From positions 7,762,962 through 7,826,961 of the forward strand of contig NC_134034.1 of the NCBI RefSeq assembly GCF_964204645.1: 64,000 nt of DNA. Direction: 5' to 3'. The notes beneath the pieces were generated by a model. It saw only the letters and a list, made by a program, of their open reading frames with translations. It was not told the DNA's origin and did no database searches. The position numbers and the translations under genes were made by a program. The DNA comes from Tubulanus polymorphus (Eukaryota > Animalia > Nemertea). Of this stretch, positions 1 to 64,000 are shown piece after piece (positions within the stretch are counted from its first letter, which is position 1; every line of letters begins with the position of its first letter).

Positions 1-1075
1 AGCCAGCTATTGCTGCTGCCAAAAACAAGATAGTGTCTGAGCCTGATCCAATCATCAAATTGAAAAGGGACATAGCTGATGATGGGATCTTTAAATCTTT
101 AGAACTTCAGTTAAACGAAACGACTGAAAAAAGTCTTGTGAATCTGTACTCAAAATACAAACTGTCGGTGATTGACAATATTGATGCCAGGTTTGAAGGA
201 TGTCTTGGCGTATTAGATGCATTTGGCATATTTGATCCAACACTTATTCCTGATGAGCATACAGTTGAATTTAGTTCCTATGGGAAAGCAGAGTTACCTG
301 AAATTGCTAATCATTTCTTCCCTGGTAATAATGACAAAAGTAGAAAATTACACTTGGAGTATGATGGCTTCAAATACCAACTTTTGAAACAAAAGAAAAT
401 TGAGGCTCGTATCAAAGAAGAAAAACAGAGAAAAAGTTCATGTGAGAAAAGTGCAAAAAAATCAAAAAAGCCAAAACATAGTGATATGGAAATTGAAATT
501 GAAACCCCCTGGAGAGATTATGTGATAAAGTGTTTTCTTATGTCACCTACAGTAATTTCTACCCTATTATAGCCCAGTTATTAGAAATAGTGCATTCTGC
601 ACCTATTTCAAATGCGTGGCCTCAAAGGGGTGCTAGTGCCGTTAAACGCATAAAAACCAAAGCAAGAAACAGGATGTCTAATAAAGTTCTCAATGCACTG
701 ATGCAGGTTTCGATCAATGGCCCTAAATCTGATCAAGCAAGTTCAATAATCAACAAAGCTGTTGATCATTGGCTCTCAAGTAAAACTAGGCGAAAGTTAC
801 CAAAACAGCAGAATCAAACTGTGACCATGGATTCCACTGCATCAGTTGCATCTTCAGTCTGCTCAGTATCTGTTCAGACTGAAGATATTGATTCATTAGA
901 CATCACTGATGATGAGACTGATGATGAGGCTGATGATTTCGTGGAAGAAGCGATTTCTATAGCTAGCACTTCACCAATAGAAATGTCTGCTTCCACCAGT
1001 GAGGAGCTAATGAAATTATTTGGTCTTGGCACTGATAGTGATGATAATGATGAAGATGAATTTGATGGTTTTTGA
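1..1075 (+). pseudogene. hAT-family (ZNF862-like) transposase C-terminal half, frameshifted near 530-570
   Basis: ORFs 33-572 and 530-1075 contain the hAT dimerization-type segment LLEIVHSAPISNAWPQRGASAVKRIKTKARNRMSNKVLNALMQVSING, then an acidic tail. A GC-rich subterminal-like block follows at ~1355-1530. Confidence 0.8.
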
Positions 1076-2367
1076 ATGAAAGAATTTTTGAAAGAAAGAA
1101 TTTTCTGAATAAAGAAACAACATTTGTATGACAATAATATGATTATTTATTTATTTATTATCGAAAAAAAGTTGAGTTTCATATGAGATAATCTTATAAA
1201 ACTGAGTTTGTTAAAATTATCTCATCTGACTTACCTTTTGCTGAAATAGACAGGTGATCATGCATGACCAGAAATTTAGTGTATCTCTTAATTCTGTCAT
1301 CTTGATGAAGAATGTTTGGATTTCTGAGAATGGTTTTCTGAGAATATTTTTGTGCTAAATGCTCTCAGAATGCATCAAATTGGCTCTTAATTTTCAAAAT
1401 TTTCCTGGGGGGTACCCCCAGACCCCCCCCCCATGTAGAGGGAGTACATCCCCCTCGAGCTCCCCCTGCTCGCCGCTTCGGGGCTCGAATCGCGCGACTA
1501 GGGTGACCCTACAACATAAAACTCTGGGAAGAAAAGGAAGACAGTGAAATATGGGTTCAAAGGTTCAGCTATTATCTGGCTCCTGACCTGGTGCCAATAA
1601 TTTGGTCATGAATATATCTCATCAAGGGCTGATGTCTGGTAAAATGAATCATCAGTTCAGTTAATCCCTATCACAACATTGGACTTGGCCTTGGGATAAA
1701 AGTAACAAAGAGGACCGTAGTAGCATAACCTGTCATAACTCACTTAACCTACCCACTTTATGATGCAACAGTGAAAACACAGAGTTGGGAGAGAACCACC
1801 CCAGTAAGAACATGGCCTGCCAATAACCCCGAAAATATATATTTCACGCATATGCAATACACGTTGCATGTAAATATGAAGGCAGCTTGACCTATAGGAT
1901 AGGAACAATATATTCTAAGTATCCAATATGACCAGCAGCAATCTTGCATGTGAACACAATTGAAATTGATGAATCTCTTTGTACACCATTTTTGTAAAAG
2001 AAAATGATGATTTTCAATTTTGCACCATGTAGGATGAAAAAGCACCAGTCAGGCATCTTGAATGCAACTATGCCCAAAATATTACTCATTTCAAATGAAA
2101 TTAAAGGCTGTACCTCAGAATCTGTGTCTAGGGTAGATACATGGATAAATAATATCCAGCAAAGTGTCTGAAAATTTCTGAAAATAACTGGATTCCTTCT
2201 ACAGATAGGCAGAAGAAAAGTGAAAGCAACACCAGCTGCGAAGTCCCGACTGGATTAGAAAATTATGGAAAGTAAAAATTAGAGATCACTCGACCAATAA
2301 TGTTTGTCTGATGATGTGGTAATGCCATTCTCATTCGACAATATCTAGAAATGGAAAAAGCAAATAC

Positions 2368-2443
2368 CTAGATTCAGTGTCCAAAGAGGAGTATCTGATT
2401 CACCTCCATAGTTGAAGCCCCCTCCAAATATGCAAAGGTTATC
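2368..2443 (-). CDS. Kelch-repeat protein, coding exon 3 (DNLCIFGGGFNYGGESDTPLWTLNL)
   Basis: Minus-strand ttttgtAG acceptor and GTattt donor; 76 nt; phase-0 start matches the end of exon 2; kelch hydrophobic-GG...W motif. Confidence 0.85.
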
Positions 2444-3204
2444 CTACAAAAGTAAATATATTTAGATATGTTTTATTCAGAATTGATAACCATGATTTAT
2501 TCATCTCATTACAAAATAAAGGACCAATGGTCCAGTTGCCGGTCAAACTAATTACATTGTACTTAGTCTGGTTAGGTGTTATGAAATGGGTTTTTTACAT
2601 AGTATAGTAGTTACGTTCTTCTCCTCATCTGGATTATTAAAGAGACATTCAACACAGGATCACTTCCATTAGAAAGCTCAGCTTGCTATAGGCCTATAGT
2701 CACTACAACATTCGCACAGCATGAATGGATCGACCAGGACAAAAGTACAACCTTTCAGCTGATGATGGAATCGACAAAAAGGCAGTTTTCATCTATTCGT
2801 TTCATAGGGCTAACTATTAAATAAATAAAATTTCTCAAATCTAATTTCTTCGTTAAATCAAATCTTAGGCTAAAAAAATGAAACCTGCTTTCCCCACAGC
2901 GGCCGGGTCGGAAAAAATCATGCTGAAAATTTGTAACCAAAAAGAAACTTTCCATGATGGGTTTCGGTATTGACTTAGAACTTAAAAAGTGAATAACCGT
3001 GTTGATGCGGTGCATGTTGAATCCATACTGTCAAGGTAAAACGTCAGTATGTATACTTACCATGACCACTGGATACAATCCGCTCCTGGCACAATCGCCA
3101 AGAACCCATGGCATAGGCCAATGACCTTGCAGAACATGGGGTACAAGCTTCACATCCATGATTCAATACGAGTATTTTGAAGCTGTTCGCAGACTGAATC
3201 TTAA

Positions 3205-3613
3205 AGAGCAAGTGCCATCAAAACAGAATATTGTGTAAAATCCATTTTCAAATGTGTTGTGTTCACAAATATCAAATAAGGAACTGGTTTGATTTTAGTT
3301 GAGCCATTACTGAGAAATACGATTTTTAAGTTGGCAATTTCAGCATGTGTTCTCAGTTATTGTTTATGTTAGCAGGTGCGTGTTTCTGACGTTATCTCTG
3401 ACAAACGCTCGCAACTTCCAGTCATTTCACTAGACATTTCATGCAGTTTTTTATTGTTAGGGGAGTGATTTGAATTAATAAACTCTTACCATTGTATATA
3501 CCATAATTCCAGTTACTTTTTTCGATAAGTCAGATCTCAGGTTGTTATATATATACTTAAGTTTCTTCTGGTTAAGAAATCACGGAAAGTTCAATTTTGA
3601 TGGCATTTGCCCT
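3205..3613. mobile_element. Kolobok-like MITE
   Basis: TTAA on both sides (3201-3204, 3614-3617); TIR AGAGCAAGTGCCATCAAAA / TTTTGATGGCATTTGCCCT. Confidence 0.7.
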
Positions 3614-4036
3614 TTAAGACAAACTGCTAGCTGTACCCTGAGGGTCTATACCTAGTCTAACGATTGACCAAGTGGAACAGGAAAACAAAATTCACCAGCA
3701 GCAGAATGACAGTTAAATAATATTAACCTATTAGCACTCACTGTGTAGTGTCAATTACTCCTCAGAAAAATCAAGGAAACAAACTAATTTTGAGTTCTCT
3801 TTCTATGATTGAAAATACTGGATTTCCTGTTGGTTTTAATGTATCACAAGTTTGGTTTATTTTGTAGTAAACAAACAGGGCTTTCAAATGACTTGATGAG
3901 GTAGGCCAACAAAATCGTGACCTTTTGACCTCCCCGAAATTCATACTGACCTGCTGAAAGGGTATGTCCAGAATATGGAATGTGACAAGCATATCTATTT
4001 TCAACATTTATGTAGGAAGTTACAGTTATTTGGTCT

Positions 4037-5105
4037 CATACACTAGAGTTTGATATAAAGCCAAATTTGACCAAATGGGCAACAAAAGAGTGACCATTTG
4101 ACCCCTCGATGAGATTTGTTCATATCACCAAATTCCATGATATTTGCTATTTCTATGATATGTAGAGACAACAGGAGAATAAAGTTTAGATATCAATGAA
4201 TAAAACGGCTGCACAGAATATGTGTTTACATAAAAAATGTATTTGAATGAAGAGAACCGAGAAGGGCCAAAATTTTTTGACCTTTTTACCTTTTGAACAA
4301 TAAAAGTTGACAAATTTACATAGTAAACCAAAATTCTCTGTTTCACAGGCAGATGTGTTTGGAAATAACACTAAAAACTATTTGAATACACCACTCTGAA
4401 CCTAACATCACTATTTACATGTAAACTAATCTTCAAATCTCATACACACTAGAGTCTCATACACACTAGAGTTTGATATAAAGCCAAATTTGACCAAGTG
4501 GGCTACAGGAAAGAGACCATTTGACCGCTCGATGAGATTGGTTCATATCGCCGAATTCCATGATATTTGCTATTTCTATGATATGTAGAGACAACAGGAG
4601 AATAAAGTTTAGATATCAATGAATGATAAATTGCCCATGGGCAAAGTGTAGTTTACCTTGAAAGCTAGAGGTTGTTTTGAGTAAGGGAATTGCTTGAAAA
4701 TATTTTGAATTCGTGACTTCAAAGTTCTAGAAGTTTATATTGTATTTTATCTTTCTTAAAGAATTATTTTGTAGTGAAATAAGACCAAAGATAAACATTT
4801 GTTTATGGTTTACGTCCAAAATTTCGAAGAGTACAGATAGGTGCGGCAGGGAAACTATTTTATATTTTCAAATACATAGCCCATGGGCAAAGTGTGGTTT
4901 ACCTTGAAAGCTAGAGGTTCTTTGGAGAAAGGGCATCGCTTGAAAAATCTTTTTAATTCGTGACTTCAAAGCTCTAGAAGTTTATATTGTATTTTATCTT
5001 TCTTAAAGAATTATTTTGCAGTCAAATAAGACCAAAGATAAACATTTGTTTATGGTCTACGTCCAAAATTTCGTAGGGTACAGGTAGGCACGGCATTGGA
5101 AACTT
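4037..5105. repeat. Two local direct duplications (~160 bp at 4037/4463; ~225 bp at 4633/4879)
   Basis: Near-identical direct repeats visible in the sequence. Confidence 0.75.
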
Positions 5106-5970
5106 TCAAAGAAATATTTTTCACAATATGAAAAAATATTCAAATCAAATTCATATGATGTCACATATCAGAGGGTGGCTGAGTATTGAGTCTTGCAAAC
5201 GAAACCTTTCCAATGTATGGCCGCGGAAGCTAAAACCGGGGCGTAGTATTAGATCGTTTTAACTGGAATTTGGAATTGGATCTGGAATTAACCACTACAA
5301 TATTCAGACATTGACCTATACCTATAGTTTGCTGCTTAGTATTTTCAGGTCACAAACAGGAAACAAACAGAAAACACAGCGCTTTTCTGCTACGACGGTT
5401 ATTCAGCATGTTATCATACCAAACGTGCACGTGCCAAGCAGCGTTACAGCATCACCATATAGTAGTCTGTATGAGCGTGTGTTTGTGTGTGCAACAGTAG
5501 CACTCCCGCGCACATGGAGACCTTGTATAGTGAACGTTCGCTTCACTTCAATCTCAATCAACACATTCACCGGGTATTAAAATGAAACAATACCTATGGC
5601 GATATGTGAAATAATTATATTCTCACCAGCAATGAGCATTTAAAATTCGCACATATAAGCACCTAGTCCAATGAAACGTTCGCCATTAATGGCTTTCCCA
5701 TAATTAATTTAGTAGCACCGGAATTCCGTATCTCCCAAAAACAGCCAATCACATTCGCTCGTAGAGACAACGCCCCCCAATCAAGGTCATTGTAATTTTA
5801 TACGCGAGAGCTAAGAATTTTCCCGCCAAAAACTGTTTTTCGTAGAATTTTAACAATGTTGACCATGTCATCGACGGAGGTTCGTCATGTCTTCAATCGC
5901 ATCGATTATACGTCGTTTAAGCCGAGAACCATTGAAACAAATGCTCACATAAAAAACGATCTAAATATTA

Positions 5971-6258
5971 CCCTTTCAGTGCGTCTACACCGCAGTGCGG
6001 TGTATGAATCGGTGATGGATTTTGCTAGTACAACGCACCGCGGTGTATTGATGTAATTAGCAATTAGTTTTTATCTCTATTCAAAGATGGCAGCACTTGT
6101 CAAACATGGTGAAATATTAGTAACTAACGATATACTACGCCACGGTGCATACACACTATAGTGGTATTCCCGTTATTCAACACACTAAGGTGGAATTTTT
6201 CAAAATTTTCATATTATCTCCTGCACTATAGGGTATTGTTTACTCAGCACTGAAAGGG
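5971..6258. mobile_element. piggyBac-like MITE (copy 1)
   Basis: CCCTTTCAGTGC...GCACTGAAAGGG TIRs; reverse-oriented homolog of 9925-10212; flanking TTAA degenerate. Confidence 0.75.
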
Positions 6259-6559
6259 TTGAAAAGGGCATATTTTGTGCACAGGCTCGGGGTGTAATGT
6301 TTAAAAGGACACTTACACTATTTCAAAAAGGGCCATTTCCACCTGATTTATGTTGAAAAGGGCATTTTTACCGGTCAATTTGAATGAAAGGACATAGTAA
6401 TGGGCCCTATATAATTTAGCACTTGTTCAATTTTGAATATTTTGTTTTTCTTATCCAATTTTAGTAACCAAAAGAAAGATCACGATAGTAACAAGCTTAG
6501 AATTATACAGCAGCCATGTAAGGTTTGTTTTGATTATTGTATACTCATAACTGTACAAC

Positions 6560-6800
6560 TGTTCGCCTAGCTTGCTGTAAGCAGGAGTACTTCGATCAAT
6601 ATGAATGGCTTACCTACAATGAAGAGCAAGACTATGTCCTTTGTATTAATCGAAGTTCAGTTTTCTCCTCCGATAAATTAGTGCAGATCAAGAGATTTGA
6701 CCCTGCTTTCGTTACAAGAGGTTACAACAACTGGAAAGAGGTATCTGGATTTATGACAAAACACAATTTGACAAAGGATTGACTCGCACAGAGAGGCATA
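6560..6800 (+). pseudogene. TTF-type zinc-finger remnant of a hAT transposase
   Basis: YFDQYEWLTYNEEQDYVLC...AFVTRGYNNWK...H pattern typical of ZnF_TTF in ZMYM1/ZNF862-like hATs. Confidence 0.6.
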
Positions 6801-6954
6801 CAAAATTTTCATTGGAAGGCAGAAACAAAAGAACTAGTACGATAACCACACTCAAACGTGGTGAACAGATGATCAGATATAAAACCCACTATTTACAAAT
6901 TAAAAGAAATCTAAAATCGAGAATTTATTTGTTGAAACAATCTAAAATGTAAAA

Positions 6955-6996
6955 ACACGACGTTTCGATCTCACCCTAGAGATCATCGTCAGGCGC
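6955..6996 (-). ncRNA. Minimal type I hammerhead ribozyme (Penelope pLTR remnant)
   Basis: Minus strand: GCGC-CTGACGA-T-GATCTC(tagggt)GAGATC-GAAA-CG-TC-GTGT, with AATAAA downstream. Confidence 0.75.
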
Positions 6997-7033
6997 TCAT
7001 CTTCTGCTATAAAAGTTTAAATGATTATTCAAA

Positions 7034-7361
7034 AGGCCATCCCAAAATAATGGTCTGTTTGCCGTAACCCGACCAGCCCGACTTCAAAGGTGCCAAGTGA
7101 AAACTTTTTTCTGGGATTCATTGAAATAAATTTTATTTTTTATAAAAACGGCCGACCCACTGCCGATGTATGAGCTACGGATGTTTGAAGTGTAAAAACA
7201 TGCCTTGACGTGTGGCCTAGTTTAAGTTTTTCAGGAAACTGGTAGTGTTCCAATAAGCTGCCACTCATTGTTAGTGACAACATTTAAGCTGGTAACGTAA
7301 AAGCGAACATACATTCAATGAACTATTTCATTTTAAACACTATTTTATTTTGGGATGGCCT
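7034..7361. mobile_element. MITE with AGGCCATCCCAAAATAA TIRs (PIF/Harbinger-like); related pieces at 26112-26340 and 43880-44268
   Basis: Inverted termini, and internal sequence shared between copies. Confidence 0.6.
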
Positions 7362-9924
7362 AAAGCGTATTTTCATGTCAAACGTGCTCACGCCAGCAAG
7401 CAGCGTTACAGTATGACTAGTAGTGTATACTGTACAAGTGTGTGTGTAACAGTCTAGCACTCCGCACGCACGTGGAGGCCTTATCTGTAGGTGAATGTTA
7501 TCTTACACCAATGACAATCAAAACAATCCCCGGGGATTAAAATGAAACAATACCTAAGGCGGATAGGTTAAATAATTATATTCTCACCAGCAATGAGCAT
7601 TTGGAATTCGCACGCTGGTTTACGACACCTAGTCCAATTAAACGTTCGCCATTTTTAGCTTTCCATGGTTACTCTAGTAGCGCAGATATTCTGCATTGCA
7701 GTGAATACAGTAAGCATCCGATTGCTTTCCATAAAATGACTTCACAGGTTCACTTAGACTCGTTGATAACGTCCGAAGATGAAGCTTGTTACTCTCTCCA
7801 ATAAAACAGGTACACGTCAGTAACGAGCAGGACTCATCCATATGTGTGAATCTGAATTCTTTTCTAACAACACAATGTTGAGAACTTTTATGATCCGCCA
7901 ATACGAAAGCATTATTCGAAACAATCCAGAATTTCTCACTTCTTCGCAAATCCTGCATATAATTGTATTCCAGGTTTATTTCGATACTGAGGAAAGACGA
8001 TGAACAAACATCTCTGAAAATTAAAAAAAAGCTTTTAACTACAGTAGTCCAAACATTTAAAAAAAGCTTATGGTTGTAGGCCTATACGAAATGTAGTATT
8101 GTTTCATGTCGCAGAATTGTAAGGTACATTTTTGTAGCCTGCATTAATGTTAATTATCTCTTTCATTGTTATTGGTACAAATTTCGTATATCATCTTTTG
8201 AATATTTTGAATCATCATCCACAACCATGTAAGATTGTATGATGAATAAAAATTGATTGAATTTTAATTAGCCCACGACCCAGGCTGCACGACCGAGTGC
8301 TCGGATGATAATTCAGACCTAGTACTCGTTTATTATTCACACAATACATGACCCAATAATATAAATAGAACTGAATCATGGGAGTTACTTCAGTTCATAG
8401 TTCAGAGTGAGGGTGTCACGAGCTTACATCGTAGCGGATTTCGAATTCGATCAAACTTATCAAGTAAGTGACGATAATTAGGATTAGGAAAACTTACGAT
8501 GTATTGTAGTACTAGTAGGCCTGTTGTTAATGTTATTAATAGTTGGTTACTTACTGCGACGTGGTCTGGAGATTTTCCTCCGTTCGCGGAGTAGATGAGT
8601 TTTTTAATCCCGGCGTTCTTGTATTATTTGATTCTGAAGCACATGATGAAGTTTTCTGCCGTTTTGACGGTGTTTACAGTTGACAAGATCGTACTTTTTC
8701 GTTTTTTACGTTTCTTACAAGGAACTAAATTAGCGTTGCGTGCTTGGCGAGGCATTCTCAATCAATGAGCTTGAAGCGAGCGCGACAGTGGCGGCGCGAA
8801 AGGAATACGGACCGGGCCAAATTCAATTTTATTTTATTTTGTGAACTGATCGGGCGGCACCCACAGACATTTTCGAACCAATTGTTTGCTCGACTGACAG
8901 GGTCAGAACGAACGAACTACTGATATCTTGGCCGAGTGTGACTGCAGAATTTAATAAGTCACTCGGCCGAGTAGATTGGCGAATTCAATCGTTTACTCGG
9001 CTGAGTAAAGAACTTAACTTTTACTGAGCTCGGCCGAGTGGATCGTCGAATTCGAACAATCACTCGGCCGAGTAAACAAATTTCTGACATAATGCTCGGC
9101 CGAGCAAATGCCTGAGTAACTTGTCAATTGGGACCGTATTATATAGCTCCTCCTCGTGGATAATCATACTATGAAATAGCATAGTCCTGCTATAGTTCTT
9201 CTTCAATAGCCTTTTAAAGTTTTCAAGCAAATTACCTCTACTGACCATGACCATGACCTCTGACCCAAAAACAAAAAAGGGCACATCCTCGCCATAGGGG
9301 TAATCATACTATGGAATATCATTGTCTTGCTATCAATGGTTCTTCTTGAATCGCATTCACAAGTTTGCACATAAACGACCTCTAGTGACCTTGCCTTTGA
9401 CCTAAGGACTAGGGCACATCCTCTTCCCAGGGGTGATCAAACAATGAAATAGCATTGTGCTGATATCAAAGGCTCTTCTCAAATCACATTTACACACAAG
9501 AAACCTTTACTGAACCCAAAACCAAAAGGCCTAATCCTTGCTCATTTTAATGGTGAAAGATCATTGATTTTCAATGTGGATAGAAGACAGCCTTTTCATA
9601 TACTCCTTCGGCAGAGATGGCATTGCTACACTCTGCCATTGCATAAACCCTGCTACACTAGACTGGGTATGCAGGTACATGATAAATTTGGAAAGTGTTG
9701 GTTCAGGTCAAGGAGTCGAGCTATCTCTCCCTCTCAACCTTTGACCTGAACCAACACTTTCCCAATTACTTCTAATAATTTCATATAAATGAACATTATT
9801 TACATGAATTTCATTTATTTCAAAATAAATTATATATTTATTATAAAAGTGTGAGTAAAGTGTGAGAAATAATTATTTTAACAGATTTCGAATAAAAATA
9901 TAAGTAAAATAATTGGATAATTAA

Positions 9925-10212
9925 CCCTTTCAGTGCTGACTAATTAATACCCTATAGTGCTGGAGAAAATTTGAAAATTCTAAAAAATTCCACCCTAGTG
10001 TGTTGAACAATGGGAATACCACTATAGTGCGTATACACCGCAGTGCGGTGTATCGTTAGTTACTAGTATTTCACTATGTTTGACACTTTCTGCCATTTTT
10101 CAATAGAGATAATTACAAATAACTAATTACATCAATACACCGCAGTGCGGTGTACTAGCAAAATCCATCACTGATTTATACACCACACTGCGGTGTAGAC
10201 GCACTGAAAGGG
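9925..10212. mobile_element. piggyBac-like MITE (copy 2) inserted in the left arm of the foldback element
   Basis: Perfect TTAA TSD and CCC...GGG termini; the opposite arm shows the empty single TTAA site near 12904. Confidence 0.85.
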
Positions 10213-10879
10213 TTAAAAGAATATAAAAGTGTGAGTAAAGTGTGAGTGAAATAACTCATATTTAAGAAAATTTACGAGTAATTAACGAGTTGATTAAAAT
10301 TAGATTTTTTGAACATAAAATTGTGAGTAAAGTGTGAGTGAAATAGTTTATATTTTAGATATTTCAATATTCATATTTGCATGAGTAAGATTTTTAAATG
10401 TTAAAAGTGTGAGTAAAGTGTGAGGGAAATAATTCATATTTTTACATTGAATATTTATATTTGAATGAGTTAGATTTATTTTAATAAAAGTTTTGTTATA
10501 AAAATGAAGAAAGAAGAAGAAGAACCTAAATTCAAAATCGAAATCAATGAAACCAATAAATTATTTTCACAGTTTAACATTAAAAATTATGTTTCAGCAA
10601 CAAATTTAGTGTATGCAAGACAATGTAAAATTGTCTAGTACATACATATATAAATTAGTTTTATAATAATTATAAATATAAATTATTAATCTAAGTATAG
10701 AAATTTAAGAGAAAACATATAATTTATTCATTTTTATATATTTCAATTAATACGTATTAATACATATTTAATACCATTAATACCTAAACCCCCTTTATAA
10801 CATAAATATAATTTACACAATATTTCATACATTTCAGCACATATATTTTATATTTTCACCTAATTTAACAGTCTAATTC

Positions 10880-11185
10880 TCAATTTGAATTATATAATTT
10901 ATCATTTAATTCATGAATATATCTGTGAGTTTTTAAACTTTTATCATTTTTATACGTTTTATTACATATTTCACAGCAATTAATATTATTAATTCTATCT
11001 GAAATATAATTGATATTATCTTTTAATTCAGCGTATCTAATTTTGCAATTATCATAAAATTCATATAACTCTTTCAAACTATAAACTGAAAATGAAGCTA
11101 ATCCTGAAATCATAATAATTGATTTAATATTCTGTTGATTTCTGTAAATAAGGTGTAATATTTCTAATACCTTACTTTCACTCAT
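10880..11185 (-). CDS. Small protein with hydrophobic segment and C2H2 zinc finger (foldback element ORF-C)
   Basis: Intact 101-aa ORF with CEICNKTYKNDKSLKTHRYIH (CxxC-x12-H-x3-H) and AAAAATG start context. Confidence 0.65.
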   Translation of the reverse strand: MSESKVLEILHLIYRNQQNIKSIIMISGLASFSVYSLKELYEFYDNCKIRYAELKDNINYISDRINNINCCEICNKTYKNDKSLKTHRYIHELNDKLYNSN

Positions 11186-11249
11186 TTTTATAGTTAAAAT
11201 ATATAAAATAGATTAAATTAAAAGATGCTGTCTTAATCCTCTAAATCAT

Positions 11250-11455
11250 TTTCTAAATTTACTTTTTTTGTTTTTATTCTTATTATCTTTATGATTTCCA
11301 TTTAACTTCTTCAATTTCTTATTCAATTTCATATTTTCATTCATCAAATCCTAACTGATATTTTCATAGTAAAAGTACAATGCGGCCAATATTAAACCTT
11401 CAGCAACTAGAAAATGTTTCAAATCACTACTTCCGGTTGGAATGAAACTATCCAT
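11250..11455 (-). pseudogene. Small single-TM protein ORF-B (MDSFIPTGSSDLKHFLVAEGLILAALYFYYENIS*)
   Basis: Homologous at protein level to the + strand ORF at 63247 (MDGFIPTGKSDIKHYLLAGGLILAALYFYYESISK). Confidence 0.6.
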
Positions 11456-11669
11456 TCATTTAAGAAAAAAAATTAAAAAATATTTAATATTTTATAATCA
11501 TTTTTGGAAATATTAAACTTTAAAATGATTAAATCAAATAACAATTAAACTTACTGTCTAACAGTTAATCATTAACTAATTTACAAATATTAAACTATTA
11601 TATATTTGAAACATACAGCTTAATCTTATTTCAATATATAATATTATTCTTTCCATAATTGATATGTTT

Positions 11670-12083
11670 AACCCTTTAACTGGCAATCGGTCGCTAGCGA
11701 CCGATTTGAATAGACCAGCTATAGTGAATAGAATAGTCAAGTATTGATTTCAGTGAAGCATTCTACTTCATTTTCCTATCAGCAGATGGCGACACCAGAC
11801 GGCCTACAATGTCTTACAAGGTTGGAAAGTGATATATCTTACATTTGGCATGTAGAAGGGGGTATGGAAACCACGTGTCATGTGGGTCAGATATCCAAAA
11901 TTGAGAATATCATTAGTAGTAATGGCCAATGCACTAAATACGTTCTCTAATGAGTTTGGCTGATATTTTGGACATAGTAATGAAAGATTCTGATGATAAT
12001 TCATATTGGGATGAATCTCATGACAGTTTTTTATTATGGGTGGCCCAAAAATCTGGATGACCTTGGGATCTGTGACCTTGATA
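11670..12083. mobile_element. Truncated piggyBac-like insertion within the foldback element
   Basis: Begins TTAA-CCCTTTAACTGG; higher GC than its flanks; interrupts ORF-A. Confidence 0.45.
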
Positions 12084-12636
12084 TTTACCACCACAATAAC
12101 AATGCACTTTCTCATTAGGATTGAAGTTTTTTAAATTCATCATCGAAATTACATCGAATTCCAATATCCTTATAAAAATTGTTATTAACTGATTCACATT
12201 GAATTCAAATATTTGATGAAGTTTCATTATAGATAATTTGTTTATTATCAAAATTGAAATAATATAATTGTCGTTTTTCAATGCTTAAGTTAATCAAATC
12301 ATTGTAACCTTTAGACAGTATTAAATCGCCATCTCTTTCATTAAAAGGAGTTTCAAGAATATCTATTATGTTTTTATCTAAATTACCTTTACAATTTAAA
12401 ACTGCATTAAATATTTTAGGATTTTTGATCCCATTATCAAAAGAATCTACTAGTTCATTAATTAAATATGTTTCATTTGATAATATAAGATTAATGACAG
12501 TTATATTATCAATTTTATATTGTCTTGCATACACTAAATTTGTAGCTGTAATAAGATTTTAAATGTTAAACTGTGAAAATGATTTATTGGTTTCATTAAT
12601 TTCGATTTTGAATTTAGGTGCTTCTTCTTTCTTCAT
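12084..12636 (-). pseudogene. Foldback element ORF-A, unknown protein ending in a CxCGGKY zinc finger
   Basis: Disrupted frame; homologous to 61403-61925 (+), 63360-63608 (-) and 10504-10632 (+). Cut at CYCGGKY by an insertion. Confidence 0.6.
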
Positions 12637-13106
12637 TTTTATAACAAAACTTTTTTAAAAATAAATCTAACTCATTCAAATATAAATATTCAATATTAAA
12701 ATATGAATTATTTCACTCACACTTTTAATGTTTAAAAATCTAACTCATACAAATATAAATATCAAAATATGTTTAAAATATAAATTATTTCACTCATACT
12801 TTACTCACAATTTTATGTTTCAAAAATATAATTCTAATCAACTCGTTAATTACTCGTTACTTTTCTAAAATATGAGTTATTTCACTCACACTTTTATATT
12901 CTTTTAATTATCCATTTATTTTACTTATATTTTTTTCGAAGTCTGTTAAAATATGAATTATTTCTCACACTTTACTCACACTTTTATAATTAATATATAA
13001 TTCATTTTAAAATAAATGAAATTCATGTAAATAATGTTCATTTATATGAAATTATTAGAAGTAATTGGGAAAGTGTTGGTTCAGGTCAAAGGTTGAGAGG
13101 GAGAGT

Positions 13107-13440
13107 GAGCGGAACAATGGGAAAACATGCGGATGCGATGACCAATCAGATTGTTTGTTGTATAATCCTGAGGTAAATTTCACTGAAGAACTATAAATGG
13201 GAAAACCCGGGCTAAAAATAAAACGGGATATCTGATTGGCTGATGACATCATCTAAGCTGTGCACTCGGTCTTATTTTGCAGGGCTTCGTACTGTGGCAA
13301 TCTCGATGCGATCAGGTTCGAATCCCTGCCAGGGGAGGATGGCTTTTCATGGATTTCCAGGAAAGGTGACTCGCTGCACACATTTAACACGCTGGATTCT
13401 TCTTTTGCAATGATTGGCAGACAAAAAATTACCAAAGATT
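13107..13440. repeat. Partial copy of the palindromic tRNA-box-containing element at 39580-39925
   Basis: Reverse-complement similarity to 39500-39800; GGTTCGAATCC B-box. Confidence 0.65.
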
Positions 13441-14119
13441 TGAACACTTTTACGTTTCAGTCTAAACTATAGTATTATAAGTTAAATTCACAGAATGCTT
13501 CACAGGATCTCATCCCCCTCCCCCACCCAAATTTTGTCAACGGATCTGCACTGATCCAAAGAATGATAACAATGAATAAAAATCAAAAATCGGAAACTTA
13601 TCATCCCTGACTTAGGGTTGGTCATACATTATTCTATTGAAATGCTTTTACAATGATAGGGTATATTGATTCTATTGAATCGCCAGGATTCATAAATCGA
13701 ATTGAACTGTCGACAATATTCATCCACAATAAAATTCATTTCATTTATATTCATCATGCTGAATTCAATCAATGGGGATGGAGAGTGATATGACTATGTC
13801 TCAATCAGTGTTGCATTAGTTTAATCATCTACCTTTGGTCACTAAAAAGTTTAATTACTACTATTTATAACATAGTCACATATAAATAGAGAATTAATTT
13901 GTGACACTGTCACATATAATCTTAAGTTAGCTAGAATAGAAATGTTTGCTTCATTTTAATGTCTGATTTTCTTGGCTTTCCTGATCCACAGATCTGCCAA
14001 CCTAGATTTCATCGTTTGCTGAACACATGTCAAAGTTAATCAGTTTTTGCCAAAATGTTACAGTGTCCCAAATTTTCAAACCAGCAGACGTTTTTATAAA
14101 TCAGTATTGTGGTCTTAAA

Positions 14120-14490
14120 AAGGCTGAATCCAAGAACATGTCTATTGCACTTTTGAGCCCAAATGTCTACTTTTACTTAGTAGCCACTTGAGAACAATAA
14201 GCAATTAGCGATCTCAGCTACTTTTCTAGTCGTATACATTTTAAAACAGTCACTCCGAAATAATTAAACCTTTCAATTCGGTTGGTTTTCTATATTAGCT
14301 GTTTGAAAGGGTCTACTACTGAAAAGCGTTGGTAAACAGCCACTTTGTGTGAGAGTTACTGCTACATTAACAGCTACTTACAAAACACATCGACTCTAAA
14401 AGTCAACATTTCGAAATTGACCACTTTGAGATCCCTTGCCAGAAAACCCTGTTATAAGTACACTGTAGCAACATATGCTTCAGATTTGCA
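14120..14490 (+). repeat. ~400-bp interspersed repeat (other copies 22333-22738 minus, 41136-41510 plus)
   Basis: Shared start AAGGCTGAATCCAAGAACATGTCTAT and colinear body in all three copies. Confidence 0.75.
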
Positions 14491-16129
14491 GTGATACGTG
14501 ACAATACTGAGAGAAACTATAGTGAAAACTCTACTCGCGCTTTAGTTTTGGGTACAATTGTATTTAGAGTGACCCAGTTAAGATCTGAAGATCTACTTTG
14601 AGGATGTGAAATGTAATGAGCGATTCTAAACTCTAACCAATAACAATCGAGATTGGAATAAAATTAGTTAACAAATTTTCATTGGTTATGAAGTTTTAAG
14701 ATAATCAAAATTTTCATCTTTTTATGGTGATATCAATATAATGAAGAATTCGATTTGAACAAATGCAGCTATTGGTCTGCATTAATTAGGGTTTTCTGTT
14801 ATATCACAGAAAACCCTATTGATATTCGTGTGTTTATTATTATTATTTGACAATAGACGTCAAAACTGCAAAGGCTTTCTTACCTTACCGCTGTTTCCGA
14901 TACAATCCGCTTTATTTCATTTAGCTCACTTCGATCAACAGATACCGCATGGGAATTTTGATGAATCAACATTACAAAAGCACTGTCGGGCTGTAAACAT
15001 CGAAAATTGAGCCCCATTCAACGAGGCGACATGTTTTTCTGAGTCGTCATCCGAAATCCACCGCAGGCTGCTCGTCACTTACATTATCAATTTAAGTATA
15101 AATAGACAAATTTATTGCCGCAAGACTTCACTTTCAACCGCGGTCTTCAAACAGTAATTTTAACAATTACCTATTTTATTCATCGCTACACTTTAGCGAT
15201 CCACAGGATATTAACTACCCTAAATATCATATGCACTGTGGAGCTGTAAAGATCGACGAATCAATGTGTGTCTTTAATCATCGTTTTTTCACGCCATGGG
15301 AATCAAATCAAGTACAAATAAATTTATTATTCCCAGCGATTTGGCCATGGGCTTCAAACAGTTAGTCAAACAATATTCTAATTTCCTTTACCAAATTTGC
15401 CGGATATTTACTATGATGAATCATTTAAGTACCGGTGCCAGCCATAGGTCTAAACTAAACACGCCGAACAGATGCAGAGAAAAGCTTTAGTGTTGACCAG
15501 GTATCAAAATAAATGATTTTATAACTACCAACCAGTGATTCGGCCTCGGACTTCAACCATATATCAATATTCTATTTGTCCTACAGTATATACCAATTTC
15601 AGCAAATCCACAGGTCATTTACTAAATACCTGTATGTAACACGTTCTTATCCGTAAGCTGAACTCACGCTTGATATTCGGATTCAGTGTTTTCAATACAA
15701 CGGTTGATAGAAGATCGTTTCTAGGCCGCTTGGAAGTGTAACTTATTGAGGTCCTAACGACCTTTGGGCCTAAGTGCTTTACTGTTTCAAACAAACACAA
15801 TATAATTGTTGTGTTTATTAACAGACACATGGATTGAACTTCAAACAAAATTTTCAATAGAAAATCTGGCAAGATTGCTAAGACACGAAGTACAAAAGAT
15901 TTGTTTCTTCATCCGAAAATGAAATTGATTTTACAAATCGAATATTAACAGAAATAGATATTACAGTATTAGATAATAAAATAATGCACTATTATACGCT
16001 TCTTATGATCTTCGGTTAAGCTATCACTTCTAACAAGCAAAGGGTTCAATATTCATTTAGGAACAAGCAGAGGACAGCGTGACAAAGTAAATATCACATG
16101 GATTACTTAAAAATTGATTGTATCGAAAT

Positions 16130-18110
16130 AAACAATAATTATAGGTTAAATCTAAGTATTTTAGATAAATTTTTTTGGGAAGTCTTTCATCCAGGTAATG
16201 AGAGATATAAATCATTCAAGGATATAATTCATTTCATAAACACATGATTCTATTTGTATATTCCTGTCTCATGTTATCCTTGAAGACAAATTAAGCCTCA
16301 AAGACAAATTTATTTTGTTTTTCATTGTGTCGAGTGTCATCAACAGTGATGGCATCGTCGATATAACCAACTATACTATGGCCTTCTTTTCTCAGTGTTG
16401 CAAAAACTGGTTTCAGTATTTTCGTAAACACACGCAGGGAACATTTTAGTCCTTGGGGTAAGCAAGTGAACTGATAGCACTGACAATCCCAGAAAAACCT
16501 CAGGAATTACCTACATTCATCCGCTACCTTAATTGAAAAATCAGCATCTTTTAGATCAATTACTGTAAACCAACAATTTTTCTTGACTGAAGTTAAGACA
16601 TCTCGAATTGTCTCCATCTTAAAATGATGATGCTCAACATAATCATCAAAATATTTTAAATTGAGGATGACCTGATATGATAGGAGCCATGTCTGGTTTG
16701 CTGACGATAAACATTTAATAACTGGGAACGATGAGCCCCTAATCTGGCCGAATATTTCTTCGTGTTAAGTTTTTACTTATAACGTCCGTATCAGAGATAT
16801 CTTTTATCATCTTAGCCACATCGTCACCAAATAACCAATCACTACTCATCTTCAACTGAACCGCCTATAGTTTGGTATACGGAACTGGAATGTCCGCCTT
16901 AATCAACTCTCTACATGCTTGACACGATTTAGTGAGCACTGAAGGACAAATAAGGATAATGTCTGACATCAAGGAACTAATCTCCTTCATTTGAACTGTC
17001 TTTCCGGATTGAATTCTGTCAATCAATAAAACTACTGGCAATAAACCTGATAACAAAAGTTATTATCGTTAATCCTTTACTGTTTCCTCATCTCATCCCA
17101 AACTATATTCTATGTTTTGGGTACCTTCATATTTACACAGTTCGCCGGAAATGGATATTTAGCTACAGTGTCCTTCAACTTTGTTTCGATGGGCTTGACA
17201 CGAAGCCCCGCATTAATTGTAGCAGCTAATGTGGATAAAATCTCAGGACCTTTCTGAGATTCTTGTTCAAAGAATGACGAATCTCCAGCATTAGGCGTGC
17301 CAGAAGTAAGTTTATCTAGGCCCTCAAATGGATCTATCTGCCTGACTCTGCTGAGTCTGAGAGTACAAACGATTGTCATTGTATTCTCCTTCTTCTAAAT
17401 CATCAAACTCGCCATCATCCAAAATTTCGTGAAGCGAAAATGAAGCGAAATCTAGCCGCTTGATTCTGCTGCTAGTGACTATCAAAAATTCTGTGAATAC
17501 CACGGAAAAGTGCTGGGTTTCCCCCCGAATGAACCTGATCACAACTACTACCGCTGCAATTCTTGGTAAGCCGCATCGTCCTCAGTGCCATCTCGCGACA
17601 AACGCCCGATTTTCTCCTGGCTAGTCTGAGTAACCTCCATCAGCTTTTAGCCTTGTTCTATGGCTAGAACTACGAGTAGGATGCGATTTACTATCGCACC
17701 TTTACTCTTCCTTCTGGAAGGAGTAGGGTGAACAAAATAAAAAATCATTATTCCCGCTGTACCCTGCAGATGGGATCAAGACAGTAAAACCACGCCTTGG
17801 TGTGTTCAACTCCGAAGAAAAAACAATCGTAGTACCGGTAGTACTATTACTATTAGAAGTCAGCGCCACTCCTAACATCCGCTTTATCCATGATTCCACT
17901 GTTAGGCGAATAAGAGCAACTGTTCGAACAACTCCGCAACAACTTATAATCCTTATAATGACACAGGAACAATCAAAAAGTCTTATAATCTTGATAAAAC
18001 CAAAAAATTTTTTGATTTCTAAAAACACGCAGCCAATCGGCGGAAGAACCAAGAACGAACCGATTGGCAGGAACAACAGTGACGTCATCTCATGAGACAC
18101 CGTAGAAAAA
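16130..18110 (-). mobile_element. Degenerate DIRS-like (tyrosine-recombinase) retrotransposon, gag and RT fragments
   Basis: Minus-strand RT motifs IDLKDA, YQFTCLPQGL, VFTKILKPVFATLRKEGHSIVGYIDD; gag-like KYPFPANCVNMKVPK. Confidence 0.75.
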
Positions 18111-18279
18111 ACGAGAGAAATTAAATTTGTATTCACTCTGAACCGTTTAAAATTTCTGTGGTTTCTATGGTACACCTTGATGTTTTTATTGCTTGGTTTG
18201 TCTATCTTTAGTTCTGACATATTGCTTCTGTTTTTGATCTTGCGAGTTTATATACTTTGTCACTTTATTTCTGGTCAAT

Positions 18280-18316
18280 CCACCTGATGATGATGGCTAC
18301 AGCCGAAACGTTGTGG
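18280..18316 (+). ncRNA. Type I hammerhead-like motif in a Penelope pLTR remnant (~18140-18400)
   Basis: CCAC-CTGATGA(TGAT)-GGCT ac AGCC-GAAA-CG-TT-GTGG followed by AATAAA. Confidence 0.65.
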
Positions 18317-20143
18317 TTTCAAAATAATAAATTCTATGGTATAATTTGATTCAAAGTATGGGATTTCTTCATTTATAGGGTAAATCATGTTAAACAAATG
18401 TTTTTTTCCCGACTTCTGACATGTACTAGTGCACAATCATCATCTAAGTACAAATGGCGTTCTAGTACAATGTCATATTGAGAGTATTGTTATGAAATGA
18501 GGATTTTACAGTATAGTTTCAATGTCAAAATGTATATCTTATGATTATCAGTAAAATAACATAGGTAATAGACTTATTGATTTAGTAATTACCAATTTTG
18601 GAGAAAGATAATCAATATCATCAGAGTTCTCAATTGTAAATTGTAAGTTCGGCACTCTCTCACATGTCAGTTTTACGCTTATGTCAACTCTAGTCATTAC
18701 TCATAACTATATTATAAACATTTTTGAGAATAGTTCAGGATAGAGGACAGACAGTAAGAACAGTACAGAGTTAGAGTCGGAGTTAGAGAAACGCCGAATA
18801 AGTTCTGAAGCTGACAAGGGCCGACCTGCGAGTCATGAACTCCCGATATTAAAGCGAGTCATGAGCTTTGTCAAACATTAAATAAATAATATTCACGTCA
18901 GATCATCAAAAATATACTAGTTAGTATTCTCCTCAACTGGATTCAGATTTAAGAGACGTTCAACAAAGGATCGCTTCCGATAGAGAGCACACCACTTTAA
19001 TAGTCTCTCTACAACAAACGCATGGTATCAACTGCCACTAAAAAATATTTCTATTGACAAAGTCATAGAGTCTTTTATGTATGATCTTTTCCAGTACTTT
19101 AGATAAAACTTAGATAAGACTAGGAGGGATATCGGTCTATTATCAATGTCTTTTTTTTCTTTAGCTTTATAAATAGGTACAACTTTAGCAGTTTTCATAT
19201 TTGTAGGGAAGAATTTGTAGTTGAATACAATTGTTGAAGGTATAGAAATCTCATGGGCAATACATTTTTATTAGGATGTTATTCAAATCATCATGACAAC
19301 AGCTGCATTTGTAAGGTTGACTGTTTGTGAAAGTTAGAACTTCTTTTTAGTCTGTAGGAAAAAGAAATATTGAGTTATTGTTAGATGCTTCAAATATGCA
19401 TCATACTAATCATTGGTAGAATTCTGTATTTTTGAAGCAAATGATGTTCCAACTGTACTGAAAAATCATTGAAAGAATTACATATTTCTACAGGATCAGA
19501 AATTACTTTTCCTTTCATTGTAAAATTACTAGAAGTAACACATATTTTATCATTTTGCTTACCTATGACTGTTTTCAAAAAACTCCACAGCTTCCTTGCA
19601 TTATTTTCAAATGATAAGATTTTGTCAGTGAAATACATTTCCTTAGCCCTACGCTTTTTATAATTTAAGTTGTTCTGTTAATTTAAGTAGCTTACATATT
19701 GTGGGTGAGTTTTCTCAAGTCCTATAACTTTTTTATATATTTTATCTTTAGTGCGGGAAGTTATACCAAGTCCTTCAGTCATCTCAGGTTTATTAATGTT
19801 AAGTTTTCTAGTGGTTTTTAGTTTGCGAGGAGATACTTCGTCTACAGAATGTTTTATACAGAATGTTTTTTGCACAACAAAATCATAACTGACTTCACAG
19901 TTTAATTCTTGCAGAGTGTTCCAATTTGTGTTAGACAATTTTTGTTTTATTTTTACGACATTTGCATCAGATAAATCTCTATAATAAAACAGTTCATTAA
20001 CTACTTTGGTTGTATGCTTTTGTATACTAATTGTAACGAGGCACCCATAATGATCAGATACATGATTAGTAAGAATGTAGCGTTCATAATGATTGAACTC
20101 TGTGCTAAGATTTATTTAATCCATCATAGTTGCTGTTTTACAA

Positions 20144-20936
20144 CAGGGATGAAAACGGCCCATATTGAAAAAGTCGGAAAATATTTCCAAAAAAAATAAT
20201 TTTTTTGAGGAACAAAAATCAGTATCTTTTAGCCAAAAAACTTACTTCCTTTTGGTCAAAAAGTTAATAGTTTGGGCCTGAACAAGAGCCGCTTTTTGAA
20301 TGAGATGCCATATTGGTTTCTCCGACTCCACAGTTGTGCTAACAACTGCCGAAAACCGTCTTAAGGAGCACTCGGATGATATCATTGACGAGAAAGCGTG
20401 AACACATCAGTCCAGTTCTACAGACACTTTACTGGCTACCGGTCAAAGAACGGATTATTTACAAACTGCTCACGCTTGTATTTAAGTGCTTGCACAATTT
20501 AGCACCTGTTTATCTATCCGACTTAATGCTGCCGTACTCACCCACCCGTTCTCTACGCTCCGACTCGCAGAATCTGCTCACCGTTAGAAAATACAGACTA
20601 GAATCATTTGGTGGAAGATCTTTCAATGTGCATGCTCCCGTTATTTGGAACTCGCTCCCATCTCATCTTCGATCTCTAGACAGCTTCGCAGCATTTAAAA
20701 CTGGACTTAAAACATTTCTTTTTACCCGTCGCTTCTGTACCGCTGGGGAGCGCCTTTGAACACTGATTACAGTGAAATCGGCGCTATACAAATATAAATA
20801 TTCATTCATTCACTCCTAACTACGGAGCACTCCGATGTGACGTCCGCGATTGAGGTGATTTACATTGTTCTCAGGAATAAAAAAAATGTTAGAAAAGGTC
20901 GGAAATCCGTCTAGGGTCAGAAGATTTTCATCCCTG
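20144..20936. mobile_element. hAT-like MITE carrying a nested L2 3' fragment
   Basis: CAGGGATGAAAA / TTTTCATCCCTG TIRs. Confidence 0.55.
20376..20812 (+). mobile_element. L2-clade LINE 3' end
   Basis: HISPVLQTLYWLPVKERIIYK...WNSLP...FKTGLKTFLF C-terminus with a (ATTC)n tail. Confidence 0.85.
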
Positions 20937-22934
20937 TTTAGAAATAACTATAGTTGGTCTTATGATAGTTGGTAATAAGTTATAACTTAGATTTTAATTT
21001 GAAAATGTTTTAATGTTGATTAATTTTTATTAGGTCAAGATTCTGGTCCATGCCTAATATAGCGCGTTTATTTTCTCGACTTATATCTTCAAGCAAGTTG
21101 TTTAATCAGACAAGAATACCATTTCACTTGTTCCTATAGATTCTATAGATCTCACCTAGAATAATATTTTTAGAGTTTGTTCGTTTTATTCCGAGGATAC
21201 ACGATTCAAACTGTATTTCTTTAAAAATTGAAAGATCACCTCCAATTTTTAAAATCGATTTCATCAATTATAAAGATTTCAATTCCCCCTCGAATTAGAT
21301 TGGTGCCTAGCTTTTCTACAAAATTATATCGCAGTATATGATAGAGATCAAAATTTACGTCGTTTAGAAATGTCACGCATAACACTTCTACATCTATTAC
21401 ATGATTGCATTATCCGCATTTTTTGATTATATTTTTTAGTTCATAGTTTAGACGGTAAATTATGAATATTCAAATCAAGTAATTTAAGACAACCTATACA
21501 GTCATACTGCCTAAGCTCTGATGATTCAACGTAAGAAGACAATTTTTCAAACATTTTCAAATCATCATCAATTAACCTTGAAAAATCAAATTCTTTATCA
21601 TTACAAATTTTCTCCAGTCTGGTCGACATATATCCATGTTACCTAGACACATACTTATCAAAAAGTCTAAGCAAGCTAGTACTCTAATGAAAGAATGAGT
21701 AAATGATAACATGATGGATGGATAAACATTTAATAACATTTCTAAGTTTATGTTGGGGTACTCAACAACCTGAATATTTTAAATCTTGAGTTGGATATGA
21801 TATTGTTATGGAATGCAGGAGTTTGTCTAGGGAAATATTATCTGAGAATTCACAGCAATAAAATGTATAGAAAACTGGCCACAGATATTGCATTAAGTGA
21901 GAACATTTCAAAATTAAGTCCATGTTTGTTTTTGGCAGGATATATCACAACTATGTATAAACATGTAAGTGAAGTATAGAAGCTATTTACAACATATGCA
22001 ATATATGCAATGCATGAAATTCAGGTTGGCTGGGAATCTATATTAATGTCGCCATGAAAAGAAGGAAAAATCAATTTATCTTAAAACTTCAGAATGAAAT
22101 GAAATGTAAAGTAATGACAATTGGTAAACCAATTTAACTCCAATCTCGATTGTTATTGGTTAGAGTAGAGAATCACTCACTACAAATCAGATCCCCAAAG
22201 AGTATCTTCAGAATCTTCAGATCTTATCTGAATCACTCTAAATACAGCTATACCCCAAACTATAGCGTGAGCATAGAGCCTTTTACTAGTTTCTCAGTGT
22301 GTTTATGTTGTCACGAATCACTGCAAATCTGAAGCATATGTTGCTGCAGTGTATTTATAACAGGGAATCTGGCAAGCTATCTTAAAATGGTCACTTTTCA
22401 ATCGTTGACTTTTAGAAACGATGTGTTTTGAGAGTAGCTGTTATGGTAGGAGTTACTATCACAAAGTCACTGTTTACAGGCAGGTGGTTTTACAGTCACC
22501 TCTACTGCTAGTCAGAGCCAGATGTTTTAAAATGGTCACTTTTCAGAAGTAGACTCTTTCAAACAGCTACTAAAGAAAACCAACTGAAAGGTAGAATATT
22601 TCAGAGAGACCGTTTTGAAATGTATACTACTGGAGAAGTAGCCGGTATTGTTAATTGCTTATTATTCTCAAGCGGCTACTAAGTACAAGTAGACAATGAG
22701 CTCAAAAGTGCGATAGACATGTTCTTGGATTAAGCCTTTCATTTGGCAGGATTGATGGGAATAATTTACAGTAAAACATATGACCACGGATAGTTCAAGC
22801 TAAGTGAAAATCATAGAGTATGTTTACTGCAATTTACGAAAAAGCAATAATTCGTTCAACAAGAATATGCAATGAGGAGATGTGAACTAAGTGGAAACGT
22901 ATAATTTCCATGTCTATATATGAGTATGTATGTC

Positions 22935-23799
22935 AGCGGAAACGGATGTGAACGGGTAACCAGGGCCAAAGCAGTTGTCTCGGATGCCGCCTCAATTTAG
23001 GCCAGACCAAAACCCAGTGGGCAACAGGAGTGACGGGGCCGGTTGGCCGAGTCCCCACAACTTTAGCCCTGTGGGATTGCTGAACGGACCTTGCGGTCAA
23101 GGGCTCCCTCGAGGGAAAGCCGGCCTGCACCCCTACCAGTAGAGGAGGAGGTGCCATACGATTCATGAACCTGAGAATGGGCTTTGTAATCTCTAGAGTC
23201 CGACATAAAATTAAGTCAATTGCTGAAAACAAGAGCAAAAATGAAACGACTCGCGAAGAATTAATCTAATAATTAATCAATTAACTCTTTAGCTAATAAT
23301 TTCAGGATAAAATTCGGTTGTCGGCGGCCTCAGACTGCTCCCTAAGCGAGAAGTTACCGACCAATTCAATCGACCATACGGAAAAGGAACATGCGGAAGG
23401 AAACTGTTGCACCAGCAGCGAGAATTTAAGATCGAATTTATTGCAAATCTGTATAGGTAAAACCTATATGGAACGGACTCACCGAAAAAGCTTTATGAAA
23501 GAACTCCAGGGTACTAGCTCGGTCCTGGTGCCATCAACACTTGAACCAGCTTGAACACGAATAAGGATAACATCTAGCAGCACCCAATGGGCAGCACCCA
23601 ATAGAAAAACACCAAAATGAGGGCGCTATACGGAAAAAATTGAGTCGCCACCATATGTACCGCGTATTCCAAAAAATGTTTGGCGGTATTATACCGCTAA
23701 ACATTTTTTTGAAATACCCGGTATAGTTCCCAACTGAGGTAATTTCCATAATGTGCACCACGTAACGTACCCTAAAGGGATTATAGTAGTGGCCCCACA
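22935..23799 (-). mobile_element. Remnant of an LTR retrotransposon 5' end (short LTR 23656-23799, PBS-like TGGTGGCGAC at 23653-23644)
   Basis: TGT...ACA block followed on the minus strand by TA-TGG; GC-rich degenerate downstream region. Confidence 0.4.
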
Positions 23800-24217
23800 A
23801 TAATCGTGCAGATCATGTCAGTCTATATGATCACATAATTGCACACTAACATAACTGTGGTGGTCATCTAGGATGACCTGCATAAATCAAAAAGTAGAGT
23901 TGATCCTCCTTATGCCTCAAATCCACACACCAAGCGCAAAAGCAGAATATATATGTATACTGTCCCACATAACAGGCCATCACTGACGAGTGGGCATGCA
24001 AGATTGTATTGACAGCACACAGCATAAACCCAGCAGAATTTTGTGGGTGGCATATGGTCACTCAAAACAAGAGCATTGCATTGTGTTATATATGCAAGAG
24101 TCACAAGAAAGATTTTGATTACTTATGCTATAGGCCTACTGTATTATTTAGCTTTCCATAGATCAGGGTCTATGGAAAAGTTCTGCACTATAAGCTAGAG
24201 TTCTTAACACCACATAC

Positions 24218-24297
24218 CTTGTATGCAATAAGAGTATGCTCCTCGAGATAACCAGGGCTATCCCCTCTTGTTTCAAGAAAATTCCATGTATTTGTCT
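24218..24297 (-). CDS. Kelch-repeat protein, coding exon 2 ((K)TNTWNFLETRGDSPGYLEEHTLIAYK)
   Basis: tttttcAG acceptor and GTatgt donor; 80 nt. It completes the phase-1 codon of exon 1 and ends in phase 0; kelch W...P..L.EH motif. Confidence 0.85.
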
Positions 24298-24719
24298 CTG
24301 AAAAATCAATAACAATATATAGGCCTCAATATAATTCAACAAACACCTTCTATTGATCAGGTGTATGCATGCCCGCATAGCAGGAGATTCAACTTTTTTT
24401 TAATAACTAAATTTCTTCTTGACATGGGCTTGCTGACAAAATAGTTCATGATCACCTGTGTGAGGGATCTCAATACCAAAAATGAGTTGGTTGGCTCATT
24501 AATGGACCATGTCATACCTGGCAAATGGCATTCCCGTAAGACTCCCTCACATAAAATACCTGTGAGACACCTCAATATGGCCTATGTTATTGCTTTGATA
24601 AGCTTTGAGCTTTTTTGATTGAGTTTCCAGGGTCTGATACAGGTTACATGACATGTGGACATCATAAAGACTGCCGACTTTTCTTTGGAACCAACTTCAA
24701 TCTCTAGTAAGACAATTGT

Positions 24720-25920
24720 GTAGAAACAATTAACTTATAACAGCCACCAACTATTCAAAACAATTGGATACTCTAATTGACAAAAGCCATCAAGTTTCAC
24801 CAATATCGATAATGTCATGAACCTTTTATCTACCATTCTATCTAAATCGCAAACGCACGTTCTTGGATATGGACTCAATTTTGCAAAAAATTCAGTACAA
24901 TGAATTAGATTTTCATTTTGATATGCCGGTTGATTGTCTCTTAGATTTAATTGAACTTTGTACAAAAAACTTATATTTTCAATTTGGTTCTAACTTTTTT
25001 AACAGATTTTTGGTATGGCTATGGGGAATCCAGAATTCCCCTGTTTTAGCTGGTTTATTTTTAGAACATGTTGAAAGTGAAATTCTCCTCTTTACACCGA
25101 AAGTAGACTCAAACTTTGGCGACGTTACGTTGATATTCTTTGTTTAGTTTCCCCTGATTTCAATTTGAATGGGTTCTTACATTATTTGAACTCTTAATAT
25201 CCTACTCTGAATTTCACTTTTGAGTGGTAAGAAAATAACTGCAACTCGTTTCTCGATGTGCTCATTCATAATTTTGAAACAAATTCGAAATTCTCTGTAT
25301 ATAGAAAACCGACTAATGCTGAAGTTTATCTTCATTTTTTCTCATTTACTCCTCTGAACATCAAAATTGGAATAGCCAAAGGATAATTTTTTCGAGCTCT
25401 ACGTAATTGTGATCAAGAAACTATCCTATCCGGACAAAATTTTGAACAAAGCTTATTTCAAAGCCCGAATTTCTCACTTTGGACGTAATGACCTGACCAC
25501 AAAACGCAGAGCTCAGAATATTATAATCCCGTATTTACTTACTTTGGAAAGCTTTAAATCACATTAAGCACCATTGACACTAGATTAGTCTTTCAATATA
25601 ATAACAAACTCACAGATGTTTCAACCAAAAACAAACACAACAGTGAGCTGTGAATTGAGTCTGGGGTCAATAAGATACCATGTAAAGACTGAAATATGAT
25701 GTACATTGGTGAACCGGGACGTAATCTTAATCAGCGTATTAAAGAACACAGAATAGATATCCGCAACCAAAAGCCTAAGAGTGGGATAGCAAATCATGTC
25801 TTTACAACCAATCATAATTTGACTTTCAGAATTCGAAACTTATATATCCTGTAAAGACATTCATAAGAGACACATAGTAGAATCAGCCCTAATACATTAA
25901 CTTTCAAAATCTAATTTATC
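24720..25920 (+). mobile_element. Degenerate Penelope-like element (RT + GIY-YIG)
   Basis: LLDLIELCTKNLYFQF, GMAMG/SPVLAGLFLE, WRRYVD, VYRKPTNAEVYLHF, and KIPCK..YIGE.GRNLNQRIKEH fragments. Confidence 0.8.
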
Positions 25921-26767
25921 AAACTTAATTTACTCATAACGAGCCTTTCAAATGTCATGAGTTACAATTTTGTAATAGATTTTGGTAAAAAAATATGCCT
26001 AGGTGACAATGAAATCAGAAAATACTAAGTTATTTGGCGATTCAATGCCTCCTTGTGACCATATACAAGAACCAATGACATTCAACATCACCGCAATTGT
26101 AGAATATGCCATGAGGCCATCCCAAATTAATTTGCCACAACACCGACAAAAGTTTTCAGGATGAATCGGTAGGTAAGGAGAAATTTTTTTGGCAAAATTT
26201 TAGGACAAAAAAAATTTATCACATTTTTTATATAAAAACAATATCACAAATTTGCGTTGTGCACCGGAAATTTGTCTAATTTGCCTATATTTCAAGAATA
26301 ATTGTAAAATTCTTACTTCGTCCGGAGCGTCATCTCTGTGTTCAAAATGAAACAGTACATTAAATATAGGCACGCTATAACATTTATCAGCTTCTATAGT
26401 CACTAACTAGAGGACCAAAGGTCCTGTGCTCTCGAGGTACTGTCTATTATTAAATCAATGAAACATATTACATTGTTCATTCTACTAATCTTATAATTAT
26501 GCAGTATCTTTTCGCTTTAACAACTGCCTTGGGCACTACGGTGAGACTGGACGCCACAGACAGTGGTAGACAGGAACAAATACGTCAGATCGATTTGTTT
26601 TACCTTAAACTTTAGAGTGAGATATGGCCGGTTATAGTACAAAAAGATCAACAGACCAATGTGTATCACTTTCAAAGACTTGTTAATAATAATTGGACTG
26701 ATGATAACTTAAATGAAAATCTATGATTAAGTTAAGTTCATTCAAAAAAACTTATTTCACTGTATAA

Positions 26768-28027
26768 ACTAGGGGTCCAGGGACACGATGCCCACTTGGG
26801 AAGTGGTTTCAAATGCTCAACAATCTAACAATTTCAATATTCAACGCCCCCTGGTGACCATATACAGAATCCAATGACCTTGAAACTCACCAAAATCATA
26901 GAACATGTCAGCAGCTACGATTTTGTAATTGATTGTGATAACAAAATATGCCTCGTTACCAATTTAATATGGAAATACTAAGTCATTCTACTATTCAACG
27001 CCCCCTGGTGACCATATTCAAAACCCAATGACCTCGAAACTCACCACAATCATAGAATATGTCACGAACTACAACTTTGCAATTGATCATGGTAACAAAA
27101 TATGCCTAGGTACCAATATAATAAGGAAATACTAAGTTATTCTACTATTCAACGCCCCCTGGTGACCATATAGAAAAACTTATGTCCTTAAAACTCGCAA
27201 CAATCATAGATGATGTCATGAGCTACAACTTTCCAATTGATTGTGGTTACAAAATAGGCATTGATACGAATGTAATAAAGAAATGCTAAGATATTGTATT
27301 ATTCAACGCCCCCTGGTGGCCATATACGAAATCCAATTACCTTGAAACTCACCACAATCATAGAACACGTTATGAGCTACAACTTTCTAATTGATTGTGG
27401 TGGCAAAATACGCTTAGGTATCAATATAATGTGGAAAAACTTTTTCCAACTTACGAATGAGTACTGGTGACACCAAGATGGCCGCCAATTGCGTCATAAT
27501 TGGCTGATTAAAAATACCTGTCTCAGGTATAAAACATCCCTTTCCAAAGAATACCCATCACAAATTGTAATGAGAAATGGCAAACCAGTAGGAAGCTACA
27601 GGACTCAGAATTCGTGCCAAAATTAACATTTTTGGGCACTAAAAAGGTCATTGGACGGCCATCTTGAGTCCGACCGACCCAATTTTTGTTATGTTGATGG
27701 GCCCTGGGGGGATTCACATATATCCGAAAGATCAAGGTAATTGATCGAAGCGTCTTCAAAATTTCCCTCAAAAAGTTCAAAAATGTGTAAAAAGTGCTGA
27801 TTTTGGTGAACAACAATGGCTGCCAGTCTTGATTCTGACAGGGCCAGTTTTCGGGCTGAAGATGTGTCTAGGGTAGATACATGTGTAACCCAAATATCAA
27901 GACATTACCTTGGAGCGTCTTCAAAACTTCCCAAAATAACTGGATTCCGTCTACGGACGGACGGACGGACGGACGACGGACGAAAAGTGAACGCAATAGC
28001 CCGCTGGGACTAAAAAGTGGGCTAAAA
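26768..28027 (+). mobile_element. Helentron/DINE-1-like non-autonomous element with ~158-bp internal tandem repeats
   Basis: Starts AACTAG; ~4 tandem units (TTCAACGCCCCCTGGTGACC); (GACG)n microsatellite and a small hairpin before the A-rich end. Near-identical copy at 46661-47780, partial copy at 45389-45870. Confidence 0.7.
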
Positions 28028-28350
28028 ATGTGCATATCAATAACGCGAGTGGCAATATGAGCCTATGCTGTCACTGTAATGAGTGCAGTGTGAGACCTTG
28101 GAGTAATCATTTGAATGGAGGTCGCTCGCCATTCATTCTATGGATCGATCATAGTTTCTGTCAATCAACTACAGCTGCGCGCGTTAGAGGCAGAGTAAAC
28201 AATCGAGCACACTCCGGCTGTTTCCGGCGTTGCTCGGCACTTAAATACGCTTAGTAACCTCATAAACACCGTGACGGCTTACTTCATTGCCGGCGGATTC
28301 TCCGAATTGGATTTTGAAAATCTTTCAATGTCGGAGTACTAGATTTTTAA

Positions 28351-28680
28351 GGGGTCATGAAGAAGTTTTTGAGATATGGCTAAAAGTATTTTTTATCATC
28401 AATATTAATTTATTTATTGATTTAGTGGTGAAGAAATAAATTTTTAATTCTTCAATTAGTGTTAAAACAAGACTTTTGCTCGGCCGCGCTGATTCCTTCC
28501 CAACCCGGAAGTGTGATGTCATTCTGAGAACCCAAACCAAAACAACATGGTGTGGTGTATAGAAACAAACAGCGATTAAAGTGCAAAATAGTGACTCAAA
28601 TACATCAGATTCCAATCAAACGTCTGAAGTTTAGGAAGCCAACAGTTGTAATTAATAGAGAGTCGAAATCATTTCATTTA
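28351..28680 (+). mobile_element. Possible Kolobok-like left end with degenerate THAP start
   Basis: TTAA-GGGG start, CCGGAAGT promoter-like motif, and MVWC...YIRF remnant. Confidence 0.35.
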
Positions 28681-28699
28681 ATTTAGACCCGATGCCTCA

Positions 28700-29743
28700 G
28701 AACATAGCAATTTGTGACTATAGTACAGCATATTTCTACATCGTGGAGCAGAGAGCATTCATCATCATTTAAGTCATTCCCTCTTTGTGAAAACCACGCG
28801 GAGGGGATTACTGATATAGACCTCGCAGATATTTCTGTGGGTAGAGATATTTTTATCCAGTACTGGACCATAAAAGCGTCCTGAAACCGTAAACTTGTTC
28901 GTGATTCCCAGCACAGCCTGCGCCAGTGTAATAGTAGTGTGTGCTGCATACATACAGTCAGTCAGTATGTTGTACATACTACAGCGATGTGGGTCACTGG
29001 GGAAAGCCAGTACTATATGCAGTGGAAAGCGCGTATCTCTTTAGTCTTACTAGGTATTGAATTCGCAGAAATAGCGTCACTTGGCAGAATAAAAGGCTCT
29101 CAGATAATCAATGCAGATCAGGTCAGTGCATTGAACCATGGTCACACAACTTCCAATAATCGGTACATAAACAATGTACTTAATGCCTTCTCTACAGGTA
29201 TGATAATAGGAAGTGTCATTGATGGTCGATATGTCAAACATACATCATCGAACAAAAACTGCATTCTCAATGTCACCACTGATGAGTTAAGAGCTACACC
29301 TACTGAAGTCGAGGCCAATAATATTACCGACTCCGTGATAACCATGGAGAATTTCTTTAAAACATGATGAAGAGTGTCCCCGAATTCTTGAAACACGTAT
29401 CGACAAAAACAATGCATTGTGGCTTAAATATCATCATTCATCCAAATGGCTTTCTATGGACGATAGGGATCTAGATTCACTATCAGAATATTACAACATG
29501 GTTCTAAATAAAGCAAACTTAGCTGCTGCTACAATGGATTTCGAGGATTCAATCAGGCATGGTTCACGACATAACCGCTTTATTAATGGAAATCCGATTA
29601 AGACTCGCCTCGATGAAAACGAGGTGTTAGAATATTTTGTATTCCATAGCCGTTATGAGCCCCCTAGATGGTATAAATGGCATGAAGTTATGCCAGGAAA
29701 GCAGGGCCTTTATGCCGAACGTTTATTAAGGAAATATGTTTAA
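28700..29743 (+). pseudogene. Intronless unknown protein, frameshifted, with C-terminal chromodomain-like segments
   Basis: Adjacent ORFs 28939-29367 and 29417-29743; RLDENEVLEYFVFHSRYEPPRWYKWHEV resembles a chromo fold pattern. Confidence 0.4.
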
Positions 29744-29879
29744 TCCTTACTACATATTATATCTAACTTCATCGCTAGTATCAAAATATAATAATAATTT
29801 ATTGAGCCTAAAATCCATATAAAATATGCTCATTGGCTTTACAATATAAAGACACAATTTAATCATAAAGATAGAAAAA

Positions 29880-30425
29880 ACAAATTACATCATTAGTTAA
29901 AAGCTTTAGTGAACAAATGGGTTTTAAGTTGTGATTTAAAAACATCAGTAGAAGGACTAGATTTAATTGCATCTGGTAAGGAGTTCCAATGTAGTGGGGC
30001 GGAGTAAGAAAAGGCCCTGTGACCCGCAGAGACTAGATTGACACGAGGGATGACTAGAAGTGATTGACTGTTTGATCTTAACACTCTAGAGGATGCCTAG
30101 TATTGCACTAATGATTTCAAATATTGTGGGCCTGACCATTCAAGGATTTATAAGTAAGGATCAAGATTTTAAATTGGATGCGGTATTTGATTGGAAGCCA
30201 ATGCAGATTGTGTAGAATCGGTGTTTTGTGACCAAATTTTGAGTTTCGATCCGGGCAGCAGAATTTTGAACACGTTGTAATTTATCTAAAATGTTGTCAG
30301 GGAGGCCAAAGAGTAAAGAGTTGCAATAGTCAAGGCGAGTTGTCACAAAAGCGTGAATAAGGCGTTCAGCAATTCCTTGATTCAAAAACTGTCTGATCTT
30401 ACTAATGTTTCTAAGGTGAATTTTG
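29880..30425 (-). mobile_element. L2-clade LINE 3' fragment
   Basis: LIHAFVTTRLDYCNSLLFGLP...LQRVQNSAAR; WNSLP...FKSQLKTHLF. Confidence 0.85.
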
Positions 30426-30773
30426 ATAAATCCACGTTTTAAAGGCACTGTCGAGCCGTAAACATCGGAAATTTGGCTCCGTTCAATTAGTAGCCATGTT
30501 GTGTTTTCTTTCCGACATTTCTCTCTTCTTTTCGAGGAAGAGCTATCGAATTATCCCTCTCTCCTCCACAATCAATTTCAAAGTCAATTTTATGAATTTA
30601 TTGCTCAGCGGGTCCGAGTCCAAGAGTTAACGGCGTTCGCGTCCGGCGTTCGCGTGTCTGACAGGTTTACGGGCATTTGTTTGTTACCTCTTTAATATTT
30701 TTGATTTCTTGTTATTCCGGTTATTTCATTTAAGTATATTGCTGATCAGTTCATGTAACCAAAAGCGTCAATA

Positions 30774-33700
30774 TGTATGGAACCAGGAACGTTGAGCGAA
30801 GAGAGCAAAAGAGGAACACATGCGTTTAGTAAGATGACTATCGAGTGTACTGATTTATTTACTGAGACGGATATACAGATGGTTGATTACAATATAGGTC
30901 ATTAACAGAGTTCAAGTATAGGATAGATACAATTCCTAACACTCCGGCCCCAGGAAATAATGGTTACATAAATTCGACACATTACAGAAAAATGATATTT
31001 AAACGCAAACTACTAAATATTAATGAACAAACTACATTACCTAGATTGCTTATGATTGTAGAACATATTGTCATTACGTTGTGGTTTATAGATTGAATAG
31101 ATATTAGAATTATTGTAAGCTAAGAATCAAAGTCACGTAGTTCAAAAGTAAGATAAGCTTTGGAAACATTAAACTAAACTATGAATATATATTTCGTTAT
31201 ACAATCAACGTGTCGTGAGAATTCAATCAGAGTAGATCATTATTTAGTACATATCAATCATTTTAAGTTCAATTCAGCAGACCAATCTTTGATGCAACGT
31301 TTCGCTTGAACGGCTGCGTTTCTCGTTCGGCACGGGTTGAACGGTATTTCATTCGAATTGTCCTTATCGGTATTTGTCGCGTTGTCACATCGCGATTCGG
31401 TATCGCACGTTTCGGGATCACAATTGATTTCTAACGGATACAACTTCATTATAGGTCGATTTGTCATACCGTTCTTTGTTTTGATCATCGCAGATCGTAC
31501 AAGTCCATCGGAGCCGCGATTTATATCGGTAACCAAAGCAAGGTTCCAGTTCGCTCGTTTAGTTTCGTCGGAGTGAACCATGACAACGTCTCCGATTCTA
31601 ATTTTATTCTCGGTGTGTCCCTTTTTACAGTTATTCGCATGTGATTCGCGTAATGCTGGTAGGTATTCGTCTCTCCAACGCTTTTCACATGTTTTGAAAA
31701 GATTATCCAAATACACAGATCTTTTCTGAAAATCGGATCTTTCACGCGGTATGTAATTCGGATCGATCAGTTCTTCTTCGCAGACAAATGCGTGCGGGAG
31801 TGAAGTTAGTCTTCTACCGTTTATTAGGTGAGATGGTGTCAAGGGCTCCAATTCGTTTACGTCGGACGACACATATGTTAGCGGGCAGTCATTAACGGCT
31901 GCTTCGACTTCCGTAAGCAGGGTGTTCAATTCGTCGGCCGTTACGGATGTTCGTCCTAGCGTCTTCTTGATCGCATTTTTTGTGACGCCAATTAGTCGTT
32001 CGTAGAATCCCCCGAACCATGGGGCGCGTTTGGGAATAAATTGCCATTCCACGTATTTCGAGAGGAAATCTTTTACGGTTTTCTCCTCCTGTAGTTTCGC
32101 GATAAAATCGGCGGCGTTTGTGAAGGTTGACCCATTGCCCGATATCATTAATCGCGGTAATGATCTCCTGCTAGCGAACCTACGAAAGGCGCGAATGAAT
32201 GATTCGGTTTTCATGTCTAAAACCAATTCCAAGTGTACCGCCCTGGTAATAGCGCACGTGAACAAACAAACATAGGCTTTATTATCGCGCGCCGTAGCTG
32301 ACCTATAATAGAGAGCACCGGTGAAATCGACACCAGTTACAGCGAATGGTTCCTTATGATCCACGTGGCTGACTGGTAACGGCGGAGTTAGAGGCGGAGC
32401 GTACGGTTTCCCGCCGTTTTTTAAGCAAATCACACTTTTTCGGATCACCGAATTTACGGCCTGACGAATACGCGGTATCCAGTGTGTTTGACGGATGAAC
32501 GATATCGTAGATGACGCTCCGGAGTGAAGGTTCAACACGTGTGCGTTCTGAATCATCAATCTAGTATACAGATGTTTGATGGGGAGAAGAATCAGGTATT
32601 TCGCGCCATATTTGATACTCGCATTTTGTAACCGCCCACCGCATCGAATGACACCGTTGTCAGTCACGAATAAGTTTAATTGGCGTGCTAAACCAATCTT
32701 ACGTTTATTGTACGAGGCCATGATTCCCGGAAATTCGTTATCTTGCAGATTTCGAATCCACGCTTGTTCTGCTAGACGCAAGTCCGGTACCGAAATGTGA
32801 CGGGTACTTTTATTCCCTTTGAGTCGCGTTATAAATTTCATGACGAGAGCGGTAACGCGTAACAATCTTGGTAGCGTCGCGAATTCGGCGATTTCGATTA
32901 TGTTATGTAATCCGCATATGTCTGTGATTGCAGTAGTGCAAACGAGTTGCGGCTCGTCGTAGGTGAGCTCGTTGACATGCGTAATAGGCTCATCAAACAT
33001 TTCGCATACTGGCCAATCGCCGTTCGGAAGCCAATGTGGACCGTTCCACCACAGATCCGAATTTTGAAGTTCGGTCGCTTTTACTCCACGTGTGAGTAAA
33101 TCGGCTGGGTTGTCTTTCGTGTAACAATACTTGATATCGTCGAAATCTCTCATTCGAATTTCCTTTACGCGGTTTTCAACAAATACGGGTAGCTTTTTCT
33201 GACTTCTAATCCAGTGAATAACAATTTGACTGTCAGACCATAGGATGGTCTTCACAATCTGAGATTTCGTCAGCGAATCCACGATAAATTTCGATAGTCG
33301 CGTCGCATTGAGAGCTGCCATGAGCTCCATTCGTGGTAACGTGATCTCTTTTAACGGTTTCACTCGCGACTAAGCCATAACAACTGATACGTTATTATCG
33401 GAAATGCGTTTCAGATAGGCAACAGCACCGTACGCAACAGTGCTTGCATCGGCAAACATATGCAATTCGCAATTATCGCATATTCCGGTATCGAAATATT
33501 TCCGCTTGTAAGATATATCCCTAGCGTTTTTGAGTTCGGGATATATATTTCTCCATTCGTTCGCGAGATTTTCGGGCAAACGTTCATCCCAGTTCAATTT
33601 TCCGAGCCATAGCTTTTGAATGAACGTTTTCGCGCGTATGTGTACGGGTGAGAGTAACCCGAGCGGATCGTATAGATCAGACGTAGATCTCACTACTTCG

Positions 33701-36700
33701 CGTTTCGTTAGTAGTGGCTCAGAGTTATCAGATTTCGACTTCTTGTATGTCAACGAATCTTCTACAGTATCCCATACCAAGCCGACAACGTTGACAGATG
33801 CTTCCCGGTCGTGTCGATTGTCTTGTTGCATGACTGCTCTGAGTTGGGGGTTGTTGGTCGACGACGATCTGAGTAAAAACCCGCCCTTCTCCATCATCCG
33901 GTTCACCTATTGTAGAATGTGACAGCTTGATCTTCTATTACAGTTAGATGTTATCGACATAAATGTTCTCCATAATGTTTTCTGCTACCGGACACGATTC
34001 GTTCTCAAGGTGTGTTTTGATAGCGGCGTTGAGGATGAACGGTGAACTGACTGACCCAAACAACACTGACTAATATTGATACACCTTGAACTGACTTTCT
34101 CGGTCCTTTGGGTCAGAAAGCCACAGAAATTTGGTGTATTTTCGATCTTTTTCCTCGAGTCGTACATTCAGAAAGGCTTTTTCGATATCACTGCTGATTG
34201 CAATGGTATTGAGTCAGAATCGTAGAAGAATCTGAACGAGATCGTTGATTAACGGTTCTCCGGCTTCCAGGCAATCATTGAGGCTGGGATTCCCTCTTAC
34301 ATTGAAGCTACAATCATAGACAATTCTTATGGGTGTTTTTTGCGAATCTTTCTTTACTGCCTGATGAGGGATGTAGTGGCCTGTATTCGGGTCGTCGTCT
34401 GGTATCTCTTCGATAAAGTCTCTTGCACACTGCTCTCGAATAATGTTGTCATAATGCTCTAGTAAATCTGATGATAGGTTGTGTATCATCGCGCGTGTTC
34501 GTCTCTTGCATACACTGTAATTTGACGGAAGTGCTTCGTGATCACCTTTCCACGGTAGAGCCGCCACGTATCTTCCATCTCCATCCCGACGAAGTTTTTC
34601 GGAACGATAATTGAGATACGATGTAGGTTTCGAGTCGTTTTCGTCCTTTATCCCTATTGTCTCGAGGTCCCAGTAGCGAGATAGGTTTTCCTCTTCGTGA
34701 ACAGGGCTCGTTAGAAGCTTAAAGCAAGTGGTCATCACCGTCGTTGATGGGAAATCTGTTGGTCCTGACAGGAGATAACCCAATTTTGAGGCAACAGCTG
34801 TGGGGCCCTGTCCTCTGATGACCTTATCTTTGACTACAGACCAGTAATGGTCTGCACCTATCAGGAGGTCAATTTCAAACGAATCGGTTGTAGCGTACGG
34901 GGCCAACTCAATTTTCTGCAGATAATCATAATTCGTTGCTGCCTTGTATACATAGTTTTTCATCGGTGTTGAGATCTTGATGGCTCCCGATGGCGTTTGT
35001 AGTTTTAGGTCAGTCACCCCAACTGATTGGATGCCAGATGTGTTGGCGCCAAATGCCGAAACGCATATAGTTTCCCGGTCGATGAGATTTAGGTCGATCG
35101 GAAGTCTTCTAGCGGCATCGTGAGAGATAAAAGAACGCTGCGCTCCCTCGTCGAAAAGAATGTTTACGACAGTGGATCCGGAGTTTGCCGAAATTGAACC
35201 CACAGCTGTTTTCAATATGACTGTTCCAGATGTTGGTGTCAATTTGGCCTCTACGATGGTGGGATTTTGCTTCACTGACCAGTTCCCATGGCCTTCTCTC
35301 TCAGTGCAAAGTAGTGTGTGGTGTCGCCGATTGCATATTCTGCAAGTCCACCTTGAGTTGCAATTACTAACTTTGTGGGTTCCAAGACAATTAAAACATA
35401 GTCTGTTTTTTCGGACAATTTCTTCTCGCTTTTCTGGCGACGTGACGACGGTGCATTCAATAGGTGTGTGGTTTCCTCTACAAAATTGACATTTTCTGAT
35501 TGGTCGGTCACCTGGTCGTTCGCGTCGTTCGGGGTGTTGATTCCGAGTGATGAATGCTGATACAGATGGTAATTCATATACACTGGTAGGCCTATCTGAC
35601 GATTCCGCTTCTGAGGCTTCTATTTCTTTCTTCAGAGCCTGTCGAAGCGTAGTGAGCGTCCAGTCTGTGTTGCCATTCCCACGAGTAAGCTGTTTCCTTA
35701 CTGATCCGGGTATTTTTTCAAGTATAATTGGGACGAGAAGATCACCATACCCGTCTTCTGTCTTCCCTAGAACATTCAAACCACAAATGTAACTTTCTGA
35801 ATTATCCGAGAATATTTTCAATTGAGTGATGTTTTCTCCTGGTTTAGGGAGCTCCCATAAAGCTTTCATGTATGAACTTCCGATTTTTTGTGTCTGGCCA
35901 TATCGTGTCGTGAGCAGCTCTAACGCGTTGAGATAATTTGCATCGGTTAGAGCTAACCCTTCGATCGTACGCGATGCCTCTCCGGTTACTAATCCTCTGA
36001 GGTACTGAAACTTGACGACATTATCGAGATGTTGATCGTTATGGATAGCTGAGTTGAAACTGTCCATGAAACCTTGCCAAGTGAGTATATCACCGTCAAA
36101 CTTAGCGAGGGTGAGTTTGGGCAAGTTTAGCGTCTTGGATGTCCATTGGGTGGTGGAGATTTCACTTACATTAAATGTTGATGTATCGGCGCCTGGAGAG
36201 GTTTCAATCCGTTTCCGTTCGAGAAACTTTTTTAATTTTTCATTTTTGCTGATAATGTCCGTACTATAGTCGTCGGCTTCGATTATCGCTCGTTCTAGAT
36301 CATTATCCTCAGTCATTTCGATTATGCCGTTATCTAATTGTTGAATGTTGCGTAACTTGGTCGTGATTACTTCGATTTTGGTTTCCAATTCGTCGAGGTC
36401 TTCCCCTGAAATTGTGGGCTTTTCGAGTACCGCCTCAGCCCCGGAGACAGCCTTGGTAGGGTCCTCTTGATTTTCTCTGTCTTTCGATTGTACATGTATT
36501 CGTTTGCGGGTCTGCAGTTGTAGCCATCCTGGTCACGGCACCAAAATGTATGGAACCAGGAACGTTGAGCGAAGAGAGCAAAAGAGGAACACGTGCGTTT
36601 AGTAAGATGACTATCGAGTGTACTGATTTATTTACTGAGACGGATATACAGATGGTTGATTACAATATAGGTCATTAACAGAGTTCAAGTATAGGATAGA

Positions 36701-36714
36701 TACAATTCCTGACA
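30774..36714 (-). mobile_element. Full-length BEL/Pao LTR retrotransposon
   Basis: 168-bp LTRs (30774-30941, 36547-36714; 2 differences seen), CAATA TSD (30769-30773, 36715-36719), PBS TGGTGCCGTGACCAGG, PPT GGGGCCGGAG. Confidence 0.97.
31258..36530 (-). pseudogene. BEL/Pao gag-pol polyprotein (DUF1759, CCHC knuckles, protease, RT, RNase H, integrase), disrupted
   Basis: LPKLTLAKFDG, CFNCLGTH, LFDEGAQRSF, RIVYD, DIEKAF, LHMFADAS, PRMELMAA, GVDFTG, PWFGGFYERL; stops at 34214 and 33370, frameshifts near 33900-34170. Confidence 0.93.
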
Positions 36715-36997
36715 CAATAAACAGAGTTTGAATTTATCAAGTTTAGATAAAGGTCGTTGAGTCGCGTAGGGCTACTAGAATTACGTTCGTCTCATAGAGG
36801 AAACAAATTATCGATAGCCTACTACGGTACACACAGTTGACAAACAGTGTTAGGCCTGTGCCGGTTGGTGCGCACTCGGACTAAATATACTGGTTGGCCA
36901 GTTGGTTCGGTTGTGAAATGTGGAAGCTAAGAAAGCCTACCGTTATTTATTTGTCTATAGGCCTATTAAAGTAGCCAATACCATTTGAATTACGAAA

Positions 36998-37313
36998 TTG
37001 TTACCCGTACGTGACTGTACGGTGATATCAACAGGTTAACCGTTCGTGAGTTCCCTAAAAACGCTGTACTTGAGTTCCTATAATCTGCAAACGCGCATGC
37101 GTGAAAGAATAAAGTTTGGGTTAGGTGAGGCTAGGCTATTTTTAAATCAAATTTCATCCACCCTGCAGTTACGTTCCCTGGCACAGTGGGTAACTGGACT
37201 ACTACTGGATTTTTTTTCGTTTGGTTTCGAATCCCAATATTTCAAGTCTGAGTGTCAACGTACTCACATACGGCTAACCTGTAGAAATCGCCGTACAGTC
37301 ACGTACAGGTAAC
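36998..37313. mobile_element. MITE with ~50-bp TIRs
   Basis: GTTACCCGTACGTGACTGTACGG / CCGTACAGTCACGTACAGGTAAC. Confidence 0.65.
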
Positions 37314-38083
37314 AACAGCGTTTTAAGTATTAAGTGAGTACGACAAGCCTACCATGCCTATGTACTACAAACACAACTTTTTCCCTCTCTTCGGCCCTCC
37401 AGTGATGTTACTATAACTGGTGCCATTATAACATGGATAGGATTAGGTCAGGACTAGCCTAGTCTAATTCAGTCTATGTACTAATTCACTCGATTGGCCT
37501 ATTTTTAAAACAATACAGTGAAGTATTCACACGCAGAAAGACTAATTGATTTGAGCCATGTGATTAAATTTGGCCAGGCCTTCTCTGACCTGCTGACATT
37601 AATAGTCAAACCAAAACGTTCATGTGGTCACGGCTTGTATACCAAAATCACTGTAGGCCTGTACATTTTGGTATACCGATTTCTCCATTCTTGACTGATA
37701 AGTGTACAGCTGTACGTACAGCTGTACGCATTATACAATTGTTCCAATGGGAATAGGGCCTATTGATTGGGCTTATTATTTCCTGCTTTAGAATACTGAA
37801 ATAAGCCTAACGTTCATTCAAATATCCAACATCGGTGAAAGTTTGATTACAGTATACATGTACTGTAGGTTTTCATGTTGTATGAATATTTTGCAGTTCA
37901 AATGGGAATGATGCTGATTCCAATGTCAAACGCAAGAAGTACAGTCAACACCAATGAAGATATCTCTCTTCGACCGATGTTGCACCATAGAAGATCTGAT
38001 TCTTTCAACTCAAGGAAAGTGATTCAACACGATCGACATAACACTGGAATAGGTTTGCAGTAACTAACGGTTCATTTCATTTA

Positions 38084-38673
38084 CCGTAAAAACCGGCGTA
38101 TAAGTCTACGCGGCGTATAAGTCGAGGTCGATTTTTAGACCTTCATTTCATGATTTTAACATATATCCGGCTTATAAGTCGAGTCCCTTCTTTTAGAAGA
38201 ATAATTACTAGTATCATTGTATTGAATAGTTTGTTTTGATAACGATGTGCGCCTTCACGCACGCCACCACGCCTCAGCCTGATTGCTGCTGTGTGTTAAT
38301 CAATAGACTGTTACACACACGGGTATAATACACTACCATACAGTGATACAATAGTGTGAGTCACACGCTATATATAGCCTAATGTATAAAGCGCTGCTAT
38401 GAGCGCGCATATATGAATACATCGTTTTAAATGAAGCTGTGTCAAAATGAAAGAAGTTTTTTTTCATTAAATAGCTTTATTTATCATGAATAATTATTGA
38501 AACTGTTATAGCAGTGAGAAGATGAACACTGTCTTTTTTGTCTGGTAGAATCAATATTTCTTGTGACCTGAAAATACTTTGTAGAAAACTGTACTTGGCG
38601 TATAGGTCGAGGTCAATAATTTAGTGGTAAAATCAAGGGTTAAAAACCTCGACTTATACGCCGGTTTTTACGG
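38084..38673. mobile_element. Tc1/mariner-pogo-type MITE
   Basis: TA TSD; perfect TIR CCGTAAAAACCGGCGTATAAGTC; internal TATAAGTCG repeats. Confidence 0.85.
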
Positions 38674-39579
38674 TAGTCCTATGTACTTCTTAGCCAATTT
38701 GGATTTGATTGATATTGAAACTCTGGAACTGTTAACGAAAGACAAGTAAGACGAGTCGGAAAAAAACAAGTTATGCTTGATTCTCATTTCAAATTTAATT
38801 CAAATTCAAATTTATTTTATTACATCATATTTACAAAGCATATCATTGGTTCATACAGTAATAAAAATTAGGACAGAACAAATATTATTACAGAATTTCC
38901 AAAAAGGCAATGAATTTCTATAACTAAATGAACACTATTTTTCTAATAACTCAGATCAAGAGTGACTCTCCCGTTTATTAGGAAACACACGCAACTAGTG
39001 GAATAGGTTTGATTTACACACATGTTGCAGGTATCAATTGTTTATCACTATAGAATTTGTAAACCATAAAAGCCAAAATCAACATCAGCCGGAAACTCAG
39101 ACCAAATCATTTCATAATTTATTGATTGAATCTACACTACAATATGTATTTATTCAAATATTTCAATAAAAACATTAAATCTTAAATCTATTCTAAATCA
39201 TAATACGTTCTTATCTGTAAATTCACTCAATCTATCGACTCAGCAGGTGCTTAAGATGAGTTCTTAATAGGACAGATCCATTTTTAACCATGGTGATAAT
39301 ACAGTATCGTGATGTTTGAATGCCAAAATAAATGCCTAGTCAAATGAATTAATATTTGTTGATTGTACATCCGCGTATGTTCGGTTTCAAACCTGTATCA
39401 TATTTGACGTTTACACAGTGGTTGCATATTAGGTTCGAATCTGTCAATGCATTTTATTCTATGTATCGATATTTCAATTTACTACAATTCCCATCGTTCT
39501 GAATGGCTTTGCAGAAAACCCGTCATCGCTGCCTGGCAGCTATATTTATTATTAATTTTCACATTTTCACACTGGAACT

Positions 39580-39925
39580 TACCATCCTCCCCCGGCAGGG
39601 ATTCGAACCTGATGGCATCGAGATTGTCACGGCACGAAACCCTGCCATAATCGACCGTGTGCGCAGATACATGCGCAGTTCAGATGATGTGATTTTTAGC
39701 CAATCAGAAATCCCGTTTTATTTTAGCCCGGGTTTTCCCATTTATAGTTCTTCCTTAAAATTTGCCTCAACGATTATACAACGAGCAATCTGATTGGTGC
39801 CGCCAGTTTTCGTTCGGAAACCTGCGCATGTACCTGCGCACCCGGTCTACTGATGCAGGGGTTCGTGCCGTGGCTGAGTGTAGCGATGCCATCAGGTTCA
39901 AGTCCCTGCAGAGGGAGGATGGAAA
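39580..39925. repeat. Palindromic element with two outward-facing tRNA-like (A/B box) arms
   Basis: Arms ~39580-39680 and ~39820-39925 are inverted. The right arm has TGGCTGAGTG and GGTTCAAGTCC; the left arm has GGATTCGAACC. Confidence 0.6.
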
Positions 39926-40788
39926 CTTACTGAAAATCTATAAATTACTGTCACTCGCTTCCATTCCCAATGAAACCATATTTTATCACAAGTACTACGT
40001 TGTATTCACAAATACTGCAAGGGTTTTTCATCTGATCCTCACAGTTCAATTACTTCAAGCCTCTATACAGTGCAAATTAGCTCCGCATTGAATAGTTCGC
40101 CATTTTAGTGGACGACCCTCCAGTTCCTATTAACTACTTACAAATGTATCAGTGCGCGAGTACCTGTGAGTATAGTTATTGGGATAACACTTCATTGCCG
40201 GGTAAAACCGATATAGACAACTCACTGCCTTTCATGCGCCTCAAAAATTTCCATAATTCATCACCATTTTGGAAACGTAAACAACAGGCTATGATAGTCA
40301 TAACTGGGATCATGGATATAGGCAAATGACACGCTATAGGCATTTTTCTTTCCGATTATCAGTTCTATACGATACAGCGGTATGGGACTATAACCATGGC
40401 AGTAGAGATATGACGGGTGGTGTTCGGTGACTGGCAGGATTTTTACTAGCTATGATGCATATAATATGGTCTTCAACCGTAAAATTCAACCAAAAACTTA
40501 AGCCTGTAGAGCAAACGACTGGAACAAACGACTGCCCAGACAGACGGACGGACACCGGCGACGACAATACCCCTTGCAGCCAAGGGCCAAGGGATAAAAA
40601 ATAAAAACTGGATTCCATTATTGGACGGGTCTACAAACATTGGAAAACAGTCACAATAGCCTGCTAGCACTAAAGTCCTAAGTGAACAAAAGAGAATGCA
40701 CCAAAGACTTATAATCTTTGTAAGGTAGACATACATATCACAAAGACATAAGACGGGTAATGAAATAAATATTCTAGAGGACACTTAC

Positions 40789-40936
40789 TGATGTCATATT
40801 TCCATAGATCTTTGAGTGGTTGGTTGCCATTTCGTCCACCATAAAGATAAATTTGCCCACGGTGTAAGCAGACTGCATGACGAAACCTTGAGCATGGTGG
40901 ACTATGATCATCTGCTGGTGTCACACATGACCACAT
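40789..40936 (-). CDS. Kelch-repeat protein (LZTR1/KLHDC-like beta-propeller), first coding exon
   Basis: MWSCVTPADDHSPPCSRFRHAVCLHRGQIYLYGGRNGNQPLKDLWKYDI, with GTAAGT donor at 40788. An upstream acceptor at 40957 implies a further non-coding exon. Confidence 0.88.
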
Positions 40937-41514
40937 AATTGTATCCTCTTCACATTCTATGAAATAAAACAAATGAATACCTTTATAAATTTGCAACTCG
41001 ATTCTGTCAGAACATTCAAAATAAGCCATCCGCCGTCGTATCCGACTGTTAGGAAGAATCCTCTGACAGCTATGCAATATTTTGTCTGATATCGATGATA
41101 GTGAAAGCTGTGAGCAGTGGTTATATTTAAATGAAAGGCTGAATCCAAGAACATGTCTATCGCTCTTTTGAGCCCAAACGTCTACTTTTACTTAGTAGCC
41201 ACTTGAGAACAATAAGCCATTAACGATATCGGCTACTTTTCCAGTCGTAGACATTTCAAAACAGTAACTCTGAAATAGCATTCCTTTCAATTCTGTTGGT
41301 TTTCTTTAGTGGCTGTTTCGAAGAGTCTACCATTGAAAGGTGACCATTTTAATAAAACACTTGGTTTCGATAGTGCACACTAGCAGTAGAGGTGACTGTA
41401 AAACCACCTGCCTGTAATTAAACAGTGACATAGTGATAGTGACTCCGACCATAACAGCTACTTTCATAACACATCGTTCCTAAAAGTCAACTATTGAAAA
41501 GTGACCATTTTCTT

Positions 41515-43320
41515 CAAGTATAGGTCTGCATATGTTTTTGATTTAAATTCTTAATAACTTTAGAGTGGAATAGTGGCTCCTGCAGTATTTTGTAAGTTTT
41601 TGCGAGTCCTATAACTCTTTCCACATGGATTCTTTTGGAGGCAATTCTGCGGTCACGTATAACTTCTTCAGGAGCTAGCTGGGTTTCCCTTGTAGAAACG
41701 TAGGGATATTACAGTGAACATCAATAGGAGCAAACAAATCTTGACAGTTTAACCCACCGTCGGCCATAAAACTATCGCCGGGCTGAAACATCTTTTCCTC
41801 CTTAGATACAAGAGAACGCTCTAAAATTTGTCTATCCCTGGTTGATCCTCCATAACAGGGGCTAACATATGAGAGAGTGCCACGCGGAGAAATACCAATC
41901 ATAGACTTCAATGTATTCTTGTTCTTATAGGTAGAGAATGTAGCAGACTGGGCCTTAACATTCATAGGCCTATGAATCGGAATTTCTGTCGCATCTAAAA
42001 TAACCCTTGTTGTAGGAAATCTTTTCCCAAAATTGACAGGCATATACAAATCTATTAGGTCTTTATCGGGCCAAGTATTTATTTCACTCAGCTGGAAATA
42101 TAAGAAATTAATCCAGACATTAACAACATTTGACACTAGACTTTCACTGATATTGAAGAACAAAGCCAGTTCATAGTCATCTTTTGCCTGACTCAATTTT
42201 ATACAAGTGAGAAAGAATTTATCTTCCGGTCCGAGTGGAGTGGACCTCTCCTGCAACTGGTAAGCTGCGGGACCGAGCAAGTTAAAGACATACATAAAAT
42301 GTTCGTAATCATCAAATCCTGTATAGTAATGGATGGCATCCATATTGTCTTTGAAATTATGAATAGAGAATCTTGTCTCGAATTTCTTCATTAAAGTACA
42401 CTGAATACTACAGTCCATAGTTGTAGGTTCGGAATCCGGTGGTACTTCAGGTGTAGGCTGAGTGGTGACGACAGTTTCTTCGTGTTGGATAACAGACAAG
42501 TCAGGGAATGTTACTTTTCTTCGTTTGGCTGCCCTCTCTTCTCTAGCAATTTTTTCGGCACTTTCTAAATTCTTTTTGAAGACAAATATAGATAGTACAG
42601 CATCAGGTTTTAGTATTTTCTTTGCTCCTGAAAATATAAATGAGAGTGCATCATAATGCGATATCAATAAACTAGGCCTACTGTGTAACTCAAGGTAGGT
42701 AGCCCATACTAACTTATTTTTACACTTACACATCATACTAACTTATTTTTTTCTCATAATGGCAAATTAATAAATTTCATTGGCAAAAAATTACTATAGG
42801 CTTATTTTTACAAATATCATAACAAAGACATAGACATTACATTCACAGCACTTAATGCAGGGAGTATTGGAAAATTGCTGCTCCCTTCTTACTTACTTGT
42901 CAAGATTAAGCTATAGGCCTATATATAGGGCTGTCTCAACCAGCGATAGATTCAAAACAAGCTTCAAATTGGTTACAGCACATTTATGGTTTATTTGATT
43001 CCCTAATTTTCATTTACAACACTCACCTAACAAGCCAGGTTCCCTGTAATCAGATGCGTTGAAATGGTTGAGACACACAACACTGTATTTACCAGGCTGC
43101 TAAGTTTTTTTATCTTTTCATCCAGTCTTTTGATTGCTATAAGCCACTTCATACACAATTGATGATCCGATGGGAATTTATGCCCTCTTTTGTGGTTATT
43201 ACAATTCGGTACAACACAATAAAACGGCATTATGTCAATAACATGAACCCGGAAGTAAAACGATGAATACTTCTGTCACCTCTCGTTACACGCGCGCCAT
43301 CTGGCATTCAACTATATGGC
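41515..43320 (-). mobile_element. ISL2EU/PIF-Harbinger-group DNA transposon: spliced THAP-HTH-DDE_Tnp_4 transposase, 3'-truncated
   Basis: THAP exon 43230-43027 (CVVPNC...HKFP...W), GTGAGT donor, acceptor at 42628. Exon 2 has ILDATE, FSTYK, YGGSTRD, MADGG; RIHVER follows a frameshift. Confidence 0.85.
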
Positions 43321-44510
43321 GAACCTCATTGGAAAAACTAATAATTATCTTAAAATTCAGCGATTCATTTATTCATCGATTCAACAAAGTTCAAACACTG
43401 TACATTTTGGCATATTATTTCATTGGCACCTTGAAATAAAACCTCATAGTATTGCGGTGCAAAGTTTATTACTATTTAGAGGTAATTACTTTTGGTTCGT
43501 GGTATTTTGGTGGTCGGTGCAGTTTGTTCATTCGTTCATCAATCTACTGACCGATAGCTGCTGCTGGGTTTTTTGATAACCTATCTAAACAGTTTACTCA
43601 AACAAAGTAGGAAAGTATGTGAAACTAAAATTACAGCCTATTGCATTTCTTACACATCTTAAGCCAATAGAAGTTTTCTCTATCATATGAAATTGCTGAT
43701 TTCAAAATTACATGAACATCTCAACACAGCACTTTTATACGCTAATCGTGTGACCTTTTATAATAAGTTGGTAATTTAATCGCAACCAAACTATATAACT
43801 ATGAAATAACATTTTGATTTGGGTATCACTTCTATCAAGCGATAAAAGGATCCAATATTCATTAACGAACAAGCACCACCTTGACGTGTGGCCTAGTTAA
43901 AGTTTTTCAGGAAACTGGCAAGTGTTCCAATTAGCTGCCACTCGTTCTTAGGGACTACCTTTAAGCTGGTAACATAGCACGCATATATTCAATGTACTAT
44001 TTCATTTTGAACTTATTTTGAGAGATGACGCTCTGGACGAAGTAATAATTTTAGAATTATTCTTGAAATCTAGGCTAAACACATATTTTCCGTGCACAAC
44101 GCAGATTTGAGATATTGTTTCCACGTAAGAAAAGGAAGCCTAATAAATTTGTTTTTTTTTTTGCCCAAAAACTTTGCCAAAAAATATTTCTACCTAGGCC
44201 TACCTACCGGCTCATCCTAAACTTGAGTCCGTGTTACGGCAAACAGACAATTATTTTGGGATGGCCTAAAGCTTATTTTCAAGTCAAATGTGCACACGCC
44301 AGCAAGCACTGATACAGTATCACTAGCTAAAATCTTGCCATGAACTGCAATAGCCTGCTGGTCCTTAAGTCCCAAGTGGGCTAAAAACATACCGCGATTT
44401 TACATGAATGCTCAATGCCAACTTCATATCACTGACAAAGGTAAACCAAAAAATCGGCAAATATATCAGCTATTGGCAAGTCTACAGTTGGTAGTCATCT
44501 TCAGAAATAC

Positions 44511-44557
44511 TTATTCCTGAAGATGACTATTAGGATATAGTCGAAATGTTGAAATAA
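44511..44557 (+). ncRNA. Type I hammerhead ribozyme motif (Penelope pLTR remnant)
   Basis: TTATTC-CTGAAGA-T-GACTAT(taggat)ATAGTC-GAAA-TG-TT-GAAATAA. Confidence 0.65.
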
Positions 44558-45899
44558 ACTACTATCTCGAAGTTACATTTTCAGACTTTTTCGTTATAAT
44601 TGTGGGATTCTCTCTACAACTTATGTCCTTAAAACTCACCACAATCATATGAGCTACAACTTTGAAATACTTCTATTCAGATGATTTCAATGTTTGCCGC
44701 CGCCGCTAGGTGTGCTAGTATTCAGTCAACTAGGCCAAAGGCGAAATGAGAAGAAAATCGTCCGAAATCGACAGTTTAAGTAAAATTTAACAAAATTAAC
44801 GAACTATAAACCATGAAGAGCCACTGGGCACTGAAGATTGAAGTATTTTATAATTTTCCAGTCTACTGTTATATGTTAGTTATACTCAAAAAATTACTTT
44901 AAATAAGATAAATCAGCAATACAACAAGACAATAATCGCTGTTACAGGCCATGTATGGCAGCACTATACGGTCATTATTATCAGATATTTTTGGAAACTA
45001 CCTACCATTATAATCTTGAAGATATAAAGGAGTTAACCATGTAAGTTATAACGATAAATGATACCAATAAAACGAGAAAATAACAGAATTATGACTGTTA
45101 AACTGTAGATGTTGAGATTCTATCACGAAGCTGGATTAGACTTCTCCGATAAAATCGTCAAAATGAGCTACGAAACCAATTCAAAATATAGTTCTGATCA
45201 TCTCAACAAAAAAAAAACACTTGGAACCTTCTAGAATTTGAGTCAGCAAGAGTAGGGGATGTTTAAATGTAGTTCTAGGATGAATACAAGTCACCCACAT
45301 TTCAATGCATTTTGCCTTTGAGGTAGGTGACCCAACACTAGCGCCGCTAAAGGCAGTGGCTAACATTACAATCATCTGAATAGAAGTATTGATTGTGGTA
45401 ATAAAATATGCTTAGGTATCAATTTAATGTGGAAAAACTTTTTCCCGCCTACGAATGAGTACTGATGACACCAAGATGGCCGCGTCAATTGCGTCATAAT
45501 TGGCTGATCAAAAATACCTGTCTCAGGTATAAAACATCTCATTCCAAAGAATACCCATCACAAATTGCAATGAGAAATGGCAAACCAGTAGGAAGCTACA
45601 GGACCTAGAATTCTGGCCAAAATTGACATTTTTGGGCACTAAAAAGGTCATAGGACGGCCATCTTGAGTCAGATCGACCCAATTTTTCTTATGCTGATGG
45701 GCTCTTGGTAGATTCAAATATAGACGAAAGATCAAGGTAATTGATTAAAAGCGTCTTCAAAATTTCCCTCGAAAACTTCGAAAATGTGTAAAAAGTGCTG
45801 ATTTCGACGAACAACAATGGCTGCCAGTCGGCCATCTTGAATCTGACTAAAGTCCCAAGTGGGCTAGAAATCTGGGCTAAAGAAACTGTTCAAATCGAA

Positions 45900-46560
45900 T
45901 TTCGTAATAGACCTTCAAAGCTCGTTTATAACCACTAAGCTTAAGAATTTCTACTCACTTAAATGTCCGACTCCTAAATCCTAGAAAGCTATGGTTGTCT
46001 GCAAATACACTTGTTTATGTGATATAAACACTGCCTATATGAGTTAAGGAGCATATTTAAGACTTCAGCAATTGGCCAACATCTGTCAAATTGCTCTGAC
46101 TAGCAGGTCTCGTTTAGTGAAAAAATTTCAAAATTCCAGATAAAGGATCTTCTGATTTAGATTCCAAAATTAGAGCAGCACTTTTCATCTAAACTCAACA
46201 GCCCTCCCTTAATCAACAACTATTCGAATATGGTCCGGATTCATTCTTAATGTTTTTAGATAATTAACTACTAGTCACATATTGTCACTCAGTAATTTAG
46301 ATTGTGTGTAATTAATTACCTTTGTACTATAATCATCTTGTCACTTTGAAATTGTTTGTAATTAGCTTCATCTTATTCTATATAAATACCAGTATGATAT
46401 TAAAATTTAATCACTTGCGCTATGCCTGAAGAGGGGATAATGTAACTCACGAAAACGTTCGCTACAATAAATAGGCCTACAATAAACTCATTAGAAAATC
46501 AGATTTGTACTGTTTTAGCTTCCATGGATTCTAAACATAGAGAATACTTTAGGGTCGAAA
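45900..46560 (+). mobile_element. Penelope-like 3' end: GIY-YIG C-terminus and pLTR with a hammerhead-like motif at 46421-46464
   Basis: VKEH...SAIGQHL...ALFI.TQQPSLNQQL fragments; CTGAAGA...GAAA-ACGT-TC, then AATAAA. Confidence 0.65.
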
Positions 46561-46660
46561 TTGTAGTTTTTGATATCCCTAAAGTGAAACTAAATTCAAT
46601 TCAAAACAAATCAATAAAGTCCTGGCTTCCAAGTATAAATCATCAAAAATATAACGTAAA

Positions 46661-47780
46661 AACTAGGGGTCCAGGGACACCATGCCCACTTGGGAAGTGG
46701 TTTCAAATGCTCAACAATCTAACAATTTCAACATTCAACGCCCCCTGGTGACCATTTACAAAAACCAATGACCTTGAAACTCACCACAATCATAGAACAT
46801 GTCAGCAGCTAGGATTTTGTAATTGATTGTGATAACAAAATATGCCTCGTTACCAATTTAATATGGAAATACTAAGTCATTCTACTATTCAACGCCCCCT
46901 GGTGACCATATTCAAAACCCAAAGACCTCGAAACTCACCACAATCATAGAACATGTCATGACCTACAACTTTTGCAATTGATCATGGTAACAAAATATGC
47001 CTAGGTACCAATATAATAAGGAAATACTAAGTTATTCTACTATTCAACGCCCCCTGGTGACCATATAGAAAAACTTATGTCCTTAAAACTCGCAAAAATC
47101 AAAGATGATGTCATGAGCTACAACTTTCCTATTGATTGTGGTTACAAAATATGCATAGGTACGAATATAATAAAGAAATGCTAAGATATTGTATCATTCA
47201 ACGCCCCCTGGTGGCCATATACGAAATCCAATTACCTTGAAACTCACCACAATCATAGAACACGTTATGAGCTACAACTTTCTAATTGATTGTGGTATCA
47301 AAATATGATTAGGTATCAATATAATGTGGAAAAAATTTTCCCACTTACGAATGAGTACTGGTGACACCAAGATGGCCGCCAATTGCGTCATAATTGGCTG
47401 ATGAAAAATACCTGTCTCAGGTATAAAACATCCCTTTCCAAAGAATACCCATCACAAATTGTAATGAGAAATGGCAGTAGGAAGCTACAGGACTCATCTT
47501 GAGTCCGACCGACCGACCCAATTTTTGTTATGTTGATGGGCCCTGGGGGGATTCACATATATCCGAAAGATCAAGGTAATTGATCAAAGCGTCTTCAAAA
47601 TTTCCCTCAAAAAGTTCAAAAATGTGTTGTAAAAAGTGCTGATTTTGGCGAACAACAATGGCTGCCAGTCGGCCATCTTGATTCTGACAGGGCCAGTTTT
47701 TGGGCTGAAGATGTGTCTAGGGTAGATACATGTGTAACCCAAATATCAAGACGTTACCTTGAAGCGTCATCAAAACTTTG
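46661..47780 (+). mobile_element. Second copy of the tandem-repeat Helentron-like element
   Basis: Colinear, high identity to 26768-27920. Confidence 0.75.
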
Positions 47781-48695
47781 TAATCAACGCACAACAGATT
47801 CGTCGTTTGTTTGATAACACCTCATGGAAAGCACGAAGCTTTGAAATACATGTTGGAAAACCATAAAAAATACAAACTGTCGTTTCGTCTTGGAAGTTTT
47901 ATATAAATCCTTGTAGGTCACCTTGTCTATCATGCCACATTTATGCAATACAGTAAAATGACAGCAAATGGCGGAATTTGTGGAGAATTTAATTAATTTC
48001 TGAAAATAATGTTGATTAATCGCTCAAAACATACATAGGCCTAAAATGGGATTATTATTCGAAAGGTACCTGTGCTGTGTTAGTTTGTGAATTAAGCCAT
48101 TAATTGTGGACTGAAGTGAATAGAAAGTATATTTTTGAAGTGTTACTTTTTCCAACCGTGTTTTGGCCCTTGTCATCCCTAACGTTGGAATAAGCCCATC
48201 CAATTAGGTATAAAAAGCTTACCAACGATTAGGTAACTAACTTATCCAGGACAAACTAACCCTTGGTCTTGGATAGTTGGTGACCCACTTTCCAATAATC
48301 AGAAAAGTCATCAAACCACTTAGGTCTAAGGCACAACACAGGGACTAATGTCTAAACAATATACACTCCATGATTTGAAAGTTTAACAATATGTCTCCAT
48401 GCCTACCAACTGAAGTTTAGTATGTAGGCATGGAAACATATTGTTGAACTTTGAAATCATGGAGTCACTTCTCTTCATTTAACCCCTTTCAGTGAAGACT
48501 TTTTGGATATCCTTCAATACAGTTTCAAATGGACTAAAAAATGATGATTTAGGTCGACTGCCTGTCCTTTCTGGTCCTATTAGACCTTTATTTCACTATA
48601 AGACCTTTATCAGGTAGGCCTATGTACTAATTACCAAAAAATGAGCGAGCTAGGCCACCCGGAATGCTCTCAAGGCAGGTTGAAATAGACATTAG

Positions 48696-48899
48696 GGTAA
48701 AAGTGCAGATCCGCACCTCTCCGTGTAAACGGTTCAATCAATTACATTAAATATCATTGTTTCAGATTCAAAATGTCATCAGCAATTCAGTACATTGCCA
48801 TTGGTTGATTTTAAATCTTCACTAGAAAGATTTTAAGCCTGGATTCTGCCATTCAGTAGATTGCGTCAATCACGAGAGGTGCGGATCTGCACTTTTACC
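48696..48899. mobile_element. Merlin-like MITE
   Basis: Perfect 8-bp TSD GACATTAG; TIR GGTAAAAGTGCAGATCCGCACCTCTC. Confidence 0.8.
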
Positions 48900-48949
48900 G
48901 ACATTAGGCTAGTCAGTAACCTGGACCTGATACAATGAATTAGTTTTTG

Positions 48950-49060
48950 CACTACCGGGATTTCCGTGATATTTTGAATTTATTCGCAGTTCATATTTAG
49001 CACCATTCTCGCGAGATTATCAACAACCCGGAAATAAAATCCAAGCCCATCGCCAAACCC
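48950..49060. promoter_or_regulatory. Candidate core promoter, possibly of the kelch gene
   Basis: TCTCGCGAGA palindrome at 49007-49016 and CCGGAA motifs, with TAGGCCTA-type motifs nearby; no transcript evidence. Confidence 0.3.
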
Positions 49061-49643
49061 CTGTGGGTATATCATCATACTTACTACGTAGCCTACTATT
49101 ATTTACCTACTAACAACTGGTAGGCCTACTACTATACTATGCTATCGTAGGCCTAGTTGTTAGTTGAAACTTGGTGCCTTAGCAAAGATATGATAGGCTA
49201 AGAGGATGAATTGAACAGTCTAGATGGCTGTCACAGAGATTATTCAGGTCCAATTGAATTCGCAATGGTTTACGATCTGTTGTTGTTGTTGTTGGTTAAT
49301 TTCGCAATTGTATGCAAAAATAGTGATGCACCCTCTAGTAGTGAGTTTGATAGGCCTATATCTTTCAGATGAGGGTTGCTCCGGGTATTTCCAAGACCGA
49401 ACATCCATATCAAAGTAAAATTCAAACTTTATTTGTAAAAGTGTGGACAATACCCGAGCAGTCACCTGATAAATAGAATAAAATGTACAAAAGAAAGGAT
49501 GGTGTATATAAAAATATTTGTACATAGAATAACAATGAAAGAGAAAAAATGTACACTATTGCAAGTAACCAAATTTCAAATTATTTACAGTACCGTATGG
49601 AGAACATTAATCATATGTCGAGAGAATTCATCCAAAAATGAAA

Positions 49644-49952
49644 CATTATGAGTTTTCCGGTTTGCTCGGCTTCCCGTACTGGCGGGGTAGTCTAGAGAGG
49701 CCAATGAAAACTCCAGCTTGCTGAACTACCCCTCTTTGCGGGGATGCGGTCGGCCTATGATGTTTGATCTGACAGTTTCAAGTGTAGCGGCACGGGGTCG
49801 ACAGTATATACGGCATTCATTATGAGTTTTCCGGTTTGCTCGGCTACCCGTACTGGCGGGGTAGTCTAGAGAGGCTAATGAAAACTCCGGTTTGCTGAAC
49901 CACCCCTCTTTGCGGGGATGCGGTATGATGTTTGATCTGACAGTTTCAAGTG
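49644..49952. repeat. Tandem duplication of a ~175-bp GC-rich structured unit
   Basis: Two copies (49644, 49818) with internal inverted pairs GAGTTTTC/GAAAACTC and GGGGTAG/CTACCCC. Confidence 0.75.
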
Positions 49953-52900
49953 GTTAATGGCTGTTTCAAGTGCTTACAACGATGCTTATTACTTCGTGGT
50001 ACATGGTGGTTTAAAAAAAGATTTCATAATAATACGCTCACCGCGTGGCTTCGTAGAAAGACCACTCACTACCTGTGGCCTTCCCAAATTTTAATTGTCC
50101 TGACCGATTTGGTTTCATCCAAATGAGAGACTGCCTTTTCCAGTTAGGGCGTTTTTGGATCACGTCACTCCAGGAAATGACTTAACGCTTTTGGGCCCCT
50201 TCGTCGGTTCCACAATTATTGAGATATCCCCGAGTCTGACCACTTGACTTCGAATTTCGGAAATTTATCATGTAATATTTGTTTTCAAACCTCTAAGGAA
50301 TCATCATTGCAAATTCATCACTGACCATCACTGACCACCAATGACCAATTCAAACTTCTCGAATATGAAAACGATATACCGCGTTATGGTGTCAAACTAG
50401 AAAATAATTCGCCATTGAAAATTCATAAATTGACCATCACTGACCACCACTGACCAATCGAAACTTCTTGAAAGAACGATATACCGGTACCGCTTTTGGT
50501 GTGAAACTAGAAAGGATTCGCCATTAAAATTCATAAATTGACCATCACTGACCACCAGTGAAACTTCTCAAATATCGTGGTCGAATTCGAAAGTGCTTGT
50601 CGTCGTATTGCTATTTCTAGAAACCAGCAGAAAGTTTTGCTACTGTTTTTGAATGGCGTTGACATGATGGAAATTTATTACCCATAAATGGGTTACACAT
50701 CTGGATCACAGCACCTCACTTGCCGCAGTGCGTTATTTTCACTGCATAGTAATGCTAATACATAAACTTTTTTACTACTTGACTCGAATCATCTGAACAG
50801 TACTGCGTTTGAAAACTCAACGAATAGAAAATGTTTGCGGGATGCGCCTACAAATAAGTTATAATAAGATTAATTAATCGATGCATGAAAAACAATTAAA
50901 TCACAAGGTGACTAACACCCGTCTTTCAACCAATCTGCGCGATACCAATTAATTAAATCATTAAACGCATTGGGTTCCTAATATTTGAAATCATGTGAAA
51001 CAATAGTTGTTCTTTAGACTTGGCCACTTTCATTTCAGAAAACCGCGTACTAGACCAGTGGTCACCGAGGCATTAACCATTCCTTCAAGTTTTGAAAATT
51101 CGATGGTAACGCGGATTCTTCGCCTCTAAAAACTGTTTCTTTATATTAAAAGTGTTCATAGGAATTGAAATTTGGAGCGATATCAGTCTGTAACCCTTTT
51201 TCATTGTCAGTTCTTTTTTGGAATTCAAGTAGATTAGTGAAAATATCAATGATGAAATTCACTTATTATATCAAGTACCGTTTTTACTGTCGCATGCGTG
51301 TCGAAACAAAAAGATCTATCCAACTGCATATGTTCGGGTATAACCTGTGATATCCTTCAGTATGTTATGAATATCTTTAAAAGTTTGTGTTCTAGTATAA
51401 TACCCGAAGGTTTAACTATCGGACACATAAAAGATTCGCCATAATCAAAGTTTTTAAGAAAATCTTTCTTCGAGAAAGAACGATCTTTAAAAGAACGATT
51501 GGCGTCAAACTAATCCATAATGGACTGTTGTGAATTTATTGAATAATCCACCTGAGAAATTTTAAGATTTCGAAGCGAAATTTATTCATACAAATAAAAA
51601 ATGCATAAATAACTTGACGTTATTTGCGGGTCTCATGAAACACTTTCGTACGCTCTTTTTAAATCTAAAATAGCATAAATACATGCGTGTTTCGTTATAA
51701 ACAAGGTTAAATTCCAAACGCACATGAAATATGGAGCCTGTATCTCACACGATATACACATCTTGAATTTTCTCTAACTACGTAGGTCCTTTCCAAATGG
51801 GAATTGTTCAGTTTTTTTAACGGCCGACATTCAGAGGCACCTAAAATACCGGTTGTATAGCACTTGAGATTTTCAGTGTAGGGCACATCTCACATCGACT
51901 CGGCTCGCGGTCGGTGGTTTAATGGGAACACATCTGGTTGTTACTAGTTTAACAGTTGACGAATTCAGAAAACTTTTTTCAAATGTCTTTGATAACTTTT
52001 TAAACATAGTATTCCTCTTAATTACATTTCGCTGATTCCATAGATATTTTTTCATGAAAATTGCTCCAGTTATAACGGATTTAAACATACATGTAAAATG
52101 ATTATTTTTAAAATATTCAATTTTCTCCGATTTTGAAGAAATTCTGACACAATATCATCTCCACTCGACACATGATTTTACTTCGGCGCCTTTGAAGGGA
52201 GTGTCACTTGTTGTTGAGTTCATATTTAGTCAATAAAGAAGATATGCCTGATTCCTTTTTAGAATTTAGATTTCGACGGATATCATCAAATTACTAGAAA
52301 GGGACAGCAGCTTTCGGTCATCCGCAAAAAAATACCTAAAATGCTCTCCTAGGGTTATGGAAAAAACATGTCACGAAACATACGGAAAATCCTTTGTTTG
52401 GTAGACTGAAATTATTGAACTCTTAAATAGCAACATTCAGAGAAACAAAAACATAAGAATATATTCTCGCCCACCCTTTAAAAAAACAACGTGATTTCAA
52501 TTGAAGATGACACGTAGCCTCATATCAAATGATATGAACGCAACAGAGCCTATTCATTCTCTTTACGAGGATGGGTCTCCACATTAATAGGATACGATAC
52601 GAGATTCGTGGGTACGAATGATGAATACAACTGATAAAGCGCCAATTTCACTGATTCTTGCACATAAAGGTGTTTTAGAGTAATCTAGTTAACAGGTGTG
52701 TTTTAGGAGTATTTTGAATTTAAACTCAAATCGGGGTTCATGACGAATATTGAGCATTCTAGGGCTGGAGCAAGAAACGTGTGGGATCGTCCGCCAATGG
52801 TATCACCAAAGAAATAATAAGGAGCCAGTCCGTGGTGGCTATTGAAAGCGACGACCGCATGTGAATGCATTGATTGAATGACATCTCAAAAGTCAGATTT

Positions 52901-55137
52901 TATAAAATTGAAGATGATATATGGATAGGTTATTCAATATATACTGGTAAAAATGATGCCCAATATGTGATATAAATGTTCAATTAAAAAGTAGAAACCG
53001 AATCCATACTTCAGTCTGATATTGTTATAACATCAAACACTCAAATTTAATCCTTTGTTAGATTGGTAGCCAGTGTAGATGAGCAAGAATAGTGGTCCCT
53101 AATTTTAATGTGGACTGTTCAACAAGTTGGGGTTTGTGAAGAGATGAAAGAGTTTAAAATGGAGTGGAATTTAGATAATACTGTTTGAATGTCTATTACT
53201 CAATCTTTATATTGATCATAAAAAATTGTGGTAAAATATTTGACTCTAGGGTTGGTTTTAGATTGTATCTCTCCACGCCAGAGGTAATCACGGATATTGG
53301 ACTACACAAAATTCCTTGTGTACAGCTCAACTTTTTAAATCCCTGGAAAAGCTCGCCACGGATATATCTCAGTAATGATTAATTTTCCCACAAATTCTCC
53401 CCTTCGAAAAACCTAAACAACCAATGTACGCTTGCTCTAAGTTTGCCAATGCACTATTGTTACCTTTTCTAGCTATTTGCACTAGCTGTTTGTCGCAAAT
53501 AGATTGCATCCTCTATTACAGGAGTAAAGGATACAGCTCTGGGACCCGTTTCTCAAAAGATAGTTTAAATTAACCATCATCCAATATGATACATGACTAA
53601 ATACATTGAAAAAGATCAACTATGTACACATTTCAAATTTCAAACCATGTTTATCATTAGAAAATTACGATCTCTCACTAGAGATAATCTTTTTGAATTT
53701 GTACACTGAGTTTTCGTATCGTATTATCGTATTTTCAATTCTCTGCTTTTGAGTCAACAAGTACAAAGTTATTTTAGCAATGAAAATTTAATTGTCATTA
53801 TAAATGTTAACTATCCACTGGTAAACTTACTAACTTTTGGCAACTGACCTTAGATCGTGGAATGGTCTCAGGTGGCCTGCTGATCCACTCTTTATTTATT
53901 CTACTAAAGAAATATACAGTATAAGACGTAAAAAGTACATGAACATATTATTTATCTTTATATTGCGATAATTCGTGTACGTATGATTGAAAAACGATAT
54001 TCTATCGAATCTCATGGTACTTATGATTATTGTGTATTAGCAACCCTCCACGGATACGAAGCAGCCTAAGTTTACATCCTACCAAAATTATCCTCGGAAC
54101 TCTCAGCATTATTTCAAGGGTCGGTCTTAGAAAATATACGAAGGACGTGTTCACAGGTTAACGAGGCCAAAAATCTTCCCCAAAATTTCAAATTTTTACA
54201 AGCAAAGATAATATACTTCATGCTTTTGGTGCAGAAAAAAATACATGTCCACAAAATGCAAATTGTGTTTTGAAAGTTGTAAACGATTGAGTGTGGAATT
54301 GTTTCGAATTCAAGGTTTTCCCATTAACACTCCGGTTTTTTCAATAAGATAAGTCAAACTATTGTTGTGATGGCCAGTTGAATACTTCATCATTATATTG
54401 AAAGATATGTTATACTTAATGCATATTTTCTTAGGACTTACAGCTTTCTCTATAGGTTAGCGTTGTGATCACTCAAAATTAACCATAAGTTTGAATTCTC
54501 ACTGATCTACTACATCTCTATAACAAAAATATATTTCATATCAGGCAATTAGCTTTGATCTGTGGTCAGTGGACAGCAGCTACGAAACATTTAAAACTAC
54601 TACATTATCATTCCATCTATTCATGTATATATAATATGATATGATATCTTCTTTGTTCAGTTTAAAAGTCTTGATCGTAAAAGTTTGACAAGTCTCGCAT
54701 GTTGGTACCGATACGCACGTTCACGCGAGTGAAATGTGCACGTTACAGGCTCAAATGCGCACGTTACAATTACAAATGGAAACGTTGTTCGTTCAAAACC
54801 CTACGTAAAAATCTTATGCATTTTAGCGGAATTTCAAAGTTAGCTCGCTATCTACAACAAAAATCGGACAAGACTTTTTCAAGCGACAAATTTAAATGTA
54901 AGAGCTAGTAGTACCAACGAAGGATTCACTAAACATATAAATTACTTATGGGGGTTCTGGTTAGCACTGGTAACTGGTCAGTACTGGTCAAGCATTGGTC
55001 AGTTAAACAATTTTTAGATTAATGCCCACATCATATTTGACACCAAACAACTTAATTGTTTGCAAATAAATAATTTACTATATGGTCAGTACTGGTCATG
55101 CATTGGTCAGTTAAAAGACCATGGTCCACGCCACATT

Positions 55138-56525
55138 TGTTACGATTCGGTTTCCCCGCCTAAACATAACTCTGACCAGTACAGTCGGTCGAATTTCTCA
55201 AGAACCACAGCCGGAAGTCATCACTTTCGTTACGTCGGCCATTCGTAATCGAATCGACTCCGACCGTAAATTCGAGAGAAACTAAAAATAGGCGATCGGT
55301 TTCTTCGACTATAAAATTCAAGTGCAGTCTGAATTTTATTCCGGTTTCCATAAGCTCTACCGAATCCCACTGAATCTCGCGACAGTCATAGGCAAATAAG
55401 GCAATCGCATTACTAGAATATCTTCACCAAGAACCTTAGTGTCTGATGTACCACGGTGGTTACACAGGATCGTAGAGCAACGTAGATACACTGTGGAGAC
55501 TGCCAGGACTGGGTGAAAGAATATCATGCTCGAATATATATACTCCGAAAAATCGAACGCATAATCAAAAGAAGTAACAATTCATAGTTAAAAATGACAT
55601 GTATGAATATTTATTGATTTATTCAGGTCGAGAGTCGTGGCGAAATGAACAGGCTATTAGGATTTGACTAGGCCTCGGTCCTCCGAGCGATCCTGGGTCG
55701 AGAGGCGGCAAGGGCGATTATCCGATTTCGAGAGAAATCCGCGTTGTCAAGACAACGCAGATTACCCGGGTCATGATTCGAGAGAATTCGCTCGAAGCTC
55801 ATCGATGAAAGTCTTCGAGCGAGAAAAGGTAGAGACTAATAATCGAGGCGAGTCCACTCGAAGTCGAATAAACGTAATTCATACGGGATAAAAGGCTATG
55901 ATGTTCTTCCATTGCAGTGATCCTTGGTCGGATTCTCCTTTGATTTCGGGTTCAGACGAAGTATTCGAGCGGGGCCGGAGCCCTGTCCGAGGGACGTGGT
56001 TTGAAATGACTTATCGCATCATTCCGGGGTCAATACAGACCTGAATAAGGCAATTAGACTGTGCGTCTGGCGATTTTTAAGAGATCCATTATTCAGCGAG
56101 CGATTACAAGCTCTCCCAACGTGTCTCAAACACGGAATGTCAGGAATGCGGTTCTGACCGCTCTTAAATAGGCCGCCTTCTACGCTGATTGGCTAATAGC
56201 CAAATTACTGCGCGACAAAAAATGCCGGCGCACGCGGCTTTGGGTAGGCGTACATGACTGGAATTTTCGATGAATCAATCCTCGTTTGGATATTTGCTAT
56301 TGAAAGAGCGGAAACCCTTCACGGAAAAGACTTGGCAATATCCCAGGTAAAAAGAACTTTTTCGTAAAACGGCCGTCTACGATGAGGTGATACGGCACTT
56401 CCGGATTTCAGCGATTTCGAATAGTGCGGCTCTGAATTGGCGAGTTTTCCTCAAAAGACGGATATAATGCTATCGCGGACTGGTCATCAGGTCTGAAGGT
56501 TGGTTCCATGGTCAATCTCGCCACA
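55138..56525 (-). mobile_element. Putative ~1.4-kb solo LTR (Gypsy-like)
   Basis: TGT...ACA ends, higher GC, minus-strand TATA-like (~56165) and AATAAA (~55610); no TSD found. Confidence 0.4.
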
Positions 56526-56856
56526 CAAGTGGTTAATGGGTGTTTCAAGTGCTTACAACGATGCTTATTGCGTCATTCTTCGCGAGTAGCTGCTTTTCTA
56601 GGCAGATACTGGATAAATATTTTTTCAAAAATTTCCTTCAAAAAAAATGAATGCAGGAACGTTTACCTATGGTCAGGAGCTTATTAATCTATGTTCTGCG
56701 GTGACCAAGACATGGCAAGATGGCCGCTATGACGTCATGAAACTGTAATGTCACACATGCATTCGACCAGTTAACACGTGTTTCACTCGAGCTCCAGTAG
56801 AATACTACAATACAATACTACTACAACTCTGCCATGTCTCAAAAACCAGCACAAAA

Positions 56857-57485
56857 ATGTCATCAACTGACATGCAGAAAGAGGTTCAAACGCTAAAAGA
56901 ATCTAACCAGCAATTGACCAAAAAAGTCGAAGATATGGAAAAAACGATATCCGCTCTTCTCGCGCGCATGACTACCTTAGAAAACAGGGAACTAAACGCA
57001 AATCAAGTTATGTCTGAAGACAATGATAAAAATCATTCAAATTCCGAACGCCGACAAGATCAACGCAAAATAACCGGTTTAGTTATTGCTGATAGCAATA
57101 GGAAATACATATCACCCGCAGGACTCAGCTTCGGAAATCGTAAGTCAATCATTTATCCGTGTCCATTATTATCAGATGTCAAAGAAACAATTACTAAACG
57201 AAACTCTGATAATCCGGTGTCTCCTGATACCGTTTTGCTGCATGTGGGTTCAAACGACTGGGATTCTTAACAGGAAAAACAGATTATCACCGATGTTAAA
57301 AAATCTATAGAAGCTGTGCGAGAGTTATGGCCCGATACGAAAGTTAAAGTCTCACAAATCCTGCCACTTCAAGACACTTCAATCGAGGATTTAGACAAAC
57401 TAAACAACAAAATCGAAAAAACTGTCAATGAAAAAGACGCGTATTTCGTTCGCCATCGTATCTCCATCGAAGATCTCCACGACCT
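56857..57485 (+). pseudogene. LINE ORF1 (coiled coil + SGNH esterase-like), truncated
   Basis: Heptad N-terminus; VIADSN (block I), LHVGSND (block III), VSQILP; one in-frame stop at 57268; AAGATGGC motif upstream. Confidence 0.7.
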
Positions 57486-59233
57486 AACCGTCAGAGTGTT
57501 AGGATCATTTCGCGCAAGTGAGTCAATTGTTGCGTTCAGAAGTCTTCCTTCAACGTCCAAGCCGATATCATCGAATCACGGAGGTACATGTGAAATAACA
57601 ATTTTCGAGTCCGGATATCTGTTTTTTTTGTACAATTCACTAGATCTATCATTTTACCTATGCATGTTTCTGCATTTCCATATAGATCCAACATGATAGA
57701 CAATGGTCGACGGATTTCTTTCACGGCACGATTTTATTGTATCGACAGCTTCTGGGATAGTGTACGTCTGGAGCTTTCGGACTACACACGGTTTAACGAA
57801 GACCTCAGGATCAAAATACCTAAGGTTAGAGTCTCCAATTACTATGACCTCGCCTTTTTTCATTGATGCCGTCGTGGCTATCAGGTGTACGTAACCTTCG
57901 CATATAGTTATTTGACCCCCTCTCAGGTTTTGGTGATTCAGAGGGTTCTGGTGAGTCAGTGGGGGAGAGAGATGAGCGGTTGCGGACTGGTCGCTCCTGC
58001 GTTTTCATCGGCTGGCTCTCTCTCTTGCACAGAAACGCTGCTCAGGGTTTTCACATCTCTTAATAGGCAGTCGTTCTCAGACTGAGTATCTCTGACTGCG
58101 TTAACGGTTTTTTGTACATTCTGTATTTTGCTGTCGGTTCTATCAGAGATTTTGCGAATAGCGCTAACATTTTGTTCGATTGAGCCTAGTTTATCACATA
58201 ACTCAAAAACGTTATCCGTGCGTTTTTGTACACAATCTATCTTCTGTGTCACTGCTTTCAGGTCCTCTTTTTGCGCACAACGGTCAACCTGTTGTGTCAG
58301 TTTAACTATAGATGATTGAATGTTCTTAAGTATCGCTTCAAGTTCATCACTACCGACGAATTGGGGGGGGGGGGGGGGTCTGGCAGTGAATCGAAACTTT
58401 GCTTGATTTTGGTGCCTCAGGCTGAACACGTTCGTCACTGTTGCAGCCACACGGCGATTGTGTAGAGACAGCAACTTTTTCTTTCGCTATAGTCTCGGTT
58501 TCTAGCGGAGGTTTTATACACGGTGGGCAGAGATAGAGTTCATTGACATTTGCTTTCGCTTTGTTCAGATCGCACCGATTGAGTTGACTGCACTCGTAGT
58601 GCGTCCAGCTATCACAGAGAGAACAGGCAATCATTTCGCTGGTATCTTTTTCGTTGCAGCCAGTACACGATGATTTGCCCGATGGCAGTTGGCTGAGAGA
58701 GCTGGTGCTTGTTAAACGTTTGCTGTGAATTGTACCCAACATTTTGGGGAAAACATCCGCAAGCCATAGCAGATACGAGCTGCCGTGTATATGGAGCTTA
58801 GCTGATTTCTTATTGGAACCTTTCGTACAGAGTAGCATGGACTGACCTGAGTACAGTGCCATTATCGTCTGAATACGAGCCGGTGAATTGCAGTCCATAG
58901 CATCCTCGGTCAATAGGATCATCGTACAATTGTTGAAGGTGTTTATTGTAAGCTAATATTTTGTCTTTTTCGATCTCGATGACGATTGAATTCGTTTTTT
59001 CGTTTATCTTCGGTTGTGCTGTGTTTAACGGTTGATTTTCTTTTCAGTATAGCGGCACGTAACTTTGTGTAGGCACTGTTCAGTTTTTGAAACTGTTGAG
59101 TGGAATTGTCATTACCATTTTTATCAGGGTGCTGTTGTTTTGCCAGCAAAATGAATCTAGATCGAAGTTCATCGAGCCCCGAGGGCAGCACTTTCAACAA
59201 TGCATGCAATTCCTTCGTACTGGGCGCCGCCAT
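57486..59233 (-). pseudogene. LINE-type ORF1: DnaJ domain + TBP-like domain + PHD finger + coiled coil + SGNH esterase-like, frameshifted
   Basis: LAKQQHPDKN...FQKLNSAYTKL; VHATLY...KLHIHG..YLLW; C4HC3 CTGC..CSLCDSWTHYEC..CPPC; heptads; VIGDSN, YHVGS, VISHVPP. Confidence 0.75.
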
Positions 59234-59534
59234 CTTGGATTTTCTTTGTTTGGCCGTCGGAATGATTTTTCGGTATTTCGACGGGTTTTAAACGGTAGTG
59301 TTTCAATCACTTACTGATTTGTGTCACTTATTATTGCTTTCGGTAATTCCTGAAATAATTTGTACTTTCACACGCCCATTCTGGACAGATTTCGTTGATT
59401 TTCAGTGTTTTTATCGGAGCTTTTAAATCTACCACCACCTGCAAGCAGCGCCACTTGTGACATGATTACTAGAAACTATATAATTTTACAGCATAAACCC
59501 ATCAGATTTCATTCAAAATTCCTTTAATTCTATC

Positions 59535-60405
59535 TTAAGCAATTTTGGCTGCTGTCCTTTCAACTCGATTGATTGTGTTTTGATTATCAGAATTTGTTGA
59601 GTGCTCTACATCTGCTATATGCATCTCTAGTGGACACAGCTTTGACAGAGGTCTGTTAGTTATGCCACTAGATGTTTTGATTATAAAAGATCTAATGTAA
59701 TTATCATGGCTAGTTATAACGTGAATTATTATCCCCATGCGCCATTTGTTACGTGGAGATTCATCACAAATTAGTACCACAGAACCCGTTTTGATCAATT
59801 TTTCATTTTTCCCGTGAGAAAAATGACTTTCTCTCAGACTGACCAGATACTCCTTACTCCATCTTGACCAAAATGGTTCTTTAATCTTACAAAGAAATCT
59901 ATATCGTTTTGTTAAGTTTGATTCCGATGCATCAAACTCGGGATCATCGAAATCGTAGTCAAGGTTTGGTATAGACGAGATTCGTCGCCCACATAACAAA
60001 TAAGAGGGAGTAAGAGTTACATCGTCCAGATCTGATGAGACGTATAATAACGGACGGTTATTTAGAACACATTCTACCTCAGTAACGACTATACTTAATT
60101 CTTCATATGATAATAATGCTTTTCCCATGACTTTTTTGAGAGCGGTTTTTGTTAGTCCGATTAATCGTTCCCAAAACCCTCCGTGCCAAGGAGCTCGCTT
60201 TGTAATAAATTTCCATTCGATTCTTTTGCTTGTAAGATAATTGGATAAGAATTTTGCAACAGCAACAAAATTCGAAGCGTTATCTGAAATAATCTTCCTT
60301 GGCACGGAGCGCCGGGCCACAAACTTACGAAAGGCATAAAGAAAATCTTCCGCAGAATTTGATTTTACAAGTTTTCAAATGAACTGCTCTCGTAACTGAG
60401 CATGT
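59535..60405 (-). mobile_element. BEL/Pao integrase fragment (different family from the 30.8-kb element)
   Basis: IISDNASNF, APWHGGFWERL, LNNRPL, W.RWSKEYL, RPLSKLCPLE. Confidence 0.9.
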
Positions 60406-61099
60406 AAGTAATTGGAAAATGTGGGTTTCATACCAGAGTACGAGAGTACGACACACCACTCATCACCACAAGTAATTTTTCCCCATAATAAATGGGAGAT
60501 AGAAAAGCATTCTTAGCAACAATAAATAACAAAAGAAAACAGATAAAATTTCAGCAAATTGAAGTTACTGTAATGTTAGTATAACGCGAGAATTTAAAGT
60601 ATTTTACCCGATAAATTGGTTGCATTGAGTAAAGAGGAATTAAAAGATTTAGAGGGATTTAAAATAATTTACCATGGGAAAAATGAAGACGGGCATCATG
60701 ATTTAGAAGTTGTTGATTAAAAAATAAGAAATAAAATAATTAAAAAAATTTAAAAAAAATGAATATCAAGAATCCGAAATTACTTATCTGGACAATTCAA
60801 TTGCTCCGCGTAGATAGACAAAAGTAGTGAGATATTCAATTAATTAAAATAAATTTTTATATTTTTTGCTTTTTTTCTAAAATATTTATTCATTATTTTT
60901 ATGGTGAATTTTGGAATTTCAGAAGTATTTTCATTTTTAATAGCAGTAGTTTCAGAATTATTGATATCATAAATTTTATTTGATTTTTTATATCAACTAC
61001 ACCCAATCAAAATGAATACAACTACAAATCCAGTTGTAAAATATGAATATCTATCAAATATTCTATTATCAGAAGGAGTAGAAATAACAATATTTTCAT

Positions 61100-61352
61100 T
61101 AAAAGTGTGAGTAAAGTGTGAGTAAAATAATTTCGATTTTCAATATTAAAAGTGTGAGTAAAATAATTTCGATTTTCAATATTAAAAGTGTGAGTAAAGT
61201 GTGAGTAAAATAATTTAGATTTTCAATATCAAAAGTTTGAGTAAAATAATTTAGATTTTCAATATTAAAAGTGTGAGTAAAGTGTGAGTAAAATAATTTA
61301 GATTTTCAATATTAAAAGTGTGAGTAAAGTGTGAGAAAAATAATTTAGATTT
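61100..61352. repeat. Iteron-like 35/47-bp tandem repeat with AAAGTGTGAGTA core
   Basis: About six tandem units; mirrored at 63660-63755; dispersed versions in both arms of copy 1. Confidence 0.85.
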
Positions 61353-61974
61353 TAAGATAAATAATCTAGAAAATTCATTTTATTAAAAACTTTGCAGTAT
61401 AAATGAAAGAAGAAATTGAATTTAAAATTGAAATAAAAGAATTTAATGAATTATTTTCACTATTTAACATTAAAAATTATATCTCAGCAAAAAATTTAGT
61501 GTATGCCAAGACAATATAAAATTGATAGTATTACTGTAATTAATCAAATATTATTAAATGAAACATATTTGATTACTGAACTTATCGATATTATTATAAT
61601 TTTATTCTTATTTTAATTTTGATAATAAACAAATTATTTATAATGAAAATTCAACAAATATTGGAATTCAATGTGATTTAGAAAGCAATAATTCTTTTAA
61701 AGATATTGCAATTAAATGTGATTTAGAAAATAATGAATCTTTTAGAGATATTGGAATTCAATGTAATTTAGATAATGAATTAAAAAGATTTAATCCTATG
61801 AAATGAAAAATGAAAAAATTCATTGTTATTGCGGAGGTAAATATCTAAAATCACATAAATCAAAGCATTATCAAACAATTAAACATAAAAACTGTGAAAA
61901 GAGTAACAATTCTACATTTAAATAAATAAAGTAGTCAAATAATTATTGAATTAAGTTAAATGATTTAAATATCT

Positions 61975-63125
61975 AATAGACTGTCAAAATGATAAATTGT
62001 TAGACTGTTAAAATGATAAATTGTTAGACTGTTAAAATGATAAATTGTTTGACTGTTGAAATGTTAAATTGTTTGACTGTTAAAATTATAAATTGTAAGA
62101 CTGTTAAAATGTTAAATTGTTAGACTGTTAAAATGATAAATTGATTGACTGTTGAAATGTTAAATTGTGAGACTGTTGAAAAGTTAAATTGTTAGACTGT
62201 TAAAATGATAAATTGTTAGACTGTTAAAATGATAAATTGTTTGACTGTTGAAATGTTAAATTGTTAGACTGTTAAAATGTTAAATTGTTAGACTGTTAAA
62301 CTGTTAAATTTTTAGACTGTTAAAATGTTAAATTGTTAGACTGTTGAAATGTTAAATTGTAAGACTGTTAAAATGATAAATTGTTAGACTTTTAAACTGT
62401 TAGACTGTTAAACTGTCAAATTGTTAGACTGTTAAAATGATAAATTGTTAAACTGTTAAAATGATAAATTGTTACACTGTCAAATGATAAATTGTTAGAC
62501 TGTTAAATTGTTAGACTGTTAAAATGATAAATTGTTAGACTGTTAAACTGTTAAATTGTAAGACTGTTAAAATGATAAATTGTTAGACTTTTAAACTGTT
62601 AGACTGTTAAACTGTCAAATTGTTAGACTGTTAAAATGATAAATTGTTAAACTGTTAAAATGATAAATTGTTACACTGTCAAAATGATAAATTGTTAGAC
62701 TGTTAAATTGTTAGACTGTTAAAATGATAAATTGTTACACTGTCAAAATGATAAATTGTTAGACTGTTAAATTGTTTGACTGTTAAAATGTTAAATTGTT
62801 AGACTGTTAAAATGATAAATTGTTAGATTGTTAGACTGTGAAAATGATAAATTGTTGGACTGTTAAACTGTTAAATTGTTAGACTGTTAAAATGTTAAAT
62901 TGTTAGACTGTTAAAATGTTAAATTGTTAGACTGTTAAAATGATAAATTGTTAGATTGTCAAAATGATAAATTGTTAGACAGTTAAAATTGTAAATTGTT
63001 AGACTGTTAAAATGTTAAATTGTTAGACTGTTGAAATGATAAATTGTTAAGACTGTTAAAATGTTAAATTGCTAGACTGTTGAAATGTTAAATTGTTAGA
63101 CTGTTGAAATGTTAAATTGTTTGGC
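61975..63125. repeat. Minisatellite, 24-bp unit TTAGACTG-TTAAAATG-ATAAATTG (three 8-mers)
   Basis: ~1.15-kb array with 16/24-bp variants. Confidence 0.92.
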
Positions 63126-63736
63126 TGTAAATTCAATTGTTATTTGATATAATCATTTAAAAGTTTGATGTTTTTCAAATGATTATAGCATATTAAATTA
63201 AAAACTAGCTAATATTCATAATTTTTTTAATTTTTTCCGTAAATAAATGGATGGTTTCATTCCAACTGGAAAAAGTGATATAAAACATTATTTACTTGCT
63301 GGAGGTTTAATATTGGCTGCGCTATACTTTTATTATGAAAGTATCAGTAAGGATTTGATAATATTTTTTTATGTTTTCATCTAAATTACCTTTTCAATTT
63401 AAAACTTTAAATTATCTAAAGTATCGATAAGTTCAGTAATGAAATATGTTTCATTTAATAATATTTGATTAATTACAGTATTATTATCAATTTTATATTG
63501 TCTTGCATACACTAAATTTTTTGCTGAGATATAATTCTTAATGTTAAATAGTGAATAAAATTCATTAAATTCTTTTATTTCAATTTTCAATTCAATTTCT
63601 TCTTTCATTTATACAGCCAAATTTTTAATAAAATGTATTTTCTAGGTTATTTATATCTTAAAATCGAAATTATTTTACTCACACTTTACTCACACTTTTA
63701 ATATTGAAAATCTAAATTATTTTACTCACACTTTAC

Positions 63737-63946
63737 TCACACTTTTAATATTGAAAATATTGTTATTTCTACTCCTTCTGATAATATAATATTTGATAAA
63801 TATTCATATCTTACAACTGGATTTGTAGTTGTATTCATTTTGATTGGGTGTAGTTGGTATAAAAAATCAAATAAAATTTTTGATATTAATAATTCTGAAA
63901 CTACTGCTATTAAAAATGAAAATACTTCTGAAATTCCAAAATTCAC
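63737..63946 (-). CDS. Small hydrophobic ORF-F of the foldback element (inverted twin at 60901-61110 +, which has a stop)
   Basis: NFGISEVFSFLIAVVSELLISKILFDFLYQ present in both arms; the minus copy lacks the ATG seen in the plus copy. Confidence 0.4.
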   Translation of the reverse strand: MNFGISEVFSFLIAVVSELLISKILFDFLYQLHPIKMNTTTNPVVRYEYLSNIILSEGVEITIFSILKV

Positions 63947-64000
63947 AATAAGAAAAATGGATTAATATTTTAGAAAAAAAGCAAAATAAATAATTTTTTT

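Follow-up and report, generated by a model that had tools for sequence, protein, structure and literature searches.

Organization of the locus

The window (the whole 64,000-nucleotide stretch of Tubulanus polymorphus DNA that was analysed) carries on its minus strand, from 59461 to 57483, an old, frameshifted and 3'-cut copy of an APE-type LINE, probably of CR1/L2 kind; the CR1/L2 assignment is based on two indirect signs, the esterase-type ORF1 and the non-poly-A microsatellite tail of the family. Its ORF1 is read from 59233 to 57483 across six frame breaks and encodes, in this order, a J-domain, an unnamed domain of ~100 aa, a C4HC3 PHD finger, a coiled coil and an SGNH esterase. The position, the minus strand and the reading across frameshifts had been proposed in a preliminary description of this DNA, and were reproduced by tblastn with an intact paralogous ORF1 (689 aa), residues 5-641 of which match 59275-57483 in frames -1, -2, -3, -1 and -3. 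The parts of the copy and its two neighbours are the following:

59234..59461, minus: presumed 5' UTR of the LINE copy; no other copy in the genome, homology to other loci stops at 59462
58943..59233, minus, frame -1: ORF1 piece 1, with start Met, J-domain, then basic linker (Pfam DnaJ; alignment with paralog J-domains)
58825..59007, minus, frame -2: ORF1 piece 2, N-terminal two thirds of the middle domain (tblastn)
58712..58823, minus, frame -3: ORF1 piece 3a, C-terminal third of the middle domain (KLHIHGSSYLLWLADVFPKML; tblastn)
58518..58667, minus, frame -3: C4HC3 PHD finger (residues 86-135 of ORF 58350-58922)
58076..58345, minus, frame -1: coiled-coil region (tblastn to paralog residues 341-430; Pfam matches to coiled-coil families)
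57483..57878, minus: SGNH/GDSL esterase domain (tblastn match with intact-paralog residues 506-641, 41% identical)
56757..57482, plus: neighbour outside the element, 5' end and coiled-coil/SGNH ORF1 of another LINE family, without J-domain
59535..60320, minus: neighbour outside the element, upstream, BEL/Pao-like integrase C-terminal fragment (Pfam DUF5641, 72 bits)

The presumed 5' UTR is bounded upstream by an unrelated repeat ending at 59462, and the tblastn match to the paralog ORF1 starts inside it, at 59275. Breaks in ORF1 are located near 59039/59007, near 58824, in a poly-C run at ~58360-58375 (a C14-15 homopolymer, where a frameshift leads into the coiled-coil frame -1) and between 58076 and 57878. 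The esterase part has two internal frameshifts, one from a deletion of 14 bp at 57679 and the other from a homopolymer indel of 2 bp at 57622, and ends ~48 residues short of the end of ORF1.

At 57483, the copy meets a piece of an unrelated LINE in inverted orientation. This plus-strand neighbour is likewise cut at this position and lies tail to tail with the J-type copy. A 94% copy of this neighbour (L057) goes beyond the cut point into its own RT. The sister fragment L002, 94% identical to the window copy, shows that the 14-bp deletion and the cut belong to the window copy; it is the cut one because its 94% sister runs on past 57483 into the APE. Position 57483 was also considered as a shared LINE 3' end, as a 300-bp sister stops matching there; this was rejected, since the sister's frame stays open up to the ORF1 stop, with the APE beyond it. 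The window copy is dead, being both frameshifted and cut, and is a fragment without ORF2; no RT of the J-type LINE family was found in the window by tblastn. The locus as a whole is a patchwork of TE fragments, and the BEL/Pao-like fragment has a 75% DNA match elsewhere in the genome.

The N-terminal J-domain

The first piece of ORF1 (ORF 58943-59233, minus strand) scores 34.5 bits against the Pfam DnaJ profile (PF00226, cut-off 27.8). Both features by which the domain had been recognized from the letters, an intact HPD (QQHPDKNG) and helix III FQKLNSAYTKLRAAI (FQKLNSAYTKL), are present, and the assignment holds. With the same profile, the paralogs reach 29.6-34.7 bits and homologs outside the genome 32.8-81.4 bits, many of them across all 63 profile positions.

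The HPD is found in the window copy and all 12 other genomic copies. Among the fetched proteins with a J match, 103 of 109 have it, and it is lost in 6 of 109. In the alignment of proteins with both J-domain and middle domain (a set of 92), H is kept in 90/91 sequences, P in 87/91 and D in 91/91; the next residue is K/R in 91/91, and helix II has K/R at three basic positions in 58-71 of ~91 sequences. A conserved start Met stands immediately upstream of the domain in this alignment. As judged from these sequences, the defining residues of Hsp70 co-chaperones are conserved in the J-domain.

In an AF2 model of a paralog (pLDDT 83.9), the J helices (H12-18, H28-42 and H52-79) have a pLDDT >90. 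The modelled domain matches Tim14 (Z 8.0, rmsd 1.9 Å, 63 aligned) and xRbj (Z 7.6, rmsd 1.0 Å), and also the J-domain of polyomavirus T antigen (Z 6.6). The closest PDB sequences, DNAJC5 and DNAJB12, match only at E~1e-3, so that no host parent gene can be identified.

The middle domain, PHD finger, coiled coil and esterase

The middle domain is an alpha+beta domain of ~100 aa without Pfam match. ORF1 piece 2 contains the motifs NSIVIEIEK...DRGCYGLQFTGSY...SVHATLY, and the domain profile matches the window at 58819-59010 (E 1.6e-9). Across the J-type ORF1 family, the motif VQGxSYLLW..EHLP is invariant or nearly so. The best fold match is the TBP-like, substrate-binding N-terminal domain of bacterial RNase HIII (3vn5_A, Z 7.6-7.7, rmsd 2.1 Å, 69 aligned), with further RNase HIII matches to 4py5_A (Z 6.6) and 2d0a_A (Z 5.6-5.8); these Z scores lie within 1 of those for CYTH, KA1 and Med18/20 folds, and the Foldseek E is >=0.012. 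Unlike the RNase HIII domain, the middle domain carries one more beta hairpin at its N-terminus; the two have no sequence similarity, and the middle-domain profile found nothing below E 0.08 among PDB sequences. The TBP/RNase HIII-like pattern suggested earlier for this region hence stands as a weak structural likeness, tied with other alpha+beta sandwiches and without sequence signal. That the domain may bind nucleic acid is a guess. It is tightly linked to the J-domain and represents a protein family without a name, whose fold is predicted with confidence.

The PHD finger (ORF 58350-58922, minus strand) passes the Pfam cut-off for PF00628 (25.5 bits against 24), and its zinc ligands, C-x2-C-x11-C-x2-C-x4-H-x2-C-x22-C-x2-C, form the C4HC3 pattern that had been read from the sequence. 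When modelled, it resembles the PHD finger of Pygo (TM by target 0.79, rmsd 1.5 Å). The coiled coil, also anticipated, is accepted on the basis of Pfam matches to coiled-coil families and its position only.

For the esterase, the SGNH/GDSL blocks I (GDS), III (GxND) and V (DxxH) were compared. Intact paralogs have GDSN, GTND and D..H and score 35.5 bits with Lipase_GDSL_2 (cut-off 32.9); the 41% identity of the window domain to one of them supports its reading as SGNH esterase-like. The window copy keeps block I as GDSN, while block III is gone with the 14-bp deletion and block V with the cut. At block III, its 94% sister reads GSYD. The full layout of the protein is a J-domain, a disordered basic linker, the ~100-aa alpha+beta domain, a PHD finger, a coiled coil, an Arg-rich linker and an SGNH esterase.

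The J-type family in the Tubulanus polymorphus genome

The genome contains at least 13 divergent paralogous J loci, window copy included (38-51% aa identity, HPD in all), and 14 middle-domain loci. Intact ORF1s of 712, 689 and 625 aa combine DnaJ, PHD and Lipase_GDSL_2 and are followed by APE and RT. At L038, L039 and L042, the ORF2 with APE and RT comes directly after ORF1. The window's own subfamily is represented by the sister L043 (94%), with the esterase tail and then an APE ORF.

L054 is a 5'-truncated copy, which starts at position 4136 of L038 and reaches its 3' end with 98.2% identity. L056 and L038 share the 3' end ...AATAAAGATATA(TTGAA)n and differ in their flanks. Elements end in a (TGAAT)n tail, present as (TGAAT)3-4 in L038 and L056. 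The J-type family has transposed, as seen from the 5'-truncated copies and the independent insertions ending in this tail. L038 and L040 were also examined as separate insertions; this was rejected, as they form one 9.6-kb inverted segmental duplicate, flanks included. An in-frame TGA in L006/L007 was considered as a readthrough signal and rejected, since its positions differ between copies, which indicates decay.

No unbroken ORF2 was found among the copies examined in this genome, and current activity of the J-type LINEs is unproven here, all examined ORF2s being broken. The family was not found in any of the listed runs recorded as RNA, and the presumed-RNA run X7 had no match to the window; this is not evidence of silence.

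Relatives in other genomes and metagenomes

With an exhaustive profile search, 99 clusters were obtained at E<=1e-10; 157 of its proteins were fetched, and 92 of these have the J-domain and middle domain together. All ten of the best outside matches have DnaJ (45-70 bits) and most of them the esterase too; ten further outside matches behave in the same way. A word-index protein search with the 712-aa ORF1 found no match, which reflects the limit of the word index, since the profile search found the family. Neither a protein-atlas search nor an atlas fold search was informative on family or taxon.

A family ORF1 directly upstream of an ORF2 with APE, RT or both also occurs in five assemblies or metagenomes outside this genome (L044, L058, L059 and the P0003 and P0007 contigs), which come from NCBI (an assembly), TARA (a metagenome scaffold), Logan (a run) and ENA (assemblies). 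Three of the outside ORF2s are whole, with 1179-1408 aa. The family ranges over several ENA, NCBI, JGI, Logan and TARA samples, and intact relatives with the same layout occur in other marine samples. In this genome, the J-headed layout is a trait inherited within a LINE family of low copy number and ancient diversification; many elements elsewhere have inherited it too. The preliminary description had called, among other things, for a J-domain in other copies, an APE-RT ORF2 behind ORF1, and DnaJ, PHD and SGNH in one protein. All three are observed, the last in the intact paralogs, and its interpretation as a J-headed LINE lineage is supported.

Comparison with known ORF1 architectures and J-proteins

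PHD, coiled coil and esterase are known ORF1 modules of CR1/L2-group LINEs, in which Kapitonov and Jurka reportedly described the esterase-type ORF1 in 2003. The J-type ORF1 shares its PHD finger, coiled coil and C-terminal SGNH esterase with the type IV (esterase) ORF1 of this group, in which PHD may be present or not, and adds the N-terminal J-domain and the ~100-aa unnamed domain. Further likenesses to the group are the separate ORF2 with APE and RT and the short tandem-repeat tail in place of poly-A. Among CR1-group elements, poly-A has been reported as unique to Zenon (PMC13343379). A survey of LINE ORF1 domains lists CCHC, RRM, CTD, coiled coil, esterase, PHD and zf/lz, with neither a J-domain nor the middle domain, and has esterase ORF1 only in vertebrate subgroups (PMC4120745), whereas the J-type esterase ORF1 described here is from a nemertean; the ORF1p of ZfL2-1 also carries an esterase (PMC3905857). 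No published description of a J-headed LINE ORF1 was found in the literature, in line with the earlier impression that this is not a standard architecture.

The large and small T antigens of polyomaviruses likewise belong to a selfish element with its own N-terminal HPD J-domain, which uses host Hsc70. They differ in being viral, and their J-domain is joined to helicase/origin-binding or PP2A-binding parts instead of an RNA-coating protein; sequence kinship with the J-type ORF1 ends at the J-domain family. Class C J-proteins (auxilin/GAK, which acts on clathrin coats, and Cwc23/Cwf23) resemble the J-type ORF1 in joining a lone J-domain to a targeting or nucleic-acid-binding domain, with Hsp70 acting locally on a multimeric assembly; the J-type LINE differs in having its J-domain N-terminal in a transposon protein.

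Possible role of host Hsp70

From the conserved HPD and the basic face of helix II, we infer that the J-domain recruits Hsp70. A complex of J-domain residues 1-88 with residues 1-545 of an intronless host Hsp70 and ATP was predicted. It obtained a score of 0.58 (best control 0.00), with runs agreeing in at least 84% of contacts and a partner pLDDT of at least 74, which lends weak support. In such predictions, 51 of 78 solved complexes attain the mark used, as do 2 of 108 mismatched pairs; with scores <=0.60, it was attained by solved complexes in only 5 of the 78 cases and by all 4 of the mismatches (out of 180) that passed, so that the J-domain/Hsp70 score sits where passes are wrong more often than right, unless the pairing is likely beforehand. 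Solved J-Hsp70 complexes exist, and the pass may reflect the predictor's memorisation of them.

Taken as a whole, the data are probably best explained by a J-headed ORF1 of an APE-type LINE of CR1/L2 kind, the J-domain of which uses host Hsp70 for the ribonucleoprotein (RNP). The J-domain at the tip of every ORF1p chain would dock onto ATP-bound host Hsc70/Hsp70 and trigger ATP hydrolysis. Hsp70 would thereby be clamped onto nearby clients, which may be ORF1p itself, nascent ORF2p or the proteins coating the RNA, and this clamping could drive assembly of the LINE RNP or its loosening ahead of target-primed reverse transcription. The middle domain and basic linkers would hold the nucleic acid, and the coiled coil would provide multimerisation.

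A bolder version, which we put forward tentatively and with some doubt, is that this is the first transposon-encoded Hsp70 co-chaperone, belonging to an ancient LINE clade widespread in marine invertebrates, in which the J-domain and a new nucleic-acid-binding domain (possibly one for RNA:DNA hybrids) replaced the RRM/zinc-knuckle, and Hsp70 assembles or opens the RNP for target-primed reverse transcription. If this were true, host Hsp70, and not ORF1p alone, would do the RNP work. The roles of ORF1 beyond human L1 are poorly understood, and to our knowledge nothing in the LINE ORF1 domain lists (RRM, CCHC, PHD, esterase, coiled coil) indicates a defined host partner. The conserved J-domain would name such a partner, Hsp70, and HPD mutants would offer a genetic handle on the assembly or opening of the retrotransposon particle. 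Self-encoded J-domains occur in polyomaviruses and some phages, a strategy that would here extend to retrotransposons.

Alternative explanations

Hsp70 might be recruited for a purpose other than the RNP, such as membrane trafficking with the lipid-binding esterase, nuclear import, protection of ORF1p from degradation or coupling to heat stress. Cellular class C J-proteins put the same domain to very different local tasks, and the sequence does not specify a client. Membrane targeting has moreover been proposed for the esterase of CR1/L2 ORF1p (PMC3905857). This explanation is a variant of the RNP reading that differs in the client only, and nothing counts against it; we regard it as unlikely. 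RNP remodelling is a natural first guess because Cwc23/Cwf23, a cellular RNA-binding J-domain protein, supports spliceosome disassembly (bioRxiv 10.1101/2024.06.27.600868).

Somewhat less probable still is a J fold that has been kept independently of Hsp70, as a helical docking or oligomerisation module like the J-like proteins of Tim16 kind. The best fold match is indeed in a Tim14-Tim16 entry, the J-Hsp70 complex prediction is weak, and a G/F region and canonical client-binding domain are absent. Against this, the HPD and the following K/R hardly vary among sequences sharing only 20-50% identity, with the basic face of helix II also kept, and the matched chain (2guz_B) aligns as a J-domain, beside many bona fide J-domains. 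The J-like proteins known to us that fail to stimulate Hsp70 are without HPD.

That the ORF1s are a domesticated host gene family and not a transposon protein is very improbable. Several of them are intact beside broken ORF2s in this genome, as domestication would have it, but every locus checked has an ORF2 with APE and RT behind ORF1, other assemblies contain intact ORF2s, a 5'-truncated copy and microsatellite tails exist, and the many divergent paralogs are spread over chromosomes. A one-off chimera, in which a single decaying LINE ORF1 captured a host DnaJ exon or had one assembled next to it and the J-domain is no trait of the element, would suit the patchwork locus and the lack of a near-identical second DNA copy of the J/PHD part in the genome, but is refuted to near certainty by the paralogs (J-domain, middle domain and PHD share one open frame in at least six divergent subfamilies here) and by the J and middle-domain homologs from several other assemblies, with their conserved start Met directly before the J-domain.

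A J-Type LINE Family

The degenerate LINE copy on the minus strand at 59461-57483 is a pseudogene, the dead fragment of an element that belongs to a real and widespread LINE family. Its ORF1, called J-type here, consists of a J-domain, an unnamed middle domain of ~100 aa, a PHD finger, a coiled coil and an SGNH esterase, an architecture that is apparently undescribed. A survey of the Jockey/CR1/L2 superfamily names no ORF1 modules other than CCHC, RRM, CTD, coiled coil, esterase, PHD and zf/lz (PMC4120745), and the esterase type is the only one mentioned in a 2026 survey of the CR1 group (PMC13343379). No description of a J-domain or DnaJ with a LINE or non-LTR ORF1 was found in the full texts searched; a prior note may exist in subscription journals or Repbase Reports.

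The window copy appears in the ORF list as a chain of short minus-strand ORFs:

58943-59233, minus strand, ORF of 96 aa, MAAPSTKEL...QQHPDKNGNDNSTQQFQKLNSAYTKLRAAI, Pfam DnaJ (34.5 bits, cut-off 27.8)
58350-58922, minus strand, ORF of 190 aa with KLHIHGSSYLLWLADVFP and a C4HC3 finger, Pfam PHD (25.5 bits, cut-off 24)
57956-58474, minus strand, heptad-rich ORF of 172 aa, Pfam matches to coiled-coil families only
57654-57863, minus strand, ORF of 69 aa, VIVIGDSNLRYF

Residues 5-641 of an intact 689-aa paralog ORF1 align to 59275-57483 in frames -1, -2, -3, -1 and -3 (tblastn). Because of the Pfam scores and this mapping, the original observation of a J-domain, PHD finger, coiled coil and esterase across minus-strand frameshifts is confirmed in content and coordinates. 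Comparison with a 94% sister copy (L002/L043) reveals that the frame changes twice more within the esterase, through loss of 14 bp at 57679 and through a 2-bp homopolymer indel at 57622. These two sites vary from sequencing run to run: 14 extra bases are present at 57679 in one run's contig, thereby restoring the esterase block III region, and 2 bases of the A-run at 57622 are absent from most raw reads of another. A difference between alleles, or a homopolymer error in the assembly, is the likely cause.

The Family in the Tubulanus polymorphus Genome

The J/PHD part of the window copy has no second DNA-level copy in the genome. At the protein level, 12 further J-domain loci and 14 middle-domain loci were identified, 38-51% identical to the window copy and divided into at least six subfamilies with less than 55% identity between them. 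The J-domain, middle domain and PHD finger occur in a single open frame, with intact ORF1s of 712, 689, 625 and 538 aa, and the HPD tripeptide, which defines Hsp70 co-chaperone J-domains, is kept in all genomic copies. The 712- and 689-aa proteins match Pfam DnaJ, PHD and Lipase_GDSL_2. Exo_endo_phos and RVT_1 ORFs follow the 712-, 689- and 625-aa ORF1s within a few hundred bases, each ORF2 being in two or three pieces in this genome.

Signs of retrotransposition are seen in one subfamily: the copy at locus L054 (98.2%) is truncated at its 5' end, the one at L056 (~95%) has an internal deletion, and L038 and L056 have a common 3' end, ...AATAAAGATATA(TTGAA)n, in differing flanks. The full copies L038 and L040, apparently identical, were ruled out as independent insertions, both being one 9.6-kb inverted segmental duplicate (G000 C2:12745000-12754570 and C2:14024000-14033596; 99.66% identity, about 1.28 Mb apart) in which the J-type LINE has its 712-aa ORF1 intact.

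Directly after the (TGAAT)n tail of the L038 LINE, an abundant repeat is found (7445-8300 of the locus; >30 copies, 91-98% identical, with one common start base). In L039 (2925-3586) the same repeat follows another J-type LINE. It may have nested there by chance, or it may be a non-autonomous partner.

The Family in Other Genomes

An exhaustive search of 1.84 billion cluster representatives with a profile of the J-domain, middle domain and PHD finger gave 3256 matches at E<=1e-3, of which 99 reach E<=1e-10 and 9 reach E<=1e-30; many of the 3256 are ordinary J or PHD proteins. Narrow HMMs built for both domains found J-domain and middle domain together in 92 of 157 fetched proteins; several seemingly J-less proteins do have Pfam DnaJ. 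Taken with the 12 further loci in this genome, the J-domain is not a one-off chimera. The top matches are 766-1146 aa long, with DnaJ scoring up to 81 bits over its full length, usually a PHD finger, and Lipase_GDSL_2; two of them have a NADAR domain.

Outside this genome, too, an ORF2 lies behind ORF1; it encodes RT and, in the cases with a record for it, APE. The ORF2 is whole, at 1179-1408 aa, in an NCBI assembly (GCA_029979845.1), a TARA Oceans metagenome scaffold and an ENA assembly. In a second NCBI/ENA pair, the ORF2, in which both APE and RT were confirmed, extends as far as the contig does; on a second contig of the ENA assembly it is in pieces, and in a Logan run a 1058-aa ORF downstream is a candidate ORF2. 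The APE-RT ORF2 expected behind such an ORF1 is therefore seen both outside, whole, and at the paralogs here, broken. The J-type RTs of another assembly and of this genome are 43% identical, against 27-35% for this genome's non-J esterase LINE, which, with this single outgroup, hints that J-type elements may be one old lineage.

Two variants carry NADAR, one instead of the esterase (P0008) and one together with it (P0048). They lie on the TARA scaffold (L059, 191-3604) and in GCA_029979845.1 (L058, 172-3612), each followed by an intact APE and RT ORF2 of ~1180-1197 aa. Another predicted protein from the profile search, P0040 (679 aa), matches the family's J-domain six times in tandem, at intervals of ~110-120 aa; it may represent 5' ends of the element arrayed in tandem and translated in a single frame.

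The J-Domain and Hsp70

The consensus of 92 sequences, M......Y..LGL...A....IK.AYR.LAK..HPDKN....AT..FQ.LN.AY..L, is by its residues a canonical J-domain pattern. The HPD is kept at 90/91 (H), 87/91 (P) and 91/91 (D), the following K/R at 91/91, and three basic helix II positions at 58-71 of ~91; a start Met lies just upstream of the J-domain in 82/86. In an AlphaFold2 model covering residues 1-283 of the 689-aa paralog (mean pLDDT 83.9, from a 49-row alignment), disordered linkers connect three distinct folded domains. The J part of the model matches Tim14 (Z 8.0, rmsd 1.9 Å, 63 aligned), xRbj (Z 7.6, rmsd 1.0 Å), several DNAJ proteins and the polyomavirus T-antigen J-domain (Z 6.6). Foldseek returned the CbpA and DNAJB9 J-domains for this part and Pygo PHD fingers for the third domain. 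The closest PDB sequences, DNAJC5 and DNAJB12, match only at E~1e-3, too weakly to name a parent gene in the host.

A complex was predicted from J-type ORF1 residues 1-88, a host intronless Hsp70 (L046, residues 1-545) and ATP. Its score of 0.58 (0.00 for the best of three controls) is weak support by the tool's verdict. The runs agreed in at least 84% of contacts, with partner pLDDT of at least 74. The tool's mark is reached by 51/78 solved complexes and 2/108 mismatched pairs; of those that pass with a score <=0.60, the solved complexes number only 5 of the 78, whereas all 4 passing mismatches (of 180) fall there. The tool also cautions that a pair similar to a known complex may pass by recall of that structure. 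The prediction adds a little to an Hsp70 pairing that the sequence had already made likely. The interpretation as a LINE lineage that recruits host Hsp70 is supported, with recruitment by the J-domain itself judged likely on its conserved motifs.

The Middle Domain

Neither a Pfam family nor any PDB sequence matched the middle domain, which is closely linked to the J-domain and highly conserved (YG.P.DRG.HG.QF ... T.Y ... VQG.SYLLW..EHLP). Modelled alone (pLDDT 89.5), it adopts a beta-beta-alpha-beta-beta-beta-alpha order, and the closest structures are RNase HIII N-terminal substrate-binding domains from three species: 3vn5_A (Z 7.6, rmsd 2.1 Å, 69 aligned), 4py5_A (Z 6.6) and 2d0a_A (Z 5.6). 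The CYTH, KA1, Med18/20 and BamC domains score within about one Z unit of them, in effect a tie, and Foldseek gave nothing below E 0.012. The earlier label of TBP/RNase HIII-N-like agrees with the top matches and is the best available guess at a possible kinship. This domain may bind nucleic acid. A Pfam scan of 22 family ORF1s found an RRM or zinc knuckle in none; Arg-rich linkers are present in them.

In the proposed mechanism, the coiled coil would multimerise ORF1p chains, and LINE RNA would be bound via the middle domain and basic linkers. The N-terminal J-domains would then bring in ATP-bound Hsc70/Hsp70 and trigger hydrolysis, loading Hsp70 onto nearby clients, by which the particle could be built, or loosened ahead of target-primed reverse transcription. 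Auxilin, acting on clathrin coats, is a cellular precedent that resembles the J-type ORF1 in joining a lone J-domain to a targeting domain, and the polyomavirus T-antigen J-domain is a precedent from a selfish element. A second cellular precedent of the auxilin kind is Cwc23/Cwf23, a J-domain protein with RNA-binding activity involved in spliceosome disassembly (bioRxiv 10.1101/2024.06.27.600868).

Ends and Neighbours of the Window Copy

Three features adjoin the copy:

59535-60320, minus strand, BEL/Pao-like integrase C-terminal fragment (Pfam DUF5641, 72 bits)
59234-59461, minus strand, likely 5' UTR of the LINE copy
56757-57482, plus strand, 5' part of a different LINE with coiled coil and SGNH but no J-domain, tail to tail with the J-type copy at 57483

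The likely 5' UTR has no other copy in the genome; upstream of it, the match to unrelated repeats ends at 59462. The 5' end adjoins the integrase-fragment region, where 158 bp (59462-59619) match a locus of contig C12 at 97% identity.

At the other end, the copy breaks off at 57483, about 48 residues before the ORF1 end, and no RT of the J-type family was found within the 64-kb window. Its sister L002/L043 extends past this point to the ORF1 stop and then an APE ORF, and L057, the sister of the plus-strand LINE, extends to its own RT; therefore, both elements were cut after insertion. The junction is probably real, because its bin has ordinary depth and no listed break in raw Illumina reads of an independent run. 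One candidate origin is a deletion between two LINEs that had inserted in convergent orientation.

Both fragments have full 5' ends and are cut inside the esterase at nearly the same relative position. In an independent Illumina run, read depth at 56500-56630 is tens of times that of neighbouring bins, the sign of a short and highly repeated element immediately upstream of the plus-strand LINE.

Follow-up and report, generated by a model that had tools for sequence, protein, structure and literature searches.

Two AT-rich elements in the window (the whole 64,000 nt stretch of DNA analysed) represent a family that is real, foldback-shaped, furnished with orphan genes and unclassified, and that is probably abundant. 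It behaves as a non-autonomous element dependent on a putative helper, and fits no family tested. The two elements are likely to be the leftover folded-back ends of a larger virus-like mobile element. Their features are listed in Table 1, together with other features of the window.

The GC content is 21.1% in element 1 and 21.7% in element 2, against 38.0% in the rest of the window, and the BLASTN blocks that the elements share are 69-83% identical. This bears out the initial annotation, in which they were described as diverged relatives, more AT-rich than their flanks. With 38% GC and debris of BEL/Pao, hAT and DDE_Tnp_4 elements, the window otherwise resembles animal nuclear DNA; the host may be a marine invertebrate.

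Table 1. Positions of the two elements, their parts and other features of the window
Feature	Position	Strand	Remarks
Element 1	9682-~13105		Both ends visible; sits in host inverted-repeat element
Element 1 left arm	9725-10633	+	Repeats and 5' ORF-A copy (10504-10638)
Element 1 right arm	12510-13105	-	Lacks the 40-nt extension that closes the left-tip hairpin
Terminal hairpin	9685-9767		Element 1 left end only; 27-bp arms, 29-nt loop, z -8.74
Mini-ORFs	9789-9854, 12976-13041		21 codons, TATAAATG start; both element 1 arms
MITE insertion	9923-10213		Element 1 left arm only; later event; TTAA-flanked, CCC...GGG ends
ORF-C	10880-11185	-	Element 1 only; intact, 101 aa; weak hydrophobic stretch, C2H2-like finger
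ORF-B, element 1	11246-11455	-	69 codons, one internal stop
Second, higher-GC insertion	11668-12075		Element 1; begins TTAACCC; takes the place of the ORF-A end
ORF-A, element 1 (longest copy)	12076-12636	-	173 codons in one frame, two internal stops
Element 2	60407-64000		Right end beyond window; sits in decayed BEL/Pao integrase
Element 2 left terminal motif	60407-60440	+	Resembles element 1 terminal motif
ORF-D	60492-60720	+	Element 2 only; about 75 codons, frame break
Element 2 left arm	60857-61602	+	ORF-F region, repeats, 5' ORF-A
Subterminal repeats, 36/47 bp	61098-61353	+	AAAGTGTGAGT-bearing; TRF
ORF-A, element 2	61403-61925	+	Frame breaks ~61506 and ~61800; deletion ~61590-61608 relative to element 1
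TTAGACTG minisatellite	61977-63128	+	24 bp x 49; element 2 only
ORF-B, element 2	63247-63368	+	Cut by fold-back junction after ~38 codons
ORF-A inverted 5' copy, element 2	63369-63608	-	69 open codons; begins right arm
Element 2 right arm	63409-63993	-	Extends to window end
ORF-F region	63708-63965	+ (as listed)	Element 2; 85 open codons on +, 74 on -; hydrophobic stretch
ACATG/CATGT	9677-9681, 60401-60406, 13125-13129		First two at left junctions; third 20 bp past best right junction of element 1
Palindromic host MITE	39582-39906, 9600-13342		Empty at the first position; split by element 1 at the second
piggyBac-like MITE copies	5970-6260, 9923-10213		87.6% identical; CCC...GGG ends
hAT fragment	3-1075	+	Dimerisation domain
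Dispersed element	26762-27929, 46656-47778, 25952-26115		Four 154-bp central repeats, HINE-like layout; unrelated to the family
Two overlapping open frames	28885-29743	+	160 and 133 aa; Pfam blank at E 0.1
BEL/Pao retrotransposon	31258-36532	-	Nearly full (gag, protease, RT remnant, integrase), few stops
Inverted near-identical pair, 174 bp	30769-30942, 36542-36715		Flanks the BEL/Pao retrotransposon
DDE_Tnp_4 (Harbinger-like) fragment	41675-42742	-	Transposase
Second BEL/Pao integrase	57956-60406	-	Decayed; host of element 2
PHD-finger-like ORF	58350-58952		Beside decayed BEL/Pao
Coiled-coil-like ORF	57956-58486	+	Beside decayed BEL/Pao

Self-BLAST resolves a common unit with the order terminus, AAAGTGTGAGT repeats, ORF-A, spacer, ORF-B and further cargo. 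In element 1 the unit lies on the minus strand and runs from 13105 through ORF-A, ORF-B and ORF-C into an inverted 5' copy (10633-9725). In element 2 it lies on the plus strand, with ORF-D and the ORF-F region ahead of the repeats and the satellite in the spacer; it turns at about 63369, within ORF-B, and thereafter an inverted copy of the 5' unit continues past the window end. Both arms of each element are derived from the same unit end, and the fold-back point lies after ORF-C in element 1 and inside ORF-B in element 2. The order of repeats, ORF-A and ORF-B given in the initial annotation was recovered, but a TTAGACTG satellite common to both elements was not: the array is confined to element 2, and element 1 shows a single exact TTAGACTG and, at the corresponding position, a trace resembling a monomer. 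AAAGTGTGAG occurs 24 times in the window, each time within one of the two elements.

Long inverted arms are present in both elements. Over ungapped columns, identity is 97% in the outer and 92% in the inner parts of the element 1 arms; the arms of element 2 are 95% identical. An artefact of mirrored assembly was excluded because the arms are 3-8% apart and differ by indels, one arm alone carries a MITE, and independent contigs carry the family. The tips of element 1 are not inverted copies of one another, and at the left tip a 40-nt extension closes a 27-bp hairpin. The left end of element 2 folds no better than shuffled sequence (z -1.1) and has no significant hairpin; its likeness to the left terminus of element 1 gave a local score of 43, which was reached by 1 of 500 shuffles. 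The mini-ORFs of element 1 finish in KV-stop at the first repeat, and so does the ORF-F frame that points inward in element 2.

Element 2 splits the decayed BEL/Pao integrase, the frame of which, on the minus strand, reaches ~60407-60412. Element 1 splits a host inverted-repeat element, an empty paralogue of which is present elsewhere in the window. When all junction pairs were compared with this paralogue, the best-scoring models placed the right end at 13099-13110 with zero duplication, a soft test given that the paralogue is only 81-87% identical. The sole duplication of at least 5 bp, and a possible one at this site, is ACATG (5 bp); its junction falls outside the 25 best models. Element 1 lies in host DNA without a clean target-site duplication, and neither a duplication of 7-10 bp nor matching tips were found at this one old insertion. 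CATG flanks both left ends, and a CGGAAC-like sequence flanks the right end of element 1. The CATG may reflect a target preference, as judged from two insertions. A P-element-like reading of the junction CATG was rejected, since the empty site already has CATG and there is no 7-8-bp duplication outside.

The apparent lack of clear change at the element 1 target site also suits a non-autonomous Helentron (rolling-circle) derivative carrying virus-like ORFs and secondary inverted duplications. Taken on the minus strand, element 1 has subterminal motifs paired in inverted orientation and a stem-loop at its 3' terminus, and element 2 has a central tandem array; a duplication-free target, a stem-loop and a central array are HINE traits (PMC4067079). 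The Helentron derivatives HINE and DINE-1 resemble the family in these respects and in its apparently high copy number. However, the subTIRs of HINEs measure 12-15 bp, whereas the arms here are 600-900 bp long and the hairpin 27 bp, and HINEs insert in TT and have no coding capacity, whereas the present elements carry coding cargo and the flanks in view are not TT. No Rep-Helicase was found within the window. The fit, which comes from the apparently absent target-site duplication, the terminal hairpin and the central satellite, is partial, and such an origin is rather unlikely.

The ORFs are intronless and tightly packed in these islands of 21-22% GC, as originally described. ORF-A is broken or shortened in all four of its pieces. 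In element 2 it combines GIQC-type repeats, possibly comparable to dynein-light-chain-binding motifs, with a C-terminal CxC...H...H finger, and the ending CYCGGKY...HKSKHYQTIKH, claimed for both copies, is present; in element 1 a frame break ahead of the finger follows the 173 codons, and the sequence ends after CYCGGKY at the insertion. ORF-C is intact, but the finger assigned to it is below the Pfam cut-offs (best E 1.7e-4), and the transmembrane segments proposed for ORF-B and ORF-C are borderline (best 19-residue Kyte-Doolittle means 1.2-1.4). As to the additions ascribed to element 2, ORF-D is present but broken, and ORF-F is open on both strands, the two frames sharing their third codon position and the longer having no ATG. 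The suggested WAAATG start context occurs at six of seven ORF-A, ORF-B and ORF-C starts and at that of ORF-D, yet also at 43 of the 167 ATGs in the elements. TATAA(A)ATG stands before ORF-A and also before ORF-C, which is unrelated to it (11 matches against 5.6 +/- 2.3 simulated, the arms not being independent).

Between the elements, ORF-A and ORF-B together (144 aligned codons, NG86) have a dS of 0.41 and a dN of 0.15, giving a dN/dS of 0.36 (bootstrap 0.21-0.62; Fisher p=0.0005), and 34 of 74 substitutions are at third positions (p=0.016). Because a high AT content may bias NG86, the DNA was also aligned without regard to frame and the substitutions were permuted with their types preserved; the residue is kept in 96 of 141 codons, against 87.9 +/- 3.2 expected (5000 permutations, p=0.008). 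The conservation of these two ORFs as proteins is confirmed, and the selection effect is real and moderate. Purifying selection on both preceded the decay of the copies. Arm-to-arm comparisons give a higher dN/dS of 0.59-0.89 on few changes (ORF-F, 0.89 on nine changes), as expected if decay after insertion was neutral.

Sequence of the family was found in contigs of three public runs, from one organism and one study; 500, 81 and 112 contigs, respectively, match 60900-61960. In run X1 the summed depth exceeds 9,000 in 17 of 30 bins (maximum 35,764), a measure that differs from copy number, and the best run is possibly the source of the window itself. Among the contigs listed, the eight longest have depths of 32-49 in this run. 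This suggests that related arms, whether integrated or free, number a few hundred. Many positions, including some around the frame breaks, distinguish other members from the window copy, and these members have an ORF-A segment that is absent from the left copy in element 2. They also show many more deletion joints, along with one joint at which the strand inverts.

Foldback elements, among which FB and the sea-urchin TU also count, provide another explanation: a non-autonomous cut-and-paste transposon (Mutator-like or P/Galileo-like) with arms lengthened by internal sequence, in which the 11-bp repeats would be transposase binding sites and the ORFs accessory or captured genes. Tetris and Galileo are likewise non-autonomous, with long modular arms containing tandem repeats and elongated with internal sequence, a variable middle and a role as satellite source. 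The description of foldback elements in PMC4079207 is matched by the long arms with tandem repeats, the middle that varies and the derived satellite, and Galileo TIRs are reported to have been extended by recruiting internal sequence (PMC3573991). The apparently high copy number and the greater likeness of the outer than of the inner arm parts in element 1 also favour a transposon of this kind. Against it, element 1 has asymmetric tips with a hairpin and no 7-10-bp duplication, the longest exact one being ACATG, and the base composition is strongly foreign. Furthermore, Tetris-type elements lack conserved ORFs, whereas here selected ORFs occupy both arms and middle. A foldback transposon is on balance somewhat unlikely. 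The statement in the initial annotation that the family matches no standard transposable element class was nevertheless too strong, as the shape fits foldback elements and, in part, Helentron derivatives.

ORF-A had no match at E<=0.001 among 1.84 billion representative proteins. Searched as 173 aa (stops as X) against proteins of 95-303 aa in the 90% collection, it gave 92 candidates, none at E<=1; ORF-C gave nine candidates among proteins of 55-177 aa and the 40-aa finger one among longer proteins (a weak test), none of which scored. There were no matches in PDB sequences or Rfam. The best PHROGs match for seven pieces (E 0.004) was to a family of unknown function, Pfam matches to the ORFs were sub-threshold, and the C-terminal 40 aa of ORF-D had no Pfam match. 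In viral contigs, DNA motif scans were blank, as were protein scans except for one finger-only match (L003): 19 residues of the ORF-C zinc finger match a gene of a giant-virus MAG, a generic likeness with an E of 3e-4 calculated over the candidates alone. Three motif matches (L001, L002 and L004), confined to the motif, were rejected as chance. A single ORF-A piece modelled with AlphaFold had a pLDDT of 34. These blank searches do not prove absence, because the collections are mostly microbial and the queries are decayed AT-rich pieces.

No hallmark viral or transposase domain was detected in any ORF, and neither the elements nor their surroundings yielded a polymerase, integrase, capsid, ATPase, helicase or Rep. 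The domain and protein searches and the dN/dS of 0.36 support the original view of the family as non-autonomous, lacking any recognisable mobility gene and carrying small ORFs as selected cargo. The initial annotation had held a dN/dS near 1 and a lack of homologues to count against its reading; the ratio is well short of 1, and homologues were indeed lacking in the collections searched. DIRS-like retroelements comprise inverted terminal repeats and an internal complementary region, with a reverse transcriptase and a tyrosine recombinase; the termini here have no internal match by self-BLAST, and RT or YR domains are absent.

That the elements are simply an end region of a canonical Maverick/Polinton, or the product of mirrored assembly, is very improbable. 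Mavericks, which are intronless, have TIRs and are known from marine invertebrates (PMC8097293), share with the family an integrated state, inverted termini, selected ORFs and genomic copies that are mostly decayed, as do adintovirus-type elements. The start of element 2 is possibly AGT, and the inspection covers one complete element only. However, the present elements measure 3.4-3.6+ kb, against ~17 kb, and have none of the eight core genes: neither the elements nor the long ORFs of the window yielded pPolB, an integrase, an ATPase, a protease or capsids, although a non-autonomous Maverick copy may lack them anyway. Element 1 also lacks the 6-bp duplication and the end motifs (AG)3, (AGT)2 and (AC)3A, a vertebrate set (PMC8097293), and the apparent copy number of the family is much higher.

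The reading tentatively preferred, with a probability approaching even, is that an AT-rich, linear, virus-like replicon gave rise to the elements when one of its ends was copied back, and that these non-autonomous derivatives were moved in trans. It is prompted by the derivation of both ends from one terminus, the variable turning points, the hairpin, the foreign composition and the selected cargo. The putative parent would be a longer, gene-dense linear replicon that, like bidna-, adinto- and Polinton-like elements, replicated from its ends by strand displacement primed by a hairpin or a protein. One end could then be copied back through a template switch, yielding short molecules with two origins, for which polymerase and integration functions would be supplied in trans. 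The AAAGTGTGAGT repeats may be origin or binding sites, the parent would have carried ORF-A, ORF-B and ORF-C as accessory genes, and integration could occur by end joining or through a nuclease that leaves no regular duplication. The nested arm breakpoints, and the strand-inversion and deletion joints in other members, favour such copying back. The dense, intronless ORFs, the best-scoring junctions free of duplication, the TATAA(A)ATG common to ORF-A and ORF-C, and the form of Vesanto virus segments and transpovirons also count in favour of this reading. Against it, no viral hallmark gene was found in or next to the elements, the terminus of element 2 is not a hairpin, element 1 has no Maverick end motifs or 6-bp duplication, and copy number is apparently far above that usual for Mavericks (PMC8097293). 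Galileo, a cut-and-paste transposon, also elongates its arms with internal sequence (PMC3573991).

CxCG-type fingers were described in the initial annotation as typical of large DNA viruses. The putative 'endogenous viral or plasmid-like' nature proposed earlier was drawn from composition, gene density and shape, to which the searches added only the generic finger match. The link to viruses is one of style only, because no real relative of the ORFs was found in viral contigs, protein collections or the PDB. Segments of the Drosophila Vesanto virus, which is segmented and bidna-like, are 3.3-5.8 kb long with inverted terminal repeats (PMC8363768), and have related termini and differing cargo, some of it without known homologues. 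In contrast, the present elements are integrated and decayed, share ORF-A and ORF-B instead of forming distinct segments, and neither contains NS1, VP or PolB genes; no capsid segment was found. The transpovirons of mimiviruses are short, linear and helper-dependent, and encode small transmembrane and zinc-finger proteins between TIRs (PMC8877843). Transpovirons are associated with giant viruses and have a helicase, together with a core of conserved hypothetical and zinc-finger genes. Unlike them, the family has no helicase, no sequence homology was found, there are no relatives in viral contigs, and the context resembles animal nuclear DNA. Vesanto segments and transpovirons are analogies by likeness of form, not relatives. 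In passages of a study of adintovirus Ziftr zinc-finger genes and segmented bidna-class viruses (10.1101/2024.03.25.586562), nothing matched the family.

A rather unlikely extension would be that the elements preserve in the germline a lineage, so far undescribed, of linear viruses or plasmids with AT-rich DNA, whose short fold-back genomes, bearing orphan genes, were amplified to hundreds of copies with no transposase. Such an invertebrate lineage would possibly be segmented or satellite-like. No published description of the family was found in the mainly open literature searched, and a prior entry in a repeat library such as Repbase or Dfam is possible.

For an abundant-looking family that has selected orphan genes and inserts without a regular signature, an autonomous partner absent from current catalogues is to be expected. 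Once found, this partner would define either a new invertebrate virus-like class or foldback or Helentron elements able to keep orphan cargo. If the family is only a foldback derivative, it would be a modest addition to repeat libraries; if it does record an undescribed lineage, it would represent a way of invading genomes that none of the recognised orders of transposable elements covers.
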